A stretch of 64,000 nt of DNA from positions 124,001-188,000 of the IMG/VR virus record IMGVR_UViG_3300046787_000200; one strand, written 5' to 3'. The position numbers and the translations under genes are program-made. Positions within the stretch are counted from its first letter, which is position 1; the number at the start of each line of letters is the position of its first letter. The notes under the pieces are model-generated. The model made no database searches and was not told the origin of the DNA. It was given only the letters and a program-made list of their open reading frames with translations. This document shows positions 1 to 64,000 of this stretch, piece by piece.

Positions 1-4
1 GGTC

Positions 5-193
5 GTGAAACTTACCCCCAAACACGGCTACGGGCCAAACTGCTATACTGTGGCTACAACTTCAGAATGGTATGACATTGTTATTTGGATGTTGGAAAAT
101 GAAGTGGATCACTGGCATGTGTCTACTGGTCCCGAAGGCTATGGATTTCAAGTAAAATCAAAGGTTGAATGGTTTTTGTTGAGGTGGAGTTAA
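5..193 (+). CDS. LRW-family small protein 1 (unknown function)
   Basis: GTG start; ends VEWFLLRWS; W-M-x-E helix; preceding bases (t)gg-tcg-tga look like the W-S-stop end of an upstream member. Confidence 0.8.
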   Translation: MKLTPKHGYGPNCYTVATTSEWYDIVIWMLENEVDHWHVSTGPEGYGFQVKSKVEWFLLRWS

Positions 194-429
194 TGGATTT
201 AGATACGGTAAAACGAATAGCATATAAGTGGTCCACTGAAAATAGTAATCTCAAACCAATGATTGGTGACGCAAGAGTTATTACCGGTGATTATATAGTT
301 GACTCAAGGATATATCATTTTGAAAAAGCTAGTGGTATAGAATTAGATGTTTCCGGACTTAATCTCATAACAGGATATAAAATAGTTGATGAAGAAAAGT
401 TTGCTTGGTGTGTATTGAGGTATAGTTGA
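193..429 (+). CDS. LRW-family small protein 2 (TGYK-x-x-DE subfamily)
   Basis: Start moved to ATG193 (TAATG overlap, GAGGTGG upstream); ends FAWCVLRYS. Confidence 0.8.
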   Translation: MDLDTVKRIAYKWSTENSNLKPMIGDARVITGDYIVDSRIYHFEKASGIELDVSGLNLITGYKIVDEEKFAWCVLRYS

Positions 430-746
430 TGCGTAAATTCATACATCGTATCTGGTGGAAACTTATGCCTGGCACAATCATTAAAGTGAAATGGCCTAAA
501 GGTAAGATTACAGTAGATCATAATGATTCGAGATGGTGTGATCTTGGTGGTGCAGTATGGATAGAGTTTGAAAGCGCGGATCCAAACGATCACTATCGTC
601 CATGGATGGAAGCAAATGTAGGTCGTCAGAATTGGGATTGGAGTTGGGATATGCGAGACAATGATGTTGCTGAAAATGTATTGTCTATCAAGTTTCGTAA
701 AGGTAAAGAACAATATGCTTCAATGGTGGCACTAAAATGGATGTAA
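429..746 (+). CDS. LRW-family small protein 3
   Basis: ATG429 (TGATG overlap); PWMEANVG...W...FRKGKEQYASMVALKWM. Confidence 0.8.
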   Translation: MRKFIHRIWWKLMPGTIIKVKWPKGKITVDHNDSRWCDLGGAVWIEFESADPNDHYRPWMEANVGRQNWDWSWDMRDNDVAENVLSIKFRKGKEQYASMVALKWM

Positions 747-928
747 AAGTGTTTAGTTTACCCGGTGGAATAGACGGCTGGGATCAAGTTGTAGAACGGA
801 TTACTTGGTGTAGAGAACAGTTTGGTGAACGAACATTTGCAGGTCCTTGGGAATATAATGCAGTTAGTCATATGATTATTGTGCGTGAAGAAAAGAATAT
901 TATGTTGTATATGTTGAGGTGGTTATGA
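737..928 (+). CDS. LRW-family small protein 4
   Basis: WCREQFG...W...NIMLYMLRWL; GGTGG upstream of ATG737. Confidence 0.8.
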   Translation: MDVKVFSLPGGIDGWDQVVERITWCREQFGERTFAGPWEYNAVSHMIIVREEKNIMLYMLRWL

Positions 929-1137
929 AAGAGTTTCCATACACTGTAACTACTAAGAAACTCAAGCACGAGGCCGAACAATGGTGCACCAAGAATATTG
1001 GGGAACGATGGTTTGCTGTGGGGAGAAAGACAGGCAATTGGACATGCTTTTGGGCAGGAAGAGATGATCCTAAAAGTTATCGCTGGCACTTTAAAAATGA
1101 AAAAGATGCTGTTATGTTTTCGTTGAGGTGGTTATGA
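925..1137 (+). CDS. LRW-family small protein 5
   Basis: ATG925 (ATGA overlap); WCTKNIG...RW...DAVMFSLRWL. Confidence 0.85.
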   Translation: MKEFPYTVTTKKLKHEAEQWCTKNIGERWFAVGRKTGNWTCFWAGRDDPKSYRWHFKNEKDAVMFSLRWL

Positions 1138-1340
1138 TAAAGAAACAATATCATAGGCATCCAACGTCAGTAGGTTATTTCAGTAACTTTATCAGAATGA
1201 ATGACCCCGAAGGTGTCATTGAAGATGAACTGAAGAAATACAATGCCTCAGTTGGTAAAAGCAAGAATAAAAACTATAAACTGAATGTTAAGTGGCACGA
1301 TGAAAAATTATATATGTTGTTTGTATTGAGGTATCAATGA
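1134..1340 (+). CDS. LRW-family small protein 6
   Basis: ATG1134 (ATGA overlap); ends EKLYMLFVLRYQ. Confidence 0.8.
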   Translation: MIKKQYHRHPTSVGYFSNFIRMNDPEGVIEDELKKYNASVGKSKNKNYKLNVKWHDEKLYMLFVLRYQ

Positions 1341-1546
1341 GAGAACTAAAGAAAGAACTGTGGCCCCACAAGGTAGAGCTTGATTTGGATCAAAGTCAGC
1401 AAAAGATTGTGGAAATAGAAACTTGGCTGGGCGAACATTATGGTATTTATAAAGGTCGCTGGAATCAGGTCAACCATTATGACCATACTACATTTTATTT
1501 CCGTTCAGGCAGTGATGCTACTATGTTTAGTTTGAGGTGGCAATGA
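1337..1546 (+). CDS. LRW-family small protein 7
   Basis: ATGA overlap; IETWLGEHYG...RW...DATMFSLRWQ. Confidence 0.85.
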   Translation: MRELKKELWPHKVELDLDQSQQKIVEIETWLGEHYGIYKGRWNQVNHYDHTTFYFRSGSDATMFSLRWQ

Positions 1547-1794
1547 CTATTACTAGTTCAATGTTACAACATCTTAATGTTAAGGTACCAAAGTTATACA
1601 AAGTTGTATATGCTAAAACAATAGACGGCGTTCAAGCACAATGGCAAGTAAGTTATAAAGATTATATTGTAAATGAATGGCTTAAGGAAAACTGCGAATA
1701 TCCTTACTATCATAGTCCCGGATATCTTACAGAAAAGTTTATTGAGTTTACAGATGAAAAAGAAGCGTTGTGGTTTAGTTTGAGGTTTGAATGA
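1543..1794 (+). CDS. LRW-family small protein 8
   Basis: ATG1543 (ATGA overlap); EWLKEN...EKEALWFSLRFE. Confidence 0.85.
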   Translation: MTITSSMLQHLNVKVPKLYKVVYAKTIDGVQAQWQVSYKDYIVNEWLKENCEYPYYHSPGYLTEKFIEFTDEKEALWFSLRFE

Positions 1795-2045
1795 TAGTAA
1801 GTGAAGGTAAAATATTCGGTGAAAGATACTATACAGTTGATCCTGAGTTGGTTGACTTCAATGACTTTGATCCAAACTTTTTTCATCAATCCTGGCACGA
1901 TATAGAAATATGGTGTATCAAAACATTTGGATGCACCCCTGCAAATGGTGTTTGGGAACCTCACGGTAGATGGTATATGAACAATAGTAAGTTTTGGTTC
2001 AAAGATAAAAAAGATTTAGAATGGTTCTTACTAAAATGGGAATGA
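1791..2045 (+). CDS. LRW-family small protein 9
   Basis: ATGA overlap; WCIKTFG...RW...FWFKDKKDLEWFLLKWE. Confidence 0.85.
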   Translation: MIVSEGKIFGERYYTVDPELVDFNDFDPNFFHQSWHDIEIWCIKTFGCTPANGVWEPHGRWYMNNSKFWFKDKKDLEWFLLKWE

Positions 2046-2278
2046 AGATACATCACTATAAGCGTTTTGCCAATAACACATATTATTTTGTCGCGGCTTT
2101 TCCTGCACCAGATATAAATCTAACATATGAGATTAGAAAATGGTGTTATGAAGCGTACGGGTTACCGAATTATAAACCCGATACTGTTGAAACTCGTTGG
2201 GAAGATGATGTAAAATATGGTGAGATTACATTTGAAAGAGAAAGTGATTTAACTTTGTTTTTATTGAGGTGGGAATGA
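2042..2278 (+). CDS. LRW-family small protein 10
   Basis: ATG2042 (ATGA overlap); WCYEAYG...RW...ESDLTLFLLRWE. Confidence 0.85.
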   Translation: MKIHHYKRFANNTYYFVAAFPAPDINLTYEIRKWCYEAYGLPNYKPDTVETRWEDDVKYGEITFERESDLTLFLLRWE

Positions 2279-2478
2279 GTTTTATTGAAGAAGGAATGCG
2301 TGAATATTCATTCTATGGTGCAGGACAAGGTAGTGATAAGTTTTATGAAATGACTACTTGGTGTAGTGAAAACTTATATCACGGTGGTTATTATGAACCT
2401 AACTGGTGGTATGAATACCCATTCATATTCTTTAGTGATGAAAAAGAGTATATGTTATTTTTATTGAGGTGGCAATGA
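2275..2478 (+). CDS. LRW-family small protein 11
   Basis: ATG2275 (ATGA overlap); WCSEN...EKEYMLFLLRWQ. Confidence 0.85.
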   Translation: MSFIEEGMREYSFYGAGQGSDKFYEMTTWCSENLYHGGYYEPNWWYEYPFIFFSDEKEYMLFLLRWQ

Positions 2479-2738
2479 GAGACAATATCCACGAATTTAT
2501 TGACTCTTGGAAAGTATACGACAGACAGCACAAGTGTGATGTTGACTGGAACAGTCGTTTTAAATGTGGCGGCTATTATTCTGCTAAAGTCAGTAGATCC
2601 AGTATAACAGACGAATGGAATCAAATGCACAAATGGTGCGAGGAGTATATCGGCAAGCAAAGATATGCATGGACAGGTTCTACTTTTTGGTTTGAGACTA
2701 AAGAGGATACAGCATTTTTTATATTGAGATGGCTATGA
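2475..2738 (+). CDS. LRW-family small protein 12
   Basis: ATG2475 (ATGA overlap); WCEEYIG...FWFETKEDTAFFILRWL. Confidence 0.85.
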   Translation: MRDNIHEFIDSWKVYDRQHKCDVDWNSRFKCGGYYSAKVSRSSITDEWNQMHKWCEEYIGKQRYAWTGSTFWFETKEDTAFFILRWL

Positions 2739-2947
2739 GTAAAATAGATTATTGTAATATACCAGTAGTCTATACGAAAGTATCTACTGAACATCATTAT
2801 AATATGCGTCAATGGTTAGTTGATAACATAGACCCGGCTTGTTATGATGCTGAGGATTTCAGCCCAGTTAATGAAGATTACAGTAAAAGAACTATTTGGT
2901 TTGCTAATCATAAAGATGCAGTGTGGTTTAGATTAATATGGGAGTGA
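2735..2947 (+). CDS. LRW-family small protein 13
   Basis: ATG2735 (ATGA overlap); WLVDNI...DAVWFRLIWE. Confidence 0.8.
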   Translation: MSKIDYCNIPVVYTKVSTEHHYNMRQWLVDNIDPACYDAEDFSPVNEDYSKRTIWFANHKDAVWFRLIWE

Positions 2948-3168
2948 CCATAAAAGTATACCAGCCATATGCACCTGTGTTACAATGGCTACAAGACAAT
3001 GTAGGAACTATGCTACATTATAAGCCTATCATCTTTTGGCACGGCGAAGGTTGGCATTTAACAGTAGGACATGAAGTTGCAAACAGAGGACAAATGGGTA
3101 GACCTTATTGTACAGTAGAGTTTGATGATGAAGAAAAGGCAACTTGGTTTGGATTAGTATGGGGTTAA
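2944..3168 (+). CDS. LRW-family small protein 14
   Basis: GTG2944 (GTGA overlap) or ATG2938; WLQDNVG...EEKATWFGLVWG. Confidence 0.8.
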   Translation: MTIKVYQPYAPVLQWLQDNVGTMLHYKPIIFWHGEGWHLTVGHEVANRGQMGRPYCTVEFDDEEKATWFGLVWG

Positions 3169-3416
3169 AAGAAGATATATTAGATAAGATGAGTAAGCAG
3201 ATTTCTAATCATGTTGATTGGGAAATATTAGCCGATGTGAAAATAAGCGGCGGCTGGACCTGTGTTAAGTTAGATAGATATCTTAGTAATGAACACGCAG
3301 TTGATATTAAAATTTGGATCGAAGAAAACTGCACCGGTAAGTATGACTACTCGAATACAAAGTTTTTATTTGAAAAGAAGCAAGATGCTGAGTGGTTCAT
3401 ATTAAGATGGCAGTAA
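3159..3416 (+). CDS. LRW-family small protein 15
   Basis: ATG3159; WIEENC...FEKKQDAEWFILRWQ. Confidence 0.8.
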   Translation: MGLKEDILDKMSKQISNHVDWEILADVKISGGWTCVKLDRYLSNEHAVDIKIWIEENCTGKYDYSNTKFLFEKKQDAEWFILRWQ

Positions 3417-3646
3417 TGTATGAACATTATGATGAAGCTGGGTGGGAACATACACAACCGGGTTGGTATGAATGTAAAGTTAGAGCAGAACACATAGACA
3501 AATATGATGAAATGACCAAATGGTTAGAAAGTAATATTGGCAAATACAAAAGACATTGTAGATGGTGTGTAACTGATACTAATGTAGTTAGTTTTAAGTT
3601 TAGATATGAACGAGATTATATATTATTCACATTGAGGTGGAGTTAA
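3416..3646 (+). CDS. LRW-family small protein 16
   Basis: ATG3416 (TAATG overlap); WLESNIG...RW...ERDYILFTLRWS. Confidence 0.85.
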   Translation: MYEHYDEAGWEHTQPGWYECKVRAEHIDKYDEMTKWLESNIGKYKRHCRWCVTDTNVVSFKFRYERDYILFTLRWS

Positions 3647-3934
3647 ATGGAATTCTTTTTTACTGAAGCTGGCAACAATAGACCGTTCTTTATTTACAGA
3701 CTTAAAGTAGATGAAATAACCACTGAGATGCACGAGTGGTGTCTTGACTATCCTAGTAAAGGACCGTTCAGTCGTTGGCATATTGACCGTAAGATGATAA
3801 CAGATTCTAAAACAAACACAGTAACAAAGTTTGATATAGTTATTCAGTTTGAACTTAAGGATGCTTATCTTGCGTTTATGTATGCATTTGCAGGTCATAT
3901 TTTAAAAGACTTAACCTGGAAAGAATATAGATGA
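3647..3934 (+). CDS. Degenerate LRW-family protein with C-terminal extension
   Basis: EMHEWC...SRW...FELKDAYLAFMYAF, then about 14 extra residues; GAGGTGG upstream. Confidence 0.7.
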   Translation: MEFFFTEAGNNRPFFIYRLKVDEITTEMHEWCLDYPSKGPFSRWHIDRKMITDSKTNTVTKFDIVIQFELKDAYLAFMYAFAGHILKDLTWKEYR

Positions 3935-4215
3935 AAATACTACTGAATAGAAGTATTGGTGATAACATTAGACTAAACAGATATAAAAGAAATATGGAAT
4001 ACTCTATTATTAAAGACGGTTGTGATACTTATCCGTGGATGGAAACATTTGTTATCTGGCCACGCAGAAGTGTAAGTGGAGCACCATTATTCTTTACTAA
4101 AGCATATAAGCGTCAAGTATGGGTAGTATGGGGTAGCGGTTTTCACATGGAACCGATAGTTCAATACGCTACAGCATTTGATTTATTAACATATGACGAC
4201 AATAAAACCGTTTAA
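3931..4215 (+). CDS. Hypothetical protein
   Basis: ATGA overlap; no family motif seen. Confidence 0.6.
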   Translation: MKILLNRSIGDNIRLNRYKRNMEYSIIKDGCDTYPWMETFVIWPRRSVSGAPLFFTKAYKRQVWVVWGSGFHMEPIVQYATAFDLLTYDDNKTV

Positions 4216-4471
4216 AGATTATGATGACGATGATCCTAATATAGAACAGCGGAAAAAACGCTGGGACTATTGGGCGGCATTAAAACAGATTCGTAAAGAA
4301 TATATGACTGATATGAAGTCACTTGATGGACAGTTTGATGCATTTGACTTTGAAGATTACATTGAAGAAAACTATGGAATTAAGATGAACATAGTAGATG
4401 GAAACATTACTGATGGATACAAAGTAATGGATGAAAAGAAGTATCTAATATTTTTATTAAAATTCCAATGA
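4193..4471 (+). CDS. LRW-family small protein 17 (same subfamily as 193-429)
   Basis: DGYKVMDEKKYLIFLLKFQ aligns with TGYKIVDEEKFAWCVLRYS. Confidence 0.8.
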   Translation: MTTIKPFKDYDDDDPNIEQRKKRWDYWAALKQIRKEYMTDMKSLDGQFDAFDFEDYIEENYGIKMNIVDGNITDGYKVMDEKKYLIFLLKFQ

Positions 4472-4818
4472 ACAACTCACCTTTTGAAATATACAAAACA
4501 GAAAGAAATCGCTGGGTAACACACTGGCCTACATTTAAAAACATCAGAGATACAGAGACCGGTATAAAACTATTAGATATACTATTTGGTCAAATAAAAT
4601 GTGAGGAAGTGGGATTAGCACTACTTGTGCGTAATGGTGAAATAGATACACTGTGGATTAGTTATAGTGCTTGGGCAACTGATGTTAATAACTATTTCTC
4701 CGAATACTTACAAGATATGTATGAGATTCGTGGTGTAGTATTTCATAAACAACACGAAGCAGAACAACTACAAGATATATTAGAGAAGAAATATATTTGG
4801 AAAGTATTACAAGCATGA
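4468..4818 (+). CDS. Hypothetical protein, possibly a degenerate LRW member
   Basis: ATGA overlap; ends EKKYIWKVLQA. Confidence 0.65.
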   Translation: MNNSPFEIYKTERNRWVTHWPTFKNIRDTETGIKLLDILFGQIKCEEVGLALLVRNGEIDTLWISYSAWATDVNNYFSEYLQDMYEIRGVVFHKQHEAEQLQDILEKKYIWKVLQA

Positions 4819-5075
4819 CATTCTTCCCTAAGCCGGAGATTATAGAAATCGAACCAATCTACATTCGTAAATTCAAAAAGACCGTTTCAGTTGACAATAT
4901 ATGGATAGATAGTGTATTCTATGAGATTACAAAGTTTCCTATGGGTAGACAAAATACTATAGATTGGTTAACTGAACGTTATGGATATATGAAGTATTCC
5001 AATACATGGTGGTATACACATAATGGAATCTGTATGAACGATAAAATTTACACACATTATAAATTAATGGAATAA
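4815..5075 (+). CDS. Degenerate LRW-family protein
   Basis: ATG4815 (ATGA overlap); IDWLTERYG...WW...DKIYTHYKLME. Confidence 0.7.
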   Translation: MTFFPKPEIIEIEPIYIRKFKKTVSVDNIWIDSVFYEITKFPMGRQNTIDWLTERYGYMKYSNTWWYTHNGICMNDKIYTHYKLME

Positions 5076-5077
5076 TT

Positions 5078-5641
5078 ATGGCAAATGACATTATGATAGA
5101 CATTGAGAGTTTAGATACAACACCTAACTGTGTTATCTTAACTATTGGCGCGGTGCGCTTTGACCCTAAAGGTAGCGGAGTTGTTGAACGATTAGAACTA
5201 CGACCTACAGTAGAAGATCAAACAGAGATTTACGGGAGAAGTATCAATGAAGATACATTGCGTTGGTGGAGTGAACAGAGCCCTGAAGCACTTGAAGAAG
5301 CAATGGGAGACAATGGACGAGTCCCGTTTAAAGAGTGTATGGAGACCCTTTATAAGTTTTGTTGGAACCGTCGTGCTGTTTGGAGTAATGGTGCACCTTT
5401 TGACTTAGTTGTGATGGAGAATGCGTGGCGACAAGTTAGCGATAAGCCTAATCCTATTCCCTGGCCTTTCTGGTCTATGCGTGATACACGAACATTGTGG
5501 GAAATAACAGGTGTCAGTCTTAAAGACGGTGGACATACTACAAGTCACAAAGCAGTTGAAGATGCCGAAAGACAAGCTATTGTTGTACAAAAAGCGTATA
5601 CTAAACTTATCAAAGCAGAATTGGTAGCACCCCCAAAATGA
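5078..5641 (+). CDS. DEDD-family 3'-5' exonuclease (Rv2179c/RNase AS-like)
   Basis: MIDIESL (ExoI), WSNGAPFD (ExoII), RDTRT, H-KAVEDA (ExoIII). Confidence 0.85.
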   Translation: MANDIMIDIESLDTTPNCVILTIGAVRFDPKGSGVVERLELRPTVEDQTEIYGRSINEDTLRWWSEQSPEALEEAMGDNGRVPFKECMETLYKFCWNRRAVWSNGAPFDLVVMENAWRQVSDKPNPIPWPFWSMRDTRTLWEITGVSLKDGGHTTSHKAVEDAERQAIVVQKAYTKLIKAELVAPPK

Positions 5642-6219
5642 GAATTGATTCAGACGTAGATATTGACTTCGGTGATAGAGATAAGTTATTACAGCTTATC
5701 AAGCATACACCAGCGGCAATGCGTAATGCTAATCCTATACGTAAACATAATACAGGTGTTTACGTCACAGATATACCATATGATCCAGTAAATGATATGG
5801 CTGCAATTGATTATGTTGAAGCAGAGAAGCGTGGTTATTTTAAGTTAGATTTGTTGAATGTTCATGTTTATAGTCAAGTACGTGATGAGATGCATTTAGT
5901 TGAGTTGATGCGTGAACCTAACTGGGATAACTTAAAGAATAAAGACTTTGTAGAGAAACTGATCCACTTGGGAAATCATTATTATTCATTGGAAAAGATG
6001 CCTGAGCGTGTGAATAGTATTCCAAGATTAGCAATGTTTCTAGCTGTAATTAGACCTGCTAAAAAGCATTTGATAGGAAAGACTTGGAAGGAAGTAAGTG
6101 AAACTATTTGGGATAAAGGGTCAGATGGTTATAGCTTTAAAAAGAGTCACGCTATTGCGTATGCACAATTAGTCGTTGTACATATGAATCTACTTACACA
6201 ATCCTCTTTACTAAAGTAA
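5638..6219 (+). CDS. dnaE: Miniature DNA polymerase III alpha-like protein, catalytic (C-terminal) half
   Basis: SDVDIDF, HNTGVYV, FKLDLLN, LAVIRPA and GYSFKKSHAIAYA match the DnaE motifs PDFDVDF, HAGGVVI, KFDFLG, ALFRPG and GYGFNKSHSAAYA in order. Confidence 0.8.
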   Translation: MRIDSDVDIDFGDRDKLLQLIKHTPAAMRNANPIRKHNTGVYVTDIPYDPVNDMAAIDYVEAEKRGYFKLDLLNVHVYSQVRDEMHLVELMREPNWDNLKNKDFVEKLIHLGNHYYSLEKMPERVNSIPRLAMFLAVIRPAKKHLIGKTWKEVSETIWDKGSDGYSFKKSHAIAYAQLVVVHMNLLTQSSLLK

Positions 6220-6574
6220 TACTACGGCGTTTACTTCTACGTTTATTGAGTTCGCTTATACTACAAGTAGGACCGTGAATTATAGTAAGACTTTTGTTAT
6301 TGAAGGTTCTTAGATAGGGTTTGAAAATACTCCATTCTTCCTTCAAAAACAGATTTATGGGTATAAGTCGATTGCTTTCCCACCACCAAATATCACCTAA
6401 TTCTAAGAATTTTTCTTTTATTACAGTGTCTGCTATTGCACCGTAATCATATATTGTAGTAACAATATCATCCCTGTTTTGTACTATACCTACGTAGTCC
6501 TGGTTGGCATGCGAACATATTGTTATGAACGGGTGATTTAGAGTTAATTTGTTGAAAAATTCGTTTTGAATCAT
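6194..6574 (-). CDS. Hypothetical protein
   Basis: 126 aa ORF; TAAATA box 6 nt before ATG; convergent overlap with the dnaE half. Confidence 0.7.
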   Translation of the reverse strand: MIQNEFFNKLTLNHPFITICSHANQDYVGIVQNRDDIVTTIYDYGAIADTVIKEKFLELGDIWWWESNRLIPINLFLKEEWSIFKPYLRTFNNKSLTIIHGPTCSISELNKRRSKRRSITLVKRIV

Positions 6575-6642
6575 TGTTAATATTTACTATCCGAAATATT
6601 TATCATCGGGCGATATGGCAATATATTTTGATAAATATCAGT

Positions 6643-7410
6643 ATGTACTCAACTCAAGTTTTCGTCTATACACAAAGACAAATCGTTATACTTTTATCAG
6701 GATTTTCCCCAAGGAGCTATATGCCTCAGTATGCCAAACCACTTACACTTAATAAAGGTGTAGATAATCAGATTCAATTTCAGTTCCTAAACCAAGAACA
6801 AAAACCGGTTGATATTACCGGTAAATCAATTACCTGCAGAATTATTAACTATCAAGGTAACGTGGTCCTACTACAAAAAGCATTAACATTACAATTACCA
6901 GCTACAGGTATTGCCGCATTGATTTTGAATTCTGCTGATTTAGCTAGCATTGATGCACAGAAGTGTTATTATTCACTAGAGATACCAGTTGGCGAATTTG
7001 ACTATCCTGTGTTTGTGGATCAAAATGCAGGTGCTCGCGGTGATATGAATATTGTTAATAGTATATTACCAAGCTTTGTTCCTTCAATGCCAGTAAGTAT
7101 TCCGACTGGACAAGACTTCCCGAATCTTCATCCTAATAGCAATAGCGAAAGTAATATAACATATTATTCTAGTGTGATTGATACTAATGATAGTCCGATA
7201 TTAACATTACAAGCACAGTATACTGATTATTATGGTAATATTGTAGTAGAAGGTTCTACAATTGTAGATGGTGATTGGTATCCTATATTAACTGATACCT
7301 ATAGTAATGTTTCAGATACAAAAGGTTACGTAGTTCAGGGTTATCACCCATATGTCAGAATGCAATTCGAAAGCAACACTGGTGCGGTGACCAATATATT
7401 ATCAAGGTAA
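6643..7410 (+). CDS. Putative virion protein (beta-rich, BppU-N/Ig-like N-terminus)
   Basis: Start moved to ATG6643, 5 nt after ATAAATA; KGVDNQIQFQFLNQEQKPVDITG pattern. Confidence 0.6.
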   Translation: MYSTQVFVYTQRQIVILLSGFSPRSYMPQYAKPLTLNKGVDNQIQFQFLNQEQKPVDITGKSITCRIINYQGNVVLLQKALTLQLPATGIAALILNSADLASIDAQKCYYSLEIPVGEFDYPVFVDQNAGARGDMNIVNSILPSFVPSMPVSIPTGQDFPNLHPNSNSESNITYYSSVIDTNDSPILTLQAQYTDYYGNIVVEGSTIVDGDWYPILTDTYSNVSDTKGYVVQGYHPYVRMQFESNTGAVTNILSR

Positions 7411-7423
7411 TCAACCTAAACTA

Positions 7424-7452
7424 TTGTTTTCACAATACATATATGTTACAAT
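7424..7452 (+). promoter_or_regulatory. Sigma70-type promoter for primase (leaderless geometry)
   Basis: TTGTTT-17nt-TACAAT with TG before the -10; ATG 6 nt downstream. Confidence 0.6.
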
Positions 7453-7458
7453 ACATAG

Positions 7459-8439
7459 ATGTTTGATATCCTATCAATAATTCCCGGTAAAAAGAAATTA
7501 ACACACGGTGGATGGCATAGTTTTAATGCTATCTGCTGTAGCCATCGCGGGCATAAAACTGACAAACGTAGTCGAGGTGGTATTAAGTTTGACGGGCAAA
7601 ATAATTGGTCATATCATTGCTTTAATTGCGGTTTTAAATGTGGGTTTATGTTGGGTAAAAGTATTACTCAAAATACAAAAAGTTTATTGCAATGGTCGGG
7701 TATTGATCCTACACAAATAAGTAAATGGAGTTTAGAAAGTTTACAGCATAAAGATTTACTAGACTTTACTAATCTTAAAAAACAAAAATCAAAAATAAAA
7801 TTTAAAGAACATACATTGCCTGAAGGTGAGTTAATAGATGTAAATAATCCATTACACAAAGTATACACAGATTATCTGTCTGCTAGGTCGATAAATTATA
7901 ATGACTACCCGTTCTTAGTTACACCTAACGATACTGGCAGACAGTCAAATAGAATCATTATCCCCTACACTTATAACAATAAGATTGTTGGGCATACGAG
8001 CAGATTCTTAGATAATAAAATCCCTAAATATATTAACGAGCAACAACCAGGCTATGTATTTGGTTATGACTTTCAGAAACCCGATTGGGAAGTATGTTTG
8101 TTAGTTGAAGGTATCTTTGATGCATTAAGTTTAAATGCTTGTGCATTAACACATAATACAATCAACGATGATCAAGCACAAATACTAGCACAATTGAATA
8201 AACGTATTATCTTTATTCCAGATAGAGATAAGACAGGTTTAGAAACTTGTGATAGAGCATTAGAACTAGGTTATAGTGTAAGTATTCCTGATTGGGAAGA
8301 TGAAATCAAAGATGTAAATGACGCGGTAGTTAAGTATGGTAAGTTGCCTACATTGCTCAGTATATTGAGTAGTGCGACAACTAGTAAAATCAAAATAGAA
8401 CTACAGAGGAAGAAAATTGAAAAAAGATTACGAAAATAA
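7459..8439 (+). CDS. DNA primase (Zn-finger + TOPRIM)
   Basis: CCSH...YHCFNCG zinc ribbon; RIIIPY; LVEGIFDAL and DRD TOPRIM motifs. Confidence 0.88.
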   Translation: MFDILSIIPGKKKLTHGGWHSFNAICCSHRGHKTDKRSRGGIKFDGQNNWSYHCFNCGFKCGFMLGKSITQNTKSLLQWSGIDPTQISKWSLESLQHKDLLDFTNLKKQKSKIKFKEHTLPEGELIDVNNPLHKVYTDYLSARSINYNDYPFLVTPNDTGRQSNRIIIPYTYNNKIVGHTSRFLDNKIPKYINEQQPGYVFGYDFQKPDWEVCLLVEGIFDALSLNACALTHNTINDDQAQILAQLNKRIIFIPDRDKTGLETCDRALELGYSVSIPDWEDEIKDVNDAVVKYGKLPTLLSILSSATTSKIKIELQRKKIEKRLRK

Positions 8440-9859
8440 AAAAGATTATAGCGTTGATGTGCAAAAGATATTTTTGCGTATGATGATTACTGAAGCCGAA
8501 CTCTATACTAGGGTTATGAATATTCTCAATAGTGAGAATTTCGATAGAACACTAAGACCAGTTGCAGATTTATATAAAGAGCATACGAACAAATATAATG
8601 TATTGCCAGATCCAGTGCAAATCAAAGCAATTACTGGACAAGATATTGAACCAGTTCCTAACTTAAATCCTAGTCACTTTGATTGGTTCTTAGATGAGTT
8701 TGAATCATTTACTAAACGACAAGAATTAGAACGTGCTATCCTCAAAGCGGCTGATCTATTAGAGAAGGGCGATTTTAGTCCAGTTGAAAAACTAATCAAA
8801 GACGCAGTGCAAATTAGTTTGCAGAAAGACATGGGAACTGATTACTTTGCAGATCCTGCATCACGTATTAACAAATACTTTAATAGTGGTGGACAAGTTT
8901 CAACAGGCTGGCCGCAAATGGATCGTATCTTATATGGTGGTTTCAGTCGAGGTGAATTGAACATCTTTGCAGGTGGTTCTGGTTCAGGTAAGTCTCTTGT
9001 TATGATGAATATCGCATTGAACTGGTTGCAAGCAGGTATGAGTGGTGTTTATATCACACTTGAATTGAGCGAAGAACTAACTAGCTTGAGAACAGATGCT
9101 ATGTTGACTATGATGGGCACGAAAGCTATTCGTAAAGACATTGATAATACCAGTTTGAAAGTTAAGATGGTTGGTAAAAAGTCTGGTCAATATCGGGTTA
9201 AAGCATTACCTGCACAAAGTAATGTAAATGATATTCGTGCTTACTTAAAAGAAGTACAGATTCAAACAGGTATTAAGATTGACTTTGTGATGGTTGACTA
9301 CTTAGACTTGGTTATGCCTGTCTCTGTTAAAGTTAATCCTAACGATCAGTTCATCAAAGACAAGTATGTTGCAGAAGAATTGCGTAACTTAGCTAAAGAG
9401 ATGGGTATCTTGTTAGTCACAGCTTCACAGTTAAATCGTAGTGCTGTTGATGAAATTGAGTTTGACCATAGTCACATTGCTGGTGGTATCTCAAAGATTA
9501 ACACAGCAGATAACGTGTTCGGTATCTTTACAAGTCGTAGTATGCGTGAACGTGGTAAGTATCAGATTCAATGTATGAAGTCACGTAGTTCAACAGGTGT
9601 AGGTCAAAAAATTGACTTAGACTATGATATGGAAACTATGCGCATTAGTGATAGTGATCCTGACAATGAGAATAGCTATACTCCTAAACCTAGTGCTAAT
9701 CAAATTATGAGTCAATTAAAGCCACAATCTACATTAGCGTCAACAGAACCTATTATTGATCAAACTACAGGGGAGATATTAGAGCCTGAAAATAAGAAAA
9801 TCGTAGCAGATGTTCAGGGTTCTAAACTAAAGGCAATGCTAAAGGGTTTAAAGAAATAA
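8417..9859 (+). CDS. dnaB: Replicative DnaB/gp41-like helicase
   Basis: TTG start with GAGGA SD; Walker A GGSGSGKS, Walker B MVDYLDL, TASQLNR, KSR. Confidence 0.92.
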   Translation: MKKDYENKKDYSVDVQKIFLRMMITEAELYTRVMNILNSENFDRTLRPVADLYKEHTNKYNVLPDPVQIKAITGQDIEPVPNLNPSHFDWFLDEFESFTKRQELERAILKAADLLEKGDFSPVEKLIKDAVQISLQKDMGTDYFADPASRINKYFNSGGQVSTGWPQMDRILYGGFSRGELNIFAGGSGSGKSLVMMNIALNWLQAGMSGVYITLELSEELTSLRTDAMLTMMGTKAIRKDIDNTSLKVKMVGKKSGQYRVKALPAQSNVNDIRAYLKEVQIQTGIKIDFVMVDYLDLVMPVSVKVNPNDQFIKDKYVAEELRNLAKEMGILLVTASQLNRSAVDEIEFDHSHIAGGISKINTADNVFGIFTSRSMRERGKYQIQCMKSRSSTGVGQKIDLDYDMETMRISDSDPDNENSYTPKPSANQIMSQLKPQSTLASTEPIIDQTTGEILEPENKKIVADVQGSKLKAMLKGLKK

Positions 9860-9895
9860 AACCTAAAAGTAGATAAATACTATTAGGAAACTAAT

Positions 9896-10144
9896 ATGCA
9901 AAAACAAACTCGCAGTCTCTTAGAAGAACTAGAAGCAATTGGTAACAATAGGGACACGACCCACATTATTGAGAGTCGTGGCCACAATATTATTACTAGT
10001 GCTATCAATCTCATAGAGATGATTAACCGTAATTATAGTCCAGAGCAAGCCGCCATTTTAGAGCGTAAATTGTTAGGAGCTATTAAGAGCAAGGACCAAG
10101 CAAAGTTTTCCAAATCATTAAGGAAAAACCGTGAAGCTGAATGA
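9896..10144 (+). CDS. Hypothetical late protein
   Basis: ATAAATA at 9873-9879, AGGA SD. Confidence 0.7.
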   Translation: MQKQTRSLLEELEAIGNNRDTTHIIESRGHNIITSAINLIEMINRNYSPEQAAILERKLLGAIKSKDQAKFSKSLRKNREAE

Positions 10145-11981
10145 ATTTAAAGAATCAAAACTAAATGAAATAGACTTAAGCTCATTTTTAGGAGATTATG
10201 GATCTGCCGCTGTAAGATCAGGGGTAGGATCAATGATGGGGAAAAATGTATTAAGTACTGCAGATCAGATGGCCAAAGATGAATTCGTTAAGACCTTCAC
10301 TAGTCGTGCTAATAGTGGATTGCAAAGTGCGATTAACAGCGGGTTAGTTGATGTTAATGCCGCAGGTAAAGGTGCGGCAACTACTGCACAATCTACTACT
10401 CAACCACAAGCACAACAAGGTGCTCAAACTACTCCAGCAAATGCAATTGCACAGAAGCGTATTGATGCACAGAAACTAGCACAGCAACGTGCTGATGCTG
10501 AAGGTAAGCCGATCAGTACCGCACCAAATCGGGCTGCTCCTAATCCAGCACAGATAAGACAACAAAAACAACAAGCCGCGGCACAATCTGCACAGCAACA
10601 AATGGCTCCAGTTAGCAAACTACCTGCTAATCAATTCGCAAAGAGTGCGGCTAATGTAAGACAAGCTCAACAGGGTCAGGCTGCTACAGCCGCTCAAGGA
10701 CAAATGACTCCTAAAGTTGCAGGACCTACTCCTAAGACACCTGAACAGATTAGACAAGCTAAACAACTGGCTGCTACTCAAGCCGCACAAGGTCAAATGA
10801 ACCCTGCAAGTAAATTACCTGCAGACCAGTTTAATAAGAGTGCTGATAATGTAAGACAACAACAGCAAGCCACTGCAACTCAAACTGCACAAGGTCAAAT
10901 GGCTGCACCTAAGCAAGTTGATCCTAGATTTCCTAATGTTAAGTATGACGGAGTTACAGGTGAACCTACCCCTGAATGGCAGAAAGAGTTAGACAAGCAA
11001 GAGGCAGCCCGTGAAGTAGAGTATCAAGCAAATCTCCAAAAATCAAAAGCCGCTGCCGCTGAACGAGATGCACAGAATGCTGAGTTAGTCCGACAAGGTC
11101 TAAGGCAAAATCCGTCTAACGTTACGAATAACGTTACACAAACAACTACTGCACCTGACAATGTAAAAATAACAAACGGTGATCCTGCAGAAATACAAGC
11201 AAAAATGCAAGCAAAGATTGATGCAATGAAGGAAAAGAATCCTAAACTTGCGGCTGCAATGCAAGCAGAGATAGATAGTCAGTTCAAGCAAGATAAGCCA
11301 GACAATACTATTCAGATGCCTAATCGTAGTGGAAAGCCTAGAAATTCTGGCAAAAAAGCATTTAATCAGATGGCACAAGATTTAGGTAAGGTTGCTGAAA
11401 GTCGCTTTGCTAAACTAAACTATATCTTTGAAAGTATTTTAGCTGAACAAGATCCTGCACAAGGTGCGACTAAACAAACTATCAGTCAATATATCACTAA
11501 CTTCTTCAAACAGTTTATGAAGAATGTAGATATTAGTGATCCTACTGTAATGACTAATGTAGCATCATTGGCTAAAGAGTTAGAGCAAAACTATGCAAAA
11601 GATAAAGGTAAAACAACATTACCTAAGTTAGCTAACTTAGCATATTCTGTCAGTCATGCACAACAGTTGAAAGATCCAGAACAGGCTCAAACTACAAAGT
11701 CTGCACAACCGACACCAGCAACAACTGCACCGCAAAGTTCTACACCTCAAACAACGCAGGCGTCAACTCAGCAAGCTAATATGACTGTTGCACAAATCAA
11801 AAAATTAATGCAAGGTATGAATACTAAGCAGAAACAATCTATATTGACAGCATTACAATCAGAATTAAGTAAAGATACTCCTCCTAATGTTTCTGTAGGC
11901 CGACAAAAAAATAATAAAAAAGCAATGGACCCTTCAGATGCAAGATTATTAGCTGTAGCAAAACAACAAGGTAAGATTTAA
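10131..11981 (+). CDS. Q/A/T-rich putative internal head protein
   Basis: GTG start, MKLNEFKESKLNE N-terminus, low complexity, about 54 aa internal duplication. Confidence 0.6.
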   Translation: MKLNEFKESKLNEIDLSSFLGDYGSAAVRSGVGSMMGKNVLSTADQMAKDEFVKTFTSRANSGLQSAINSGLVDVNAAGKGAATTAQSTTQPQAQQGAQTTPANAIAQKRIDAQKLAQQRADAEGKPISTAPNRAAPNPAQIRQQKQQAAAQSAQQQMAPVSKLPANQFAKSAANVRQAQQGQAATAAQGQMTPKVAGPTPKTPEQIRQAKQLAATQAAQGQMNPASKLPADQFNKSADNVRQQQQATATQTAQGQMAAPKQVDPRFPNVKYDGVTGEPTPEWQKELDKQEAAREVEYQANLQKSKAAAAERDAQNAELVRQGLRQNPSNVTNNVTQTTTAPDNVKITNGDPAEIQAKMQAKIDAMKEKNPKLAAAMQAEIDSQFKQDKPDNTIQMPNRSGKPRNSGKKAFNQMAQDLGKVAESRFAKLNYIFESILAEQDPAQGATKQTISQYITNFFKQFMKNVDISDPTVMTNVASLAKELEQNYAKDKGKTTLPKLANLAYSVSHAQQLKDPEQAQTTKSAQPTPATTAPQSSTPQTTQASTQQANMTVAQIKKLMQGMNTKQKQSILTALQSELSKDTPPNVSVGRQKNNKKAMDPSDARLLAVAKQQGKI

Positions 11982-13133
11982 ATGAACTTAACAGAAACAT
12001 TAGCTTATCTTAGAAACAAAGTAGATGCTATATCTAATGTAATCACAGAAGATAAAGGTCACTTAGATCATCCGGAAGATTTAATATTCTTACGAGGTGT
12101 TCAAGGTGCTAATCAAGCTGTTCAAGCAATGGCTGATACTGTGGCTAAACCCGAAAAGGTAACAATCAAATGGGATGGATATCCTGCATTGATATTTGGT
12201 CGTAACAGCAATGGCAAGTTCAGTATATTAGACAAACATATGTTCAATAAGAAAGATGGCAGTGGTCGTCAAGTATTCAGTCCAGAACAGTTTGCTCAAT
12301 ATGACCAAGCACGTGGAGTAAATCGCACAGACTTACATCAGTTAATTGCACAAATATGGCCTGGATTAGAAAAATCTGATAGAAGTAAGGGTTATTATTG
12401 GGGTGATTTGTTATTTAGTAAACCATTAGTAGAACAGAACGGGCTATACACATTCAAAGCAAACCCTAAGGGTATTACATATACTGTAGATACAAACAGT
12501 GATTTGGGTAAATTCTTGGATGGTAAAAATTCAGGTATTGTAGTACATGGTTACATTCCCCCGGACGCATTAACAACTGACCAATCAACTCCTTTAGATG
12601 GCACTATTGGCAATCTTAAGAATAATAGCGATGTAGCTATATTACCTGCTAAAATGCCAATCACTCCTAATCTAAAGTTAAATGCCACATTACTTAAGAG
12701 AGCGCAATCAGCTATACAAAAGTATGGACAAGCAGTAGAACAGTTAATGACTACAGCACCTCAAGCCAGAAATACATTCAATCAATTGTTCACTACGTAT
12801 ATTAATAAGCGTATTGTAGCAGGAGACCTGAATGATTTGTATGCAGGATTTATTGAGTATGTTAATTCTAGACCAATGACTGATAAGATGCGTGAGAAGA
12901 TTAATCAACACTTAGCAGCCAACAAAGCCGGCGTAGTGGGAGCATTTACTATCTGGGTAGCTGTCTACAATCTCAAAATGAACATTGTGGACCAGCTGAA
13001 TAAAGCCGCAAAAACTGCCCCTGTCAAGGGTTATTTAGATGATGGCACACAAACACAAGAGGGTTTTGTGAGTCACGGGCTTAAATTTGTAGATAGAATG
13101 GGTTTCAGCCGTCAGAATTTGGCTGGAAGATAA
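11982..13133 (+). CDS. DUF6267-like protein with ligase-type KxDG motif
   Basis: HLDHPED...TIKWDGYPALIFGR...DKHMFNK; family assignment from memory of the motifs. Confidence 0.6.
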   Translation: MNLTETLAYLRNKVDAISNVITEDKGHLDHPEDLIFLRGVQGANQAVQAMADTVAKPEKVTIKWDGYPALIFGRNSNGKFSILDKHMFNKKDGSGRQVFSPEQFAQYDQARGVNRTDLHQLIAQIWPGLEKSDRSKGYYWGDLLFSKPLVEQNGLYTFKANPKGITYTVDTNSDLGKFLDGKNSGIVVHGYIPPDALTTDQSTPLDGTIGNLKNNSDVAILPAKMPITPNLKLNATLLKRAQSAIQKYGQAVEQLMTTAPQARNTFNQLFTTYINKRIVAGDLNDLYAGFIEYVNSRPMTDKMREKINQHLAANKAGVVGAFTIWVAVYNLKMNIVDQLNKAAKTAPVKGYLDDGTQTQEGFVSHGLKFVDRMGFSRQNLAGR

Positions 13134-13215
13134 GCCCAAAACCGACATTTTTTTATGCCAGGCATAAATATATACATGAATCTATAGGATTCAAAAATTT
13201 TAAAGGAAAATTATC

Positions 13216-13638
13216 ATGGCAGGATTTACAAGAACACACGGTGATGCACAACCGGTATTTGCAATTGACGTACAAAATGGTCCAGTAGCACCATCAACAG
13301 CGGCTGACGGCACGACTACAAACTTTATCGGTCCAGCAATGGACTTCTTCGGTTTTGACCTAGGTGCTGCTCCTACAACACAATTGGGTGTTGACGAGAT
13401 GGTTGCACAAGTATTAGTGTCTATCGAACAATTAGCTACAGTTATGATTTACTCTGTATCAGCTACAGCAAACGTTACAAACATGTCTGTTGCAGTTTAT
13501 CCAGTTGGCGCATACTCTGCGGCTGACCTACAAACACAAATTCGTGCTTTAGGTACAGTTAACGGTTATGACCTATCTGGTGCTACAGTAACAAACGTTG
13601 GTTTCCGTTTAGCTTCTACAGCTACAAGCGCAAGCTAA
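13216..13638 (+). CDS. Small, probably abundant virion structural protein
   Basis: Own late box (13164-13170), AAAGGA SD, own terminator, Ala/Thr/Val-rich. Confidence 0.65.
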   Translation: MAGFTRTHGDAQPVFAIDVQNGPVAPSTAADGTTTNFIGPAMDFFGFDLGAAPTTQLGVDEMVAQVLVSIEQLATVMIYSVSATANVTNMSVAVYPVGAYSAADLQTQIRALGTVNGYDLSGATVTNVGFRLASTATSAS

Positions 13639-13658
13639 TCAGAAGTTTAACTTCAAAG

Positions 13659-13688
13659 AAATCCGAGATTTATTCTCGGATTTTTTTT
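13659..13688 (+). terminator. Intrinsic terminator
   Basis: AAATCCGAGA-tttat-TCTCGGATTT followed by a T run. Confidence 0.85.
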
Positions 13689-13704
13689 GCCTCTAAATAC
13701 ATAT

Positions 13705-14163
13705 ATGAGTTTTAAACTAAATTGTTACACGTTATTTGATATTACACAAACCGGTGTAATTAATAGAAATCGTCCTGAATCAGAAGACGACCTTGAGATT
13801 TGGCTACACAACAGAAATACACAATGCAATTTTGATACAATAGTTCAAGCAATATCATTACGTGGTCAGCCTGAAGATATTACTGTACCGATTAAATCGA
13901 TGATAAAATTTGAAGATAATGAAGATTTTGGATTCTTATTAGAAAATGAAGAACTTACACCATGTTGGACTTTTAGTTTCACTATACAACATGCTAGTGT
14001 TTTTAATGATGGTATTACTGAATTAGGTTCACTATATAATGATTGCAATGGTGTTCCTATGATTAAAACTAATACAGCATGGGATAAGTTACCTGCATTT
14101 TTAGACTCATCTATTGAGTTACGAAATATCTATTTTAAGGTGGTTCCCAATGAAGAAAATTGA
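13705..14163 (+). CDS. Hypothetical late protein
   Basis: Start moved to ATG13705, 5 nt after TAAATA. Confidence 0.7.
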   Translation: MSFKLNCYTLFDITQTGVINRNRPESEDDLEIWLHNRNTQCNFDTIVQAISLRGQPEDITVPIKSMIKFEDNEDFGFLLENEELTPCWTFSFTIQHASVFNDGITELGSLYNDCNGVPMIKTNTAWDKLPAFLDSSIELRNIYFKVVPNEEN

Positions 14164-14641
14164 TATTAGAAAAGTAGAAAAACGATTAGATAATATTATA
14201 GCAACTAGCGAATTTAGTAAGCTACAAGATATTGTAATTTTCCAAGATACAGATGGATCGTATAACTTGTTTAATAAATATAGAATTAAGAAAATAAGTT
14301 CAGCAAATGTAGAAGTATCACTAATTAAAGGTGATAGTATTAACTCTTTTTTAAATGTCAAAAATGCAGTATGCTGGTGTGTATTGGATAAATTAGGTAA
14401 ATATAGTTTAGCTAATCGTGTAATTGACTTAGATATGATTTTAAGTAGTGTAGATGTTCATATTGCAATACATTCAAATTTATTTAAAAAAGCAAAGAAA
14501 ACAGAAGATAAATTGATATATCTAGCAAAATTAAACCAAGACAAGTTGCAAAAGAAAGCAATGAGTGAGGAGTTGAATGAATACATAGAGAATTCCTACA
14601 GTTGGCAGCAAAGAAGATTTACACTAAAATCCGAACATTAA
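14150..14641 (+). CDS. Hypothetical protein
   Basis: ATG14150 preceded by TAAGGTGG SD. Confidence 0.65.
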   Translation: MKKIDIRKVEKRLDNIIATSEFSKLQDIVIFQDTDGSYNLFNKYRIKKISSANVEVSLIKGDSINSFLNVKNAVCWCVLDKLGKYSLANRVIDLDMILSSVDVHIAIHSNLFKKAKKTEDKLIYLAKLNQDKLQKKAMSEELNEYIENSYSWQQRRFTLKSEH

Positions 14642-14683
14642 ATAAAAAAAGATAAATACATTATATTAGCTTGGAATACAACT

Positions 14684-15391
14684 ATGAAATTAACCGATTT
14701 TGACAAAAACCCAATAGAGAACGCAACTAGAGCGTTAAAAGAACATTATGACGTTCCGTTTAATGTTCAAAGAATGTCTTATGCACAAGCACGAGATATG
14801 CTTTATAAAGTTCGCGGACTTATGAACGAAACAAAGAAATCTACGGGTTTCTATGAAAGCCAACAGAATTCTGCATACTTAAAACTTGTGTTTATGGAAC
14901 AAGCATTAAGCAAGCATTTTGCTGAAATTAGCTTACGTAAACCACGTATCGTTGTAGAGAACGAAGAAGTAGAAAAGTCACAAGTAGTTTTGGCTGCACA
15001 AGATATGGTCGACCAAGTTCAGAAAATGGTTGAAGAAGTATCTGATATGTTAGTAAAAGAATTACCTGCATTGACTGATAGTGTTCAATCTGAGATTGGT
15101 GTTAATGAAAGCTCTACTTTCAACCAACAAGTATCTGAAGCACTAACTTCATTACAAGCCGCACTAACACAAAGTCAAGCTACGTTGAAGGCTGCATTGA
15201 ATAGCATTACCGGTCAAGGTGGTGCTGAAGCATTTGATGCAGGTGGTGATATGGCTGGTGACATGGGTGCTCCTGCTCCAGGTGAAGAGGAAGTTGGATT
15301 AGATATTGATGCAACTGCTGAACTACCTGCTCCGGATATGGAAGAGCCTGAAGCAGAACCAATCGGTGGTGTTGGTCGTCCAAAGAGATAA
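14684..15391 (+). CDS. Putative head/scaffold-associated coiled-coil protein
   Basis: Late box at 14652; helical core, acidic P/G-rich tail, ends GRPKR. Confidence 0.55.
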   Translation: MKLTDFDKNPIENATRALKEHYDVPFNVQRMSYAQARDMLYKVRGLMNETKKSTGFYESQQNSAYLKLVFMEQALSKHFAEISLRKPRIVVENEEVEKSQVVLAAQDMVDQVQKMVEEVSDMLVKELPALTDSVQSEIGVNESSTFNQQVSEALTSLQAALTQSQATLKAALNSITGQGGAEAFDAGGDMAGDMGAPAPGEEEVGLDIDATAELPAPDMEEPEAEPIGGVGRPKR

Positions 15392-15393
15392 TC

Positions 15394-15714
15394 ATGCGCT
15401 TGTATGAATTCACCAACAGCCCGTTATCAGTTAGGCTGGTCGCTAGTACCAGCCAACTAAAGAGCGAGATTGATTCTGGTAAATTACATAGCGATTGGAC
15501 AGTTCCTGAATTATTGCAATATTATAGAGATAATGATATTATCATTGATAAATCAGATTTATATAATATGATACAACAACAACCATTGAATAAATTTATT
15601 GATAACATTCAAGGTGACAAAATTATTTTTAAAGGTCAAACTCCCGAACAAGAAGCTGGACCTGACGAGAATCAAAAAATTGTCCAACAAATGGCACAAA
15701 ATGCAATGAAATGA
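15394..15714 (+). CDS. Hypothetical protein (MRLYEF N-terminus)
   Basis: 106 aa ORF in the late operon. Confidence 0.65.
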   Translation: MRLYEFTNSPLSVRLVASTSQLKSEIDSGKLHSDWTVPELLQYYRDNDIIIDKSDLYNMIQQQPLNKFIDNIQGDKIIFKGQTPEQEAGPDENQKIVQQMAQNAMK

Positions 15715-16031
15715 TAAGCTTAACAGACAAAGCATCAAACAAGATTCAACAAACAATACAAAAACGAGGCAAAGGCCTAGGCATTCGCATAGGTGTTAAA
15801 ACTACAGGATGCTCAGGTCTTGCCTATGTACTTGAATATGTTGATAACCCACAAGAACATGATATCAAAGTAGATTGCAATGGATGCAATTTATTCATTG
15901 ATCCAAAAAGCTGTGCATATGTTCAAGGCATGACTATTGATTATGTTCGTAACGGACTGAATGAAGGATTTGAATTCAGTAACCCAAATGAACGTGATAG
16001 ATGTGGGTGCGGTGAAAGTTTTAGAATCTAA
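15711..16031 (+). CDS. iscA: A-type Fe-S cluster carrier IscA/HesB
   Basis: KTTGCSGLAY and C-terminal RCGCGESF with the three conserved Cys. Confidence 0.95.
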   Translation: MISLTDKASNKIQQTIQKRGKGLGIRIGVKTTGCSGLAYVLEYVDNPQEHDIKVDCNGCNLFIDPKSCAYVQGMTIDYVRNGLNEGFEFSNPNERDRCGCGESFRI

Positions 16032-16930
16032 TGTACATCGCCACTGTAACATGTAATAGAGATTTTCAACAAATGCTTTTACAAGTTGAAAGCATTAGTA
16101 AATTCGTAGAACCATGTACTCATGTAATTGTAGTAAATGAAGATAAACCTGATTTAGACTTTTGGTATAGATGGCTAAAACCATATTATACTAATCATAA
16201 GTTAAACATCGTTCCGAGAATTAAATATGAACATCCCATATCACTTCCTAAATCAAAGGGGAAGTTTGCACAAGCTGATGCAACAAGTATCGGATGGCGA
16301 ACGCAACAATTGCAAAAAATGTTGCTAGCATATGAATTCCAAGACGATTATCTATTATTAGATTCAAAGAATTTTTTTACTAGAAAAACTAATATTAATG
16401 AATGGTGTAATATAATAGGTAGTGGTGCTTTTGTAGAATCAACCGATACAAATCATTTTACATCCTCAGCTAAAATATACAGTGAATTGTTAAATGAACC
16501 GTTAGAATTTTATTTGAAACCACAGACTCCTTTTAAAATTAGTAGATACCCTTTAATTACAAAATGTGAACTTAGTAAACTAGGTCATTTACTTTTTTAC
16601 CCTGAATCTCAAGGGCATCCTGCATCAGAGGGAATTTTCTACTCATGTATTGCAAAAGATGAAATGCTACAATTTCGTAGTTCTTATAATCCAGACAATA
16701 GGAATTATTCTACAATGTGGGCTAGAAATAAAGCAGACATTCCTAGAATGATATTTGATATTACGTTATCTGATAAAATAAAAGTTTCTGCTGTACATAG
16801 AGAATTGTTATCTAAAATTGATGCAACCGAATTAGAAATTTTGAATTTTTGGATAACAAGTGACAGCCCAGACTTTGGATTAGGATTAAAAAATAAAATT
16901 TATCCTATGCCTAGAGATAGTTATGTCTAA
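16031..16930 (+). CDS. DUF6492-like putative GT-A glycosyltransferase
   Basis: GWRTQQLQKML...DYLLLDSKNFF pattern. Confidence 0.5.
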   Translation: MYIATVTCNRDFQQMLLQVESISKFVEPCTHVIVVNEDKPDLDFWYRWLKPYYTNHKLNIVPRIKYEHPISLPKSKGKFAQADATSIGWRTQQLQKMLLAYEFQDDYLLLDSKNFFTRKTNINEWCNIIGSGAFVESTDTNHFTSSAKIYSELLNEPLEFYLKPQTPFKISRYPLITKCELSKLGHLLFYPESQGHPASEGIFYSCIAKDEMLQFRSSYNPDNRNYSTMWARNKADIPRMIFDITLSDKIKVSAVHRELLSKIDATELEILNFWITSDSPDFGLGLKNKIYPMPRDSYV

Positions 16931-17732
16931 AACCGTATATGTAATAGGGGATAGCTTCTCGGCTGGGGCTGAATTAGAAGATTTAACTTTTAAATCATTT
17001 CATAAATTTAATCCTAAGAATAATGATGAATACAATAAATGGTTAACTAGTAAAGAATATCAACTTGAACTAGAGTCTAGGAAAGATTATGACAAATACG
17101 AATCCGAATTGCAAAGAGCATGGCCTGCAAAACTAGCATCATTGACTAATATTAATGTTATTAATCATTCATTTGGAGGATCAGGCCCTGCAATGTGGAG
17201 AGCTAAAGTCTTTTTAGATTTTTTAAATTTTAAAAGAGATGGTATTAAAATAGATACTGCAATAATACAAATTTCAGAATACAATAGAGATTGTATATTT
17301 GATACGATGCTAAATGGAGCACGAACAACATATAATAATATAGGAATAAATCGTTTTCGTAATGGAACAGATAACGAAAAACAATACTTAAAGTATAGAT
17401 TAAAATTAGAATCAGAATATGGATATTTTTTTAGATTTTTACTAGATTTAGCATCAATTAAATTAAGCTTATTAAATTTTGGAATAACACACATTGAAAT
17501 AATTTCATACAATTCATCTACTTTTAATAATTGGAGTAAATTAGAATTTATAAATTACCCTGACATTAAATCTCTATTAGATTATTTAGGATTTGATTTA
17601 GATATACCTATTACTGCTATATGGGAAAATAGTATACCGGGTCGCTTCCCGCCCATACTACCCAATTCTCATTATCCGGAATATATGCACGATGACTTTG
17701 CGAAACGTATGAAGTTGAAACTAAATTTATAA
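16923..17732 (+). CDS. SGNH/GDSL hydrolase-like protein
   Basis: VIGDSFSAG (block I), AWPAKLA, NHSFGGSG (block II), terminal SHY. Confidence 0.6.
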   Translation: MSKTVYVIGDSFSAGAELEDLTFKSFHKFNPKNNDEYNKWLTSKEYQLELESRKDYDKYESELQRAWPAKLASLTNINVINHSFGGSGPAMWRAKVFLDFLNFKRDGIKIDTAIIQISEYNRDCIFDTMLNGARTTYNNIGINRFRNGTDNEKQYLKYRLKLESEYGYFFRFLLDLASIKLSLLNFGITHIEIISYNSSTFNNWSKLEFINYPDIKSLLDYLGFDLDIPITAIWENSIPGRFPPILPNSHYPEYMHDDFAKRMKLKLNL

Positions 17733-17745
17733 GTGTCCTTTACTC

Positions 17746-17773
17746 TTTACAATTTTATTAAACAGTATATAAT
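17746..17773 (+). promoter_or_regulatory. Sigma70-type promoter (leaderless geometry)
   Basis: TTTACA-16nt-TATAAT; ATG 6 nt downstream. Confidence 0.65.
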
Positions 17774-17779
17774 ATAGCA

Positions 17780-18466
17780 ATGTATATACCAAACAAATAT
17801 AATTATGTCCCTATGAGCCGTGTAGAGATAGACGGCAAACGCAGATACGCAACACCCGACGGTGAAAAGCTCCCCTCAGTAACAACAATCTTAGACTTTA
17901 CTAAAAGTGAAGAATCTAAGCAAGCATTACAAAATTGGCGTAATCGTGTAGGACATCAGAAAGCAAAAGAGATTACCACTGAAGCCGCAGGTCGTGGAAC
18001 ACGAATGCACAAGTGGATTGAAGATTACATTAAGACAGGAGTAATCAATGAGCCCGGAAGCAATCCGTATAGCATCCAAAGCCATAAAATGGCCAAGACT
18101 ATTATCAGTGAAGGTCTTGTTAACTGTAATGAATACTGGGGTACAGAAGTTCCTCTCTATTATCCGAAGATTTATGCAGGGACGACAGACTTAGTAGGTT
18201 TACATGATGGTGATGAAGCTATCATGGATCATAAGCAAACAAACAAGCCTAAAAAGCGTGAGTGGATTGAAGATTACTTTGTGCAGTTAGCCGCTTATGC
18301 TAATGCTCATAACGAAGTGCATGGTACGAAGATACGTAAGGGCGTAATTTTTATGTGTTCTGCTGATAATATCTATCAGGAATTCATCTTAGAAGGACCT
18401 GAGTTCGTAAAATATACAGATATCTGGTTCAAACGAGTAGAACAATACTACATGCAGTTCTTATAA
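17780..18466 (+). CDS. PD-(D/E)XK exonuclease (MGME1/Cas4-like phage family)
   Basis: LPSVTTIL, RGTRMH, EVPLY, AGTTDLV, IMDHKQ, QLAAYA. Confidence 0.88.
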   Translation: MYIPNKYNYVPMSRVEIDGKRRYATPDGEKLPSVTTILDFTKSEESKQALQNWRNRVGHQKAKEITTEAAGRGTRMHKWIEDYIKTGVINEPGSNPYSIQSHKMAKTIISEGLVNCNEYWGTEVPLYYPKIYAGTTDLVGLHDGDEAIMDHKQTNKPKKREWIEDYFVQLAAYANAHNEVHGTKIRKGVIFMCSADNIYQEFILEGPEFVKYTDIWFKRVEQYYMQFL

Positions 18467-18509
18467 TGGTTTAAGATAAATAAGTGTATATCTTAAAGAT
18501 TTTACACTT

Positions 18510-21071
18510 ATGGCCATTATACAAATTTCGAAAATTCAACAACGCTCAGGTAACTTAGTTGACTTGCCACAGCTTGATGAAGCGCAGTTCGGTTGGGCGA
18601 ATGACGCTAGACGACTTTTTATCGGTACTTCTACTCCCAATCCAATTGAAAATGTTGAAGTATTAACTTCTTATTCAAACATTAGTTTCAGCCAGATTGA
18701 CGGTTCTTACGGAAATCTTAACATTAATATTGCAAATGCCAACGTTGCAGCCAATTCAATTGGTGAAGTACTAGCATTTGATGGTAATAATTGGATCAAT
18801 GCAGGCGCAAATGCAGGAGGCCTGATTAACTTAGGTGACGTAGCTAATGTTAAAATTAATGACGGCGCAGTTGGTTATGTATTAACTACTGACGGTTATG
18901 GTAATCTTTCTTGGACTAGCAAAACAACTGCAATTGCAAACATTATAGACATATCAACTGATAGTCCAGCAGTAATGACATTTGATCCAAATGTTGTTAG
19001 TTATACCAATGGAACTGCAGTTACTATTTTAGGAGTTGAAGGTAATGCTAATAGTGAAATTAATGGTGAAACATTATACTTAAAAGTATCTAATACTTTT
19101 AATACTACCGGTGAAGTAACTCTATACACTGACGATGCATTATCTAACGCATTTAGCGGAGCCAATTTAACTTATACAAATTCTCCAAATGCTACAGCAA
19201 CAAGTGCGTTCGGTATCAATGTTAGTTCTCCCGCATCTGGGGTAGAAGGTTCAATTCAATACAATGTCAGCGGAGTATTGACCGGGTCGGCATCATTAAA
19301 ATTTGCAAATAGTAATGTTGAGATATCTAGCAGTAATGTAGTAGTTACAGGTGGCAATGTATCTGCTAATATTATATCAGGTAATTTACTAACCGGAACA
19401 TTAACAACAGCCGCACAACCTAACATAACAAGCACTGGCACATTAGCTGGATTAGTAGTAGCTGGGCACATAACACCAAGCGCAAATATAACATATAACT
19501 TGGGTAACAACACTAATAGATTTAATGATTTATATTTGGCTAATAGCACTATCTATATAGGTGCACAGACAATTAGTGCTAACTCAACAAATGTAATTGT
19601 ATCAGGCGTTCTAACTGCTAACTTATCCGGCAATGCAACTACAGCAGGTACAGTAACAACAGCCGCACAACCTAACATCACTAGTGTTGGTTCATTAACA
19701 TCACTAAGTGTAGTTGGTAATATAACTACTGGTAATTTAGATGGTGCTAACTCTATTACAGCTAACTATTTTATTGGTAGTGGAAATAATCTAAGTAATA
19801 TTCAGGGTGCAAATATAACAGGTGCAGTAAGTTATGCAACTACTGCTAATAGTGTAGCAGCCGCAAATGTAAGTGGTTTGGGTAACATTGCAACTATTAA
19901 TTTAGATGGTAGTGCAAGTAATATATTATATGGCAATGGCGTATTCGCAGCCGTAGGAGCTACATATAGTAATAGTGATGTAGCAACATTTTTAGCTAGT
20001 TACGGTAGTAATACAATTACAACTACTGGTAACGTAAGTGTTGGTAATATTATAGGTAACGGACAAGCATTGAGTAGTATTGCAGGTGCTAACGTAACAG
20101 GTACTGTTGCAAATGCTACATACGCAACAAGTGCAGGAACTGCAACGTCTGCTACCTCTGCTACTAGCGCATCTAGTGCGACTACTGCAGGCACCGTAAC
20201 AACAGCCGCACAACCAAATATTACAAGTACAGGTACACTTTCAAGTATTTCTGTTTCTGGTAATGCTAATATTGGTAATATAGGCACTGCAGGATTAATT
20301 ACTGCTACTGGTAACTTAAATGCAGGTAATATTATTACCGGTGGAGTTGTTTCTGCAACAGGTAATATTACTGCTGGTCTATTTGTAGGTGATGGTGGTG
20401 GATTAAGTAATATCAATATAGCAGCCGGGTCATCTATCTTAAACGGTAATAGCAATGTATCAGTTAGTGCAAATAGTAATGTAACAATTAGTGTAAGCGG
20501 AACAAGTAATGTTGCTGTTATAACAAACACTGGTATTAACGTTACCGGAACACTAAGTGCTAGTGGTAACATCACTACCGGTAATTTATCAGTTACTACT
20601 GGAACAGTTACATTAGGAGCACTAACAACCGGCGCAAATACTACTGCAGGAACTATTACTGGTAATTGGACATTGACGAGTGGGTCAAAGCTTGAAGCAT
20701 CATACGCTGACTTAGCAGAATATTATGAAGCAGATCAAGCGTATGATCCGGGTACTGTTTTAGCGTTCGGTGGAGAAAAGGAAGTCACCATCGCTGAAGA
20801 CGGCACCACAAGAGTTGCAGGTGTAGTTTCAACTAATCCTGCATATGCAATGAATGCAAATTGTCAAGGTATTGCTATAGCAATTGCATTACAAGGACGT
20901 GTACCTACTAAGGTTCGTGGTAACATACGCAAAGGCGATATGATGGTGTCCGGTGGTAATGGATTCGCTAGACCAAGCTCATCACCGCAGATGGGAACAG
21001 TTATCGGTAAAGCATTAGAAAACTTTGACGGAATCGAAGGCGTAATTGAAATCGCAGTCGGTAGATTATAA
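18510..21071 (+). CDS. Tail fibre/appendage protein with C-terminal peptidase G2-type autocleaving chaperone
   Basis: TTAAQPNITSxG repeats; YADLAEYY...GVVSTNPAY...IALQGRVP...IGKALE domain. Confidence 0.8.
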   Translation: MAIIQISKIQQRSGNLVDLPQLDEAQFGWANDARRLFIGTSTPNPIENVEVLTSYSNISFSQIDGSYGNLNINIANANVAANSIGEVLAFDGNNWINAGANAGGLINLGDVANVKINDGAVGYVLTTDGYGNLSWTSKTTAIANIIDISTDSPAVMTFDPNVVSYTNGTAVTILGVEGNANSEINGETLYLKVSNTFNTTGEVTLYTDDALSNAFSGANLTYTNSPNATATSAFGINVSSPASGVEGSIQYNVSGVLTGSASLKFANSNVEISSSNVVVTGGNVSANIISGNLLTGTLTTAAQPNITSTGTLAGLVVAGHITPSANITYNLGNNTNRFNDLYLANSTIYIGAQTISANSTNVIVSGVLTANLSGNATTAGTVTTAAQPNITSVGSLTSLSVVGNITTGNLDGANSITANYFIGSGNNLSNIQGANITGAVSYATTANSVAAANVSGLGNIATINLDGSASNILYGNGVFAAVGATYSNSDVATFLASYGSNTITTTGNVSVGNIIGNGQALSSIAGANVTGTVANATYATSAGTATSATSATSASSATTAGTVTTAAQPNITSTGTLSSISVSGNANIGNIGTAGLITATGNLNAGNIITGGVVSATGNITAGLFVGDGGGLSNINIAAGSSILNGNSNVSVSANSNVTISVSGTSNVAVITNTGINVTGTLSASGNITTGNLSVTTGTVTLGALTTGANTTAGTITGNWTLTSGSKLEASYADLAEYYEADQAYDPGTVLAFGGEKEVTIAEDGTTRVAGVVSTNPAYAMNANCQGIAIAIALQGRVPTKVRGNIRKGDMMVSGGNGFARPSSSPQMGTVIGKALENFDGIEGVIEIAVGRL

Positions 21072-21084
21072 TTAGGAAAAACAA

Positions 21085-21372
21085 ATGGCAGCAACAATAT
21101 ATACCGCAAATAGTACGAGCCAACTATCAAGCGCAAGTAATACTGATAAAGTAAGAATATCAACTTCTACATCAGCTATTGCTATAGCGATAGGTGATGC
21201 TAATACTACTGCAAATTTAACAGCATGTGAAATCGTCCCTGCAAATACAGTATTAAATAGCGTTATTGTAGGTCAAGGGAATTATATCGCTTACATCAAT
21301 GTAGCTGGTTCCGCCGGCGCATTTAGTATTACTGAATTAGGTGCAAATCACCCTGATACCGGTACTGAATAA
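21085..21372 (+). CDS. Small putative virion protein
   Basis: AGGA SD; beta-rich, 95 aa. Confidence 0.65.
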   Translation: MAATIYTANSTSQLSSASNTDKVRISTSTSAIAIAIGDANTTANLTACEIVPANTVLNSVIVGQGNYIAYINVAGSAGAFSITELGANHPDTGTE

Positions 21373-21475
21373 TACCCAAAATTGATAAATACTTAATACA
21401 TTCTCATTCGGAGAATTTATGCAGTAACCCACTGCGTAGCGGCTAGAACCCGCTAATTTTATAAAGGAAAAACAA

Positions 21476-22735
21476 ATGGGACGTCCTCTAAAAATAGCAA
21501 AGGCCCAAGCGGTCTTAACAGTAACTAACACTACTGCAACAACTAACGTTGTAACAGTATCTGAAGATTTATCAACTCTTGGCGTTATTGCCGGCATGCC
21601 ATTCGTACCAAGCGTAACGACAGGTACAAACTTGGTAGCAGGTACAACATATTGGATCTTAGCAGTTTTAAGTACTACAACTTTCACTGTTTCTGCAACT
21701 GATTTAAGTGCTAATACAACACGTACTGCAGTAACATTGACGACAGGTACAACTGCTTCTGCATTGACTGTTGGGTTTGTTGATGCATATTTCAACAACC
21801 CAGAAGGTGGTACTGGTTTCCCAACAACTAACGCTAATACATATGGTGTAGTTGGTGGTAATACAGCAATCTATGGTTCACAAGTTCTACCTCGTGTTGC
21901 TATCGGTGTTAATGGTACAGGTACATTGTATTCTGCTACTGATACTGAATTTGTAACAGGCATTGGTACTGATTTAGCAAACACATTGAGCGTAGGTTCA
22001 GTAATTCAAATCGCTAGTGCAAACGTTAATGGTACAACAACTGATTATACTACTCTAGGTTTTGCTAACACAGTTCCTGGATTAACAACAGTTGCTGTTG
22101 CTAACACACAAAATACAGGTAACATCATTGGTACTTCAGGTAATGCTGAAACATTGATTGCTAACGGTACAGTAAGATTTACTGCTAACTTAGGCGGTCT
22201 AGTTGCTGGTACAGTTTATTTCGTTAAGGCTATCGCAAATGCATCTGCATTCACTGTTTCTACAACATTGGGCGGTGCTGAAGTTGATTTGTCAAGTGCT
22301 ACTGGTACTCCAGACGCACAACAAGATGTAGTTGAATTGACAGCAAATGCGGCAGTGGCTGCATCAGGTTCTTCATTCATCTATGCAGATAATGAAGCAG
22401 GTTTCATCTTACGTCAAAAAGGTAAGCAGAAGTATCTAGTTCAAGGTGGTACAAGTGGTTTGATCGCACAATGCTATACTGCTAACTTGGCTAATACTGC
22501 ATTGACACCAAACACTATGAATATTGTTTCAACTGATGCGGCAACTGATGACACTTATGTTCAGTCATTAAGTGATTACGGTTCATTGACATTCAGTGCT
22601 ACTTCTGGTCCAGTTGCTACAGGTAACATTGTTCTTGCTAACGCTACTCCAGTTGTTGCTTCGTTCAACACTGCATATGCGGCAAATACATATGGTGGAC
22701 AGCCTTACCCAATCGTAACTATTGCTAACGCTTAA
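21476..22735 (+). CDS. Virion structural protein (T/A/G-rich, two copies of a shared beta-module)
   Basis: Late box at 21385, AAAGGA SD; GGLVAGTVYFVK...FTVSTTLGG module. Confidence 0.7.
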   Translation: MGRPLKIAKAQAVLTVTNTTATTNVVTVSEDLSTLGVIAGMPFVPSVTTGTNLVAGTTYWILAVLSTTTFTVSATDLSANTTRTAVTLTTGTTASALTVGFVDAYFNNPEGGTGFPTTNANTYGVVGGNTAIYGSQVLPRVAIGVNGTGTLYSATDTEFVTGIGTDLANTLSVGSVIQIASANVNGTTTDYTTLGFANTVPGLTTVAVANTQNTGNIIGTSGNAETLIANGTVRFTANLGGLVAGTVYFVKAIANASAFTVSTTLGGAEVDLSSATGTPDAQQDVVELTANAAVAASGSSFIYADNEAGFILRQKGKQKYLVQGGTSGLIAQCYTANLANTALTPNTMNIVSTDAATDDTYVQSLSDYGSLTFSATSGPVATGNIVLANATPVVASFNTAYAANTYGGQPYPIVTIANA

Positions 22736-22737
22736 TC

Positions 22738-23058
22738 ATGGTAACATCATCCAGAGCAATTAAGATGCCAACAAAAAAGACTGAAACAGATGTAGCGGTT
22801 CTTCAAGTGCAAGTGCAAAACATAACCGATGATATCAGCGAAATCAAATCTGATATCAAGGATGTTAATCTTAGTATACAAAAGAACAATGAGGATACTC
22901 ACAAGCTTCTGAAAGAAATGAAGGAAGCTAGTGCAGTTGCTCATAAATCAATGTCTGATAAAGTAGGCGCATTAGAAAAATGGCGATGGATGATGATGGG
23001 AGCCGGCGTAGTTATCGGATCGTTAGGGTTCGACACAATAGCAAAATTGCTAAAATAA
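22738..23058 (+). CDS. Coiled-coil protein with C-terminal membrane anchor (XhlA/holin-like)
   Basis: Heptad core, then EKWRWMMMGAGVVIGSLGF hydrophobic segment. Confidence 0.5.
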   Translation: MVTSSRAIKMPTKKTETDVAVLQVQVQNITDDISEIKSDIKDVNLSIQKNNEDTHKLLKEMKEASAVAHKSMSDKVGALEKWRWMMMGAGVVIGSLGFDTIAKLLK

Positions 23059-23084
23059 AAAAAGAGACTTAGGTCTCTTTTTTT
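23057..23084. terminator. Bidirectional intrinsic terminator between convergent genes
   Basis: A-run-GAGAC-ttag-GTCTC-T-run. Confidence 0.85.
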
Positions 23085-23485
23085 GTAAGTGCGTTTAATT
23101 TCTTTTGAACAATATCAAAGTTAACTGTATTAAATAATCCCGGGTGTAATGGTTTAGGATATTGATTGTCACCTACCCATGCATATCCACAATGTTCTTT
23201 GTTTAGAATAGGTGTAAACTCTTCATCCACTGCACAAAAAAAGGTATGATATGTAAATGATTTGTTTACAAATTTTTGAATGGGTATTAGTTTAGCATGA
23301 TCCGGGAAATAAGTAATTTCTTCAATGCATTCACGTTGCAGACCTTCAAGTAACGTTTCATCATTCTCTATCTTGCCGCCCGGGATACCCCAATTTCCCG
23401 GATTTTTATTATCCGTTCTTAATAAGTATAAAAAACGTTGGGTGTTTTTTGCGTAAAAGAATGTGCCTGCTGATATATTTGTCAT
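23069..23485 (-). CDS. Nudix hydrolase
   Basis: Nudix box GGKIENDETLLEGLQRECIEEI; start at ATG23485 preferred because ATG23497 overlaps the -10 box. Confidence 0.88.
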   Translation of the reverse strand: MTNISAGTFFYAKNTQRFLYLLRTDNKNPGNWGIPGGKIENDETLLEGLQRECIEEITYFPDHAKLIPIQKFVNKSFTYHTFFCAVDEEFTPILNKEHCGYAWVGDNQYPKPLHPGLFNTVNFDIVQKKLNALTKKET

Positions 23486-23495
23486 ACTATAAGAC

Positions 23496-23524
23496 ATTAT
23501 ATCATATTAACAATTATATTACAA
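23496..23524 (-). promoter_or_regulatory. Sigma70-type promoter for Nudix gene
   Basis: Minus strand TTGTAA-17nt-TATAAT. Confidence 0.55.
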
Positions 23525-24890
23525 TACTGTAATCGCCCTGACCATACCAACCTTCATATGATTTCATCCAAACATTATCTGTGTAGGAAAACCTATATTG
23601 TAAATCGGTTGTAAGATTGGTTACATACTCAAGTGTTGTTGCAGATTGACTATCAAATGATACAAACCATTCACCTGACGTTGAATCATATTCAATGATA
23701 TCGTTTGCGTTAGCAACTAATGGTCCCCATGCAATTGTAGTATCACCTGGACTACCAATATCTTCTACAATAAGATATCTACGACCATTGATTGGCCCTG
23801 GTAATCCTGCGTTTGGTCCTGTGACTAATGGGTTAATCACGCTGTCTACAGGATCCAATGTGTTTTGCGGCAGGGTATCAGGGTCAATATCGTATATCAA
23901 TAGTCTATCGTCTAATGGGTCAAGAACAATAGTTCCAACAATATCAGTATTCATAAATGGATTCTGCAACCATATCTGACTGATGCCGGGGCGTAATGTA
24001 CCGTACACGTTCAATAAGCTACTCCAATACAAACTTGTATCTGGTGGAGGAGGATACTCTAAGCTTTCATTGTTAGGATAAAATGCTTCATCCGCAGGTA
24101 ACAACTGTAGTCTATTACCTATCAATAATAATTTGTATCCATATGGTGTGATCTTTTGACGAGTACCTAATAATAAGTCATCATCTTGTATATCTTCAAG
24201 TGCTTGACCTTTAAAGATACTTGCAATAACTTTCTCAATAACACCCATCTTTTTAAGTTTGGCAGCGTTACTTAACCAGATAGGCATATAGAACTTCCAA
24301 CTCAATACATCGATGGGATTACCTGTACCTTGAGGAATACTACGACTACTAAATGTTAGTCCATCTTGGTATACAACAGATAATGATGTCCAATCGATGA
24401 AGTTATCAGTAGATTGTATCTCTAATGAAGGGTTGAATAGTGTACCTAACTGTTCAATCAACTCTAATTTTTGTTGATAGTTAGTAGTCCAAAAGTCTAC
24501 ATTGATACGTAATGTATATGGAACAGGCATTAGTCTTTCAACAGTAAATGCTTGGCCTTGAACCTGCTCATAACTTTGTGTATCAGCATTATAGCTACGT
24601 TGACGAACTTGAATCTTATCGATGAACGTAGGATCTTGTGTTCTACGTTGGTCGTATTCTAAACCACTAATATAATATGTAATTAACGGAGCGCTTGGCA
24701 AGTTACTTGCACTATTATTTGCAATGATTGTAGAAGCTTGACGACTACTATCACCGTACATGATAGGAACACGAACAAGTATCTCATTACCTGCAGGGTC
24801 TTTACCTTTAGTAACTTGCCAGTTACTGAATATTTTTGCAAACTGTATTAAGAATCTGCGTATCTGATTGTCATAGAAAAATTGTGCCAT
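23514..24890 (-). CDS. Tail completion/sheath stabiliser (T4 gp15-like)
   Basis: FFYDNQIRRF, VRVPIMYG, GLEYD, MPVPYTL, LIEQLGTLFNP. Confidence 0.75.
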   Translation of the reverse strand: MAQFFYDNQIRRFLIQFAKIFSNWQVTKGKDPAGNEILVRVPIMYGDSSRQASTIIANNSASNLPSAPLITYYISGLEYDQRRTQDPTFIDKIQVRQRSYNADTQSYEQVQGQAFTVERLMPVPYTLRINVDFWTTNYQQKLELIEQLGTLFNPSLEIQSTDNFIDWTSLSVVYQDGLTFSSRSIPQGTGNPIDVLSWKFYMPIWLSNAAKLKKMGVIEKVIASIFKGQALEDIQDDDLLLGTRQKITPYGYKLLLIGNRLQLLPADEAFYPNNESLEYPPPPDTSLYWSSLLNVYGTLRPGISQIWLQNPFMNTDIVGTIVLDPLDDRLLIYDIDPDTLPQNTLDPVDSVINPLVTGPNAGLPGPINGRRYLIVEDIGSPGDTTIAWGPLVANANDIIEYDSTSGEWFVSFDSQSATTLEYVTNLTTDLQYRFSYTDNVWMKSYEGWYGQGDYSIVI

Positions 24891-24899
24891 TTATATTCT

Positions 24900-26594
24900 T
24901 TAAGGTTGCGGGGGTATTGGATCTGGTGCAATAGTAAGTATTGTAGATAGACCTTGCTTCTGTTTAGTAGTTGTTCCGTCAGTCAATACTGTTACATTAC
25001 TGTTATTTATGAAGCTAGATTGCTGTGACAAATCTCCTGAAGTGAATCCAGTCTGCGTCCTTACATTCTCAGAGATTCTTATCCATAGTCTACCATCCCA
25101 ACGATATAGTATTTGAGGTAAGTAATCAATACGTAAGAAGTAATCACCTACTTGTGGGTTTTGCGGGAACGCAATACCTGCACCAGTTGGGAAGCCGTTA
25201 GGAGCAGTACCGTCACCATCCAAGTAACCAGTTGTGTAACCAAATGTGCGTGGACTACTACGTGCAATGAATTGGAATCTAGGATCACAGTCTGCTCTAA
25301 AGTCCATTACAGGAGTTATCTCGTCAGTAAATCCTGGTAGTTCTGGATTCTGGTCAGCAGTAGAATAGGTATTATCTGCAGTACCATATGGACCTGTAAT
25401 TAAACCTAAACTATCAATGGTTAGCATTGTGTCACCTGATACAGGACCTGATCCACCTGAAGTTAATTGCGGTGCAACTGTTAATGCTTTTAATGATAAT
25501 GTTGCTTTTGGTTCAACTGCGCCACCGTCAACTGTCATATTAAACATAGTTTTTACGGATGAAGCAGGTATTCGTAATACAGGACTAGGGTTTTTATACA
25601 ATGAAGATTGCATAAGTTCAACAGTAGCAACCGGTGCACCTGTGTTACCTGTTACTATATTAGTAGGTGGTGCAGGTTGATTATACTTGCCTGACAACTC
25701 TGTATTAGTTTCAAACGTGCCATATGTAGGTACAACATATAGATTATTTCTATCATAACCTGCTTTAGGAACAAGTCGTGCTGCCTCTTCCAATGCCGCA
25801 TTATTAATTTCAATATTTCTGTTATATGTAGACAGAATATCTTTAAGATTTGATGCCGTATCTAACTCCCAATATGTTGTATTCGGTGGCATAGTGCCAG
25901 CTGGTACTTCAATTTTACTAATGTAATTCTTGTCACCAAATGTAATAACATACCCTGCTGGATATACTTTTGTACTATCCCATACTCCTAGATAATTATC
26001 TTGGTTAATAGGCTCTGATAATATCTGACTATATTCTTCACTATCAACTAATGGTTCGCATTTAATACGCCACATATGTGGATACCAAGTTTGACTGAAA
26101 CCCTCACTTGAAAAATTAGCATCAGTTATACTATAAAATCTTTTTAGTGCAACTGGAATAGTTTCTTTTAATGGATTATAATCTAATAAGTGAGGTAATT
26201 CTAATACATCACCGACCATTAACTTGCGACCAACAATATCAATCATGTCATTATAATGAACATTAATAAAGATAATATCGTTGTTTAAAAATAATCCAAA
26301 TTGACTCAAATCAAAATCTAAATTCTGAACATTATAATGACCACGTAATCTATATACATTTGGATCATATGTTCTATCTCTATTTTCTAGGAATAATAAG
26401 TCCTGAATATTTAATGGACTCATCGTATCATATTCAGGTTGTGTATAATCTATACTGGCACCTTGATTAGTTGGACCTAAATATTTGTGAATGTATAAAT
26501 CCGTGCCGCCAACACGCAATTGCTCTGATATTGTTCTATCAAAGAATCGATAATCATTCTGTTTATTTGGGCGGTATAAGGATAACTTTGGCAT
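24900..26594 (-). CDS. Neck/head-closure protein (T4 gp14-like) with insertions
   Basis: FDLSQFGLF, GRKLMVGDVLELP; adjacent to the gp15-like gene. Confidence 0.6.
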   Translation of the reverse strand: MPKLSLYRPNKQNDYRFFDRTISEQLRVGGTDLYIHKYLGPTNQGASIDYTQPEYDTMSPLNIQDLLFLENRDRTYDPNVYRLRGHYNVQNLDFDLSQFGLFLNNDIIFINVHYNDMIDIVGRKLMVGDVLELPHLLDYNPLKETIPVALKRFYSITDANFSSEGFSQTWYPHMWRIKCEPLVDSEEYSQILSEPINQDNYLGVWDSTKVYPAGYVITFGDKNYISKIEVPAGTMPPNTTYWELDTASNLKDILSTYNRNIEINNAALEEAARLVPKAGYDRNNLYVVPTYGTFETNTELSGKYNQPAPPTNIVTGNTGAPVATVELMQSSLYKNPSPVLRIPASSVKTMFNMTVDGGAVEPKATLSLKALTVAPQLTSGGSGPVSGDTMLTIDSLGLITGPYGTADNTYSTADQNPELPGFTDEITPVMDFRADCDPRFQFIARSSPRTFGYTTGYLDGDGTAPNGFPTGAGIAFPQNPQVGDYFLRIDYLPQILYRWDGRLWIRISENVRTQTGFTSGDLSQQSSFINNSNVTVLTDGTTTKQKQGLSTILTIAPDPIPPQP

Positions 26595-26634
26595 AATAGT
26601 ATTTATCGTTATGCCCTATGCTTAAAACCTACGG

Positions 26635-26663
26635 TTGACAATAAATATGGGCTGTGTTATAAT
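26635..26663 (+). promoter_or_regulatory. Consensus sigma70 early promoter
   Basis: TTGACA-17nt-TATAAT with TG extension; AAAGGAG SD before ATG26691. Confidence 0.9.
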
Positions 26664-26690
26664 ACTTAAATCATAGTAAAGGAGTGCCTA

Positions 26691-27848
26691 ATGGCAACAC
26701 GTAAACGTAATTCAGAGGACCATAGTCTAGTTAAAGCATTAAATCCACGGGATGCTGATGTTCAATATTACGGAGATGAACCTTTGTTCGTCTTACAACC
26801 AGATGAAGATAAGCGTAGATTAGCTCTAATGCGTAGTTTTACATGGTATAATCGTTTCTATGGCAAGAAAGATGCCAAAGAACTTATGTCCCAATTTCTG
26901 GATTTCAATAACAGAACCAGTGATGCAAAAATTATGCGTAAGATACATGAAAATGAATTCTTACTAACATTGTGCTGGTTGGCCCGTATGAAATTACGCG
27001 GTTTAGAATTAAGTGAACATGAAGAATTGACACTTGAAAAAGAGATCAGCCGACTGCTAAAGATTGTGCATAAGCCTGAGGAAATTAAAGTTGAAACTGA
27101 TGCCCCCGCAAGACCCAACATTCAGGATATTTTGCGTGATAAAGCAAAAGATGCCGCAGGGGAACTTGAAGGTATGTTTGATGAATTCATTCTGTACGGC
27201 AAAGCAAGCTCAAAAACAATGGACGTAGTTGCACGTTTCAATGTTATGCCACAACATATTGGGTTGATTGCTGATATTTGGAAGAAGAAACAGAATGAAT
27301 TTGATGAATTGCAAAAGGGCCTAGACAAGCAATTGACAGAAGGTTATAACCAACTGACAAAGATTCAAGTTCGTAATATTATTAAGTATATTGAAAATGT
27401 ACTAGCTGACTTGAATGCGTACATTTCAGTTAAGAAAGCAAGTAAAGCACCTCGTCAACGTAAAGCAGTACCTGTTGAAAAGATTGTAGCTAAACTTAAG
27501 TATCTTAAAACATTCAAAGATACTCCCAACAAGCTTGACTTGATATCTATCAGTCCTGTAAAATTGCATGGTGCAAGTGAAGCGTGGGTCTATGACACTG
27601 CAAAGCGTAAATTACATCACTATATTGCTGATGATTACTCAAAGGCATTTACGGTGAAAGGTAACACTATTCTTGGATTTGATACGAACAAGTCAGAGAT
27701 TAAGACACTACGTAAACCGGGTGAGCAAATCAAAGAAGTCATGGGTTCAAAGCCCGCGGCACGTAAATTCTTTGATGGAATTAAAGCAGTTGCAACTACT
27801 CCTAATGGTAGGTTCAACGAACACATGATTATTTTGAAAGCATTTTAA
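26691..27848 (+). CDS. Early hypothetical protein
   Basis: 385 aa basic ORF with strong promoter and SD. Confidence 0.75.
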   Translation: MATRKRNSEDHSLVKALNPRDADVQYYGDEPLFVLQPDEDKRRLALMRSFTWYNRFYGKKDAKELMSQFLDFNNRTSDAKIMRKIHENEFLLTLCWLARMKLRGLELSEHEELTLEKEISRLLKIVHKPEEIKVETDAPARPNIQDILRDKAKDAAGELEGMFDEFILYGKASSKTMDVVARFNVMPQHIGLIADIWKKKQNEFDELQKGLDKQLTEGYNQLTKIQVRNIIKYIENVLADLNAYISVKKASKAPRQRKAVPVEKIVAKLKYLKTFKDTPNKLDLISISPVKLHGASEAWVYDTAKRKLHHYIADDYSKAFTVKGNTILGFDTNKSEIKTLRKPGEQIKEVMGSKPAARKFFDGIKAVATTPNGRFNEHMIILKAF

Positions 27849-28267
27849 TGAGTAATATTGATTTAAACAAATACAAAGATTTTGTAGAAGCTGTAACCAG
27901 CAAAGCAAGTAATGACTTGACTACGTTTATGAACCGTTGTGATGAACTTGACGGTAACGATGGAGGACCTAGTATCAATGTTCCTTTGTTACTTACAGCT
28001 TGTCTTGGATTAGCGGCTGAAGGTGGTGAATTCATCGAAGTGCCCAAGAAAATCTTTTTTCAAGGTAAGCCACTAACTGATGCTCAAGTCTTTCACTTGA
28101 AGCGTGAACTTGGTGATGTTATGTGGTATTGGATCAATGCATGCCGAGCATTGAATCTTGACCCAAATGAAGTGATTGACGAGAACGTTCGCAAGTTAGA
28201 AAGTCGCTATCCCGGTGGAAGTTTTGACGCACATTATAGTGAGAATCGCAAAGAAGGCGATATCTAA
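27848..28267 (+). CDS. mazG: MazG-like NTP pyrophosphohydrolase
   Basis: LGLAAEGGEFIE...KK...ELGDVMWY...ENVRKLESRY. Confidence 0.88.
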   Translation: MSNIDLNKYKDFVEAVTSKASNDLTTFMNRCDELDGNDGGPSINVPLLLTACLGLAAEGGEFIEVPKKIFFQGKPLTDAQVFHLKRELGDVMWYWINACRALNLDPNEVIDENVRKLESRYPGGSFDAHYSENRKEGDI

Positions 28268-28274
28268 CGACCAA

Positions 28275-28307
28275 TAGTTTCCTGATAAATACAGTATCAG
28301 GAAACTA
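28275..28307 (+). promoter_or_regulatory. Late promoter embedded in an SD-sequestering hairpin
   Basis: Perfect 13-bp stem TAGTTTCCTGATA/TATCAGGAAACTA; GATAAATA at the apex, AGGA in the 3' arm. Confidence 0.8.
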
Positions 28308-28309
28308 AC

Positions 28310-29107
28310 ATGACTATATCCGCAACAGCAAACATTCTTTCTACCCCATCTGGATTAACACTAGATGAGTTGAAACAAGCATTATTTCAAAACCTTCGTT
28401 ATCGTTTAGGTGACGGAATCATTGACCTTGAATTAGATCCACAACACTTTGAAGCGGCTTACAACTATGCCATTAAAGTATATCGTCAACGTGCTCAAAA
28501 TGCTACGGCTGAATCATATACATTAATGACTATTGTAAAGAATGTTGATACATATACACTTCCGCAAGAGTTTATTAATGTTCGTTGTCTATATCGTAGA
28601 ACGATTGGATTAGAAACAGGCCCATCAAGCACTAGCTTTGATCCGTTCAGTTCAGCTATTCTAAACACTTATTTGCTAAACTACAACTATGCAGGTGGTA
28701 TGGCAACATATGACTTCTATGCAGGTTATGTTGAATTAGCCGCACGTATGTTCGGTGGCTATGTTATCTATACATTTGATCCAGTCACAAAAGTTATTCG
28801 TATCGTGCGTGACCCGAAGGGTTCAGGTGAACATGTTCTTATTTGGGCTGATGTACAAAGACCTGAAGAAGTGATATTACAAGACCCGGGTGCTGGTGTA
28901 TGGATCGGTGACTTTATATTAGCTAATCTTAAGTTAATCATTGGTGAAGCACGTGAGAAGTTTGGTTCTATCGCAGGACCAGGTGGCGGCACAACATTAA
29001 ACGGAACAGCCATGAAAGCTGAAGGTAAGGCTGCAATGGAACAATTAATTGACGAATTGAAACGATATGTAGATTACAGTCAACCACTAACTTGGGTGCA
29101 AGGTTAA
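28310..29107 (+). CDS. Neck protein (T4 gp13-like)
   Basis: LRYRLGDGIIDLELDPQHFEAAYNYAI; LIIGEAREKF...GGGTTLNG. Confidence 0.8.
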   Translation: MTISATANILSTPSGLTLDELKQALFQNLRYRLGDGIIDLELDPQHFEAAYNYAIKVYRQRAQNATAESYTLMTIVKNVDTYTLPQEFINVRCLYRRTIGLETGPSSTSFDPFSSAILNTYLLNYNYAGGMATYDFYAGYVELAARMFGGYVIYTFDPVTKVIRIVRDPKGSGEHVLIWADVQRPEEVILQDPGAGVWIGDFILANLKLIIGEAREKFGSIAGPGGGTTLNGTAMKAEGKAAMEQLIDELKRYVDYSQPLTWVQG

Positions 29108-29116
29108 AATAATCTC

Positions 29117-29145
29117 TTTACTTTACAAGACTCCTGTAGTATAAT
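29117..29145 (+). promoter_or_regulatory. Sigma70-type promoter inside a terminator-like hairpin
   Basis: TTTACT-17nt-TATAAT; stem ACTCCTGTAGTA/TACTACGGGAGT followed by T6. Confidence 0.65.
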
Positions 29146-29165
29146 AAGTACTACGGGAGTTTTTT

Positions 29166-29798
29166 ATGATTATTGGAGTAACAGGATTGATCGGTAGCGG
29201 CAAAGACACTATTGCTGACTATCTTTGTACATTTCACGGATTTAAAAGAATGAGTTTTGCATCCTCATTAAAAGATGCAGTAGCTAGTGTATTTGGTTGG
29301 AATAGAGAGTACCTTGAAGGTTCTACTAAAGCTAGCAGAGCATGGAGAGAACAGAAAGACGAGTGGTGGAGTAATCGTTTAGGTATGGAGATCACACCTA
29401 GATGGGTATTGCAATACTGGGGAACCGAAGTATGTCGTAATGGATTTCACAATGACATTTGGGTTGCTAGTGTCGAAAACAAACTACGTCAAACTGATGA
29501 AAACATTGTAATTACTGATTGTAGATTCGCTAATGAAATTAAATCTATCAAGGAAATAGGTGGAATTACTATGCGAGTTACTAGAGGTCAGCCACCAGAC
29601 TGGTACGATGCCGCAGTATCTTATAACAAAGGTGAGCATGGTAACATGAGTTGGTCTTTGAGTAAAGCTAAACTAGATAGAAATAGAGTTCATGCAAGTG
29701 AATATTCCAGCGTCGGTTTGGACTACGATCATTATATTGATAACAACGGCACGATTGATGATTTACACAAGCAAGTCAATTTAGTGATCAACTTCTAA
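29166..29798 (+). CDS. Deoxynucleoside monophosphate kinase (T4 gp1-like)
   Basis: GLIGSGKDT P-loop, SFASSLKD, TPRWVLQYWGTE, ITDCRF. Confidence 0.9.
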   Translation: MIIGVTGLIGSGKDTIADYLCTFHGFKRMSFASSLKDAVASVFGWNREYLEGSTKASRAWREQKDEWWSNRLGMEITPRWVLQYWGTEVCRNGFHNDIWVASVENKLRQTDENIVITDCRFANEIKSIKEIGGITMRVTRGQPPDWYDAAVSYNKGEHGNMSWSLSKAKLDRNRVHASEYSSVGLDYDHYIDNNGTIDDLHKQVNLVINF

Positions 29799-30128
29799 GT
29801 CACCTCTACGCCAGGTAACTTCTTTCTTCTTTACAATTTCAACACAATTAAGACATATACTACGTAGATTAATTAGATTGCAATTGTTTAGATTACCATC
29901 GATATGAAATACGGTAATCTGAGAAGGTAACACACTTTTGAAGCCACATAAGTCACATGTGGCTTTTTTCTTATAGCCTGCATTTTTCCATCTAGCACTT
30001 CTAGGCTTCAGTTTATTCTTCTTACGACCACACTCATCGCATATACTGCGATAATGAGTAACTCCTGCACGGATATAATTTACAGCACAGTGATTCTTTC
30101 CGCATGTTTTACATATAGGTCTTAACAT
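29781..30128 (-). CDS. Zn-finger/HNH-like protein, probably degenerate nuclease
   Basis: Four CxxC pairs; HIDGNLNN...NL...CLNC; start moved to ATG30128, 4 nt after TATAAATA. Confidence 0.7.
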   Translation of the reverse strand: MLRPICKTCGKNHCAVNYIRAGVTHYRSICDECGRKKNKLKPRSARWKNAGYKKKATCDLCGFKSVLPSQITVFHIDGNLNNCNLINLRSICLNCVEIVKKKEVTWRRGDLEVDH

Positions 30129-30244
30129 GCAGTATTTATAGCCTTCGAAGGCACGGTTATTGGCTCTTTTTATAAGTATTCGATAAATAATAATATGCAA
30201 TTTAGGTAGTAAACCTCATAATTTTACATAAAGGAAAAAATAAA

Positions 30245-33200
30245 ATGGCATTAACCTCACCAGGCGTAGAAGTAACGATTACAGATGAAAGTCAATACTT
30301 ACCAGCCCCAACAAATTCAGTCCCACTAGTTCTATTAGCAACTGCACAAAATAAAGCAAATGCTAGTGGTACAGGTGTAGCAGTGGCAACAACCGCAGCC
30401 AACGCTAATAAATTATATCAAGTAACAAGTCAACGTGATTTAGTAAATTTATATGGTACACCGTTCTTCTACACAACGACCAATGGTACGCCAATTCAAG
30501 GTTACGAATTAAATGAATACGGTTTATTAGCGGCTTATAGCTTGCTAGGTGTTACAAATCGTTGTTATGTATTACGTGCAGATATTGACCTAGCAAGTTT
30601 AGTAGGTCAAACAGGTCGTCCAACTGGTGCACCAACTGACGGTACATACTGGTTAGATAGTACTACTACAACTTGGGGTATCTACGAGTTCAATGCTACT
30701 ACTGGTCAATTCTCATTACAGAATCCTATCGTAATTACTGATGCAGCCGATATGTCAGCCGGATTCCCATTAGCAAGTATTGGTAGTATTGGTGATTATG
30801 CAGTTAACGCAATAGAAGTAACAACCGACGCTACAAATGCTGATAGAACATATTATTATAAGACAACTGACAATGCATGGGCTATCTTAGGTGGTTCAGC
30901 ATGGAAAGCAGATGTTCCTGCAGTAATTTCAAGCTTGTCTAATCCAGACGTTGCCGCTGGCACAATGATTATTAGCTTGTCAGGTTCTGTATCTGTAACA
31001 CTAACTATCGGTGGTAGTGATACAGTAGGTGACGTTGCAACTGCAATTAATGGTTTAGGTTGGGATTATCTAGCAGCCGAAGTTCGTAGTGGTAAATTAT
31101 GTTTATTCACACGCCAACGTTTAACTACAGGTAGTGCGAACGCTTATATTGGTTTGAGTGGTACATCATTGACTTCTATGGGTCTAACTGCAGGTGATTA
31201 TTATACACCAACTGTATCATATGGTACAAGTGCGCAGATGCCATTATGGACAGCAAGTCAAACAACTCCTCGTCCAACAGGATCTGTTTGGATTAAAGTC
31301 GGTGCTGCCGGTACTGGATTAGCTCCAGTAATGTCACAATATAGTACTGCTACAGCATCATGGATATCAAAATCAGTTGCATTAGCAACAAGTGATTGGG
31401 CAGTTACTTCAACATTAGATTCAACAGGCGGTCAAGCTATCCCTGCAGGATCAATATATGGACAATATTATTATAACGGTACTAGCACAACTGCTCCGGT
31501 ATACTTCTGGGAAAGACTAGCTACAGGTGCTACAGTAGTAACAGGTGATAATACAACACCAGATTTCGCATCAGGTCCATATTACATGAACGTATATGTG
31601 TCAGTTCCCGGTAGTTCATCACTAAGTTCTGCATATAATTTCACATTAGCAGGTAGTAGTAATGCTACTGATTTCGTTACCGCATGGTATGCGGCAGGTA
31701 TTCCTTACACGACCGCAGTTGTAACTACAGACGGTGCAATTCAAGTGACTCATACTGAGGGTGGCGAAATTATCATGGACGATACTGTAAATTCATCATT
31801 TGCAGGAACAGGTATTTCTAATGGTCTAATAGTTGAAGCAGGTTTTACATCTGGTACAACTACAGGTGCTAAGTACGGTCCTACTGTAAGTGCTACGTTT
31901 TCAGGTGTTGCGCAAGCAGGAACACAAACAGGAACATCAGGTTCAGGTGCTACATTTAATATAGAATCTATCTATAACATCTACATTCCTGTAGGTGACG
32001 GTGTTCAAGCCGGTGGTAGTGGTTATGCGGTAGGTGATACAATCACAATCGCAGGTACAGTGTTAGGTGGATCATCTCCTGCAAACGATTTAGAAGTTGT
32101 AGTAACTGCAGTATCTGCTGGTGCATTGTCAGCAGTAACATTTGTTTCAGGTGAACCTGAAGCACAGTATAGAACTCAATTAAGTAACTGGGTAGAATTC
32201 ACCTATACTGCTAATGAAGGTGCTCCTAGTGAAGCCCCTGCTAATAATACAAACTGGTTCTATAGTGTTGTTGACCAAGTTGATATTATGGTTCAAAAAG
32301 CTGGTGCCTGGATTGGTTATAAAAACACAGCATATGATTCAACAGGTGCTCCAGTTGCGGCTTCAGGCGCAGGCGCTACAGATCCAAATGGTCCTATAAT
32401 AAGTGCTACTGCACCTACAACTCAAAGTGACGGTACTGCATTGGTATACGGTGACTTGTGGATTGACACAAGCAACTTAGAAGTATATCCAGTAATCAGC
32501 CGTTGGGAAAGCGTTGATGGAGAAAATACATGGGTATTAATTAACAATGCAGACCAGGTAAGTAGCACTGGTGCATTATTTGCCGATGCTCGTTGGGCAA
32601 CAAGTGGTAACGTAAGTCCAGTTGATGATCCTATACCAACTATCGTTAGTTTGCTAACAAGCAACTACTTAGATTTAGATGCTCCTGATCCAAGTCTATA
32701 TCCACAAGGTATGTTGTTGTTTAACACACGCCGTAGTGGTTATAACGTTAAGCAATTCCGTGTTAATTATTTTAACAATACTAACTTCCCAGGTGAAACA
32801 CTGCCTGCACAAACTGATGCATGGGTGACAGTAAGTGGTAATTCTTCTAACGGTGCACCATATATGGGTCGTGCGGCACAACGTGCTATGGTTGTACAAG
32901 CATTGCGTTCAGCAATCGATACAAACACCGACATACGTGATGAAGATAATTACTTCAATTTAATGGCTACACCTAACTATCCAGAACTACAGCCTAACAT
33001 GGTTGTGTTGAATGCAGATCGTGGTGAGACAGGCTATATTATCGGTGATACTCCATTAGGATTAGCTGATAGTGCTACTGACATTCAAGCTTGGGCTAAC
33101 AACGATGCAGGTGCTACAAGCACAGGTGAAACTGGTTTAGTTACACGTAATACTTACTTGGGTCTATTCTATCCAAGCGGAATTACAAATGACTTGTCAG

Positions 33201-33805
33201 GCAATGAAGTTGTTGTTCCAGCATCACATATGATGTTACGCACATTCTTACGTAACGACACAGTGGCTTATCCTTGGTTAGCGGCAGCAGGTACTCGTCG
33301 TGGTAACATTGACAATGCATTGAACATTGGTTACTTAGATCGTCAGACTGGCGAATTCCAAGCAATTAAGACACGTTTAGGAATACGTGATGTATTGTAT
33401 ATTAATCAAATCAATCCATTAGTATTCTTTACTGGTGTTGGTTTGTTGAACTATGGTAACAAAAACAGTTTCAATTCACAAAGCGCATTAGATAGAACTA
33501 ACGTTGCACGTTTAGTTAACTATATCCGTCGTCAATTGACATTGGCAGCAAGACCGTTCGTATTTGAACCTAACGATGCATTAACACGTAATAGTATTGC
33601 AGGCGTAATTCAAACATTGATGGTTGACTTAGTTGCTAAACGTGGTCTCTATGATTATCTTGTAGTTTGTGATGAGTCAAACAACACACCGGCAAGAATT
33701 GATAGAAATGAATTGTGGGTAGACGTTGCAATTGAGCCTGTTAAGGCAGCTGAATTCATCTACATCCCGGTTCGTGTTTTAAACACAGGTGAATTATCAC
33801 AGTAA
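30245..33805 (+). CDS. Contractile tail sheath protein (T4 gp18-like)
   Basis: SPGVEV N-terminus; WLAAAGTRRG, DESNNTPARIDRNELWVDVAIEPVKAAEFI C-terminus. Confidence 0.95.
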   Translation: MALTSPGVEVTITDESQYLPAPTNSVPLVLLATAQNKANASGTGVAVATTAANANKLYQVTSQRDLVNLYGTPFFYTTTNGTPIQGYELNEYGLLAAYSLLGVTNRCYVLRADIDLASLVGQTGRPTGAPTDGTYWLDSTTTTWGIYEFNATTGQFSLQNPIVITDAADMSAGFPLASIGSIGDYAVNAIEVTTDATNADRTYYYKTTDNAWAILGGSAWKADVPAVISSLSNPDVAAGTMIISLSGSVSVTLTIGGSDTVGDVATAINGLGWDYLAAEVRSGKLCLFTRQRLTTGSANAYIGLSGTSLTSMGLTAGDYYTPTVSYGTSAQMPLWTASQTTPRPTGSVWIKVGAAGTGLAPVMSQYSTATASWISKSVALATSDWAVTSTLDSTGGQAIPAGSIYGQYYYNGTSTTAPVYFWERLATGATVVTGDNTTPDFASGPYYMNVYVSVPGSSSLSSAYNFTLAGSSNATDFVTAWYAAGIPYTTAVVTTDGAIQVTHTEGGEIIMDDTVNSSFAGTGISNGLIVEAGFTSGTTTGAKYGPTVSATFSGVAQAGTQTGTSGSGATFNIESIYNIYIPVGDGVQAGGSGYAVGDTITIAGTVLGGSSPANDLEVVVTAVSAGALSAVTFVSGEPEAQYRTQLSNWVEFTYTANEGAPSEAPANNTNWFYSVVDQVDIMVQKAGAWIGYKNTAYDSTGAPVAASGAGATDPNGPIISATAPTTQSDGTALVYGDLWIDTSNLEVYPVISRWESVDGENTWVLINNADQVSSTGALFADARWATSGNVSPVDDPIPTIVSLLTSNYLDLDAPDPSLYPQGMLLFNTRRSGYNVKQFRVNYFNNTNFPGETLPAQTDAWVTVSGNSSNGAPYMGRAAQRAMVVQALRSAIDTNTDIRDEDNYFNLMATPNYPELQPNMVVLNADRGETGYIIGDTPLGLADSATDIQAWANNDAGATSTGETGLVTRNTYLGLFYPSGITNDLSGNEVVVPASHMMLRTFLRNDTVAYPWLAAAGTRRGNIDNALNIGYLDRQTGEFQAIKTRLGIRDVLYINQINPLVFFTGVGLLNYGNKNSFNSQSALDRTNVARLVNYIRRQLTLAARPFVFEPNDALTRNSIAGVIQTLMVDLVAKRGLYDYLVVCDESNNTPARIDRNELWVDVAIEPVKAAEFIYIPVRVLNTGELSQ

Positions 33806-33813
33806 TTTAAATA

Positions 33814-33837
33814 TCCCCCTAGCAATAGGGGGAGTTT
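33814..33837 (+). terminator. Intrinsic terminator/stabilising hairpin after sheath gene
   Basis: TCCCCCTA-GCAA-TAGGGGGA, short T tract. Confidence 0.65.
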
Positions 33838-33871
33838 AAAAAGATAAATATATATAACAGGAGATTAAAAA

Positions 33872-34507
33872 ATGGCAATAGCCTCACAATCATTGTTCAA
33901 CATGACCGTAGCTAGCGATAACGCTGGTGGTAATCAAGGCTTATTAATGCCTAAATTACAATATCGTTTTAGAGTTAACTTTCTAAATTTCGGTACTGGC
34001 GCTACTGTTGAATTAACAAAACAAGTAATGGATATCAATCGTCCACAAATCAGCTTTGAAGAAATTACACTACCTATCTATAACTCAACATTATATTTGG
34101 CAGGTAAACACAGTTGGAATGAATTGACAGTTAACTTACGTGACGATGCTTCAGGTAGTGTTTCTAAATTAGTTGGTCAACAAGTTCAGAAACAATTAGA
34201 TATGGTTGAGCAAGCATCAGCCGCAACTGGTCAAGATTATAAGTTCCAAACAAACATTGAAATCTTAGATGGTGGTAATGGTACTGCTACTCCTATCGTA
34301 TTAGAAACATGGGAATGCTATGGTTGCTATCTAAAGACAGCTAACTATGGTTCATTAAACTATGGTTCAAATGAAGTTGCAACAATCGCATTGACTATAC
34401 GTTACGATAACGCAGTTCAATCTCCATTGACTTCTGGTGTTGGTACGAATATTGGTCGAATCTTAGGTGGTTCTATCGTTACTGGTATTGGCGCGGGTCA
34501 AGGTTAA
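33872..34507 (+). CDS. Tail tube protein (T4 gp19-like)
   Basis: Follows sheath; MPKLQYRFRV, LAGKHSW, LRDD, LTIRYD. Confidence 0.85.
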   Translation: MAIASQSLFNMTVASDNAGGNQGLLMPKLQYRFRVNFLNFGTGATVELTKQVMDINRPQISFEEITLPIYNSTLYLAGKHSWNELTVNLRDDASGSVSKLVGQQVQKQLDMVEQASAATGQDYKFQTNIEILDGGNGTATPIVLETWECYGCYLKTANYGSLNYGSNEVATIALTIRYDNAVQSPLTSGVGTNIGRILGGSIVTGIGAGQG

Positions 34508-34529
34508 TTAGTAAACTAGGCCTAACTCA

Positions 34530-35732
34530 ATGGCTGGATTTTTTCAGGACTTACTAACAGGCGCTGCCGAAGGTTTCTTCGGCAACGACTACCTGCGTGA
34601 TTATACTCATGCCGCAAAAACTTTCAGACCAAATGCATATCAATATGCACCTAAACTAAAGTTTTTATTCCATGTATATTTTGAAATCAATCCAGCTGTT
34701 TATTCAGTCGGTCTAGCTACTGGAACTAATTTTGGTCTAGCTGTTAAGACAGTAAAGTTACCATCATATAGTTTTGACACACATACGATGAATCAATACA
34801 ATCGTAAACGTATTGTTCAAACAAAAATTAAATATGATCCAATAGATATAGCTTTCCATGATGATAATGGAAATAGCATTCGTAATATGTGGTATAACTA
34901 TTACACATATTATTATAAAGATGCTACTAAGCCTATATCTGTTACTGCAGGACGTGTAGGTCCTCAATTGCCTACTAATGCTCCCTTGAATCTATCGGCT
35001 GACTACAATTCACGTAACGTATATAATAACTCAATTTACGGAGACGAAGATTGGGGATATATCGGTGACACCTCAGTTCCTTCACAAACTTTATTAAACT
35101 CATCAATTGGAAACAGCAAGATTCCATTCTTTAAGAACATAAAAGTATATGGGTTTAATCAACATAATTTTGTATTATATACATTAATAAATCCTATCAT
35201 TACTCGTTTTGCGCATGATACATACGACTACAGTGCAGGTAATGGTGTTATGACTAATACAATGACTATTGATTACGAGACTGTACAATATGCAGAAGGA
35301 GCAGTTGACGGAAATGCACCAAGTAATACTGTTCCTGGATTTGGTATGGATGAAAATTATGATAGAACATTAAGTCCTATTGCAAGACTAGGTTCTAATC
35401 AAACTATTTTAGGTCAAGGTGGTTTAGTAGATGCAGCCGGCGGATTTACTCAAGCATTATATGATGGTAATTTATTGGGTGCTATTCAAATTGCAGGAAC
35501 ATCATACAACACATTTAAAAATGCAAACTTAAAACAAGTGGCTAAATCAGATATCAATGGTATACTAACACAAGCTACTCAACAAGCACTACCTAGTAGC
35601 GTTAGGGGTAATACATATTATCCAGGATACGGTGTTACTCCAGCTGGTCAAGCAACGGCAGGTGCGCCAACAGCAGGTGTGTTATCTTCACCGGCTAAGA
35701 TTGGTACACAATCTGCAGGCACTCAAAATTAA
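34530..35732 (+). CDS. Tube-fold baseplate/tube initiator (gp48/gp54-like)
   Basis: VKLPSYSFDT...NQYNRKR...YDPIDIAFHDD...MTIDYE tube-like pattern. Confidence 0.65.
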   Translation: MAGFFQDLLTGAAEGFFGNDYLRDYTHAAKTFRPNAYQYAPKLKFLFHVYFEINPAVYSVGLATGTNFGLAVKTVKLPSYSFDTHTMNQYNRKRIVQTKIKYDPIDIAFHDDNGNSIRNMWYNYYTYYYKDATKPISVTAGRVGPQLPTNAPLNLSADYNSRNVYNNSIYGDEDWGYIGDTSVPSQTLLNSSIGNSKIPFFKNIKVYGFNQHNFVLYTLINPIITRFAHDTYDYSAGNGVMTNTMTIDYETVQYAEGAVDGNAPSNTVPGFGMDENYDRTLSPIARLGSNQTILGQGGLVDAAGGFTQALYDGNLLGAIQIAGTSYNTFKNANLKQVAKSDINGILTQATQQALPSSVRGNTYYPGYGVTPAGQATAGAPTAGVLSSPAKIGTQSAGTQN

Positions 35733-35761
35733 ATGTATAAATACTCTTAGGAGATTTATAC

Positions 35762-36124
35762 ATGGCTAGAATACTTGATTCCCGCTCACAACTAGATTCA
35801 ACAGTAAGAATATTTGATGACTTTTATGCATTTGACTTAGTAGTCAACGGTAATGAGTATGACATTGTTCACGGCTATTTTGTGTCAGTATGTGAAACTA
35901 GACAAATAGCAGATAATTTTACTGTGAATTTGTTTAGAATATCACAACAAACACAAATTCCTGTATTAGACTTACTAAACTATATTAGAGGTCTTAACAA
36001 TAAATTAGAAATGAATACTGTTATAACATACTATCTTAACAGTTTTAAAAGTAAAACATCATTATATGGTATAGGTAAAGTACCTCAACCAAATCAGAAT
36101 GTAGCTAGAAACATTGTATTATAA
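35762..36124 (+). CDS. Hypothetical late protein
   Basis: TATAAATA box and AGGAG SD. Confidence 0.7.
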   Translation: MARILDSRSQLDSTVRIFDDFYAFDLVVNGNEYDIVHGYFVSVCETRQIADNFTVNLFRISQQTQIPVLDLLNYIRGLNNKLEMNTVITYYLNSFKSKTSLYGIGKVPQPNQNVARNIVL

Positions 36125-36561
36125 TGGCTAAATTTGCACAGGGAGTATATACCCCAAAGAATCCTGCAAAATATGTAGGGAAACATGCACCTAGATATCG
36201 TAGTGGTTGGGAACTTACCTTTATGACTTTCTGTGATAGCAATAGTAGCGTATTGTATTGGGCTAGTGAATCATTTAGTGTTCCGTATCGTCATCCATTT
36301 ACAGGAAAACAAACAATTTATATACCTGATTTCTTTGTAGTTTATCAAAATAAGTATGGTAAACAGATAGCAGAAGTTGTAGAAATTAAACCAAAAAAAC
36401 AAAGTCTTATAGAAAGTAAAGTTGCTAGTGCTAAAGATAGAATGGTAGTAGCAATCAATCATGCTAAGTGGCAAGCCGCAATGGCTTTCTGCAAACAGCA
36501 AGGTTTTACGTTTCGTGTAATTACTGAAGATGACCTTTTTCATCAGGGTAAACGAAAGTAA
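36124..36561 (+). CDS. Head completion nuclease (T4 gp4-like, TnsA-like fold)
   Basis: PKNPAKY, YRSGWE, WASE, YIPDF, EIKP, AKWQAA, FRVITE. Confidence 0.88.
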   Translation: MAKFAQGVYTPKNPAKYVGKHAPRYRSGWELTFMTFCDSNSSVLYWASESFSVPYRHPFTGKQTIYIPDFFVVYQNKYGKQIAEVVEIKPKKQSLIESKVASAKDRMVVAINHAKWQAAMAFCKQQGFTFRVITEDDLFHQGKRK

Positions 36562-36573
36562 ATAAATACTTTT

Positions 36574-37056
36574 ATGACCAAAAAATTACAAGAACTTTTT
36601 GAACTTCCTGAAAATAATGATAGAGGACTTACGATTCCACTACCTGAAAATATAGAAGAAATCACAACCGATACGGCTGATGCATTAGATAAGATTGAAG
36701 CCGCATTACCACAAGTTAAAGGCTTGGAAGCAAGCGATACTGAGATGGATGAGTTAGCTATATTAGCAACTAATAGCTATAAAGATTTAATGGACTTGGG
36801 AATGCAAGTTGATAGTCGTTTTGCTAGTGAGATATTCAATAGTGCTAGTTCATTCTTAGGACACGCTATAACATCAAAGACAGCTAAAATTAATAAGAAG
36901 CTTAAGATGCTTGATTTACAGCTTAAAAAAGCAAGTTTAGATCAAAAGCTTGCAGGTAAAACCGAAGAAGCCGAAGCTACACCATTAGGCGAAGGTAAGA
37001 GTTTAGACCGTAATGAGTTGCTAAAGATGTTGGCTGCTAAAACAGACGAGAAATGA
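36574..37056 (+). CDS. Hypothetical helical late protein
   Basis: ATAAATA 5 nt before ATG. Confidence 0.7.
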   Translation: MTKKLQELFELPENNDRGLTIPLPENIEEITTDTADALDKIEAALPQVKGLEASDTEMDELAILATNSYKDLMDLGMQVDSRFASEIFNSASSFLGHAITSKTAKINKKLKMLDLQLKKASLDQKLAGKTEEAEATPLGEGKSLDRNELLKMLAAKTDEK

Positions 37057-37081
37057 TAAATACAGAATATAGGAATAAGAA

Positions 37082-37711
37082 ATGAAGAGCCTAAAACATT
37101 ACATTGTAGAAAGTGTTCACACTTACAACTACACTATTAAAATTGCAGGAAACGTTGACAAGAACTTTGTTGACTTGTTTAAGTATAACTTAAAGAAGTT
37201 TGACCCAGTTAAAATTGACGAACCTAAAAGCACACCAATACAAAAAGATCCATATGGATTTCCTAACCTACACAATCAACCTGTTACTATTATTAAAGCA
37301 CAGTTCCGCTATCCAGCGACTGAGCCAATGATTCAACAGATTGCACAATTGTTAGGTTATCAAGTTGATATGGTTCGTGTTATCAGTTCAGATTTTGACG
37401 ATAGTATTAATAGTGAAGCAGAAGGTTATGCTAATGAGATGGATCATAATCCATTGTTGTTACACCCTGAATTAGAAGAACAACCAGGTGCTAAAGAAGC
37501 TAGCAAAAACTACAGTGACAGCTACTTATCTAGTATCAAAGATCAGGCTAAGGATTCAAAGATTGATATTCCTTATGCAGGTCAACAAACTAAAGATGCG
37601 TTTGATCCATTCAAGCCATACTTGGATGACAAACAAATGGGTGATAAGAGCCCAATGAGTACAATCAAACGCCCACCAAAGCCAGCAACTGGCGCTAGCG
37701 TATCAAAATAA
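37082..37711 (+). CDS. Putative head-associated protein
   Basis: Late box and SD; MKSLKHYIVES N-terminus. Confidence 0.6.
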   Translation: MKSLKHYIVESVHTYNYTIKIAGNVDKNFVDLFKYNLKKFDPVKIDEPKSTPIQKDPYGFPNLHNQPVTIIKAQFRYPATEPMIQQIAQLLGYQVDMVRVISSDFDDSINSEAEGYANEMDHNPLLLHPELEEQPGAKEASKNYSDSYLSSIKDQAKDSKIDIPYAGQQTKDAFDPFKPYLDDKQMGDKSPMSTIKRPPKPATGASVSK

Positions 37712-37725
37712 AAGGAACATATAAC

Positions 37726-39984
37726 ATGGATTTCAAAAGTTTATTATCACAACTAGACCAGTTGAACGAAGCTACAACTAAAACTAAAACTGGTATCAAG
37801 CATACTGCTGAGCCAGGTGGTTACGGTCGTAAAGACGATGAAGATGACGAAGGCAATAAAGTTAAAGCCAAAGACACTGAGAAAAAAGGTCGTGGTCGTC
37901 CAAAGAAAGCTACACAATCTTCAGGTGAAGATAAGAAGTATGACTTCAGTGCGTTTGGTGTAAAAGCCGGCAAAGATGTTAAGTTACCTAAGTGGGACAA
38001 GAAGAAAACTAAGAAGCATAGCATCAAAGAATATCTTGACCAAATGGATAAAGCATTGAATGAAGATGGTTATACGACTACTCCAATGCCGGGCGCTGTA
38101 GCAGTTAAAGATGCCGCAGGTAAAGTTGTAGCAACTGCAAAAAGTCCTGCAGCCGCAGAGATGTTCAAAAAAGGTGAAGTCACTCTTGGTAATCCAGAAG
38201 AAATGCACGAAGAAGATATTGGTAAGCACAACAATGCTACTACCGGCTTTGACGCATTAGTTCGTAAGCTAACACCTAAGTATGGTAAAGCAGCCGCATT
38301 GCGTATTGCTGGTGCTCAACTAAAGAAAATCAAAGAAGCTGATCAGCCTCCACGTGATGCATTAGCAAGTCCATTGACATTAGAAGCTAAGAAAGCTAAG
38401 CCAGACTTCTTAGATATGGATAAAGACGGTAATAAAAAAGAAACTATGAAAAAAGCTGTTTCTGATAAAAAGAAAGTTAAAGAAGGTATGGATCAAAGAT
38501 TAAATGCCGCACGTTCAGAAGGTAAAGCACACGGACTACGTGGTCACGCACACTGCGGTAAGAACTATGAAGACATGGAAGAAGCCCGTTGCTACCATGA
38601 AGGCTACAAAGAAGGTCTAGATGAGTGCTATGGTCAAATGCCAATTCAAGGTTATGTTGGTGAAACAGAATCCGGTGCTGATGTAGTCAATACAATGGCA
38701 AGCTATGGTGCTGAAGAAGGTGAACTAGCCGAAGCAGATATCGAAGAAAGTCCATTCAGCTGGGCCGCAAAGAACACACCAAAAGGTGAAAAGTTCAAGC
38801 TTGGTGGTAAAGAGTTTGTAAAGAATGATGCATTTGCTTTTGAATCATTAGAAAAGCAACTAAATGCATTGTTAGAATCTAAAGAAGATGTTGCTGAAGG
38901 TATGACTGTATCTATCAGCAAAGGTCAACAAGGATCTCCTGATTCAGTAAGTATCAATGCACAAGATGCGGAAGCTGATGAATTGTTATCATTTGTTAAG
39001 CAAGCTGGTTTAGGTATCTTTGGTGGTGATGATGCTCAAGGTCAAGAACCAATGACAGTTGATCACGGTGGTGAGCCTGCTGAAATTGGTGCAGGTGGTG
39101 ATGCTATTGAAGTAGTCGGTGACCATGATGGCATGATGAGTTTGATGAAGAAACTATCAGGTATCGGTGGCGGAGAAGAATCACACAGCGAAGAAGAAAC
39201 ATGTGAAACATGTGGTGAATCAGCATGTGGTTGTGATGATAGTAAAGAAGTAGTTGATGAAGTAGAATCAGAAGACCAAATGACTTATCAAATGGCTGAA
39301 GATAATCCTCCTGACAGCGGTGAAGCAGAAGAAGCAACTGAGATTGCTGACACACAACAAGCCAATGCAGCCGCAGCCGCATACAACCCAAGCCAAGATA
39401 TTGACGAAGGTGGTGACGGTGGCGAAGCAAGTGACGTGGGTAACGTGGGTGTTGAAGCCGGCGATGCTGACGAAGAAATGCAAGCTTCTATGAATGAAGA
39501 AGATGCTGATGAGAAGCAAAAAGATGGTTTGGAAGAATCAAGTTTTGCTAATCTTTACAAGAAATTAGCAATGTTATCTGAAGAATCTACTGCAGAAAAA
39601 GATGACAAAGCAGAAAAAGCCGCTAAGAAAGTCGCTAAAGATATTGAATATGATGAAGATCATAAAGGTAAAGATGACGACCAAGCTGAAGAAGCCGGCA
39701 AGAAAGTAAAGAAAGATATCGAATACGATGACAAGAAAGATAAGAAAGAGAAGAAGTTAGACGAGTGGGCTAATGATGCTGGTAAAAAAGGCACTGACAC
39801 TACATTCGAAACTGATATTGATTTTATGATGAATGTTATCAGCGGTGGTTTGAACAAGCGTAAACAAACTGGTCAAACAACTATTCCTGTTATCGCTAAT
39901 CAAGTTAATCGCACAGTATCAAGCGGAACAACAGATATCAATGAATCTGTAAGTGATTGGAAAAAATTAGCAGGTCTTAAGTAA
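37726..39984 (+). CDS. Highly charged, acidic putative prohead core/scaffold protein
   Basis: D/E/K-rich, many L/V/I-x-E sites, ends WKKLAGLK. Confidence 0.6.
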   Translation: MDFKSLLSQLDQLNEATTKTKTGIKHTAEPGGYGRKDDEDDEGNKVKAKDTEKKGRGRPKKATQSSGEDKKYDFSAFGVKAGKDVKLPKWDKKKTKKHSIKEYLDQMDKALNEDGYTTTPMPGAVAVKDAAGKVVATAKSPAAAEMFKKGEVTLGNPEEMHEEDIGKHNNATTGFDALVRKLTPKYGKAAALRIAGAQLKKIKEADQPPRDALASPLTLEAKKAKPDFLDMDKDGNKKETMKKAVSDKKKVKEGMDQRLNAARSEGKAHGLRGHAHCGKNYEDMEEARCYHEGYKEGLDECYGQMPIQGYVGETESGADVVNTMASYGAEEGELAEADIEESPFSWAAKNTPKGEKFKLGGKEFVKNDAFAFESLEKQLNALLESKEDVAEGMTVSISKGQQGSPDSVSINAQDAEADELLSFVKQAGLGIFGGDDAQGQEPMTVDHGGEPAEIGAGGDAIEVVGDHDGMMSLMKKLSGIGGGEESHSEEETCETCGESACGCDDSKEVVDEVESEDQMTYQMAEDNPPDSGEAEEATEIADTQQANAAAAAYNPSQDIDEGGDGGEASDVGNVGVEAGDADEEMQASMNEEDADEKQKDGLEESSFANLYKKLAMLSEESTAEKDDKAEKAAKKVAKDIEYDEDHKGKDDDQAEEAGKKVKKDIEYDDKKDKKEKKLDEWANDAGKKGTDTTFETDIDFMMNVISGGLNKRKQTGQTTIPVIANQVNRTVSSGTTDINESVSDWKKLAGLK

Positions 39985-40000
39985 TTAGTTCTGCACAAAG

Positions 40001-40028
40001 ATACCCGGCAATAGTCGGGTATTTTTTT
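40001..40028 (+). terminator. Intrinsic terminator
   Basis: ATACCCGGC-aata-GTCGGGTAT followed by a T run. Confidence 0.85.
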
Positions 40029-40078
40029 GGGTGATCGTTTTATCAATAACGATAAATACTTAATAAGGTGATTTTAAA

Positions 40079-43000
40079 ATGGCGCAACAGAATATTGACT
40101 TTGGTACATTCCCCGATGATCCATCAGCAGATGCGATAAGAACGGCTTTTCAGAAAGTCCAACAAAACTTTGATGAAATTTTTGACTCAACAGCAAATGC
40201 GGCTGTATTGTCAGTTAATAGATCGCCTGGAGTGGGCATAACAGTTGATTCTCCTACAGGTAATGTTGTAGTAAGTGCCAATATTGCTTCAATATCAGTA
40301 AGTTCAGTTACTTTAAAAGTAGGAACAAGTCCTAGCCCCACAACTAATACAGCAACATATACAAGTTATAGTCAAACTTTATACGTTGAAATTCCTGACA
40401 ACTTAAACATTAGTAATATCACTGCAAATGGATTTATTTCTGCTACTGGAAATCTAACAGTAGCTAATGCTAATTTAGGTAATTTAGCAGTTGCTAACTT
40501 CTTTAGCGGTAACGCTAACGGATTGTTCGGTATCCCGGGAGCTAATGTTACCGGTACTGTTCCTACTGCCACAACTGCTGGTACAGTAACTACTAATGCA
40601 CAACCGAATATTACTAGTGTAGGTACATTGACTAGTTTACAAGTAGGTGGCAACATTACACCTACTGCTAATATCACCTACGATTTAGGTAATAACACAA
40701 ATCGTTTTAAAGACATTTATCTAGCAAATAGTACAATTTATTTAGGTAATGCTACATTACAAGCAAATGCTACTGCACTTGTGTTAACTAATCCATTAGG
40801 TGGACAATTAGTTGTATCTGGTAGTAGCACATCTTACAGTAATGCGATTGTTAACGGTACAAGTAATGTAGATGTTTTACTAAGTGGTAATGTCAATATT
40901 TCATCAGCCGGCAACGCTAACGTTTTAACAGTAACAGGCTCGGGCGCAAACATCACAGGTACTCTAAGTGCTAGTGGCAATGCTAATGTAGGCAATATCG
41001 GTGCAGGATTGTTTGTTGGTTCTGGTGCAAGTCTAACTAGTATCCCGGGTGCTAACGTAACTGGAACTGTTCCTACTGCAACTGTTGCCGGTACTGTAAC
41101 AACAGCCGCACAACCTAACATCACAAGTTTAGGCACAGTAACAAGCTTAAGTATTAGCGGTAATGCGAACATTGGAAACATCGGTACTGCTGGATTAATT
41201 ACAGCTACCGGTAACATCGACGGTGGTAATTTAAATACTGCAGGTGCATTAAGTGTTGTGGGTAATGCTAACATTGGTAATGTTGGAGCAGCCGCAGGTA
41301 TATTTACTACTATCGCAGGTAGCTTAACAACAGCCTCACAACCCAATGTTACTAGCTTAGGTACATTATCAACATTAAGTGTGTCTGGTAATGCTAATAT
41401 CGGAAACATCGGTACTGCTGGGCTAATAACTGCAACAGGTAACATCAGTGGTGGTAATGTTAACACTGCTGGACTAATAACTGCAACAGGTAATATAAGC
41501 GGTGGTAATGTTAATACACTTGGCGTTGTAAGTGCAAGTGGTAATGTTATTGGTGGAAATCTAACCACTGGTGGTTTAGTAAGTGCTATTGGTAATGTTA
41601 TAGGTGGTAATTTAGAGACCGGTGGCACATTAAGTGCAGTTGGAAATGCGAATGTAGGAAATATTGGCGCAACTAATGGTGTATTTACGTCAGTAGCAGG
41701 AACACTATCTACTGCGGCACAACCTAACATAACAAGCACTGGCACATTAGCAAGTTTAAGTGTAGCAGGAAGTGCAAATTTAGGCAACGTTTCTATATCA
41801 GGCAATTTGATTGCAGGTAATATTCAAGTTGACAGTATTGTAAATGGTAATAGTAATGTTGACATTACTAACCCTAATGGTAATGTAACGATTGGTGTTA
41901 ATAACGTATCCAATGTCGCAATATTTACTACCACTGGAGCTCACATCGAAGGTATTATTATTGCAGACAATGCTACCTTAGGTAATTCAGCTAATGCAAA
42001 CTACTTCATAGGTAATCTATATGGTACTGCAAATACAGCTACAACAGCAAATACAGTAACAACTAATGCACAACCTAACATCACAAGTTTAGGTACTCTT
42101 ACAACACTAAGTGTAGCAGGTAATAGTAATTTAGGCCCAGCTGGTAACGTATATATTAGCGGTGGTGTAGCCAATACATATCTAACAACTGATACTGGTG
42201 GTAATCTAAAATGGGAAGCAATTAATAATATACCACCGGGCGGTTCTAATACATCAATACAATTTAAAGATGGTGCCACGTTTGGTGGTGACTCAAATTT
42301 AACATTTGATAATGTAACACGTTTATTATCAGTTAATGGAAACATAACTGCAGGTAATATAGCTGGTAAATTAACAACAGCTTCACAAAATAATATTACA
42401 GAATTAGGAACACTAGATTATCTTATTGTAAGTACTACCGGATATATTGCAGCCGGCAGTGCAAATATTACTGCAGGAAATGTGTATGCTAATTCAGGTA
42501 CGATAGGTGCTAGTTTACTAACAGGGGCACTTACTACTGGTGCTCAACCAAATATTACAAGTACCGGTACATTAACAAGTTTAAGTATTAGTGGTAATGC
42601 AAATATTGGTAATATTGGTACTAGTGGATTAATCACTGCAACTGGTAATTTAACTGCAGGTAATATAACTACTGGTGGTTTGCTTACAGCTATTGGTAAT
42701 ATCATAGGTGGAAATATAAACACTAGTGGTACAGTTACTGCTAGTGTATTAGTAAGCAACGTGGCTACTGGTACTGCACCTCTTACAGTTACTTCAACTA
42801 CTCAGGTTGCAAACTTAAGTGTAGCAACTGCAGGTCTTGCTACATATGCTACAACCGCAAACAGTGTTGCAGGTGGTAATGTTTCAGGTGCAGTTGCATA
42901 TGCAACAACTGCAAATAGTGTAGCTGGTGGTAATGTTTCGGGTGCAGTTGGATTAGCAACTTACGCAACTACTGCAAACAGTGTCGCAGGTGGTAATGTA

Positions 43001-43444
43001 AGTGGTCAAGTTGCTAATGCGTTAGTAGCAGGTACAGTATATACAGGAGCACAATCTAATATTACAGCAGTAGGAACGTTAGCATCATTGAGTGTTAGCG
43101 GTAATGCAAATGTAGGTAACATTGGTGCTGCCTCAGGTATATACACAACACTAAGTGCTTCAGGTAATATCACAGGTGCAAACATTAACGGTACCTTCTA
43201 CGGAGCAGGCACAGGATTAACTAGTATCCCTGGAGCTAACGTAACAGGAACAGTTCCAAGTGCTACTACAGCAGGTACTGTAACAACGGCAGCACAGCCA
43301 AATGTTACAAGTGTAGGTACATTAACAGGATTAACATTAGCTAATGCCGCAGTAATATCTATGGGATCGAATACAAATGTAGGTACATTAACTGGTAACT
43401 TTACGTTAAGTACAGGATCAAGGTTATTAGCAACATACGCATAA
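40079..43444 (+). CDS. Long tail fibre/baseplate-anchored repeat protein
   Basis: N-terminal DAIRTAFQKVQQNFDE anchor; many TT(A/N)AQPN(I/V)TSxGT and GNxxGGN repeats. Confidence 0.8.
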   Translation: MAQQNIDFGTFPDDPSADAIRTAFQKVQQNFDEIFDSTANAAVLSVNRSPGVGITVDSPTGNVVVSANIASISVSSVTLKVGTSPSPTTNTATYTSYSQTLYVEIPDNLNISNITANGFISATGNLTVANANLGNLAVANFFSGNANGLFGIPGANVTGTVPTATTAGTVTTNAQPNITSVGTLTSLQVGGNITPTANITYDLGNNTNRFKDIYLANSTIYLGNATLQANATALVLTNPLGGQLVVSGSSTSYSNAIVNGTSNVDVLLSGNVNISSAGNANVLTVTGSGANITGTLSASGNANVGNIGAGLFVGSGASLTSIPGANVTGTVPTATVAGTVTTAAQPNITSLGTVTSLSISGNANIGNIGTAGLITATGNIDGGNLNTAGALSVVGNANIGNVGAAAGIFTTIAGSLTTASQPNVTSLGTLSTLSVSGNANIGNIGTAGLITATGNISGGNVNTAGLITATGNISGGNVNTLGVVSASGNVIGGNLTTGGLVSAIGNVIGGNLETGGTLSAVGNANVGNIGATNGVFTSVAGTLSTAAQPNITSTGTLASLSVAGSANLGNVSISGNLIAGNIQVDSIVNGNSNVDITNPNGNVTIGVNNVSNVAIFTTTGAHIEGIIIADNATLGNSANANYFIGNLYGTANTATTANTVTTNAQPNITSLGTLTTLSVAGNSNLGPAGNVYISGGVANTYLTTDTGGNLKWEAINNIPPGGSNTSIQFKDGATFGGDSNLTFDNVTRLLSVNGNITAGNIAGKLTTASQNNITELGTLDYLIVSTTGYIAAGSANITAGNVYANSGTIGASLLTGALTTGAQPNITSTGTLTSLSISGNANIGNIGTSGLITATGNLTAGNITTGGLLTAIGNIIGGNINTSGTVTASVLVSNVATGTAPLTVTSTTQVANLSVATAGLATYATTANSVAGGNVSGAVAYATTANSVAGGNVSGAVGLATYATTANSVAGGNVSGQVANALVAGTVYTGAQSNITAVGTLASLSVSGNANVGNIGAASGIYTTLSASGNITGANINGTFYGAGTGLTSIPGANVTGTVPSATTAGTVTTAAQPNVTSVGTLTGLTLANAAVISMGSNTNVGTLTGNFTLSTGSRLLATYA

Positions 43445-43453
43445 GGAAAATAA

Positions 43454-44077
43454 ATGGTAACGATAGAATTGTTGACAGCAATGTGCCCAAAAACAAAACG
43501 CTCTATATTAGAGGGTTATGTTGAGCCATTAAACACAGTAGCAGAATATTATGAGATGTTTGAGAATCCACGTAGGGTTGCAGGCTTCTTAGCACAGATA
43601 GCACACGAAAGTGGTGGATTCAATGCGGTCATTGAAAACTTAAACTACAGTGCTAAAGGTTTGATGGGCACATTTAAGAAGTATTTCCCTACAGAAGATT
43701 TAGCAAAGCAATACGAACGCAAGCCCGAAAAGATTGCTAATCGTGTTTATGCTAATCGCATGAAGAACGGTGATGAGGCAAGTGGTGATGGATTCAAGTT
43801 CAGAGGTCGTGGATTGATTCAATTGACTGGTCGTGATAACTATACTAAGTTCGCAGAAGCACTAGATATGGATATTGAAAGCACGATTGCATATTTAGAA
43901 ACACCAAATGGTGCTGTTGCATCTGCTGGTTGGTTCTGGGACAATAATAAACTAAATCAATATTGTGATAAAGATGACTTTGTTACATTAACAAAACGTA
44001 TCAATGGCGGCACAATTGGTTTAGAAGATAGAAAACATCACTATCATTTAGCATTACAACATTTAGGCGCACATTAA
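43454..44077 (+). CDS. Glycoside hydrolase family 19 endolysin
   Basis: FLAQIAHESGG, ENLNYS, FRGRGLIQLTGRDNY, KRINGG. Confidence 0.92.
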   Translation: MVTIELLTAMCPKTKRSILEGYVEPLNTVAEYYEMFENPRRVAGFLAQIAHESGGFNAVIENLNYSAKGLMGTFKKYFPTEDLAKQYERKPEKIANRVYANRMKNGDEASGDGFKFRGRGLIQLTGRDNYTKFAEALDMDIESTIAYLETPNGAVASAGWFWDNNKLNQYCDKDDFVTLTKRINGGTIGLEDRKHHYHLALQHLGAH

Positions 44078-44078
44078 T

Positions 44079-46556
44079 ATGGCACAACCAGTATGGAATA
44101 CAACTGCAGGATTAATAGGTAGTTATCCAGCATTGCTACCAATGTCATTTACGTTATCTGCATCTGCAGAATTACCTGCTACTACGATAACATATACTCT
44201 GTTAAGTGGTTCGTTGCCATCTGGATTAAGTATGACTAGTTCTGGTATAATTTCAGGAACACCTAATTTAGTTACTGATGATACTACTACAACTTTTGCG
44301 ATAAGAGCAACTGATAATTTATTAAATATACGTGACAGAACATTTTCTATTGGTGTGTCAGGTTCTGCTATACCGCAATTCACTACACCTAATGGTAATC
44401 TGTTAAGCACACAAGATAGCATATGGATTAGTTTACCTATAACTTATAGTAATCCCAGTACAAGTAATCCGGTAATTGTGCAAGTTAAAGAAGGAGCATT
44501 ACCACCTGGTCTAGAAATTGACCTATTGGGTAATATTCGTGGGTACGCAACACCACCTTTAGTTACATTGACAACTCCTGCATTAGTAACTACTGCATCC
44601 GGTACATCAAGCAGTGCTAATTTAATAACAGTTACGTCTACTGTAGGCTTTGCGATAGGAAGACCTGTTATATTCTCAGGAAGCACATTCGGTGGTATTA
44701 CCGCCGGGCAACAATACTACGTTAAGACTATACCATCAGCAACTACATTTACGATTAGTGCCACACAGAATGGTAGTGAATTATTACTAACAGATAATTC
44801 TGGGTCAATGACTGTAACGTTACCTGCAGTATCTACTGGTACACCTACGATAAGAACATATAATTTTACGCTTGAACTGTCTAGCCCATTAGGTGATGAT
44901 ATCGGTTACTATTCTATTACTGTTGTAAATCAAAATTTACCTACTAGTCAAGGCGGACCAGGTAAAACACCTAACACTCGAAATCCAGTAATACTTAATA
45001 CAAGACCATTAACTTATGATTTATCAAATAGTGATCCATATTATGGTTATTACATTTTGCCACCGGTAGCCCCTTCACAATCAGCATTTATGGGAAGCTT
45101 TCAAAGCGGGGAATATTTTGCATTTAAAATAATAGGAAAAGATTTTGATGGTAATTCTATATCGTATGCCTTTTCAGGATTACCTAGTGAGTTAACCGGA
45201 GATTCACAAACAGGTTGGATTACCGGAACTCCTGAATTAACTACTACTGGTATAAGTAGCTATAACTTCAGTGTTGGTGTTTACAAAACAGATAGCCCAA
45301 CATATACAAGTGATTTCTTTAACTTTGCTTATAACTTACAGAAAGATGTTACTGGAAATATCATATGGACTAGTGATAGTGATTTAGGACAAATTCTAAA
45401 TGGCACTATTAGTAATTTCTTTGTAAGAGCAACTAGTGATGTAGCGTTGAACTATAGAGTAACCAGTGGTAGTTTGCCTCCTAATTTGAGTTTAGCTAAT
45501 AACGGAGAAATCATCGGTAGAGTAGCAGATCAACCTACTGATGTTAATTTGCCTCAAGGTACAATAACTGATTTTACTTTTACAGTACAAGCATACTCCC
45601 CTTTATATCCAGTAGTAACTTCATCTAAAACATTTACATTAGCTGTAGTTCAGGAATTTGATCAACCTACTGACACATTGTACATTAAGGCTACTCCTTC
45701 TATTAATGATAGACAGATTATTAGTACATTATTAGATAACACTTCATTAATACCAACAGAATCATTATACAGAGCAGATGATCAATATTTCGGTAAAGCA
45801 TCAAGTATTATATACGAACATGCATATGGTATATGGGCTAGTGATATTGAAGAATATATTGCTGCCGTAACACGCAATCATTATTGGAGAAACATTACAT
45901 TAGGTGAATTAAAAACTGCAGTGGCTAAAAATGCCGCTGGAGAAATAATTTACGAAGTAGTATATAGTGAGGTGATTGATAACTTAGTCAACCCATCAGG
46001 TGTTAGTATATCTAGCTCAATCTATTGGCCAAGACCAATTGATTTAGGTTTAGGACCATGGTATACTAGTATCACTGACATATATACTAGTTACAATAAA
46101 GACTTATCACCTGGATTTTACACTAGTAGAACACCTGGATATGCCCAAGCATTATATCCAAATAGCTTATACAATATGCGCAATCGTGTTGCGCAGGTTG
46201 TTGGACAAGAATACGATAGTAAGTTACTTCCATTATGGATGACAAGTCAACAAAGTAATGGTAGTACTCTAGGTTATACTCAAGCTTGGGTAATATGCTA
46301 TACTAAACCGGGACTTGCAGATGCAATAAAGACTAATATTGAAGCAAATTGGCCTTACACATTAAATCAAATCAATGTTGAAATAGACAGATTTAGTGTA
46401 GATAAGAGCGTTACATATGATTACAACAATCGTACTGTTCCACCTAGTTGGTCTGAACTTCCAAGTGCAACACCTACACCTAATCCATTAGACAGTAAAG
46501 ATTTTTATGTTTTATTCCCTAGAAAAACAATTTTACCGAATGAAACACAATACTAA
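44079..46556 (+). CDS. Baseplate/virion protein with Ig-like repeats
   Basis: SGSLPSGL...GIISGTP and GSLPPNL...GEIIG Ig-like (He_PIG-type) repeats. Confidence 0.7.
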   Translation: MAQPVWNTTAGLIGSYPALLPMSFTLSASAELPATTITYTLLSGSLPSGLSMTSSGIISGTPNLVTDDTTTTFAIRATDNLLNIRDRTFSIGVSGSAIPQFTTPNGNLLSTQDSIWISLPITYSNPSTSNPVIVQVKEGALPPGLEIDLLGNIRGYATPPLVTLTTPALVTTASGTSSSANLITVTSTVGFAIGRPVIFSGSTFGGITAGQQYYVKTIPSATTFTISATQNGSELLLTDNSGSMTVTLPAVSTGTPTIRTYNFTLELSSPLGDDIGYYSITVVNQNLPTSQGGPGKTPNTRNPVILNTRPLTYDLSNSDPYYGYYILPPVAPSQSAFMGSFQSGEYFAFKIIGKDFDGNSISYAFSGLPSELTGDSQTGWITGTPELTTTGISSYNFSVGVYKTDSPTYTSDFFNFAYNLQKDVTGNIIWTSDSDLGQILNGTISNFFVRATSDVALNYRVTSGSLPPNLSLANNGEIIGRVADQPTDVNLPQGTITDFTFTVQAYSPLYPVVTSSKTFTLAVVQEFDQPTDTLYIKATPSINDRQIISTLLDNTSLIPTESLYRADDQYFGKASSIIYEHAYGIWASDIEEYIAAVTRNHYWRNITLGELKTAVAKNAAGEIIYEVVYSEVIDNLVNPSGVSISSSIYWPRPIDLGLGPWYTSITDIYTSYNKDLSPGFYTSRTPGYAQALYPNSLYNMRNRVAQVVGQEYDSKLLPLWMTSQQSNGSTLGYTQAWVICYTKPGLADAIKTNIEANWPYTLNQINVEIDRFSVDKSVTYDYNNRTVPPSWSELPSATPTPNPLDSKDFYVLFPRKTILPNETQY

Positions 46557-46576
46557 ATACTAGACGGAAAACGAAT

Positions 46577-47854
46577 ATGAGTCAAATAAACACAAACGGA
46601 ATAAATGTAAACTATCCTGTACCCGGAGTGAATAATAATTCACAGGGATTCAGAGATAATTTTGCGGCTATAAAAAATAACATTAATACAGCAAGTACAG
46701 AGATTACAGATTTACAAAACAATGTAGTAGTAAAGTCTGCATTAGCTAACACTATTGTTAATAATGACATGGCTAATACATTGATAAGCAATGCATTAAC
46801 ACGCAGTTTTAGAGCTAGCACCTATAATCTAGGTAATAACATTTCTAATTCACTTGTAATTAATGCAAGCTTAGGTGATGTTCAGTATGGAACTATTTCT
46901 GGTAATACTACTATTCAATTTGCAGGATGGGCACCAAGTGGAACACAAAGTAATGTTCAGCTACAATTAAACGTATCAAATAGTCAAGCAGTAATATCAT
47001 TACCTACTCAAGTATCAATTGCAGGTACATATGGTGTTAAGACAATTGAAAATTATAGTAATGTCGGGGGTGTACCTACATTAACAGTACCATATGGAGT
47101 TGATCAATTAGCATTTAGATTAAGCACATTGGATTGTGGCAATAACATTACGATTGAACCTTTTAATTTGCCTAGACAAACTATGCAAATACAACAACGC
47201 ACACCTAGTCCAACTGGCTTTCAAGGTGATGTAGCTGGTACCGTATGCGTTGGTCCAGCAGTTACACAATTAACAATTAGCAGTTCTAATTCTGCTGATT
47301 ACTTTACTACTTCAGATACTACGACAGGTTTATATACTGATTTACCAGTTATATTCACTGGGACTAGTATGGAAGCTAATATCACAGTAGGAACAACTTA
47401 CTATGTAAGAAACGTAGTTTCTAGTAATACGTTTACTGTATCGTCAACATTGGGCGGCGCAAATGTTAACTTGGCAGGTAACTCTAGCCCAACAGCAACA
47501 ATGTTGGCAAATCCTGCATCATATCTATATGTAGCAACTAATTCATATGATAGCACCAAATATCCGTTAACTGTAGCTAATACAACAGTTACTACTGATG
47601 TAATTACATTAGCAAGCACAAGTAGTTGTGTTCTAAATGCACCTGTTATTTTTGACGCTAATATTGGTGGATTGGTTGCTAATACAGTTTACTACATTAA
47701 AACTATTTCTAGCCCAAATATTACAGTTAGTCAGTCCAGAACTAATGGTATAGCTGATAGTACAGTTGTTTTAAGTACAGATACTAATTCGACTACTGCT
47801 AATGTCTATGTCGGTTCGGACATATGGAAAAGAATTAACCTAACATCTTGGTAA
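46577..47854 (+). CDS. Virion fibre/baseplate protein
   Basis: NNSQGFRDNF N-terminus; two shared beta-modules; WKRI C-terminus. Confidence 0.65.
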   Translation: MSQINTNGINVNYPVPGVNNNSQGFRDNFAAIKNNINTASTEITDLQNNVVVKSALANTIVNNDMANTLISNALTRSFRASTYNLGNNISNSLVINASLGDVQYGTISGNTTIQFAGWAPSGTQSNVQLQLNVSNSQAVISLPTQVSIAGTYGVKTIENYSNVGGVPTLTVPYGVDQLAFRLSTLDCGNNITIEPFNLPRQTMQIQQRTPSPTGFQGDVAGTVCVGPAVTQLTISSSNSADYFTTSDTTTGLYTDLPVIFTGTSMEANITVGTTYYVRNVVSSNTFTVSSTLGGANVNLAGNSSPTATMLANPASYLYVATNSYDSTKYPLTVANTTVTTDVITLASTSSCVLNAPVIFDANIGGLVANTVYYIKTISSPNITVSQSRTNGIADSTVVLSTDTNSTTANVYVGSDIWKRINLTSW

Positions 47855-47866
47855 TAAATACGAAGG

Positions 47867-48106
47867 ATGCAACATCCTTTTATAACCGATCTATCTGACA
47901 AGTCCCTAGAGGACTTGCAGACTAGTATTACCGAATTAACAAAGAAACTTAATTTTGCATACAGTATGCAGAACGGTCCTATGATCCATCAATTATTAAT
48001 GGTTTTAGAAAGTTATAAAACTGAACATAATAAGAAAATGGATGAAATAATGAAGAAGCAAAATATTCAAACAACTATCAGCGTTGAAAAAGAGGCAAAA
48101 AATTGA
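47867..48106 (+). CDS. Hypothetical protein
   Basis: 79 aa helical ORF after ATAAATA. Confidence 0.65.
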   Translation: MQHPFITDLSDKSLEDLQTSITELTKKLNFAYSMQNGPMIHQLLMVLESYKTEHNKKMDEIMKKQNIQTTISVEKEAKN

Positions 48107-48696
48107 CTTACCGAGTTAAAAGAGAATTTAATTTCGTAGCAGGTATGTGGTTAAATGATGAATATCAAATTGGAATGTATTCACTCACCGTATTCATTGA
48201 TATCTTAACTGATGAGCCATATGAACAATCAGTAGCACTTGAGCGTATGAAATATCTAATAGATGACTGTATTACTAATAGTGTTTTCTTAGAGGAATCT
48301 GCAAAGAAAACAATAGACGCATTTAATAACTTAGGTGTGAAAACTTGTGTTCTTCCAGTAGAGCCATATGATCAAGCTATAGGTATGGCATTGTTATTAA
48401 AGCTTAATGCTATTACTGAGAGCAAATTCAATATTACTAATATAACATTTAAATCACAATTAAGTGATGATGTGGAATATTTGCTAGATATAGAAGATGA
48501 TTTTGAACCATTCAATACTAAACATAGTTGGTGGAACGATACTGGACCAAACATAGCTGATAAGAAATCTAATAAAAAAGATAAAATTGTTAGGTTAAGA
48601 AAAGACAATGAATGGGTAGAGTTAGATTTGGGTTGGAAACATACGTGTAAACCCGAAGCAAGTGAAATTATTTTCACATTGGATACGGAGAAATAA
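48103..48696 (+). CDS. Hypothetical protein
   Basis: TTG start overlapping the upstream stop; GAGG SD. Confidence 0.65.
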   Translation: MTYRVKREFNFVAGMWLNDEYQIGMYSLTVFIDILTDEPYEQSVALERMKYLIDDCITNSVFLEESAKKTIDAFNNLGVKTCVLPVEPYDQAIGMALLLKLNAITESKFNITNITFKSQLSDDVEYLLDIEDDFEPFNTKHSWWNDTGPNIADKKSNKKDKIVRLRKDNEWVELDLGWKHTCKPEASEIIFTLDTEK

Positions 48697-48710
48697 GTAT
48701 CCAAAACTTA

Positions 48711-48739
48711 TTGTAATTAACATTACATTATGCTATACT
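48711..48739 (+). promoter_or_regulatory. Sigma70-type extended -10 promoter (leaderless geometry)
   Basis: TTGTAA-17nt-TATACT with TG; ATG 6 nt downstream. Confidence 0.65.
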
Positions 48740-48745
48740 ACGTAA

Positions 48746-49252
48746 ATGAAGTCTGATATTTACGGTCAACAAATTTTTAATGAAAATGAATTGTGCTTAT
48801 TGTATTTGCAAGATCCGTTGCGTACAATCAAACATGCCTTTGTAGATAAAGATATTAATTTTAATGATATCTTGCAATTAGAAAATACACCAAAATTAAT
48901 TAAGTATACTGATCCAAAGTTATCAGTCGAAGATTTTGACAATAATAATCAATCAAAATGGCACTTGCCTAGTGAATATTATAATATGGACATTGCCAAA
49001 TATGTATTGGACAAGTGTACCAGTGAAGCAGAACTGCAACGAGCCGGAGATGAGTTAATCAAGTTCCAAGAACGTGATATGTTCATCTTGCTAAAATATC
49101 TCAAGTACTTAGTAGATACCATGCGTAAGAACAATATAGTATGGGGAGTAGGCCGAGGTAGTAGTGTAGCAAGTTTTGTATTGTTTTTACTAGAAATTCA
49201 CCGTATAAATAGTTTGTACTATGACTTGTCTATTGACGAGTTTTTAAAATAA
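48746..49252 (+). CDS. dnaE: Miniature DNA polymerase III alpha-like protein, N-terminal half
   Basis: VGRGSSVASFVLFLLEIHRINSLYYDLSIDEFL matches DnaE [33 protein letters not shown]. Confidence 0.82.
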   Translation: MKSDIYGQQIFNENELCLLYLQDPLRTIKHAFVDKDINFNDILQLENTPKLIKYTDPKLSVEDFDNNNQSKWHLPSEYYNMDIAKYVLDKCTSEAELQRAGDELIKFQERDMFILLKYLKYLVDTMRKNNIVWGVGRGSSVASFVLFLLEIHRINSLYYDLSIDEFLK

Positions 49253-49262
49253 GGAAATCAAA

Positions 49263-49595
49263 ATGAAAAATTATAGAACAGCAATGGGAAAATCTGTTGA
49301 TATGTCTGCACTAGCCTCACGTAATGAGCACACCCGTGCTGTAGGCAATATGCGTGTAAATGCTAGAGGTGACAGTATTGATGCTAATGGCAGAATTATC
49401 AAACCGGTAACTGAAAAGGTTAATGAAGCGTATGGTAAAACAGTAGGCAACAAATCTGCACAAGTAAAACGTCAAGTTACTACTAAACCAAAAGTAGAAC
49501 TAGAATTAACCCAAGCTGAAAAAGAGTTAGAAGAATCATTTGAAGATGATATTGAAGTTGAAAAAATCAAAGCACAGGAAACTAAAAAGAAATGA
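49263..49595 (+). CDS. Hypothetical protein
   Basis: AAGGA SD; 110 aa. Confidence 0.7.
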   Translation: MKNYRTAMGKSVDMSALASRNEHTRAVGNMRVNARGDSIDANGRIIKPVTEKVNEAYGKTVGNKSAQVKRQVTTKPKVELELTQAEKELEESFEDDIEVEKIKAQETKKK

Positions 49596-49969
49596 GTGAA
49601 TACAGTAAACCAGCATTTAGCCCTACGAAAGTAGATAAACTTAAATTCTTTAAGGATCATATTATCGTAAGTGATATGAAATTTGATGAACGTATTAGTA
49701 AAGGTGGTATCGTTCTATTGGATGATGACAAAAAGAGTTCTGGTATTCGTCCACGTTGGGCAAAGATTTATGGTTTAGGTCCAGATGTAAGTGACCCCGA
49801 CCTACAGATTGGGAAATATATTCTCATCAGTCATGGACGTTGGACACGTGGTATTACAGTTGAAACACCAGAGGGTAAACAGACGTTGCGTAAAGTCGAT
49901 CCTAATGATATACTATTGATATCAGATGAGCCGATGGAAGATGAAACAATGAGTGATAAGGTTTATTAA
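49592..49969 (+). CDS. groES: GroES-like co-chaperonin
   Basis: DHIIV...ISKGGIVL mobile loop...GLGP...IGKYILI. Confidence 0.75.
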   Translation: MSEYSKPAFSPTKVDKLKFFKDHIIVSDMKFDERISKGGIVLLDDDKKSSGIRPRWAKIYGLGPDVSDPDLQIGKYILISHGRWTRGITVETPEGKQTLRKVDPNDILLISDEPMEDETMSDKVY

Positions 49970-49975
49970 TTTCAA

Positions 49976-50578
49976 ATGGCATTTGAAAATGTAGTGTTTA
50001 TCAATTATGTTCCGGGTAGCTATGGGACATTTCTATATCATTGTTTGTCACCTGAGATAAAATTAGATATTTTCACAGAGAATGGATCTGCACATACTGA
50101 TCTCGTTGATGCTTTCCCACAATTTCATAACTTTCATTCATTCAATGAATGGTTATCATTGACGGAAGAACAAAAAGCTAATACTATTAGTGATTTTGAA
50201 AAACTACATAGTAGTAGAGATCCTAAGAAATTAGATATACAACGTATAGCACACCCTAAATCTACTAAAATAATTAAACAATACTTTCCGAGTGCAAAGA
50301 TTATAAAAATTACAATAGACAACTATCGCATATACCACGTAGCTGAAAAATTTGTACATAAAGTAGAAAATATCCCAATTAGTGAGGCGATAGGATTTGT
50401 TTGTGATAATATAGACAATGAAGAAATCGAAGGGGTATATAATTTACCAGTACGATCATTTATGAATGGTACTTTTATAAATCATATAGCCTTCATACGA
50501 CATTGGATAGGTCTGCCTAAAGCAGATATTACCGAATTATATGAAAAATTTAAACAAGTGAATGGATTAAACAAATGA
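49976..50578 (+). CDS. Hypothetical AT-rich accessory protein (possible degenerate sulfotransferase/P-loop fold)
   Basis: INYVPGSYGTFL N-terminus; fold guess is weak. Confidence 0.5.
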   Translation: MAFENVVFINYVPGSYGTFLYHCLSPEIKLDIFTENGSAHTDLVDAFPQFHNFHSFNEWLSLTEEQKANTISDFEKLHSSRDPKKLDIQRIAHPKSTKIIKQYFPSAKIIKITIDNYRIYHVAEKFVHKVENIPISEAIGFVCDNIDNEEIEGVYNLPVRSFMNGTFINHIAFIRHWIGLPKADITELYEKFKQVNGLNK

Positions 50579-50892
50579 AATGGTTTTTTAAATGGCTAGC
50601 GTCAAAGATTGACGATACTAAGTATTCGGATCCTGATGAACCAATGCCTATGAATACTTTGAGTAGCGGTAGACCAAAGTCCCGTAGAATCGCAGTAAGA
50701 GAATCTGACGAATTAGGTTCAGAACCAATTACATTCAGGATGTTTAAAGCAAACGGCGGATGGGCAATTGAATTTAGACAATATGATAACAAAACTGATA
50801 GAATGGATACTTCATTGTATGTTGTTAACAATGAAGAAGAACTTGGCAAACACATTTCACAAATCATTACTATGGAAGCATTAAAGCGATGA
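50575..50892 (+). CDS. Hypothetical protein
   Basis: ATGA overlaps on both sides. Confidence 0.7.
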   Translation: MKWFFKWLASKIDDTKYSDPDEPMPMNTLSSGRPKSRRIAVRESDELGSEPITFRMFKANGGWAIEFRQYDNKTDRMDTSLYVVNNEEELGKHISQIITMEALKR

Positions 50893-51812
50893 AGAATAAA
50901 CTTTGGGTAGAGAAATATCGTCCGAACACAGTATCAGATTATGTGTTTGTTGATGAACGACAAAAGAAACAAGTAGAGGGTTGGGTTAATGATGGAATGA
51001 TTCCTCACTTATTGTTATCCGGTGACCCGGGTACAGGTAAAACAACACTAGCTAAAGTATTGATACATGAGCTTGGTGTAGAAGAATATGATGTATTAGA
51101 AATCAATGCTTCACGTGAGAACGGTATTGATAACATGCGTGAAAAGATTAATGGCTTTGTACAAACTATGCCGTTTGGTAAATTCAAAGTTGTTCTATTA
51201 GACGAAGCTGATTATTTAACACAAGCTTCTCAAGCGGCATTGCGTAACGATATGGAAGCATATGCTGATACTGTACGTTACATTCTTACTTGTAACTATC
51301 AACATAAAATTATTCCTGCATTAAAATCTCGTTGCCATGAGTTTCATATCGCAAAGACAGATCAAACAGAGTTCACAGCTAGAGCGGCGACAGTATTGGT
51401 TACTGAAGGGGTTGAGTTTGATTTGGATGATTTAGATAGTTATGTACGTGCTACTTATCCAGACTTGCGTAAATGTTTGAATCAACTACAAGTTAACAGT
51501 AGTGGTGGTAAATTAATGCAACCACAAGCACAGGGTAGTAGTGAACATGAGCTATTATTAGAAGCAACACAGTTGTTTAAGTCAGGTAAGATCATGGAAG
51601 CACGACAACAATTGATGCAATATATCGCTATGTATCCTACACGTATTGAAGATTGTTATCGTTGGATGTATGAGAACTTAGACTTGTGGGGTAATTCACA
51701 AGAAAAGAAAGATGCAAGTATCATTACTATTCGTAATGGTCTAGCAAATCTGCCACTAGTAGGTATTCCTGAGATTAGTTTGGCAGCAACATTAGTGGAG
51801 TTGACAGCATGA
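50889..51812 (+). CDS. Clamp loader AAA+ subunit (RFC small/T4 gp44-like)
   Basis: LWVEKYRP, GDPGTGKT, INAS, LLDEAD, SRC. Confidence 0.93.
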   Translation: MKNKLWVEKYRPNTVSDYVFVDERQKKQVEGWVNDGMIPHLLLSGDPGTGKTTLAKVLIHELGVEEYDVLEINASRENGIDNMREKINGFVQTMPFGKFKVVLLDEADYLTQASQAALRNDMEAYADTVRYILTCNYQHKIIPALKSRCHEFHIAKTDQTEFTARAATVLVTEGVEFDLDDLDSYVRATYPDLRKCLNQLQVNSSGGKLMQPQAQGSSEHELLLEATQLFKSGKIMEARQQLMQYIAMYPTRIEDCYRWMYENLDLWGNSQEKKDASIITIRNGLANLPLVGIPEISLAATLVELTA

Positions 51813-52078
51813 GATATTTGTTAATTACGTTTATGAGAAAGCCCGGCGGGCAGATTGATGAGTTAGTAACAGTAAGCAAAAAAGTTAAACCTGCTGATTT
51901 ACAAACTTGTAATGTTATCATTGATTATGCAAAGAAAAAAGTAGATAAATGTGTAATTGAGGGTAAGCGTGTTGATACTGATTTTGAAAAGATGAATGAA
52001 TACTATAAGAAAGTGTACACTAATCTGATTGAACAGTTAGAACGTGAAGCACATATTACTGCTGAAGCTACAAAGTAA
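51809..52078 (+). CDS. Hypothetical protein
   Basis: ATGA overlap with the clamp loader; GGAG SD. Confidence 0.7.
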   Translation: MRYLLITFMRKPGGQIDELVTVSKKVKPADLQTCNVIIDYAKKKVDKCVIEGKRVDTDFEKMNEYYKKVYTNLIEQLEREAHITAEATK

Positions 52079-52104
52079 AAACGGGGCAATTGCCCCGTTT
52101 TTTT
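52077..52104. terminator. Bidirectional intrinsic terminator
   Basis: AAAAACGGGGC-aatt-GCCCCGTTTTT between convergent genes. Confidence 0.88.
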
Positions 52105-52885
52105 ATGCATACATTTTTAAAATGTGTTCAATAATTTTGTGACGTTGTATATCACGCATATCGAATTTGCACGACGCCATGCCCGGAATCACCCCCTTTC
52201 CACCATCTAGCCTACTTAGTAAGTCTAGGAGCCCATTCTCAGGCGTGCGTCTATCTGTTTGTTCTACATCACCAGTGATGACAATCTTACTACCGATTCC
52301 GATACGTGTCATAATCATTTTTAACTGGCTTGGAGTTGCATTTTGAGCCTCATCAAGTACGACCCAACTGTTCTTAAAGTTGCGACCTCTACAGAAAGCT
52401 AATGGAGCTATTTCCACTATCTGTTCTTCTAGCATATCTGCAATTTCTTTAGTTGAATAATACTCTCGTAATACATCTAATAATGGTCTAGTCCAAGGTT
52501 CCATCTTTTGATTGATATCGCCCGGTAAGAAACCATGCTTTTCATCATCGACACCGACCGCAGGTCTAGTTAAAATGATTCTGTCACACTCGCCATTGCG
52601 CATCGCTTTGATAGCGGCTTGCATAGCTAGATACGTTTTCCCGGTTCCTGCAGGTCCCGAAACCACGACTATATCTGTCTTATCATCAAGTAATGCTAAT
52701 ATGTATTTTTCTTGGTTAATGGATTTTGGGATGAGTTCTACGGGTTTGCGTACTCTTGGCTTCTGAGTTGCTTGTGTGAAATCGATAGTCTTTGATTCAT
52801 TTGAATAGAATGTTTTACCTTCTTTTTTACTGTGTGAAAAACGTGTGTCTGTAGTTCGTAATGCGCTGGTTTTTCTTTTGCTCAA
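52103..52885 (-). CDS. phoH: PhoH-like ATPase
   Basis: GPAGTGKT, LTRPAV, GFLPGD, RGRNF, LDEAQN, MTRIG, GDVEQTD, RH; TTG start with AAAGGAGA SD. Confidence 0.95.
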   Translation of the reverse strand: MSKRKTSALRTTDTRFSHSKKEGKTFYSNESKTIDFTQATQKPRVRKPVELIPKSINQEKYILALLDDKTDIVVVSGPAGTGKTYLAMQAAIKAMRNGECDRIILTRPAVGVDDEKHGFLPGDINQKMEPWTRPLLDVLREYYSTKEIADMLEEQIVEIAPLAFCRGRNFKNSWVVLDEAQNATPSQLKMIMTRIGIGSKIVITGDVEQTDRRTPENGLLDLLSRLDGGKGVIPGMASCKFDMRDIQRHKIIEHILKMYA

Positions 52886-53055
52886 GTTAATTCTCCTTTG
52901 TAGAGCGGTGAGTTCTCATAACACTCAAGTTTATTTAAGGTCAATGATTAGGCACATAGTAGCATACTTTTAACACAAATATAAATGATAAATATTAGGC
53001 TAACCCCACTCTTTCTCAAATCTATATATAAAATCATAATAAGATAAATAGATAT

Positions 53056-53682
53056 ATGAGTACTATACCTGTCGCCGACGATTTTTTTGATGATGTTGAC
53101 TATGTTAGCATCGTTAGCACCATTAAAGGGATATACACCAGTAATGGTTCTATGTCCGTATTATTAGATTTTGAACGTGTATTAGACGAAGCAGACCTAT
53201 ATGCATTTAGAAACTGGGAACTAGGAGAATTAGTTCAGGGACCAGTAATCAAAAGATATAGTGTAGGCTGTATGTTCATGTGGCCATACAAGCTTATGCC
53301 CGATCCAAGTGGAGCTAAACGTTTAGCTAAAATAGGATGTAAAATACAGTGGAAAAAAACAAGTATTGAAGTACCTGTAGAAGTAGATGACTACGATGAT
53401 TATGTCCCTGGAACACGTTATCCAAAGATGCATAAGAAAGCAGTATGGTTAGTATATATTGAAATGCCAAAAGAAATCATGGACGATATCCGTGAAGGTA
53501 GTATCGATTTAGCCGGTCAGAATATTGACTTAAATGAGTTAGACAATTCATATGAGGACGATTTAGACGAAGAGGATCAAGACGGTACTGAAGACGGTGG
53601 TCAAACGCAACAGCAAGAACCAGGCATGGCAGGCAATTTACCAACTGATTCAACTATGCCTCCTCCGATGGGAGCAATGTAA
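53056..53682 (+). CDS. Hypothetical late protein with acidic tail
   Basis: ATAAATA 5 nt before ATG. Confidence 0.75.
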   Translation: MSTIPVADDFFDDVDYVSIVSTIKGIYTSNGSMSVLLDFERVLDEADLYAFRNWELGELVQGPVIKRYSVGCMFMWPYKLMPDPSGAKRLAKIGCKIQWKKTSIEVPVEVDDYDDYVPGTRYPKMHKKAVWLVYIEMPKEIMDDIREGSIDLAGQNIDLNELDNSYEDDLDEEDQDGTEDGGQTQQQEPGMAGNLPTDSTMPPPMGAM

Positions 53683-53683
53683 T

Positions 53684-54232
53684 ATGAGTATTATTCTTAA
53701 TGAAGGTTTAGATTACCATGATTTAGAAGGTCAATTAGTACCTACTGTATCTGTAGATGATTATGCCGCACATATGGGCAAAGATAGTGAAATTGTTACA
53801 CTAGCATTTACAATTAAAAATAAACAAGCCGGCGATGATTTATGTGATTGGTTTGAACGTGGGTATGATTTTGTATTAGACGCTCAAGTTAGTGAAGGTG
53901 AAATCACTTCCGGAAGATATTTAGTATTTGTAGAGATGAATCGCAGAAGCACAGTACCTGCACGTATCATTGAATTGTTAGAAGATTTAAAAACATTAAC
54001 AGACATGAAACTAAGTGATTGGACTGTTATTGTTGATGAAGAAGAATACGAACCTAGCGAGGAAGTATTAAAACAAGTTATTGTTATGTCTCCTCACAAT
54101 TATCGTGTAGAAGAAGAAAAAGAAGAAGAATTAAATGAAATGCGTGAGAATGCAGGTTTGGAAGTAAAATCTATATATTCTGACAAACAAGATGCAGAAC
54201 TCAAAGCATTTAAAGCAATAGCAGGATTATAA
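53684..54232 (+). CDS. Putative head-associated protein
   Basis: Start moved to ATG53684 (GGGAG SD); MSIILNE N-terminus; EMRENAGL and KAIAGL motifs. Confidence 0.65.
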   Translation: MSIILNEGLDYHDLEGQLVPTVSVDDYAAHMGKDSEIVTLAFTIKNKQAGDDLCDWFERGYDFVLDAQVSEGEITSGRYLVFVEMNRRSTVPARIIELLEDLKTLTDMKLSDWTVIVDEEEYEPSEEVLKQVIVMSPHNYRVEEEKEEELNEMRENAGLEVKSIYSDKQDAELKAFKAIAGL

Positions 54233-54234
54233 GC

Positions 54235-54840
54235 ATGGCAACTATTTTACCTAAGAAGGCTGGTTTTGAACAGCCCATGGCACTAGACGATGATCACCAC
54301 GAACTATTAGCTTCAGATCCATCAATACAACAATTTCCACAAGGTAGCAGTTATGGTTCAACCTCAACATTCAGCGGGTCTTCAACATTTGGCTCACCTT
54401 CAGCAGGAGGCTTCGGTGGCGGTTCGTTTGGTTCATCAGGATCATTCGCAAGTCCAAGCTTCAATCAGCAATCAACACCAAGCTTTGGAAGCACACAAAA
54501 CATTAATCAATCAAACAGCAACCAACCAGTACTCACAGGAGCCGCACCAACAAATGCCGCAAGTGGGGCAGATGTATTAGTAGCTAACGACAATACAGAT
54601 TGGATCAACAAAAAATGGCGTCCAGTTATGGGTTGGATATATATGCTAACTTGTACTATGGACTTTGTTGTATTCCCTGTATTATGGAGCTTACTACAAG
54701 CTATGAGTAAAGGCAGTGTAACAATGCAATGGCAACCATTGACATTACAAGGTGCTGGTCTTTACCACATCGCTATGGGTGCAGTTCTTGGTATTGCGGC
54801 TTATGGTCGTACAAAAGAAAAGATTGAGGGTAAATCATAA
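54235..54840 (+). CDS. Holin (GTA 3TM-like) with low-complexity N-terminus
   Basis: KWRPVMGW...hydrophobic helices...LGIAAYGRTKEK. Confidence 0.7.
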   Translation: MATILPKKAGFEQPMALDDDHHELLASDPSIQQFPQGSSYGSTSTFSGSSTFGSPSAGGFGGGSFGSSGSFASPSFNQQSTPSFGSTQNINQSNSNQPVLTGAAPTNAASGADVLVANDNTDWINKKWRPVMGWIYMLTCTMDFVVFPVLWSLLQAMSKGSVTMQWQPLTLQGAGLYHIAMGAVLGIAAYGRTKEKIEGKS

Positions 54841-54841
54841 T

Positions 54842-54869
54842 TTGACAATTAGCACAAAGGTGTTATAAT
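54842..54869 (+). promoter_or_regulatory. Sigma70 promoter for dnaJ (leaderless geometry)
   Basis: TTGACA-16nt-TATAAT with TG; ATG 6 nt downstream. Confidence 0.8.
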
Positions 54870-54875
54870 CATTTA

Positions 54876-55676
54876 ATGGACCATTATCAAACATTGGGTG
54901 TAGCTAAAAATGCTACTCCCGATGACATCAAAAAAGCATATCGCAAACTAGCAAGCAAACATCACCCAGATAAAGGTGGTGATACCGCTACATTTCAAAA
55001 GATCGAAGAAGCTTATCGCATTCTTAGTGATCCGAATCAACGACAGCAATATGATAACCCTATGCCACAAGGATTCCCCGGTGGTGCAGGACCTCATGGC
55101 TTCCATTTCAATATGAACGGAATGGATCTAAATGATATATTTGCACAAGTATTCAATCAACGAGGACAAACACACCAACGTCAACCACAAACGTTTAGAA
55201 CGCAGGTAGTAGTAACACTAGACCAAGCATATAACGGTGGCTCACAAAATCTAAAACTACAAACACATAATGGCACTCATGCTATTAATATTCAAATACC
55301 CAAAGGTGTTGCAGATGGCAACCAAATGCGTTTTGAAAATGTAATACCCGGTGCTGGATTGTTAGTTGAATTTCGTGTGCAAAATCATTTAAAATATGAA
55401 AGACGTGGCAATGATTTATATTGTAATTACCCAGTTTCTGTATTAGATTTAATTGTAGGTACTGAAATTGAATTCACAACACTTTCGGGTAAAACATTAA
55501 TGGTAAAAATACCACCCAGAACACAACCGCATATGCATCTGAAAATAGCAGGAGAAGGCATGCCAATATTAAATTCCTCACTATACGGAGACCAAATAAT
55601 ATTGATTAAACCCATAATACCTGATATAATTGACTCTGAAATAACTGATAGCATTATGCGTTCCAAATCTAAGTAA
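54876..55676 (+). CDS. dnaJ: Class B J-domain protein (DnaJ/CbpA-like, no Zn finger)
   Basis: YQTLGV...IKKAYRKLASKHHPDK (HPD), G/F region, C-terminal substrate domains. Confidence 0.93.
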   Translation: MDHYQTLGVAKNATPDDIKKAYRKLASKHHPDKGGDTATFQKIEEAYRILSDPNQRQQYDNPMPQGFPGGAGPHGFHFNMNGMDLNDIFAQVFNQRGQTHQRQPQTFRTQVVVTLDQAYNGGSQNLKLQTHNGTHAINIQIPKGVADGNQMRFENVIPGAGLLVEFRVQNHLKYERRGNDLYCNYPVSVLDLIVGTEIEFTTLSGKTLMVKIPPRTQPHMHLKIAGEGMPILNSSLYGDQIILIKPIIPDIIDSEITDSIMRSKSK

Positions 55677-55699
55677 ATAATTTTAAAGGAAATAACACT

Positions 55700-57976
55700 T
55701 TGACTAATTCACCCGAAATCGAAAATATCATTGAACAAGCAATTGCTTTTGCTAAAGAGCGAAAGCATGAATATTGCACCGTAGAACACTTGCTATTAGC
55801 ATTAGTTACTCACACCCCATTTAAGAAATGCTTAGATAGTTTTGGTGCTGATTCTGATATGCTTATCCAAGAAGTAGGAGCATATTTAGATGGACAACAT
55901 TCAATAGAACTTAAAGGCGTGACTAGTGAAGAAGTTCACCCACGCAAAACAAATAGCCTTGAACGATTAATGAATCGTTCAGTTACACAAGTATTGTTTA
56001 CTGGTCGTAGACAAGTTACTACAATTGACTTGTATCTAAGTATGGCAAGTGAGGGCAATAGTCATGCACATTACTTCTTGTTGAAATACGGTATCAATAA
56101 ACAAGAGTTCGTGGCTCATTGGCAGAAAACTTATAAAGGTGCTGAGTTCACTACAAAACTAAGTGATGGTCAAGCAGACGAAATCCTCGAAGAATATACG
56201 ACTAACTTAAGCGACCTAGCACGTAAAGGTAAGATTGAACCATTGATCGGTCGTAGTAAAGAACTTGATGAAATCGTTAATGTACTTGCTAAACGATTCA
56301 AAGCTAACGTGTTGATGGTAGGTGATCCTGGCGTAGGTAAAACGGCTATTGCTGAAGGTCTTGCTAATATGATTGCTATGGGTGATTGCCCAGAGTTTAT
56401 TCTTAACCACGAAGTATATTCACTTGAAGTAGGTGCATTGCTTGCTGGTAGTAAATATCGCGGTGACTTTGAAGAAAAAGTCAAACAAGTATTAGAAGCA
56501 CTTAATACTAAAAAGAAAGCTATTCTATTCATTGACGAAGCACATACTATGAGTGGCGCAGGCTCTGGCAATGCAGGAGGTCCTGACTTTGCAAACATGA
56601 TTAAGCCAGCAATTACTAAAGGTACATTGAAAGTTATTGCTTCAACTACTTGGGAAGAATACTACGAAAGTTTTGAGAAGGATCGTGCATTGATGCGTAG
56701 ATTCTATCGTGTATCTATTGATGAACCTACTAAAGATACGACTATTAGTATTCTTACTGGACTAAGCACACGATTGAACGACTTCCATGAAGTAGAGATT
56801 CTACCTGAAGCAGTTACTGCCGCAGTGGAAAGTGCTGGACGATATATTCATGACCGTAAGAATCCTGATAAGAGTATTGACTTGCTTGATGCGGCTTGTG
56901 CCCGTCAGAAAGTTGATGGTAATAAAGGTGCTCAGATTACTAAAGATATGATTTTTCAACAAGTTGAACGCTTTACAGGTGTCCCTGCTGATAAACTTAG
57001 CGGTGATAACATGGATCGTATTCAAACACTTGAAGTTAATGTCAAGGGTAAATTGTATGGTCAAGATGAAACAGTTGATAAAGTACTTGAACGTATCTAT
57101 GTCAGTTTTGCAGGTATCGGTAGTGAAAGTAAACCAACTGCAAGTTTCTTGTTCTTGGGCCCAACAGGTACAGGTAAAACAGAATTGGCTAAGTTGTTGA
57201 GTAAGAACCTTGACATGCCATTGCTCAAATATGATATGTCAGAGTATGGTGAGAAACACTCTGTATCAAGTTTGATCGGTCCGCCCCCTGGCTATGTTGG
57301 TTTCGGTGACAGTCAAGTAAGTGGTGGACGACTAATTAATGACTTGAGCAAGAACCCACATAGTATCTTGTTGTTTGACGAAGTTGAGAAAGCACACCCT
57401 GATATCTTTAACATTTTCTTACAGATGCTTGATGAAGGTCGTATCACTGGATCTAATGGTAAAGAAGTTAACTGTAAGAACTGTGTTATCATCTTAACAA
57501 GTAACTTGGGTAGTAGTGATAGTGAACGCAATAACATTGGCTTTGGCTCACAAGAGAAGACAGGTGAAGATGATAAAGCACTAAAAGAATTCTTCAAGCC
57601 TGAATTCAGGAATCGTTTAGATTTAGTATGTAAGTTTAATAAGCTTGATATGCTTGCGATTAAGAAGATTGTTGTTAAGTTTGCAGAACAGTTGAAAGAT
57701 ACATTGTTGGATAAACACAACATTACATTGAACTTGAGTGAACCAGTAGTTGAGTATTTGGCTGAACAGGGTTATGATAAGAAGATGGGTGCTCGACCAC
57801 TAGCTCGTAAGATTGATGAGTTGATTCGTGTTCCGTTATCTAAGAAGATTCTGTTTGAACGTATTAAGAACTCAATTATTACTGCGGTAATTAATGATGA
57901 AGGTTCTATTGAATACAATGTTGTGCAAAAATCAACAGCAAGAGTAGGTGAAGATGGCATTATTGAGATCAGTTAA
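55700..57976 (+). CDS. clpA: ClpA-type Hsp100 AAA+ unfoldase
   Basis: Single Clp-N domain (TVEHLLLAL), two NBDs (GDPGVGKT, GPTGTGKT), IGF loop, GARPL, no ClpB middle domain. Confidence 0.9.
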   Translation: MTNSPEIENIIEQAIAFAKERKHEYCTVEHLLLALVTHTPFKKCLDSFGADSDMLIQEVGAYLDGQHSIELKGVTSEEVHPRKTNSLERLMNRSVTQVLFTGRRQVTTIDLYLSMASEGNSHAHYFLLKYGINKQEFVAHWQKTYKGAEFTTKLSDGQADEILEEYTTNLSDLARKGKIEPLIGRSKELDEIVNVLAKRFKANVLMVGDPGVGKTAIAEGLANMIAMGDCPEFILNHEVYSLEVGALLAGSKYRGDFEEKVKQVLEALNTKKKAILFIDEAHTMSGAGSGNAGGPDFANMIKPAITKGTLKVIASTTWEEYYESFEKDRALMRRFYRVSIDEPTKDTTISILTGLSTRLNDFHEVEILPEAVTAAVESAGRYIHDRKNPDKSIDLLDAACARQKVDGNKGAQITKDMIFQQVERFTGVPADKLSGDNMDRIQTLEVNVKGKLYGQDETVDKVLERIYVSFAGIGSESKPTASFLFLGPTGTGKTELAKLLSKNLDMPLLKYDMSEYGEKHSVSSLIGPPPGYVGFGDSQVSGGRLINDLSKNPHSILLFDEVEKAHPDIFNIFLQMLDEGRITGSNGKEVNCKNCVIILTSNLGSSDSERNNIGFGSQEKTGEDDKALKEFFKPEFRNRLDLVCKFNKLDMLAIKKIVVKFAEQLKDTLLDKHNITLNLSEPVVEYLAEQGYDKKMGARPLARKIDELIRVPLSKKILFERIKNSIITAVINDEGSIEYNVVQKSTARVGEDGIIEIS

Positions 57977-58685
57977 AGATGTACCCGGTATTGATTATAA
58001 TGAATATAGGGATGAACTATATTATAACAAATATCAATACCGAGCAAGATTTGTATTAGAAGGCGTAAGATATACATGGTATACTAAAACTCCGGAAGAG
58101 TTGGAAAATCGCATTAATGCTAAAAAGCCGTCATATTACGGTATCAGAAAAGAAGATAGATCAATTGTTCTTTCTAACTTAGAAACTATTAAACAGTTTA
58201 TATCTTGGCGTAATCAACGTAAAATTGATAAGAATGCAAGTATTCGAGTTGAGTACAATACTGTAGCTGTATTCAGTAATGATTTATCATTATTGCAATC
58301 ATTAGAATCTTTAGGCAATGGATTAGAGGTTGACTATACACAAGTACAAACTAGTAGATTTGTAGGTGTTAAAACCTTTGTGAATGAACCTAAACACAAG
58401 TATAGAATATATCTAAAATCCAAAGTTGTTGAAGGTTCACTCATTATTGATTTATATGATTTAATACAAAAAACACCCGGATTGTATCCTTCTGAATCAC
58501 TAAAATATTGGTTGAAAGGTGCTAAAGATCCTAAACGTTTTAGCTACAGTTGGCGTTATCGGTATACAAATGCTACTCATTTCATTGATTATGACGATGA
58601 AAGCACATTAAGTTATCTTGCACTAATGCACGGTGATTATCTCGGAAAACGTTACAAGTTAGAAAAACGACCTGATCCTATCTAA
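57948..58685 (+). CDS. Hypothetical protein
   Basis: 245 aa ORF overlapping the clpA end; start at 57948 or 57954. Confidence 0.7.
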   Translation: MKMALLRSVKDVPGIDYNEYRDELYYNKYQYRARFVLEGVRYTWYTKTPEELENRINAKKPSYYGIRKEDRSIVLSNLETIKQFISWRNQRKIDKNASIRVEYNTVAVFSNDLSLLQSLESLGNGLEVDYTQVQTSRFVGVKTFVNEPKHKYRIYLKSKVVEGSLIIDLYDLIQKTPGLYPSESLKYWLKGAKDPKRFSYSWRYRYTNATHFIDYDDESTLSYLALMHGDYLGKRYKLEKRPDPI

Positions 58686-58720
58686 AATGATAAATACTCT
58701 AATAAAATGGAGTATTTACC

Positions 58721-58885
58721 ATGGCAAGGATTGTCGAAGACGTAATCGTCATCAAATTTAGTAAAATCGTAAAAGATAGCGAAGAAGGTTCTTCTGTCGC
58801 TACTTCCGACGTTCAGGCAGCATTAGAACAAGTTGCACAAGAATTAGTCGGTGATGCAGTAGTTGTTGAGGTTGTAAAAGCATGA
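58721..58885 (+). CDS. Small 54 aa late protein (absent from the ORF track)
   Basis: MARIVEDVIVIKFSKIVKD...VEVVKA; late box, GGAG SD, ATGA overlap with the next gene. Confidence 0.75.
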   Translation: MARIVEDVIVIKFSKIVKDSEEGSSVATSDVQAALEQVAQELVGDAVVVEVVKA

Positions 58886-59247
58886 GCCAAACCACGACAC
58901 TAATATTATTGCCACAAACAGCTTGGGCGTCAAACGTTGCAAATGGTAATTCTTATACGGTAACAGGTAATAGTCAACCAGCGGCATCATACGTTATTAC
59001 ACCCAAAGCATTACAAACAGTTAATGTTAATTTAAATAACGTACATGGTAATATTGTTATACAAGCAACACTAGCTACAAGTCCAGGTGAAGGTGATTGG
59101 TTCAAAGTATATGAACTAGTAGCTGATGCCAACGCAAATGCCAATGCATCTACTTACAATAATATTGAAGGTAGTTATGTGTATATGAGAGCGAAGGTTG
59201 AAGATTTCTCTCAAGGTACAGTCAATTTTGTAAAGCTAAGTTATTAA
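58882..59247 (+). CDS. Small beta-sandwich protein, paralogous to the C-terminus of 6643-7410
   Basis: GNIV...GDW...G-Y-Y-R pattern shared. Confidence 0.65.
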   Translation: MSQTTTLILLPQTAWASNVANGNSYTVTGNSQPAASYVITPKALQTVNVNLNNVHGNIVIQATLATSPGEGDWFKVYELVADANANANASTYNNIEGSYVYMRAKVEDFSQGTVNFVKLSY

Positions 59248-59248
59248 T

Positions 59249-61393
59249 ATGAGACAAATAGTCATTATGCCGGGAGGCTTTCATCCTTTTCACGCAGGTC
59301 ATGCATCATTGTATCAAAGTGCAGTAAAAGCATTTCCCAATGCAGAAGTATATGTCGCCGCTACTAATGACACAAAAACAAGACCGTTCCCCTTCGCTAT
59401 TAAAGAGAAATTAGCAAAGCTTGCAGGTGTTGCAGATAAACACTTTGTGCAAGTTAAGAGTCCTTTCCAGGCAAGAGAGATAACTGACAAATACAACCCT
59501 GAAGAAGATGTATTAATCTTTGTTCGTAGTGAGAAAGATAAGACTGAACAACCTAAACCAGGTGGCACTAAAAAAGATGGTAGTCCTGCTTACTTCCAAC
59601 CATATACAGGTAAGAATTTACAGCCATTCAGCAAACACGCATATATTGCATATCTACCTACAGTAGAGTTTGGTCCTGGCATTACAAGTGCAACAGAAAT
59701 ACGTAATGCATGGCCTAAGTTAGATGACCGTCGTAAGACAGCAATGGTTATGAGTTTATATCCAGTAACACAAAAGAATCCTAAACTTGCCGCTAACGTT
59801 GTAAAGATGTTAGATATGGGTATGGGTGAACAGCAAGGTCTGGCGGAAATGGATTCACAAGGTTATACAGGTAGCCGTGATAAGAAAAGTAATAGCAAGT
59901 ACGGTAGCCGCGATGACTATGAGTTAGGTAAAGGTAAAGAACATACCGGCAAGGCTATCACGGCCAATAATATGGTTAAAGCAGCCAAGAAAGTCTGGGA
60001 CTATGCTACTGAACCAGTAGATGCTCCTAACATAGAAACCTATAAGAAACATCGTGCTAAAAATATTGCTAACATTCGCAAGAACAAAGATCAAGGTGTG
60101 AAGGAAGGCTCACTAAACGAATTTGCTCCAGACGGATTCAACGGTGGCGATGACGATGAAGGGTTTAGTCCAGAGATTGCGAAGATGGCACAAGAAGATG
60201 GCTTTACTAAAGGTGCCGGCCTTGCTGATGGTGCTACATTAGAACGAGCAATGGCAATCAATCACTGGCACAGCACACACGGTGGTATGTATAAACAATA
60301 CTTTGCCAAAGGCTTTAAAGCAGGTCGTATGGATAAAATCCGTCACAATAATAAACAATACAATCTCAACTTGAAGTTGATGAAAGACGGTAGTATCCGT
60401 CACGGTGAGCAAGGTGTGGCGGAAGGCGAAGTTGTTCCCTTCAAGCAACCATCAAAAACATTAACTTGGGAACAAGTACCTAAAGATGTTTTATTGGTAG
60501 CTAATGATTGGTTCTGGGCAAGTGAAGATAATTCAGGACTTGACGCTACTATAGATCCTGAAGGTTATGGTAATGGTACTGCCAATGATGTAAAGTATTT
60601 GTCAGCTAAACTACAACAAAAAGGTTGGACAATCGATTTCAATGATGAATACGATCAACCAGGTGAGTTCAATCTAAGACTTACTAACAAACGTGGTCAA
60701 ACTGTATTGTTGCCCATTGAGGATGCACAAAACTTTACTGGTTGGGCAAAGGGAACAAGTTCGTATGATTTAGAAGAAGGTGCAAGCTTATCAGTAGAAC
60801 AACTTGCACATATCAGTGATAAAGCATTAGATGATGCTTATCATTATGGTCGTAGCACACCCGGCGCAAACTTTGGTTGGTTAGCAAACATTCAATCAGC
60901 AAAAGCCGCAAAACGTTTAATTGATGCCGGTGTAACTGATATTGAAGCTATTAGTGATGCTATTCACAAAGGTTGGAATGTCACAGCCGCCGCCGACTAT
61001 AAAGGTCAACTACAGTTAGATACACCTACTCCGGAAGATAAGAAATTAAAACGTGCTAAGTTAGCAATGCAATCTTACAGTCAACTTCCAGAAGAAGAAA
61101 AAGAGAAGGATCGTGTTGTGGCACGTGCTTTATTGCAAGCTATTAAAGGTACTTCTTTAAATGAAGGCCCTTTCGTCCAGCGAATCACTAATCCAAAGAA
61201 AGTTAGTATCTACCTAAGAATAGGTAAAGGGTCTAAACTTGTTGCTACTGATATACCTTATGAAATATTAGATAAGTATGTTGCCAAAGTTATCCAGAAA
61301 TACCCACAGTTTAAGCCAACTGATTTCTCGTTTGCGTCAACTGATAAAGTAGACGAAGCTGAAACTAATCAGGATTACTTAGAAGAAAATTAA
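59249..61393 (+). CDS. HxGH (cytidylyltransferase-like) nucleotidyltransferase with C-terminal cassette tail
   Basis: PGGFHPFHAGH, SATEIR; then modules separated by QGLAE, QGVKE, QGVAE, LEE, LNE. Confidence 0.8.
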   Translation: MRQIVIMPGGFHPFHAGHASLYQSAVKAFPNAEVYVAATNDTKTRPFPFAIKEKLAKLAGVADKHFVQVKSPFQAREITDKYNPEEDVLIFVRSEKDKTEQPKPGGTKKDGSPAYFQPYTGKNLQPFSKHAYIAYLPTVEFGPGITSATEIRNAWPKLDDRRKTAMVMSLYPVTQKNPKLAANVVKMLDMGMGEQQGLAEMDSQGYTGSRDKKSNSKYGSRDDYELGKGKEHTGKAITANNMVKAAKKVWDYATEPVDAPNIETYKKHRAKNIANIRKNKDQGVKEGSLNEFAPDGFNGGDDDEGFSPEIAKMAQEDGFTKGAGLADGATLERAMAINHWHSTHGGMYKQYFAKGFKAGRMDKIRHNNKQYNLNLKLMKDGSIRHGEQGVAEGEVVPFKQPSKTLTWEQVPKDVLLVANDWFWASEDNSGLDATIDPEGYGNGTANDVKYLSAKLQQKGWTIDFNDEYDQPGEFNLRLTNKRGQTVLLPIEDAQNFTGWAKGTSSYDLEEGASLSVEQLAHISDKALDDAYHYGRSTPGANFGWLANIQSAKAAKRLIDAGVTDIEAISDAIHKGWNVTAAADYKGQLQLDTPTPEDKKLKRAKLAMQSYSQLPEEEKEKDRVVARALLQAIKGTSLNEGPFVQRITNPKKVSIYLRIGKGSKLVATDIPYEILDKYVAKVIQKYPQFKPTDFSFASTDKVDEAETNQDYLEEN

Positions 61394-61449
61394 AAATATT
61401 TCGACCCCTCTTAACTAGTGTAAATATTTACATCATTTAAGAGGACCAA

Positions 61450-62355
61450 ATGGCAACTAAGAAAACAAAATCAGAAGCAAAAACAGTACCTGTAGAAAAG
61501 GTACAAGAAATCGCCGCTCAAGCAGCCGCAAATCCACCAGAAGCTACGGCTGCTGGTCAAGTACAAGTTAATGTAGATTTCTTACGCACAACACGTGTAC
61601 ACATAGCAATGCCATGTTATGGTGGTATGCTAACAGAATCAACATTTATGTCATTTATCAAGTGGGCTAACACTGCCCGTCAACTTGGTATTGATTGGAC
61701 ATTAGAAACAATGGTCAACGAATCATTGATTAGTCGTGCTCGTAACACACTAACTGCTAAGTTCCTAGATATGCCAGACGCAACACACTTATTCTTTGTT
61801 GACGCTGACATTGGTTGGGAGCCATGGCACTTGTTAGTATTATTGAACCGTGACGTTGATGTTGCGGCAGGTCTATATCCTATGAAGACAATGCCGATCA
61901 AATGGGTTGTTAACGGATTTGAAGGTGCAGAAGAAGGACCAGATGGTCTACAAGAAGTATCTAAAGCAGGTACAGGTTTCTTGTTAATGAAGAAACACGT
62001 ATTTGAAAAGATGAAGTCTCATCCTGCAGTTAAGCAGTATAAGAACGATATCGGTTTAGATCCAAAGTACGACCAACACTTGAAGACTTACTTTGATACA
62101 GCAGTTCGTCAGAATCGTTACTACAGTGAAGACTGGACATTCTGTGAAAACTGGCGTGATATGGGTGGTAAGATTTGGGTTGACAAACGTGTATTGTTAC
62201 GTCACTCAGGCTCTTATGTATTCTGTATGGAAAATCAACAACACTTGATGAATACAATTGGACCTATGTATGTTCAGGAACAGCAACAAAAAGCGGCTGC
62301 AGAACAGCAAGTTGTCCCGGATGCATCAGGCAACGTAACACTAAAAATCTCTTAA
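61450..62355 (+). CDS. GT-A fold glycosyltransferase
   Basis: IAMPCY, LISRARN, LFFVDADI (DxD), GTGFLLM, SEDWTFC, H. Confidence 0.82.
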   Translation: MATKKTKSEAKTVPVEKVQEIAAQAAANPPEATAAGQVQVNVDFLRTTRVHIAMPCYGGMLTESTFMSFIKWANTARQLGIDWTLETMVNESLISRARNTLTAKFLDMPDATHLFFVDADIGWEPWHLLVLLNRDVDVAAGLYPMKTMPIKWVVNGFEGAEEGPDGLQEVSKAGTGFLLMKKHVFEKMKSHPAVKQYKNDIGLDPKYDQHLKTYFDTAVRQNRYYSEDWTFCENWRDMGGKIWVDKRVLLRHSGSYVFCMENQQHLMNTIGPMYVQEQQQKAAAEQQVVPDASGNVTLKIS

Positions 62356-62361
62356 ATGAGT

Positions 62362-62380
62362 AGCCCCGAAAGGGGCTTTT
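62362..62380 (+). terminator. Intrinsic terminator
   Basis: AGCCCC-GAAA-GGGGCT followed by TTT. Confidence 0.8.
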
Positions 62381-62410
62381 TCATATCTACTGAATAAAGC
62401 TAAATACTAG

Positions 62411-64000
62411 ATGGACTTAAAAGAATTAGACTCGTTTAAAATGTCGGATGCGATAACATTCCACGATAAACTTAATCCAAAGTTATTTCGTGGCACTCAC
62501 CTACAATCTGATGTATCAGATCAATTAAAAGTTATAGCACAAGATTTCTTAGAAGAATTAGGAATTAAAGGTTTAGATGTTAAAGACATAACTATATCCG
62601 GATCTAATGCGGCATATAGTTATACACCTAACAGCGATTTAGACTTACACATATTAGTTGATTTAAGTCAGTATCCAGACGATGAGATATACCAAGAGTT
62701 ATTTCACGCTAAAAAGACAATATACAATGATTCACACAATATCAAAGTTCACGGAATTCCAGTAGAATTATATGTGCAAGATAGCAACGAACCTGTAATA
62801 AGTTTAGGTGAGTATAGTATATTAAAAGACAAGTGGCTTAGAATTCCTACTAAACGTAGAAGTAATTTAGACCAAACTGCTACTAAACAGAAATACGAAA
62901 AGTTATTGAAGCTAGCAGAATATGCGTTAAAGTCAAAGAAATTAAGTAAAGTAAAACAAATATTACAAACTATCAAACGTTATCGTCAAGCTGGACTAGA
63001 TAAAGGTGGAGAGTTTGGTCCTGAGAATCTAGCATTCAAGGCATTACGTAGTCAAGGTATTATTACTAAATTGTATGATTTGCGTGACAAATTACATAGT
63101 CAACATTTGAGTATTGAGAGTATGTATTCTAATGATGTTGATGAAGATTATCATCCAAATGGTAAGCCACCTGGACCTGAGTTTAAACCCACAATGCCAG
63201 CCGGCACTGTTAGAGTAGATGTATCAGATGTATATGATTGGTATAAGTTAGGTCAAAACATCAGTGACCTTGGTAGAGCAGATCCTAATATGTTTGGTAA
63301 AGGACCTCCTAGCACTATTATGTCATTTGGGGACGAAGATACTGAACACAAATATATCAATGACTTAGAGAAGACTGGATTAACTACAACTGACATTGAC
63401 CCAGTTGATCCTAAGCAACCTAAAGGTATGAAGCGTCAGAAGACTGACCCTACTTACAATGTGTCGGAACAAGAAACAATGCAATATGCTGCCGAAAAGA
63501 TACCGGCAACTAATCCATATGGTGGTCTTAAAGATAGACAGTATCGTGGTAGTATATCAGAAATAAGAAAAAATCCAGAACAAAATCTTAAGTCAGAATC
63601 TGGTATGAAAGAATTAGCAAGTATTGCTAAGACTATTAGTGATCCAGAAAACTGGGCTATCAGTATGACCAGTGAACCCAAGTTAGGTATCAACCCACAA
63701 GTAGGTATTAGCGAAGACACCCCTAAAGGCATTTACTTCTATCCATTGAACTATGCATTAGGTAAGACACGCTATGGAAAATTGCCTTGGGGAAATGACT
63801 ATCCCTATATTCAGTTGTTTCAATATGATCGTTCACGTGAAATGACTAAACAAACAAAAGTTGACCCTGCTAAATTAAAACAAGCATTGCTTCAATATTG
63901 TCCTGAAGAAGTAATACAGCAAGCAATTGACGATCCAGAATACGACGGAACACCATACTGGTTCATTTACGATTGTTTAAGCAGACTAGGACAAAACGAC
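62411..64000 (+). CDS. Pol-beta-superfamily nucleotidyltransferase with C-terminal cassettes (3' partial, absent from the ORF track)
   Basis: My translation: MDLKEL...ISGSNAAYSYTPNSDLDLHI...VELYVQD; frame open to the window end. Confidence 0.8.
   Translation, partial: MDLKELDSFKMSDAITFHDKLNPKLFRGTHLQSDVSDQLKVIAQDFLEELGIKGLDVKDITISGSNAAYSYTPNSDLDLHILVDLSQYPDDEIYQELFHAKKTIYNDSHNIKVHGIPVELYVQDSNEPVISLGEYSILKDKWLRIPTKRRSNLDQTATKQKYEKLLKLAEYALKSKKLSKVKQILQTIKRYRQAGLDKGGEFGPENLAFKALRSQGIITKLYDLRDKLHSQHLSIESMYSNDVDEDYHPNGKPPGPEFKPTMPAGTVRVDVSDVYDWYKLGQNISDLGRADPNMFGKGPPSTIMSFGDEDTEHKYINDLEKTGLTTTDIDPVDPKQPKGMKRQKTDPTYNVSEQETMQYAAEKIPATNPYGGLKDRQYRGSISEIRKNPEQNLKSESGMKELASIAKTISDPENWAISMTSEPKLGINPQVGISEDTPKGIYFYPLNYALGKTRYGKLPWGNDYPYIQLFQYDRSREMTKQTKVDPAKLKQALLQYCPEEVIQQAIDDPEYDGTPYWFIYDCLSRLGQND

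What the first reader, a model, noticed from the sequence alone, without database searches (positions are those of the whole stretch)
28275..28312. Late promoter at the apex of a perfect 13-bp hairpin hiding the neck gene SD
Seen: TAGTTTCCTGATA-aatacag-TATCAGGAAACTA, with GATAAATA (28284-28291) across the apex and AGGA in the 3' arm. It sits at the junction between an early sigma70 operon (26635 promoter to mazG) and a late gene. Established: T4 genes e, soc, 49 and I-TevI are silenced on early read-through RNA this way, while late transcripts lack the 5' arm. Inference: a built-in early/late translational switch.
Basis: partly seen in the sequence, partly recalled or inferred. Interest (0 to 1): 0.62.

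Follow-up and report, generated by a model that had tools for sequence, protein, structure and literature searches.

The report
Late-promoter hairpin masking neck-gene ribosome site
A conserved RNA hairpin in an uncultured freshwater jumbo phage probably keeps a neck (head-tail connector) gene untranslated on early read-through messages and lets it be translated only from a late promoter inside the hairpin; phage T4 uses the same trick for its lysozyme gene.

Summary
A perfect 13-bp stem lies at 28275-28287 and 28295-28307, with a 7-nt loop. GATAAATA (28284-28291) spans the top and the AGGA ribosome site (28299-28302) sits in the 3' arm, 7 nt before the ATG at 28310. It is far from chance: dG -17.5 kcal/mol, z -4.9, and 0.025 such hairpins expected per shuffled window.

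The interpretation passed every test I could run:
- GATAAATA is this phage's late-promoter core: it is enriched, sits just before structural genes, and the genome encodes a gp55-like sigma factor.
- A conserved class of leaderless genes places the transcript start about 6 nt after the motif, inside the 3' arm.
- A consensus early promoter at 26635 drives an unknown gene plus MazG into the hairpin with no terminator.
- In 48 distinct relatives the stem is kept by compensatory changes (9 of 14 pairs; 0 of 500 shuffles). G.U pairs mark the sense strand.
- Opening the ribosome site costs 14.9 kcal/mol on long RNA and 1.1 on the late transcript, matching the T4 lysozyme-gene control.

The start site and the repression were not measured.

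This is a new member of a known T4 mechanism. A mirror-image sigma70-type module guards the next gene, dNMP kinase.

The parts
26635..26663 (+). Early sigma70-type promoter (TTGACA-17-TATAAT with TG), of the phage's early-promoter family TTGACAATAAAT..TG.TATAAT
   Evidence: 12/12 match. Roughly 30 genomic promoters share the extended consensus (my count from the list). An 11-12/12 promoter is conserved 1.25-1.9 kb upstream of the neck promoter in relatives.
26691..27848 (+). 385-aa gene of unknown function, first gene of the early unit
   Evidence: phrog_11903, unknown function. 36% identical to PA5oct gp292, which also lies directly upstream of that phage's neck gene.
27848..28267 (+). MazG-like nucleotide pyrophosphohydrolase gene; its stop codon lies 7 nt before the stem
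   Evidence: Pfam PF03819 E 5e-8; phrog_229 E 2e-44.
28275..28287 (+). 5' arm of the hairpin (anti-SD TCCT at 28280-28283); present only on RNA started upstream
   Evidence: covaries with the 3' arm in relatives.
28284..28291 (+). Late-promoter core GATAAATA (gp55-type -10 element)
   Evidence: Enriched 15 against 6.07 expected. Positioned before structural genes genome-wide. Invariant in 48 relatives.
28288..28294 (+). Loop of the hairpin
28295..28307 (+). 3' arm of the hairpin, containing the Shine-Dalgarno AGGA (28299-28302)
   Evidence: SD unpaired probability at or below 0.001 in long RNA.
28296..28298 (+). Predicted late transcription start (5th-7th nt after the motif); inferred, not measured
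   Evidence: Leaderless class: 12 genes have their ATG 4-6 nt after GATAAATA and none have it at 7-15 nt. The spacing is conserved while the sequence varies in relatives.
28310..29107 (+). Neck / head-tail adaptor (Ad2, T4 gp13-like) gene, 265 aa
   Evidence: phrog_211 E 9e-22; relatives are annotated as neck proteins, and the PA5oct record carries an ESI-MS/MS note.
29117..29145 (+). Sigma70-type promoter TTTACT-17-TATAAT for the dNMP kinase gene; the -10 box lies at the top of the next hairpin
   Evidence: the -35 and -10 boxes are conserved in 33 relatives.
29127..29163 (+). 16-bp hairpin plus T-run: likely terminator of the unit that contains the neck gene. Its 3' arm holds the dNMP kinase SD (GGGAG, 29155-29159).
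   Evidence: 13 consensus pairs, 5 with compensatory changes. Ribosome-site opening cost 17.3 on long RNA against 1.5 kcal/mol on short RNA. Rank 1 of 70 sigma70-like promoters.
29166..29798 (+). dNMP kinase gene
   Evidence: Pfam PF21448; phrog_139 E 1e-49.
30182..30189 (+). Next late promoter GATAAATA, before the tail sheath gene (30245-33805)

Best explanation
The element is a transcript-dependent translational switch of the T4 gene e / soc / 49 / I-TevI kind.

Early in infection, host sigma70 RNA polymerase starts at the consensus promoter at 26635. It transcribes the 385-aa gene and mazG, then reads on through the neck gene to the hairpin plus T-run at 29127-29163. On this long RNA the 13-bp stem forms, and TCCT (28280-28283) pairs with the neck gene's AGGA ribosome site, so ribosomes cannot load and no neck protein is made.

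Late in infection, polymerase carrying the phage's gp55-like sigma factor recognises GATAAATA (28284-28291) at the top of the hairpin. It starts about 6 nt downstream, near 28296-28298. That RNA lacks the whole 5' arm, so the ribosome site sits open on a leader of about 13 nt and the neck protein is made.

Shown here: the structure, its conservation by covariation on the sense strand, the promoter motifs and their genome-wide behaviour, and the energetics. Inferred: the actual start site, the read-through transcripts, and the size of the translational effect.
For: Structure: -17.5 kcal/mol, z = -4.9. It is kept in a 201-nt context, and the short RNA is open.

Energetics: opening positions -13 to +3 of the ribosome site costs 14.9 kcal/mol on long RNA and 1.1 on RNA starting at 28295-28298. 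The experimentally validated T4 gene e gives 17.2 against 1.9-4.3 with the same script. PMC3014915 reports 100-fold repression there.

Late promoter: GATAAATA is enriched, and 39 of 51 copies precede ORFs. TATAAATA is not enriched. A gp55-like sigma factor is present (phrog_12791 E 2e-73). The same motif was reported for relatives.

Start site: a leaderless gene class has the ATG 4-6 nt after the motif, and this is conserved in relatives.

Early unit: a 12/12 promoter belongs to a large phage promoter family. It is conserved in relatives, with no terminator before the hairpin.

Selection on pairing: across 48 distinct upstream sequences, 85% of cells are paired against 27-53% when the structure is slid. 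Nine of 14 pairs have double changes, and the covariation score is 0.246 against 0.03-0.05, with 0 of 500 shuffles reaching it. Inside the stem there are 29 G.U pairs against 4 A.C pairs, which indicates the sense-strand RNA.

Context dependence: relatives in which a roughly 400-nt ORF-free element separates the neck promoter from upstream genes have a much weaker hairpin. Median opening cost is 6.7 against 15.0 kcal/mol.

Recurrence: the neck site ranks 2nd of 46 late promoters. A second site at genome position 276099 has the same design, conserved in relatives whose protein is only 43-77% identical.
Against: - No transcript 5' ends or expression data exist for this uncultured phage. The only RNA libraries holding relatives are assembled contigs.
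- The early class of the 385-aa gene and mazG rests on promoter sequence alone. The 385-aa gene is syntenic with the neck gene in PA5oct, so it could be a morphogenesis gene.
- Only the SD is masked. The AUG itself is mostly unpaired.
- Cultured distant relatives (PA5oct, 121Q, Atu_ph07) lack the hairpin.
- Some other strong hairpin sites in this genome follow late genes (baseplate, tube), so the design is not used only at early/late junctions.
- The relatives are not phylogenetically independent, so counts overstate the number of events.
Confidence: 0.77

Rival explanations
1. Translational coupling device. The hairpin masks the neck ribosome site until a ribosome finishing mazG melts the stem, so neck synthesis is tied to mazG translation rather than silenced.
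For: The mazG stop codon (28265-28267) lies only 7 nt before the stem. In relatives with mazG upstream, the stop is 4-10 nt from the stem base.
Against: - A terminating ribosome reaches roughly 12-13 nt past the A-site codon (established ribosome footprint knowledge). It would open only about 3 outer pairs and leave the TCCT/AGGA pairing intact.
- The hairpin is equally kept behind four unrelated upstream genes with different stop distances.
- Coupling would not explain an invariant promoter motif at the top of the stem.
Confidence: 0.07
2. RNA end or processing element. The stem acts as an attenuator or weak terminator, an RNase target, or a 3' stabiliser for the early mazG message; overlap with the ribosome site is incidental.
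For: - One relative (L071) has the stem followed by a T-run.
- The neighbouring dNMP kinase hairpin does look like a terminator.
- Several promoter-overlapping hairpins in the genome have T-runs.
Against: - There is no T-run here or in most relatives, and the scan does not call it a terminator.
- The stem is AT-rich and 13 bp long, shorter than typical RNase III substrates.
- The 3' arm always contains the SD, and the stem always ends 2-6 nt before the ATG across covarying variants. A pure end-element would not require this.
Confidence: 0.08
3. DNA-level palindrome: an operator for a dimeric regulator of the late promoter, or a cruciform or non-template-strand hairpin that helps promoter opening.
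For: It is a perfect inverted repeat centred on a promoter. T4 I-TevI does repress its late promoter through an overlapping operator (PMC2988022).
Against: - The half-sites are not conserved in sequence; they covary freely (TAGTTTCC/GGAAACTA, GTGTTACC/GGTAACAC, AAAACTCC/GGAGTTTT).
- G.U pairs outnumber A.C pairs 29 to 4 inside the stem, so the complementary strand could not form the same structure.
- About 40 other GATAAATA promoters lack any palindrome.
Confidence: 0.04
4. Chance inverted repeat with no function.
For: None beyond the AT-rich composition.
Against: Expected 0.025 per shuffled window; conserved with compensatory changes in relatives.
Confidence: 0.01

Closest known systems
T4 gene e (lysozyme) leader hairpin with internal late promoters
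   Same: An anti-SD stretch lies just upstream of a TATAAATA-type late promoter, the promoter is in or at the loop, and the SD is in the 3' arm. The late gene lies downstream of earlier genes on the same strand. The cost to open the ribosome site is the same with my metric: 17.2 against 1.9-4.3 for T4 e, and 14.9 against 1.1 here. The mechanism is described in PMC3014915.
   Different: A different phage lineage (Rak2/PA5oct-like jumbo phage, neck protein 35-40% identical to cultured relatives). The promoter core is GATAAATA rather than TATAAATA, there is one promoter instead of two, and the target is a neck protein rather than a lysis enzyme. No experiments exist.
T4 soc, gene 49, I-TevI/II/III, segB and Aeh1 mobE ribosome-site-sequestering hairpins
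   Same: Late genes embedded in early or middle polycistronic units. The structure forms only on upstream-initiated RNA, and the late promoter is placed so that late RNA lacks the 5' strand (PMC2988022).
   Different: Most of those are homing endonucleases or accessory genes. Here the target is a core structural gene, and the pairing is documented by covariation across dozens of natural variants.
PeSL composite promoter-terminator motifs of T4-like phages
   Same: A promoter is combined with a stem-loop in a compact intergenic module. The PST/T4 PeSL consensus TTTACW-N17-TAYWAT (PMC4122927) matches the dNMP kinase promoter TTTACT-17-TATAAT next door.
   Different: The neck hairpin carries a late promoter, not an early one, has no T-run, and is unique in the genome. 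PeSLs were described as terminator/promoter recombination modules, and the word 'ribosome' does not occur in that paper.

Membership tests
T4-type late-promoter / ribosome-site-sequestering hairpin switch (e, soc, 49, I-TevI) | A stable stem-loop pairs the Shine-Dalgarno site and/or the AUG of the regulated gene | tested here: met
   -17.5 kcal/mol; SD unpaired probability at or below 0.001 in 201-nt RNA; the AUG itself is mostly free.
T4-type late-promoter / ribosome-site-sequestering hairpin switch (e, soc, 49, I-TevI) | A gp55-type late promoter lies inside the structure, so that late transcripts lack the 5' strand | tested here: met
   GATAAATA at 28284-28291 is validated genome-wide as the late motif. 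The start site is inferred at 28296-28298 from the leaderless-gene spacing. The motif position is met; the start site itself was not measured.
T4-type late-promoter / ribosome-site-sequestering hairpin switch (e, soc, 49, I-TevI) | The phage encodes the late sigma factor (gp55 homologue) | tested here: met
   301-aa ORF at about G000:18026-18931 (-): phrog_12791 E 2e-73, phrog_234 E 9e-22, and a T4 gp55 hit at E 2e-5.
T4-type late-promoter / ribosome-site-sequestering hairpin switch (e, soc, 49, I-TevI) | The gene lies on the same strand downstream of early or middle genes and is reached by their transcripts | tested here: inconclusive
   A consensus early-family promoter at 26635 and no terminator-like site up to 29127. 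This is sequence prediction only; no RNA data can show read-through.
T4-type late-promoter / ribosome-site-sequestering hairpin switch (e, soc, 49, I-TevI) | Translation is repressed on long RNA and active on late RNA | not testable with these tools
   Only thermodynamic estimates are possible: 14.9 against 1.1 kcal/mol, equal to the T4 e control.
T4-type late-promoter / ribosome-site-sequestering hairpin switch (e, soc, 49, I-TevI) | The pairing is conserved in related phages | tested here: met
   48 distinct sequences, 9 of 14 pairs with compensatory changes, 0 of 500 shuffles reaching the observed score.
Intrinsic (rho-independent) terminator | A GC-rich stem followed by a U-run | tested here: not met
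   Not called by the scan. The stem is followed by ACATGAC and has 4 G-C pairs of 13.
PeSL (promoter-early stem-loop) cassette | A sigma70 early promoter joined to a terminator stem-loop, present in many similar copies | tested here: not met
   The promoter is of the late type, there is no T-run, and the element is single-copy in the genome.
Protein-bound DNA palindrome (operator) | Conserved half-site sequence, with symmetry valid on both strands | tested here: not met
   Half-sites covary rather than being conserved; G.U pairs outnumber A.C pairs 29 to 4.

The most novel reading that the evidence does not exclude
The neck hairpin may be one half of a two-way temporal insulation grammar.

At this locus early and late genes are interleaved on one strand: early 385-aa gene and mazG, late neck, sigma70-driven dNMP kinase, late sheath. 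Each boundary carries its incoming gene's promoter at the top of a hairpin whose 3' arm holds that gene's ribosome site. The late gene would therefore be untranslatable on early read-through RNA. Reciprocally, the sigma70-driven gene would be untranslatable on late read-through RNA.

The reciprocal half is not part of the T4 cases I read about here. It would let a jumbo phage mix temporal classes without relying on terminators.
Probability: 0.4. Interest if true: 0.6.

Novelty: new member of a known kind. Interest (0 to 1): 0.5.

Why it matters
It shows that the T4 device for silencing late genes on early messages also operates, under clear natural selection, in a distant and uncultured clade of freshwater jumbo phages. 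There it acts on a core structural gene.

Dozens of natural stem variants amount to a ready-made mutational series (breaking and compensating changes) for a mechanism that in T4 rests on a few laboratory constructs. For annotators, the result gives three practical rules for this phage group:
- GATAAATA marks late promoters.
- The transcript starts about 6 nt downstream of the motif, and many late genes are leaderless.
- Promoter-in-hairpin modules mark boundaries between temporal classes.

Tried and rejected
- Megablast of the locus against cultured phages found no match, so close cultured relatives were not available.
- TATAAATA, the T4 consensus, is not enriched (4 copies against 11.8 expected); the G-first variant is the real motif.
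- Sequence searches of the 385-aa and neck proteins against solved structures gave nothing useful.
- Rfam has no family for the hairpin or for the ORF-free element in relatives.
- Sequencing runs: 20 runs hold the stretch, but all are kept as contigs. One metatranscriptome holds relatives over the whole stretch and has a 198-nt contig beginning at 28304. Contig ends say nothing about RNA ends, so I draw no start-site inference.
- Cultured distant relatives (Atu_ph07, PA5oct, 121Q) have an ATAAATA/TAAATA-like motif before the neck gene but no hairpin. Vibrio phage 2.275.O has only a weak long-range TTTCTC/GGAGAAA pairing.
- The PA5oct paper reports no late motif, leaderless genes or hairpins, and its supplements are not held.
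- Full-text searches for GATAAATA and for 'freshwater-2' were uninformative.
- Rejected readings: chance, repeat family, intrinsic terminator, RNase III site and DNA operator (see the rival explanations and membership tests).

Full report
**What the window is.** The window is bases 124001-188000 of a 352,012-bp single-contig virus genome, with 34-39% G+C. Its structural genes place it in the Rak2 / 121Q / PA5oct / Atu_ph07 supergroup of jumbo myophages. The neck protein is 35-40% identical to theirs, and there are T4-like gp15, sheath and tube genes. No cultured phage is close at the DNA level. The DNA recurs in freshwater and estuary metagenomes, and IMG/VR holds 420 contigs encoding a relative of the neck protein.

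**The observation.** Read directly, the sequence is TAGTTTCCTGATA (28275-28287), AATACAG (28288-28294), TATCAGGAAACTA (28295-28307), AC, then ATG (28310).
- GATAAATA occupies 28284-28291 and AGGA occupies 28299-28302.
- As RNA the element folds at -17.5 kcal/mol (z = -4.93) and keeps its shape within 201 nt of context.
- Perfect stems of at least 13 bp are expected 0.025 times per shuffled window.
- The whole genome has four such stems, and the 38-mer is single-copy.

The only correction is that the hairpin ends at 28307.

**Is GATAAATA a late promoter here?** The T4 consensus TATAAATA is not enriched (4 copies against 11.8 expected). GATAAATA is enriched: 15 against 6.07, and 0 of 100 shuffles reach 15.
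- Genome-wide, 39 of 51 copies are followed within 60 nt by an ATG-started ORF of at least 50 aa on the same strand.
- These ORFs include sheath, tube, neck, a 564-aa virion protein, a baseplate wedge subunit and other structural genes.
- The genome encodes a 301-aa homologue of the T4 late sigma factor gp55 (phrog_12791 E 2e-73).
- For the related jumbo phages CBB and GAP32, an ATAAATA motif before structural genes and a gp55-like sigma factor have been reported (PMC5259590).

**Where would late transcripts start?** The distance from the motif to the ATG is bimodal. It is 4-6 nt in 12 genes, 16-28 nt in 23 genes (these carry an SD), and never 7-15 nt.
- The short class can only be leaderless mRNA.
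- For the 564-aa virion protein gene next door (start 26594, minus strand), the 4-6-nt spacing is conserved in relatives while the spacer sequence varies.
- This places the start 5-7 nt after the motif, as at T4 late promoters (my knowledge of T4). Here that is 28296-28298, inside the 3' arm, so late RNA lacks the 5' arm entirely.

**Is the upstream unit early, and does it read through?**
- The promoter at 26635-26663 is a 12/12 sigma70 consensus with an extended -10.
- It belongs to a family of roughly 30 near-identical phage promoters (my count from the list) sharing TTGACAATAAAT..TG.TATAAT. These cluster in regions of small genes.
- The AATAAATA at 26640 is part of that consensus, not a late promoter.
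- On the plus strand there is no other ATAAATA between 26641 and 28285.
- There is no terminator-like site before 29127.
- In relatives with the same gene order, the strong promoter is conserved 1.25-1.9 kb upstream, again with no terminator.
- The first terminator-like structure is the 16-bp stem plus T-run at 29127-29163, after the neck gene.

By sequence, therefore, the neck gene lies inside a sigma70 transcription unit.

**Long against short RNA.** The free energy needed to open positions -13 to +3 around the start codon is 14.9 kcal/mol on an RNA beginning 70 nt upstream. It is 0.9-1.1 kcal/mol on RNA beginning at 28295-28298.
- In the long RNA the SD bases are unpaired with probability at or below 0.001. 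The AUG itself is mostly free.
- The same script on T4 gene e gives 17.2 against 4.3 and 1.9 for its two late promoters. For that gene a 100-fold effect has been measured (PMC3014915).
- Among 46 late-promoter/gene pairs in this genome, the neck site ranks second. Six sites exceed 9 kcal/mol and the rest are below 6.2.

**Comparative evidence.** I examined 80 relatives (85-98% identical neck protein), which give 48 distinct upstream sequences.
- All but about five fold into the same hairpin, with GATAAATA at the top and the SD in the 3' arm.
- The outer stem changes freely but in step: TAGTTTCC/GGAAACTA, GTGTTACC/GGTAACAC, TGATTACC/GGTAATCA, AAAACTCC/GGAGTTTT, and CCAGATA/TATCTGG in place of CCTGATA/TATCAGG.
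- On the alignment, 85% of cells pair, against 27-53% when the 3' partners are slid by 1-3 columns.
- Nine of 14 pairs show changes on both sides. The covariation score is 0.246, against 0.03-0.05 when slid and 0.126 when shuffled, with 0 of 500 shuffles reaching it.
- Inside the stem, G.U pairs outnumber A.C pairs 29 to 4. The structure therefore works on the sense strand, as RNA, and not as a symmetric DNA site.
- The motif columns are invariant.
- The 5' arm is not part of a general promoter consensus, because other GATAAATA promoters have unrelated upstream sequence.

Selection for a sense-strand RNA helix whose 5' half lies upstream of the only nearby promoter implies that upstream-initiated RNA exists and matters.

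**A natural control.** The hairpin persists behind four different upstream genes: mazG, the 385-aa gene, a small ORF and a roughly 320-aa ORF. In a sub-clade, a conserved ORF-free element of about 400 nt lies between the upstream genes and the neck promoter. There the hairpin is much weaker.
- Median opening cost is 6.7 against 15.0 kcal/mol.
- Median long-minus-short difference is 4.75 against 13.8 kcal/mol (40 against 46 distinct sequences).

This fits a structure that is needed only when a translated upstream message runs straight into the neck leader. The groups are related lineages, so this is suggestive rather than proof.

**The neighbourhood uses the same design.**
- Directly after the neck gene, a sigma70-type promoter (TTTACT-17-TATAAT, 29117-29145) has its -10 box at the top of a 16-bp hairpin (29127-29163). 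The 3' arm of that hairpin carries the dNMP kinase SD.
- It is conserved in 33 relatives, with 5 of 13 pairs covarying and many G.U pairs. In many of them it lacks a T-run.
- It gives 17.3 against 1.5 kcal/mol and ranks first of 70 sigma70-like promoter/gene pairs.
- A second late-promoter hairpin, at genome position 276099 before a 373-aa ORF, is conserved in relatives only 43-77% identical.

The neck hairpin is therefore one instance of a recurrent promoter-in-hairpin design. At this locus the design brackets a late gene set between sigma70-driven genes.

**Rivals.**
- Translational coupling to mazG is unlikely. A terminating ribosome would melt only the outer about 3 pairs, and the hairpin is kept behind unrelated genes.
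- A terminator or processing role is not excluded as a side function. However, the element lacks a T-run, and such a role does not explain why the SD is always in the stem.
- A DNA operator is contradicted by the covariation and by the strand asymmetry.
- Chance is excluded.

**Comparison with what is known.** The anatomy and predicted energetics match the T4 cases e, soc, 49 and I-TevI (PMC3014915, PMC2988022).
- All membership features testable by sequence are met.
- Read-through is predicted but not shown, and repression is untestable here.
- It is not a PeSL, a terminator or an operator.
- Cultured members of the supergroup lack the hairpin, and the PA5oct transcriptome paper does not mention such structures.

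I file this as a new member of a known kind. It is of moderate interest, raised somewhat by the unusually rich natural covariation and by the possible reciprocal module.

**Limits.** There are no RNA ends, no expression timing and no host. The temporal class of the upstream unit is inferred from its promoter. The relatives are not independent samples.

Noticed in passing
window 29117-29166: Mirror-image module: a sigma70-type promoter (TTTACT-17-TATAAT) has its -10 box at the top of a 16-bp hairpin plus T-run, and the 3' arm of that hairpin holds the dNMP kinase SD. It is conserved with covariation in 33 relatives, many of them without the T-run. Ribosome-site opening cost is 17.3 against 1.5 kcal/mol, the strongest of 70 sigma70-like promoters in the genome.
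   Followed up: yes
window 26592-26607 (minus strand) and 11 other sites in the genome, e.g. window 53043 and 6630: A class of apparently leaderless late genes. The ATG lies 4-6 nt after GATAAATA in 12 genes and never at 7-15 nt. For the 564-aa virion protein the spacing is conserved in relatives while the spacer sequence varies.
   Followed up: partly
L029, L047, L057, L080 and L172-L251 (relatives); about 150-450 nt upstream of their neck genes: A conserved ORF-free element of about 400 nt. It contains the exact word GACATAGACAATCCTCC, which occurs in 84 IMG/VR contigs; 63 of the 80 examined have the neck gene just downstream. Several helices show clear compensatory changes (for example GC 27 / AU 25 at one pair), and there is no Rfam match. 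It is a candidate new structured RNA, or an intron-like element that Rfam missed. It is absent from the window's genome. Where it is present, the neck hairpin is weak.
   Followed up: partly
window 21400-21478 (+): The Rfam orphan motif RF02980 'freshwater-2 RNA' scores 71 bits against a gathering score of 49.9. It lies directly after a GATAAATA late promoter (21384-21391) and runs into the start of a 419-aa ORF with no family match. This places the motif in the 5' leader of a late jumbo-phage gene.
   Followed up: partly
G000:C1:276085-276126 (outside the window); relatives L090-L169: A second late-promoter hairpin, TTTAGTCCTATTCTGATAAATACAGAATAAGGACTAAAAATG, lies before a 373-aa ORF. It has the largest long-minus-short opening cost in the genome (15.6 kcal/mol). 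It is conserved with covariation in relatives only 43-77% identical.
   Followed up: yes
window 35733-35763 and 58689-58723: Two more sites where the ribosome site or ATG pairs with the promoter region. At the first, TATAAATA is in the 5' arm and the ATG of a 120-aa ORF is in the 3' arm, after the tube-like gene. At the second, AAATACTC of the promoter pairs with GGAGTATTT. Both follow late genes, so the design is not restricted to early/late junctions.
   Followed up: no
window 26635 and 54842; about 30 further sites across G000: A family of near-identical strong early promoters with the extended consensus TTGACAATAAAT(N7)TG(N)TATAAT, often followed by A(c/g)ttgtattga or agaatcttagacag. They are clustered at 87-90, 117-118, 221-260 and 283-316 kb of the genome.
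   Followed up: partly
G000:C1 about 30.4-49.3 kb (outside the window): A single open frame of about 6,291 codons follows the baseplate wedge gene. It is presumably a giant fibre or structural protein; not examined.
   Followed up: no
G000:C1 positions 135 and 351953: The same GATAAATA context appears at both ends of the contig. This indicates a terminal overlap of roughly 200 bp, that is, a circularly closed assembly or a terminal repeat.
   Followed up: no
L084 (Vibrio phage 2.275.O) 1419-1491: In this distant cultured relative, TTTCTC just upstream of a TATAAATA pairs at long range with the neck gene's GGAGAAA. This is a weak echo of the same arrangement, and it may be chance.
   Followed up: no

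What the first reader, a model, noticed from the sequence alone, without database searches (positions are those of the whole stretch)
43382..43444. Second fibre ends exactly at the autocleavage position of the first fibre
Seen: the 1121 aa fibre ends GTLTGNFTLSTGSRLLATYA-stop. The 853 aa fibre reads GTITGNWTLTSGSKLEASYA-DLAEYY (Asp codon at 20709) and continues into a peptidase G2-type chaperone. A second in-frame stop follows two codons later, so read-through is excluded. Established: these C-terminal domains chaperone trimer folding and cleave themselves off near the D-x-A-E motif. Inference: the gene encodes a pre-matured fibre that folds without a chaperone, borrows one in trans, or forms heterotrimers with the first fibre.
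Basis: partly seen in the sequence, partly recalled or inferred. Interest (0 to 1): 0.6.

Follow-up and report, generated by a model that had tools for sequence, protein, structure and literature searches.

The report
Tail fibres lacking their self-cleaving chaperone
In a 352-kb jumbo phage, two long fibre proteins stop at exactly the residue where sister fibres cut off a phi29-type folding domain; related phages show the same thing and sometimes carry that domain as a separate small gene, so a chaperone normally built into the fibre may be shared between proteins.

Summary
The 1121-aa fibre (window 40079-43444) ends ...GSRLLATYA, then TAA GGA AAA TAA. The 853-aa fibre (18510-21071) reads ...GSKLEASYA|DLAE and continues into a 120-aa domain.

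An AlphaFold model of that domain matches the released C-terminal fragment of phi29 gp12 (Z 14.7). D734 aligns with D692, the first residue of that fragment.

This is not a one-off truncation:
- A second fibre of the same genome, outside the window, also ends at the junction.
- Relatives carry seven distinct fibre types that end there, at two fibre loci with conserved flanks. Other alleles at those loci keep the domain.
- No remnant of the domain lies downstream.

Every relative at least about 40% complete keeps one or more domain-bearing proteins. In four lineages the domain is a free-standing gene under purifying selection (dN/dS 0.18 for the closest pair).

A predicted complex docks the free domain trimer onto the conserved end of the 1121-aa fibre (0.84; best control 0.03).

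Best reading: a functional, natively "pre-matured" fibre whose tip probably borrows the chaperone in trans. Autonomous folding is not excluded, and heterotrimers are unlikely. Nothing here has been tested at the bench.

The parts
40079..43444 (+). P0001, a 1121-aa fibre with N-terminal anchor MAQQNIDFG... and a repetitive shaft. It lies in the tail/neck module after the sheath, tube and head-closure genes, and ends natively at the junction.
   Evidence: N-terminal orthologues in 80 viral contigs
43382..43441 (+). Conserved terminal cap motif G-T-x-T-G-N-F-x-L-S-x-G-S-R-x-x-A-T-Y-A. This is the stretch that precedes the cleavage site in domain-bearing relatives; residues 1109-1121 form the predicted docking surface.
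43442..43453 (+). Stop TAA plus a 9-nt spacer (GGAAAATAA) holding a second in-frame TAA and the ribosome-binding site of the next gene. There is no remnant of a domain. The spacer resembles that of the QWYT...ATYA-type alleles.
18510..21071 (+). P0002, an 853-aa fibre (N-terminus MAIIQISK...) with a fused C-terminal auto-chaperone domain.
20649..20708 (+). Pre-junction cap motif of P0002 (residues 714-733, ...GSKLEASYA).
20709..21068 (+). A 120-aa beta-tulip domain (D734-L853) of the phi29 gp12 C-terminal / Peptidase_G2 type. D734 and E737 are in the conserved D-L-A-E motif. The loop N776-N784 plus R797 forms the predicted contact with the fibre tip.
43454..44077 (+). A 207-aa GH19/endolysin-like gene. 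It is conserved directly downstream of the fibre gene whatever the fibre's C-terminal class, which marks the 3' boundary of the exchange cassette. It is not a chaperone.
21085..21372 (+). A 95-aa gene downstream of P0002. Together with 21476-22735 and 22738-23058, it serves as the synteny marker showing that free-standing domain genes sit at the P0002 locus in other phages.

Best explanation
P0001 is a functional structural fibre of a jumbo myovirus. Its gene ends natively at the residue that becomes the mature C-terminus in sister fibres once they have cut off a phi29 gp12-type (G2, beta-tulip) auto-chaperone domain. Shown: the domain's fold and the register of its start; the exact end-to-junction alignment; the recurrence and age of the domain-less class; and the free-standing domain genes under purifying selection. 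Inferred, origin: the form arose by cassette exchange at the short ...A-T-Y-A coding stretch. That stretch is shared by the junction and by the common QWYT...ATYA-ending alleles, which fixes the break at the cleavage site. Inferred, mechanism: the conserved cap of P0001 is brought into trimeric register by a domain trimer supplied in trans. The likely donors are the two domain-bearing proteins of the same genome, P0002 and a 409-aa short-tail-fibre-like protein at genome 50184-51413. The domain loop NPAYxMN would clasp the L-x-x-G-S-R-x-x-A-T-Y-A tail.
For: Fold: the best match is 3gqh_A, the phi29 gp12 C-terminal fragment (Z 14.7, rmsd 2.4 A, 108 residues). Model residues 45-162 align with chain 692-854, which puts P0002 D734 on phi29 D692; Foldseek agrees. 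Peptidase_G2 is hit by 7 of the 17 domain-bearing members of alignment A1, best E 2e-7. Recurrence: the genome holds four proteins with the junction motif, two carrying the domain and two ending at it. Junction-ending orthologues are L015, L026, L027 and P0038 at the P0001 locus, and L108-111, L113 and L117-120 at the second locus, beside domain-bearing alleles with the same N-termini. Flanks are conserved and gene spacing is compact. Syntenic relative G001 repeats the pattern. Availability of a donor: all nine relatives of about 40% or more completeness keep at least one domain-bearing protein. Free-standing genes: 127-140-aa domain genes with 7-20-aa non-fibre leaders sit at the P0002 locus, or overlap a QWYT...ATYA fibre by 8 nt. 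Their dN/dS is 0.18 for the closest pair and 0.07-0.21 overall. Docking model: 3x P0001 1040-1121 with 3x P0002 734-853 scored 0.84 against a best control of 0.03. That mark was reached by 51 of 78 solved complexes and 2 of 108 mismatched pairs. The runs agreed in at least 93% of contacts and the partner pLDDT was at least 95. Constraint: the cap motif is invariant at G, S, A and Y even in domain-less fibres. The last 50 aa of P0001 are 86-90% identical to the caps of domain-bearing fibres. Origin: the 3' end and spacer of P0001 nearly match those of QWYT-type alleles.
Against: No experiment shows cleavage in this subfamily or any trans activity of a G2-type domain. In the characterised relative Dpo31, constructs lacking the domain were insoluble (PMC13317679), and in-trans rescue was not reported there. 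The docking pass may only reflect the geometry learnt from fused homologues, and the job differs from the tool's calibration set. Because the domain-bearing proteins are core genes everywhere, their co-occurrence with domain-less fibres does not discriminate between models. Some P0002 orthologues of the QWYT type have neither a fused nor an adjacent domain, so many ...ATYA fibres do without a local copy. The free-standing domains could serve another role; beta-tulip proteins are also capsid cement.
Confidence: 0.5

Rival explanations
1. The pre-matured fibre folds autonomously. The repetitive shaft and the 50-aa cap trimerise on their own, or with host chaperones, and in this fibre family the cis domain is a dispensable accelerator. 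It has therefore been lost repeatedly without replacement.
For: Domain-less forms are frequent: 9 of 25 complete alleles at the second locus. Most alleles at the P0001 locus have no G2 domain at all (32 QWYT-type of 42). No class-specific helper gene lies downstream. Conservation of the cap could be purely structural.
Against: The QWYT-type alleles carry a globular C-terminal domain that could nucleate trimers, whereas the junction-ending ones carry none. Dpo31 fragments lacking the homologous domain were insoluble. Free-standing domain genes are kept under purifying selection. The docking loop PAYxMN is conserved in those genes even though they have no fibre in cis.
Confidence: 0.33
2. The truncated fibres are defective or decaying alleles. 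They would be by-products of recombination in a hypervariable cassette, tolerated because the phage carries about ten other fibre genes.
For: They are a minority among cap-bearing proteins (2 of 91 in the best hits). The genome has many fibre paralogues.
Against: The reading frames are intact over 894-1533 codons and are seen in many independent samples. The class persists over substantial divergence: the neighbouring 149-aa genes within the truncated clade are 72-93% identical to the G000 copy, and fibre lengths differ. Gene boundaries are compact. The cap stays 86-90% identical to functional ones.
Confidence: 0.06
3. P0001 forms heterotrimers with P0002, so that one fused domain serves mixed chains.
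For: The two share repeat and cap motifs.
Against: The N-terminal anchors and the lengths differ (1121 vs 853 aa). The caps are only 50% identical. A single domain per trimer could not form the trimeric beta-tulip body seen in phi29 and modelled here. The second domain-less fibre has yet another anchor.
Confidence: 0.03
4. The alignment of the end with the junction reflects only a recombination hotspot at a module boundary. On this reading the fused domain is not cleaved there, or is a structural (cement-like) domain rather than a chaperone.
For: The ATYA microhomology with QWYT alleles would by itself place breaks at this spot. The beta-tulip fold is shared with capsid decoration proteins (Z 13.0 to HFTV1), and two members hit Phage_cement.
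Against: The best structural match is the gp12 fragment, and it starts at the aligned Asp. D-L-A-E is almost invariant (one D-L-G-E among the fused members, D-I-A-E and D-I-S-E among free-standing genes), including behind the short leaders of those genes. Both characterised homologues are released at an Asp (phi29 residue 692; Dpo31 Asp664).
Confidence: 0.08

Closest known systems
Bacillus phage phi29 gp12 pre-neck appendage, C-terminal auto-chaperone (MEROPS G2; PDB 3GQH, 3SUC)
   Same: A C-terminal beta-stranded trimeric domain behind a trimeric fibre or spike. The fold matches at Z 14.7 and the released fragment starts at an Asp that aligns with D734. Some relatives score weak to moderate Peptidase_G2 Pfam hits.
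   Different: Sequence identity is only about 21%, and a sequence profile does not find gp12. The domain here is shorter (120 vs 163 aa). The client is a long repetitive fibre, not a beta-helix spike. Paralogues and orthologues exist that lack the domain, or encode it as a separate gene; I did not find this described for G2 in the library searched.
Marine podovirus Carin-1 tail spike Dpo31, domain D4 (PMC13317679)
   Same: A gp12-like trimeric C-terminal domain that starts at an Asp, is shed from the expressed protein, and is needed for solubility of the rest.
   Different: It is always fused in that protein, and no trans or split version is reported.
S74 intramolecular chaperones of K1F endosialidase, T5 pb1 and GA-1 gp12
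   Same: The logic is the same: a C-terminal trimeric domain registers the fibre and then cleaves itself off (PMC4690869). S74 ends occur as alternative cassettes at these same loci (L022, L131).
   Different: The fold is different (helical bundle with tentacles) and so is the chemistry (Ser-Lys). PF13884 hits neither window protein.
Separately encoded fibre chaperones (T4 gp38/gp57A, Mu Tfa, cyanophage Pam3 gp25)
   Same: A trimeric helper binds the fibre tip in trans. Pam3 gp25 was noted to resemble S74 intramolecular chaperones (PMC9608196). The pairs in L191 and L195, a fibre plus an overlapping small domain gene, have the classic fibre-chaperone gene order.
   Different: No such gene lies next to P0001. 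The presumed helper here has the G2 beta-tulip fold and would come from other fibres' cleaved domains.
Pseudomonas jumbo phage PA5oct gp359 (YP_010678855.1, virion protein by MS)
   Same: It is the closest cultured relative of the genome's 409-aa domain-bearing protein. It has the same N-terminus type, the same ...KYA|DLAE junction and the same domain, and it lies next to a gene whose annotation notes a T4 gp10-like baseplate wedge subunit.
   Different: Identity is about 47% over the domain. No junction-ending paralogue was examined in PA5oct.

Membership tests
Peptidase G2 / phi29 gp12-type C-terminal auto-chaperone (for P0002 residues 734-853) | Beta-stranded (beta-tulip) fold of the released gp12 fragment | tested here: met
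   AF2 model with pLDDT above 90 over the domain. 3gqh_A is the top hit at Z 14.7, rmsd 2.4 A, 108 aa. 3suc and 3gqh appear in Foldseek.
Peptidase G2 / phi29 gp12-type C-terminal auto-chaperone (for P0002 residues 734-853) | Pfam PF11962 match above the gathering score | tested here: inconclusive
   P0002 scores 20.7 bits against a cut-off of 25 (E 3e-4). Seven of 17 domain-bearing homologues match, best E 2e-7. Precomputed PF11962 hits exist on several short homologues.
Peptidase G2 / phi29 gp12-type C-terminal auto-chaperone (for P0002 residues 734-853) | Asp as the first residue of the released fragment, with a conserved acidic residue three positions on | tested here: met
   D734 and E737 lie in D-L-A-E, which is nearly invariant over the 17 fused homologues (one reads D-L-G-E) and is kept as D-[LI]-[AS]-E in the free-standing genes. 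Model residue 45 (D734) aligns with chain residue 692. The catalytic role of Asp and Glu is recalled from Xiang et al. 2009 and was not read here.
Peptidase G2 / phi29 gp12-type C-terminal auto-chaperone (for P0002 residues 734-853) | Actual autocleavage and ATP-dependent release | not testable with these tools
   Needs expression plus mass spectrometry. ATP-site residues were not compared.
Domain-bearing auto-chaperone fibre (for P0001) | Presence of the C-terminal domain in the gene or downstream in any frame | tested here: not met
   The ORF ends at the junction. A six-frame genome search finds only two copies of the domain, both elsewhere.
S74 endosialidase-type intramolecular chaperone | PF13884 domain at the C-terminus | tested here: not met
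   No Pfam hit in P0001 or P0002. PF13884 is present only in other alleles.
Fibre plus adjacent trans chaperone gene pair (Tfa/gp38-like) | A small chaperone gene directly downstream of the fibre gene | tested here: not met
   The gene downstream of P0001 is GH19/endolysin-like and is conserved in all allele classes. Downstream of the second domain-less fibre lies a 149-aa protein with a LapG-like fold, present in all classes. The feature is met only in other phages (L191, L195).

The most novel reading that the evidence does not exclude
In this group of freshwater-type jumbo phages, a self-cleaving G2 auto-chaperone has become a shared, trans-acting assembly factor. Fibres whose mature C-terminus is ...A-T-Y-A are all capped and registered by domain trimers. 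This would cover fibres cleaved from a fused precursor, fibres encoded already truncated, and possibly the common QWYT...ATYA type. The trimers would be released from a core short-tail-fibre-like protein or from P0002, or be made from free-standing 127-140-aa genes. That arrangement would let fibre cassettes be swapped without carrying their own chaperone.
Probability: 0.35. Interest if true: 0.75.

Novelty: new variant of a known kind. Interest (0 to 1): 0.6.

Why it matters
Intramolecular chaperones of phage fibres and spikes are treated as strictly cis devices, and removing them usually ruins recombinant receptor-binding proteins. A natural series within one phage lineage now offers three states: fused, precisely deleted, and split into a separate gene. 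Such a series gives a direct experimental handle on three questions:
- whether a G2-type domain can work in trans;
- what minimal tail it recognises (about 13 residues ending in ATYA);
- how modular fibre exchange copes with chaperone dependence.

A positive result would be useful for engineering and producing fibres, and for annotating the many metagenomic fibres that end in this motif.

Tried and rejected
- **Cultured phage records.** Megablast and tblastn of the P0001 region against them gave nothing.
- **Sequence searches of the PDB.** Neither the single sequence nor a profile found gp12; only the fold comparison did.
- **A diagnostic residue at position -5.** I considered polar in fused forms versus Ala/Leu in truncated ones, and rejected it. 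A fused allele reads ...AATYS|D (L071), and truncated ones read ...QATYA (L108, L117).
- **The 149-aa gene downstream of the second truncated fibre as a class-specific helper.** It is present in all allele classes and overlaps the ribonucleotide reductase gene. Its truncated-linked copies do form one clade (100/99), while the reductase and fibre N-terminus trees do not. I read this as a single origin plus linkage, not as proof of coupling.
- **Short "MAEYY..." and "MQATYA..." proteins.** These are gene-calling artefacts or fragments (P0309 spans a scaffold gap) and were not counted as free-standing genes.
- **Literature.** Searches for in-trans tests of intramolecular chaperones found no usable statement. 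Xiang et al. 2009 and Schwarzer et al. 2009 are not held.
- **Heterotrimer idea.** No support.

Full report
**Setting.** The window is bases 124001-188000 of a 352,012-bp viral record, 36.6% G+C, linear, and rated complete by CheckV. The region around the finding is a myovirus tail and neck module. It holds a tail sheath gene (30245-33805), tube genes, a head-closure-like gene and a 752-aa protein. These are followed by the 1121-aa fibre, a GH19/endolysin-like 207-aa gene and an 825-aa Ig-domain protein.

- P0001 (40079-43444) ends ...GTLTGNFTLSTGSRLLATYA, then TAA GGA AAA TAA. The second stop overlaps the next gene's ATG.
- P0002 (18510-21071) reads ...GTITGNWTLTSGSKLEASYA(733) followed by D734-L-A-E and 116 more residues.
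- BLASTP aligns the last residue of P0001 with A733.
- A six-frame search of the genome finds the downstream domain only twice, in P0002 and in a 409-aa protein at genome 50184-51413. It is never found after P0001.

**What the domain is.**
- By sequence the evidence is weak. Peptidase_G2 scores 20.7 bits against a cut-off of 25. Seven of the 17 domain-bearing homologues in alignment A1 hit it, best E 2e-7.
- By structure the evidence is clear. The AF2 model has pLDDT above 90 over the domain.
- Its best match among 48,161 chains is the phi29 gp12 C-terminal fragment 3gqh_A: Z 14.7, rmsd 2.4 A, 108 residues, 21% identity. Model residues 45-162 align with chain residues 692-854.
- Model residue 45 is D734, and 692 is the first residue of the released phi29 fragment.
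- The next matches are beta-tulip capsid decoration proteins.
- In a second characterised relative, Dpo31 of a marine podovirus, the homologous D4 starts at Asp664 and is shed. Constructs lacking it were mostly insoluble (PMC13317679).

**Not a one-off.**
- The genome holds four proteins with the junction motif. Two carry the domain: P0002 and the 409-aa protein, ...GSRLNATYA|DLAE.
- Two end at the junction: P0001 and an 898-aa fibre at genome 337020-339716...GSRFAATYS-stop, stored as P0232.
- At the P0001 locus, 42 complete orthologues defined by the N-terminal anchor divide as follows: 32 with a different globular end (...QWYTVGATYA), 4 with the fused domain (including the closest relative L011), 3 ending at the junction (L015, L026, L027) and 3 others. 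P0038 is a further junction-ending one.
- At the P0232 locus, 25 complete orthologues divide as follows: 9 ending at the junction (four distinct types), 9 with the fused domain, 4 of the QWYT type, 1 of the S74 type and 2 others.
- Both flanks are conserved whatever the class, and gene spacing stays compact at 9-14 nt or about 40 nt.
- The syntenic relative G001 (174 kb) repeats the G000 pattern: two domain-bearing core proteins and a junction-ending QQNIDFG-type fibre.
- At the P0232 locus, the adjacent 149-aa genes of truncated alleles form one clade (100/99). Trees of the fibre N-terminus and of the next gene do not show this. The truncated 3' end there is thus old, has a single origin, and has been carried into different backgrounds.

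**Why exactly at the junction.** This part is inference.
- First, the product equals the mature fibre.
- Second, the DNA suggests how the break arose. The P0001 end, gcaacatacgca TAA GGAAAATAA ATG, nearly matches the ends and 9-nt spacers of QWYT-type alleles such as L048, L050 and L089. The fused alleles have other spacers.
- The fused junctions read ...gc[ta] ac[at] ta[ct] gc[t] GAC....
- An exchange within the A-T-Y-A coding stretch shared by the two allele kinds would yield precisely this truncation.

**How it may fold.**
- All nine relatives of about 40% or more completeness keep at least one domain-bearing protein. The ~400-aa one is found in eight of them. Its cultured counterpart is PA5oct gp359, a virion protein next to a gene whose annotation notes a T4 gp10-like baseplate wedge subunit.
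- Of 62 complete P0002 orthologues, 48 are fused and none ends at the junction.
- Free-standing domain genes exist. They encode 127-140 aa, and a 7-20-aa non-fibre leader precedes A|D-[LI]-[AS]-E.
- In L188, L189 and L194, the domain gene follows a collar-type fibre at the P0002 locus.
- In L193, the domain gene follows a beta-helix-like protein and precedes the 95-aa orthologue.
- In L191/L192 and in L195, the domain gene overlaps by 8 nt a fibre ending QWYTVGATYA. In L191 that fibre is a full P0002 orthologue.
- These genes evolve under purifying selection: dN/dS is 0.18 at dS 0.25 for the closest pair and 0.07-0.21 otherwise. They also keep the PAYxMN loop.
- The predicted complex of three P0001 tails (1040-1121) with three free domains (734-853) scored 0.84 against a best control of 0.03. 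That mark was reached by 51 of 78 solved complexes and 2 of 108 mismatched pairs. The runs agreed in at least 93% of contacts and the partner pLDDT was at least 95.
- The contacts are P0001 1109-1121 with P0002 776-784 and R797, which are the most conserved stretches of both partners.
- This pass shows compatibility, not binding. It may echo the geometry of fused homologues, and the job is unlike the tool's calibration.

**Weighing the readings.**
- Trans chaperoning is the best-supported mechanism, at about 0.5.
- Autonomous folding remains plausible, at about 0.33, because many fibres at these loci lack the domain and co-occurrence with core domain-bearing genes proves nothing.
- Decay (0.06), heterotrimers (0.03) and a mere hotspot without cleavage (0.08) are less likely, for the reasons given under the rival explanations.

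**Comparison with what is known.** P0002 behaves as a member of the phi29 gp12/G2 auto-chaperone kind by fold and junction. Pfam membership is borderline and cleavage is untested. P0001 is not a member, because it lacks the domain. It is instead a natural equivalent of the processed product. Trans-acting fibre chaperones are well known (gp38, Tfa, Pam3 gp25). In the library searched I found no report of G2-type domains that are deleted at the cleavage site or split off as genes. I therefore rate this a new variant of a known kind, of moderate to good interest.

Noticed in passing
outside the window: genome 337020-339716 (-), locus L107:621-3317 (-): A second junction-ending fibre, P0232 (898 aa, N-terminus MSLILKQE..., end ...GSRFAATYS). 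It sits in a cluster of at least six fibre genes at genome 337-352 kb, with one more at 152-2383.
   Followed up: yes
outside the window: genome 50184-51413 (+), locus L002:709-1938: A 409-aa protein with the same junction (...GSRLNATYA|DLAE) and domain. It is found in eight of the nine relatives searched and resembles PA5oct virion protein gp359, which lies next to a gene whose annotation notes a T4 gp10-like baseplate wedge subunit. It is probably a short-tail-fibre analogue. Its cap motif is closer to P0001 (16 of 20) than P0002's is (13 of 20).
   Followed up: partly
loci L021-L090 and L122-L130 (related contigs): Most alleles at both fibre loci end in a different globular domain, yet their last residues are again ...QWYT(V/L)(G/N)ATY(A/S). 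The mature C-terminus A-T-Y-A is thus common to three architectures. Whether this reflects homology, a functional C-terminal plug or the chaperone's recognition tail is unexplained.
   Followed up: partly
L191:2200-2275 and L195:600-680: The free-standing domain gene starts at an ATG formed out of frame inside the fibre's own T-Y-A codons. It overlaps the fibre stop by 8 nt, and a G-rich Shine-Dalgarno-like run is encoded by the V-G-A codons. This looks like translational coupling of a fibre with its split-off chaperone.
   Followed up: partly
outside the window: genome 336533-336982 (-), L107:137-583 (-): A conserved 149-aa protein sits between the fibre gene and the class I ribonucleotide reductase gene, overlapping the latter by 4 nt. 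Its predicted fold (pLDDT 92) resembles the LapG transglutaminase-like cysteine protease that trims adhesins (TM 0.65-0.72; atlas lead 0.85). The alignment shows no invariant His after the candidate Cys71. Copies next to truncated fibres form one clade.
   Followed up: partly
related loci L108-L134, spacer between the fibre stop and the 149-aa gene: The ~40-nt spacer holds a hairpin just upstream of the next start codon. Its stem sequences differ between allele classes by compensatory changes. It may be a terminator or a translational control element.
   Followed up: no
window 43454-44077 (+): A GH19/chitinase-like, endolysin-type 207-aa gene lies 9 nt after the fibre gene and is 75-93% conserved in all relatives. 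A lysin inside the tail-fibre module may be virion-associated.
   Followed up: no
outside the window: genome 30487-49362 (+): An uninterrupted ORF of 6291 aa, with Ig-like repeats similar to the 419-aa and 825-aa window proteins, turned up as a BLAST subject.
   Followed up: no
protein P0291: One partial homologue of the domain is deposited as a protein of a Candidatus Nanopelagicus MAG. This is probably a mis-binned phage contig. It hints at a freshwater setting and possibly at the host.
   Followed up: no

Follow-up and report, generated by a model that had tools for sequence, protein, structure and literature searches.

Interchangeable in-frame cassettes joined by a short conserved motif resembling a T4-type head-protease site in a gene of an uncultured giant phage

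A gene of an uncultured giant phage was found to be built from a fixed, predicted enzyme domain followed by interchangeable protein cassettes, which are joined by a short motif (Q-G-V-A-E|G) that is conserved even at silent DNA positions, resembles the site cut by the T4-type head protease and recurs in well over a hundred other viral contigs. The gene lies in a 64-kb stretch of IMG/VR record IMGVR_UViG_3300046787_000200 (positions 124,001 to 188,000, hereafter the window). An earlier note on the sequence alone had described an HxGH domain followed by five unrelated modules, three junctions sharing DNA written in GC-rich codons untypical of the gene, a fourth site in the neighbouring NTase, and further boundaries of the LEE-G and LNE-G type. 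This observation was confirmed, with all coordinates exact, and extends far beyond this gene. The note further proposed that the shared DNA is a recombination point that also encodes a maturation cleavage site, with captured domains riding on a head-packaged carrier in an integron-like manner; this interpretation was supported only in part, as detailed below.

The gene (59249-61393, + strand) is an uninterrupted frame of 714 aa, termed P0001, comprising a NadD-like HxGH domain, five cassettes of 64-129 aa and an 11-aa tail. The conserved N-terminal domain (59249-59848, aa 1-200) ends in MGMGEQQGLAE and matches the cytidylyltransferase-like/HxGH nucleotidyltransferase family PF01467 at residues 6-94 (E=3e-6; 25.1-27.8 bits against a cut-off of 21), whereas TIGR00125 is borderline (27.6 against 27.7). 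The motif GGFHPFHAGH at residues 9-18 is invariant in an alignment of the family and a later ISxTxxR-type motif, GITSATEIR, was read directly at residues 144-152. In the AF2 model, pLDDT is mostly 72-91 over residues 1-190, dropping to about 50 at 101-130. The nearest PDB folds are NadD NaMN/NMN adenylyltransferases, but at a marginal E=7e-4 and a TM of about 0.5, and the NCBIfam NadD and NadR models score far below their cut-offs.

Junction 1 (59834-59851, +) is CAAGGTCTGGCGGAAATG, encoding Q-G-L-A-E|M, and leads into cassette M1 (59849-60106, +; aa 201-286), which has no family hit and low pLDDT, although a 37%-identical copy sits inside an unrelated ORF of L152 (labels of this kind denote loci from other viral contigs). 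Junction 2 (60092-60109, +), CAAGGTGTGAAGGAAGGC, encodes Q-G-V-K-E|G and precedes cassette M2 (60107-60424, +; aa 287-392). A 71%-identical copy of M2 is found in an unrelated ORF of L110, and the corresponding DNA alignment starts at gene nt 838, six nt before junction 2, and ends at nt 1177, which is the next junction. Junction 3 (60410-60427, +), CAAGGTGTGGCGGAAGGC, encodes the consensus form Q-G-V-A-E|G and precedes cassette M3 (60425-60778, +; aa 393-510), which shows a confidently predicted fold over residues 401-493. Copies of M3 sit in L115, L061 and L093 under other N-termini, with DNA alignments running from nt 1155-1169 to nt 1530-1533. Junctions 4 (60770-60781, +; TTAGAAGAAGGT, L-E-E|G) and 5 (61157-61168, +; TTAAATGAAGGC, L-N-E|G) lie in low-pLDDT segments (residues 494-512 and 636-646, respectively); junction 4 keeps the peptide pattern without the DNA motif. 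Between them lies cassette M4 (60779-61165, +; aa 511-639; pLDDT 74-91), which is weakly RyR-like (PF02026 at E=0.008, below the gathering score) and whose copies in L145 and L108 are followed by QQGVAEG. Pfam and PDB sequence searches gave no other indication of cassette function. Cassette M5 (61166-61357, +; aa 640-703) has a confidently predicted alpha/beta fold over residues 647-700 and ends in K-V-D-E|A. The gene closes with the conserved tail AETNQDYLEEN and the stop codon (61358-61393, +), for which the family consensus is [VLI]-x-E|S-x-D-Y-L-x-E-K; this tail is present on most orthologues and on five ORFs with other N-termini, and Y710 and E713 are invariant in the family alignment. 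No peptidase family was found in P0001.

The pattern CAAGGTNTGNNGGAA has three matches in the window, all inside this ORF and always at cassette boundaries, against a chance expectation of 0.01, and none of 100 shuffles reached three. In P0001, [VLIM]-x-E-[GAS] occurs five times (286, 392, 510, 639 and 703), always at a boundary and never inside a module, in addition to GLAE|M at junction 1. A second carrier, a Pol-beta-type NTase gene (62411-64000, +), is cut off by the window end; its full 736-aa version is found in L001 (9163-11373). It matches phrog_36119 (E=6e-41) and, weakly, PF01909, and its N-domain (1-240) and C-module (681-735) are conserved whereas the middle is variable. The fourth site, GTGTCGGAA (63461-63469, +; V-S-E), lies at a cassette boundary of this NTase, with seven tblastn alignments ending exactly at residue 353 (N-V-S-E|Q). 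Just past the window end, the same 352-kb contig encodes a 503-aa protein with the leader MKISQIIQE and five such junctions.

The boundaries are genuine homology breakpoints. More than 1,781 homologues of 393-1204 aa were found and 57 viral loci carry versions of 215-1191 aa; overall, more than 1,700 homologues keep the N-domain at 50-99% identity but range from 215 to 1204 aa. BLASTP alignment ends against 154 homologues pile up on P0001 at residues 195-201, 387-390, 504-511 and 633-640, with ends also at residue 703, and DNA alignment ends fall at nt 838, 1155-1177, 1523-1533, 1901-1914 and 2103-2121 of the gene, coinciding with junctions to within a few nt. Of internal BLASTP alignment ends, 28-37% lie within 3 aa of an h-x-E|[GAS] site, against 3.6% for random positions, that is 8-10 times more often than chance. 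Among pairs with at least 97% identical N-domains, 37% share under 60% of their C-parts, and pairs at 99% N-domain identity can share only 38-40%. Sites of this type were also depleted inside the N-domain (1 observed against 53 expected), although this is not independent evidence, as the N-domains are one conserved family. Cutting at junctions followed by single-linkage clustering gave 56 cassette clusters, a number made unreliable by one merged cluster of 252 segments.

The junction DNA is conserved at silent positions, and the earlier note's remark on codon usage holds. At junctions, Val is GTG in 8 of 9 cases (gene background 14%) and Ala is GCG in 11 of 17 (background 6%), and the same bias holds at 148 further junctions that were not selected by DNA sequence. 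In an unbiased 731-kb sample, 14 of 20 distinct GVAEG sites use GGTGTGGCGGAAGG[CT] (GGT GTG GCG GAA GG[CT]) and 19 of 20 use GCG, against a background of at most 25% for GTG and 6-11% for GCG, whereas 803 kb of control loci contain only two GVAEG peptides, both written GTT GCT. A silent-site test restricted to one orthologous junction yielded only 4 distinct instances, too few to use. The exact 17-mer of junction 3, the consensus form, occurs in more than 120 viral-contig stretches, with 161 of 162 copies in the same reading frame, none in an intergenic region and a median open frame of 563 codons, in proteins with many unrelated N- and C-termini, in some of which P0001 cassettes M1-M4 recur. 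Degenerate junctions (LEE|G, LNE|G, VTE|G and others) keep the peptide pattern without the DNA motif, so the peptide is selected in its own right.

A link to head maturation is inferred from several lines of comparison. T4 gp21 cuts after IAE of the capsid-targeting sequence (CTS) MKTYQEFIAE (PMC8442874) and at ITE-6 and LTE-619 of Alt (PMC5694885), and the junction peptide has the same h-x-E form. In total, 36% of junction-bearing ORFs start with CTS-like leaders (MRAQEFITE|G, MRATEFIIE|G, MKINEIISE|Q) against 11% of other ORFs (odds ratio 4.7, p=2e-8). P0001 itself has no such leader, as it starts MRQIVIMPGGFHP, which forms the first strand of the enzyme fold. Three related contigs (L087, L071 and L107) carry portal, gp21-family (S77) protease, scaffold and capsid genes followed by a QGVAEG polyprotein; PF03420 was matched at E=3e-26 in L087, whose S77 protease gene lies at 4794-5417, and tblastn with the PA5oct protease also matches L071 at 54% identity. 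The capsid protein there has a conserved A-L-L-E|G site, and 68 distinct capsid-protein N-termini of that clade carry a conserved L-x-E|G site (63 of them LLE|G), most with an earlier L-L-E|S/G site, while the scaffold protein carries 15 h-x-E|[GAS] sites. The Q-G prefix of the junction is, however, not shared by the capsid or scaffold sites. One 374-kb contig holds both a PA5oct-type capsid gene and a QGVAEG ORF (L218 and L140).

Other observations weigh against this link. The gene lies among replication and chaperone genes (clamp loader, DnaJ, ClpA) and not in a head module. A tblastn search with the PA5oct portal, protease, scaffold and capsid proteins found none of these genes in the window, and a capsid-protein alignment scan returned 80 loci, none from the window's contig. 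The 14-nt core is absent from 78 other PA5oct-type head-module loci totalling 803 kb and from the 64 kb of PA5oct that was sampled; the motif is therefore not a general feature of that clade, and a general association with PA5oct-type head modules was rejected. The T4-type late promoter pattern TATAAATA occurs 4 times against 11.8 expected and never near the gene.

No tRNAs were found in the window. Among GenBank phages, megablast of the gene gave nothing, tblastn of the whole protein matched only the first ~160 residues at 27-28% identity, and tblastn of the cassette part against 50,697 phage records gave no match; there is no cultured relative. A literature search found no publication of the motif in phages, and a 2026 review of jumbo phages does not mention such polyproteins.

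Together, it is suggested, with a probability of roughly 0.5, that the gene belongs to a very large, fast-changing family of carrier-plus-cassette proteins in uncultured jumbo myophages distantly related to PA5oct and the T4-like phages, a freshwater origin being suggested only by an Rfam freshwater-2 RNA hit in the window. In this view, the conserved NadD-like nucleotidyltransferase domain and a conserved 8-11 residue C-terminal tail frame a variable string of zero to at least eight unrelated cassettes, whose boundaries take the form hydrophobic-x-Glu|Gly/Ala/Ser, most commonly Q-G-V-A-E|G written in almost invariant DNA (CAA GGT GTG GCG GAA GGC) with codons rare in these genomes. At the DNA level, the junction would be a short patch of identity at which ordinary phage recombination inserts, deletes and exchanges cassettes in frame, within a gene, between genes and between phages, and cassettes whose flanks match the consensus would spread more easily, keeping the silent positions conserved. 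At the protein level, it would be a cleavage site for the S77 prohead protease, the polyprotein being cut into separate domains inside the maturing head and delivered with the DNA, as T4 internal proteins and Alt are. The analysis itself demonstrates the coincidence of breakpoints with junctions, the fast turnover, the sharing of cassettes between carriers and the silent-site conservation. The recombination mechanism is inferred, as are cleavage and packaging into virions, which in the absence of proteomic or biochemical evidence rest on motif identity, the CTS-like leaders of family members and gene position in related contigs. Silent-site conservation could also have an unidentified nucleic-acid-level cause.

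A bolder and more tentative reading is that the cassettes are semi-autonomous, in-frame mobile units shared across a whole guild of uncultured jumbo phages, each flanked by an approximately 17-bp repeat serving both as recombination address and as coding sequence of a capsid-protease site, so that any captured domain would automatically be loaded, cut free and injected. This would be a protein-level cassette system for rapid turnover of ejected proteins, probably anti-defence or host-takeover factors, in which the C-terminal tag ([VLI]xE|SxDYLxEK) may serve as a second, removable loading signal. If the main reading is correct, it shows how giant phages diversify the proteins they inject, drawing on a shared pool of small domains that can be plugged into any carrier at a standard joint guaranteeing both in-frame insertion and later release by the capsid protease. 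The 17-mer, or the peptide Q-G-V-A-E-G, could then be used to retrieve likely ejected proteins, most of which currently lack annotation, from metagenomes. It would also be a clear example of selection keeping silent positions constant because of recombination rather than coding, and suggests a natural design for loading several foreign proteins into T4-like capsids.

Among alternative explanations, the best surviving, although unlikely, is that the protein works uncut as one multidomain 'polyvalent' protein, the junction being only a flexible linker that doubles as a recombination handle. The junctions at residues 510, 639 and 703 lie in low-pLDDT, probably flexible linkers between confidently predicted domains, polyvalent proteins are common in phages and some are packaged unprocessed (PMC5512222), and P0001 has no N-terminal leader. 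However, a plain linker needs neither an invariant Glu followed by a small residue nor a hydrophobic residue two positions before it, a pattern which is kept where the DNA motif is lost, equals that in the capsid and scaffold proteins next to an S77 protease, and accompanies an enrichment of CTS-like leaders in the family. It is improbable that the element is primarily a nucleic-acid signal, such as a Chi-like hotspot, the target of a homing or nicking endonuclease or an mRNA signal, with the peptide as a by-product. The silent-site conservation, the mostly NTG codons of the V/L/M variants at P3 and a GIY-YIG-like ORF between the capsid gene and the polyprotein in L087 speak for it, whereas the single reading frame of 161 of 162 copies inside long ORFs, the many h-x-E|G junctions with ordinary codons and the lack of a conserved flanking structure or linked enzyme speak against it; it can, however, coexist with the main reading. 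Equally improbable is cleavage in the cytoplasm by a different phage or host protease, as for eukaryotic RNA-virus polyproteins, without entry into the capsid. The gene does lie outside any head module, next to ClpA-like and DnaJ genes, and some homologues carry a zincin HExxH cassette (for example the homologue P0039, with PF01435 and PF10463), but ClpA is an unfoldase without sequence-specific cutting, most family members have no peptidase cassette, the site pattern matches gp21-type specificity, and CTS-like leaders and a position next to the capsid gene are seen in relatives. An internal translation start or ribosome pause giving nested proteins is very unlikely: although AAGGUG resembles a Shine-Dalgarno core, the P3 codon is usually GTG, ATG or TTG and junction 1 is followed by ATG, there is no spacer between the SD-like bases and NTG, no start codon lies 5-9 nt downstream in the consensus, GTG dominates over ATG, and degenerate junctions lack any SD-like sequence.

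The arrangement can be compared with several known systems. As in integrons, unrelated cassettes accumulate in an array at a repeated short site, but integrons need an integrase and palindromic attC sites and their cassettes are separate genes, whereas here the cassettes are in-frame protein segments, the site is not palindromic, and a search for a linked recombinase, which the earlier note had named as a check, found no integrase or other dedicated recombinase among the called genes within 10 kb on either side. The integron analogy is therefore not supported in a mechanistic sense, and general homologous recombination on a short patch of identity is enough to explain the pattern. In polymorphic toxin systems (CdiA VENN, Rhs PxxxxDPxGL), a conserved N-terminal part and a variable C-terminal part are demarcated by a short conserved peptide whose DNA serves as a recombination point, and in Rhs the motif is also a cleavage site. 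Those systems are bacterial, with one variable tip per protein and an adjacent immunity gene, whereas here, in a phage, several chained cassettes are followed by a conserved tail, and no immunity gene is evident, the downstream gene encoding a conserved 301-aa protein. In T4-type phages, PeSL cassettes and gp38 glycine-rich motifs (PMC2839356, PMC3157838) similarly involve short conserved motifs that flank variable segments and are preferred sites of recombinational shuffling, the 'linker' idea of modular phage evolution. PeSLs are, however, intergenic promoter-terminator units that move whole genes, and the gp38 motifs form a structural core within one domain, whereas here the linker is in frame between independent domains and also reads as a protease site. 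The inner-body and ejection proteins of phiKZ and SPN3US are jumbo-phage head proteins cut at several short x-E motifs by a gp21-related protease, with N-terminal propeptides shared between paralogues, but their motif is S/A/G-x-E rather than hydrophobic-x-E, cleavage removes propeptides rather than separating strings of unrelated cassettes, and no junction-centred cassette exchange is described.

Polyvalent proteins of phages and conjugative elements (Iyer et al. 2017, PMC5512222) likewise combine 2-15 unrelated domains, frequently including NTases, in one polypeptide with mosaic, fast-changing architectures, are predicted to be delivered with the DNA, and have their domains released by peptidases, as in RNA-virus polyproteins. 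P0001 shares the mosaic of unrelated domains, but polyvalent proteins usually carry their own zincin or other peptidase domain and no universal, DNA-conserved junction motif is described for them, whereas most members of the present family have no peptidase cassette and their joints match the capsid-maturation protease. In T4, a diverse set of cargo proteins, the internal proteins IPI-III and Alt, is loaded through a short shared leader ending in h-x-E, where gp21 cuts, Alt being trimmed at both ends; many QGVAEG proteins start with near-identical leaders, although the window protein does not, and related contigs encode an S77 protease. T4 cargo proteins are single units cut once or twice, whereas here several unrelated cassettes are chained in one frame with a putative site at every joint, and the joint is conserved in DNA.

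The finding lies in a single uninterrupted ORF on the forward strand of the window (59249-61393, +), encoding a protein of 714 aa, P0001. The earlier note had reported three related DNA strings within this gene (59834, 60092 and 60410) and a fourth (63461) in the next large gene, and this observation held, all four being located exactly at these positions. The pattern CAAGGTNTGNNGGAA occurs three times in the 64-kb window, always within this ORF, against 0.01 expected from shuffles. Residues 6-94 match PF01467 and include the HxGH motif, while the AlphaFold model gives a confident predicted N-domain (residues 1-194) whose nearest solved folds are NadD adenylyltransferases, although only marginally. 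A search of 50,697 GenBank phage records returned no relative of the gene beyond a 27-28% match to the N-domain.

The window belongs to a 352-kb viral contig, in which the finding is surrounded by replication, tail and chaperone genes. The latter include a phage-encoded DnaJ homologue followed by a full-length ClpA-like AAA+ unfoldase (TIGR02639, E=4e-233; 54876-57976, +), three genes upstream of the ORF. The tail sheath (30245-33805, +) is about 44% identical to that of PA5oct and 47% to that of Atu_ph07, and is unusually long at 1186 aa; only residues ~640-1182 match sheath families, leaving about 640 N-terminal residues as an unexplained extension or insertion. An Rfam 'freshwater-2' cis-regulatory RNA at 21400-21478 (+), scoring 71 bits against a gathering score of 49.9, hints at a freshwater origin and lies directly in front of a Thr/Ala/Gly-rich ORF of 419 aa (21476-22735) for which no family hit was obtained. 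At the start of the window (5-4471, +), about 17 tandem, end-overlapping small ORFs of 62-95 aa, nearly all ending in [FL]-x-L-[RK]-W-x, form a paralogous small-protein array in a stretch with high GC skew.

A protein search with P0001 returned more than 1,781 homologues, of which the best 120 are typically 80-94% identical, but only over about 27% of the query. Their lengths run from 393 to 1204 aa, and 57 viral loci carry versions of 215-1191 aa. One contig of 524,565 bp (IMGVR_UViG_3300027749_002876) holds two paralogous copies of the carrier gene with different cassette sets, of 389 and 491 aa. Alignment ends on P0001 pile up at residues 195-201, 387-390, 504-511, 633-640 and 703, which defines an N-domain (residues 1-200), five cassettes, M1 (201-286), M2 (287-392), M3 (393-510), M4 (511-639) and M5 (640-703), and a tail (704-714). 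DNA alignments break at the same places to within a few bases. Across 155 distinct family members, 28-37% of internal alignment ends lie within 3 residues of a [VLIM]-x-E|[GAS] site, whereas random positions give 3.6%. Turnover is much faster than point change, since 37% of the pairs whose N-domains are at least 97% identical share under 60% of their C-parts, and some 99%-identical pairs share only 38-40%. Cassettes M1-M4 also occur in ORFs with quite different N-termini, and in one homologue of 822 aa (P0039) a cassette is a zincin-type metallopeptidase (HEIGH; PF01435 and PF10463) next to a TonB_2-like segment, showing that peptidase cassettes occur in the pool. The neighbouring Pol-beta-type NTase (window 62411 onward; 736 aa in the related locus L001) follows the same plan, with a conserved N-domain and C-module and a variable middle, and its alignment ends fall at NVSE|Q, which is the fourth site of the earlier note, at SISE|I and at KVNE|A. 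Between the two carriers lies a protein of 301 aa (61450-62355, +), syntenic in the relatives, which contains an FFVDADIGW (DxD-like) stretch and may be a glycosyltransferase, although Pfam and NCBIfam searches gave no hit. Just beyond the window end, the same contig encodes two more cassette polyproteins (positions 15424-16935 and 16937-19951 of the stretch L260), one of 503 aa with the leader MKISQIIQE, which resembles a capsid targeting sequence (CTS), and five G-[VM]-[AE]-E|G joints, the other of 1004 aa with Cys-rich cassettes and one QGVAE|G.

Read across homologues, the joints are N-E-L-A-E|G, Q-G-V-A-E|G, Q-G-L-A-E|G, Q-G-M-T-E|G, L-E-E|G, V-T-E|G, V-V-E|G, I-K-E|G and similar, the constant part being a hydrophobic residue, any residue and Glu, followed by a small residue. 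This pattern occurs five times in P0001, always at a boundary, and in the C-parts of the family it is 2.6 times more frequent than in shuffled sequences, whereas the reversed pattern is not enriched. In the structure model, the joints at residues 510, 639 and 703 lie in low-confidence linkers between confident domains, while M1 and M2 are poorly modelled throughout.

The earlier note had suspected that the junction is conserved at the nucleotide level, and codon usage showed this to be correct: the DNA, and not only the peptide, is conserved. In the family's genes GTG makes up 14% of Val codons and GCG 6% of Ala codons, whereas at junctions GTG accounts for 8 of 9 and GCG for 11 of 17. At 148 further junctions with distinct contexts, none of them picked by DNA sequence, Val is GTG 82 times against 27 for the other three codons, Ala is GCG 74 times with GCA next at 13, and the preceding Gly is GGT 120 times out of 147. 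An unbiased sample comprising the window and 58 loci fetched through the N-domain (731 kb) contains 20 distinct GVAEG peptides, of which 14 are written GGTGTGGCGGAAGG[CT] and 19 use GCG; 803 kb of control loci contain two GVAEG peptides, both GTT GCT. Silent variants do exist (GCA, GTA, TTA), and the picture is one of copies continually renewed from a consensus and then decaying, rather than of an absolutely fixed site. The motif also appears to be a clade-wide feature, as a scan of IMG/VR for the exact 17-mer CAAGGTGTGGCGGAAGG recovered at least 120 stretches, many with 2-4 copies spaced 150-700 bp apart. Of 162 copies, 161 are in the frame Q-G-V-A-E-G inside long ORFs, and the 125 ORFs have many unrelated N- and C-termini. 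No paper mentioning the motif in a phage context was found in the library searched, and a 2026 review of jumbo phages does not describe such polyproteins.

In T4, the internal proteins are diverse anti-defence proteins that share only a capsid targeting sequence, MKTYQEFIAE, after which gp21 cuts (PMC3012670, PMC8442874); Alt is trimmed at ITE-6 and LTE-619, and the phiKZ-like protease uses S/A/G-x-E (PMC5694885). Among the QGVAEG ORFs, 47 of 78 distinct N-termini look like the T4 leader (MRAQEFITE|G, MRATEFIIE|G, MRAHEFIVE, MKINEIISE and MKTLRDYINLIESAEQGVAE|G), and with a stricter pattern 36% match, against 11% of other long ORFs in the same loci (p=2e-8). Three motif-bearing contigs (L071, L087 and L107) carry a T4-like head module, in which the capsid protein is 65-66% identical to that of PA5oct and the protease matches PF03420 (Peptidase_S77) at E=3e-26. 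The gene right after the capsid gene is a QGVAEG polyprotein with variable cassettes, although in L087 a GIY-YIG-like homing-endonuclease ORF (7870-8592) is inserted between the two. The 68 distinct capsid-protein N-termini of that clade broadly follow M-S-x-x-L-L-E|S/G-R-W-x-E-T-K-x-A-L-L-E|G-L, and the scaffold protein carries 15 h-x-E|[GAS] sites, where h is a hydrophobic residue. One 374-kb contig has both this capsid type and a QGVAEG ORF (stretches L218 and L140). Together, these observations make a gp21-type cut at the joints the most economical reading, but they do not prove it. Caution is warranted because P0001 lacks the N-terminal leader, the head genes of its own contig were not found, the motif is absent from 78 other head-module loci of the PA5oct type, and no expression-timing signal was found. 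A link to head maturation is inferred.

The interpretation offered in the earlier note, of a short DNA site acting as a recombination point that also encodes a maturation cleavage site, was supported in part. The comparisons demonstrate that cassettes are exchanged at the joints, that the joints are conserved in DNA and that cassettes are shared among carriers and phages, whereas the mechanism and the fate of the protein are inferences. It is inferred that exchange happens by general homologous recombination on the patch of about 15-18 bp, no recombinase lying within 10 kb on either side, and that cassettes with consensus flanks transfer more readily, which would maintain the silent positions. 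In this view, the polyprotein would be loaded into proheads and cut at each joint by the S77 protease, releasing the N-terminal enzyme and each cassette. The conserved tail that ends the carrier family (61358-61393 in the window), [VLI]-x-E|S-x-D-Y-L-x-E-K, is itself preceded by an h-x-E site and is shared with five ORFs with unrelated N-termini (in loci L063, L068, L076, L099 and L173), and might be a removable C-terminal loading signal. The finding is well supported as an observation and as a recombination junction, and moderately supported as a cleavage-and-delivery system.

The integron analogy drawn in the earlier note is not supported in any mechanistic sense. As interpreted here, the system would work like T4 internal proteins and Alt, and like Aravind's polyvalent proteins, and it evolves like the shuffling mediated by PeSL or gp38 motifs and like polymorphic-toxin tips. 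It differs from these known systems in combining the in-frame chaining of several unrelated cassettes, a joint conserved at silent positions, and the identity of that joint with a capsid-protease motif.
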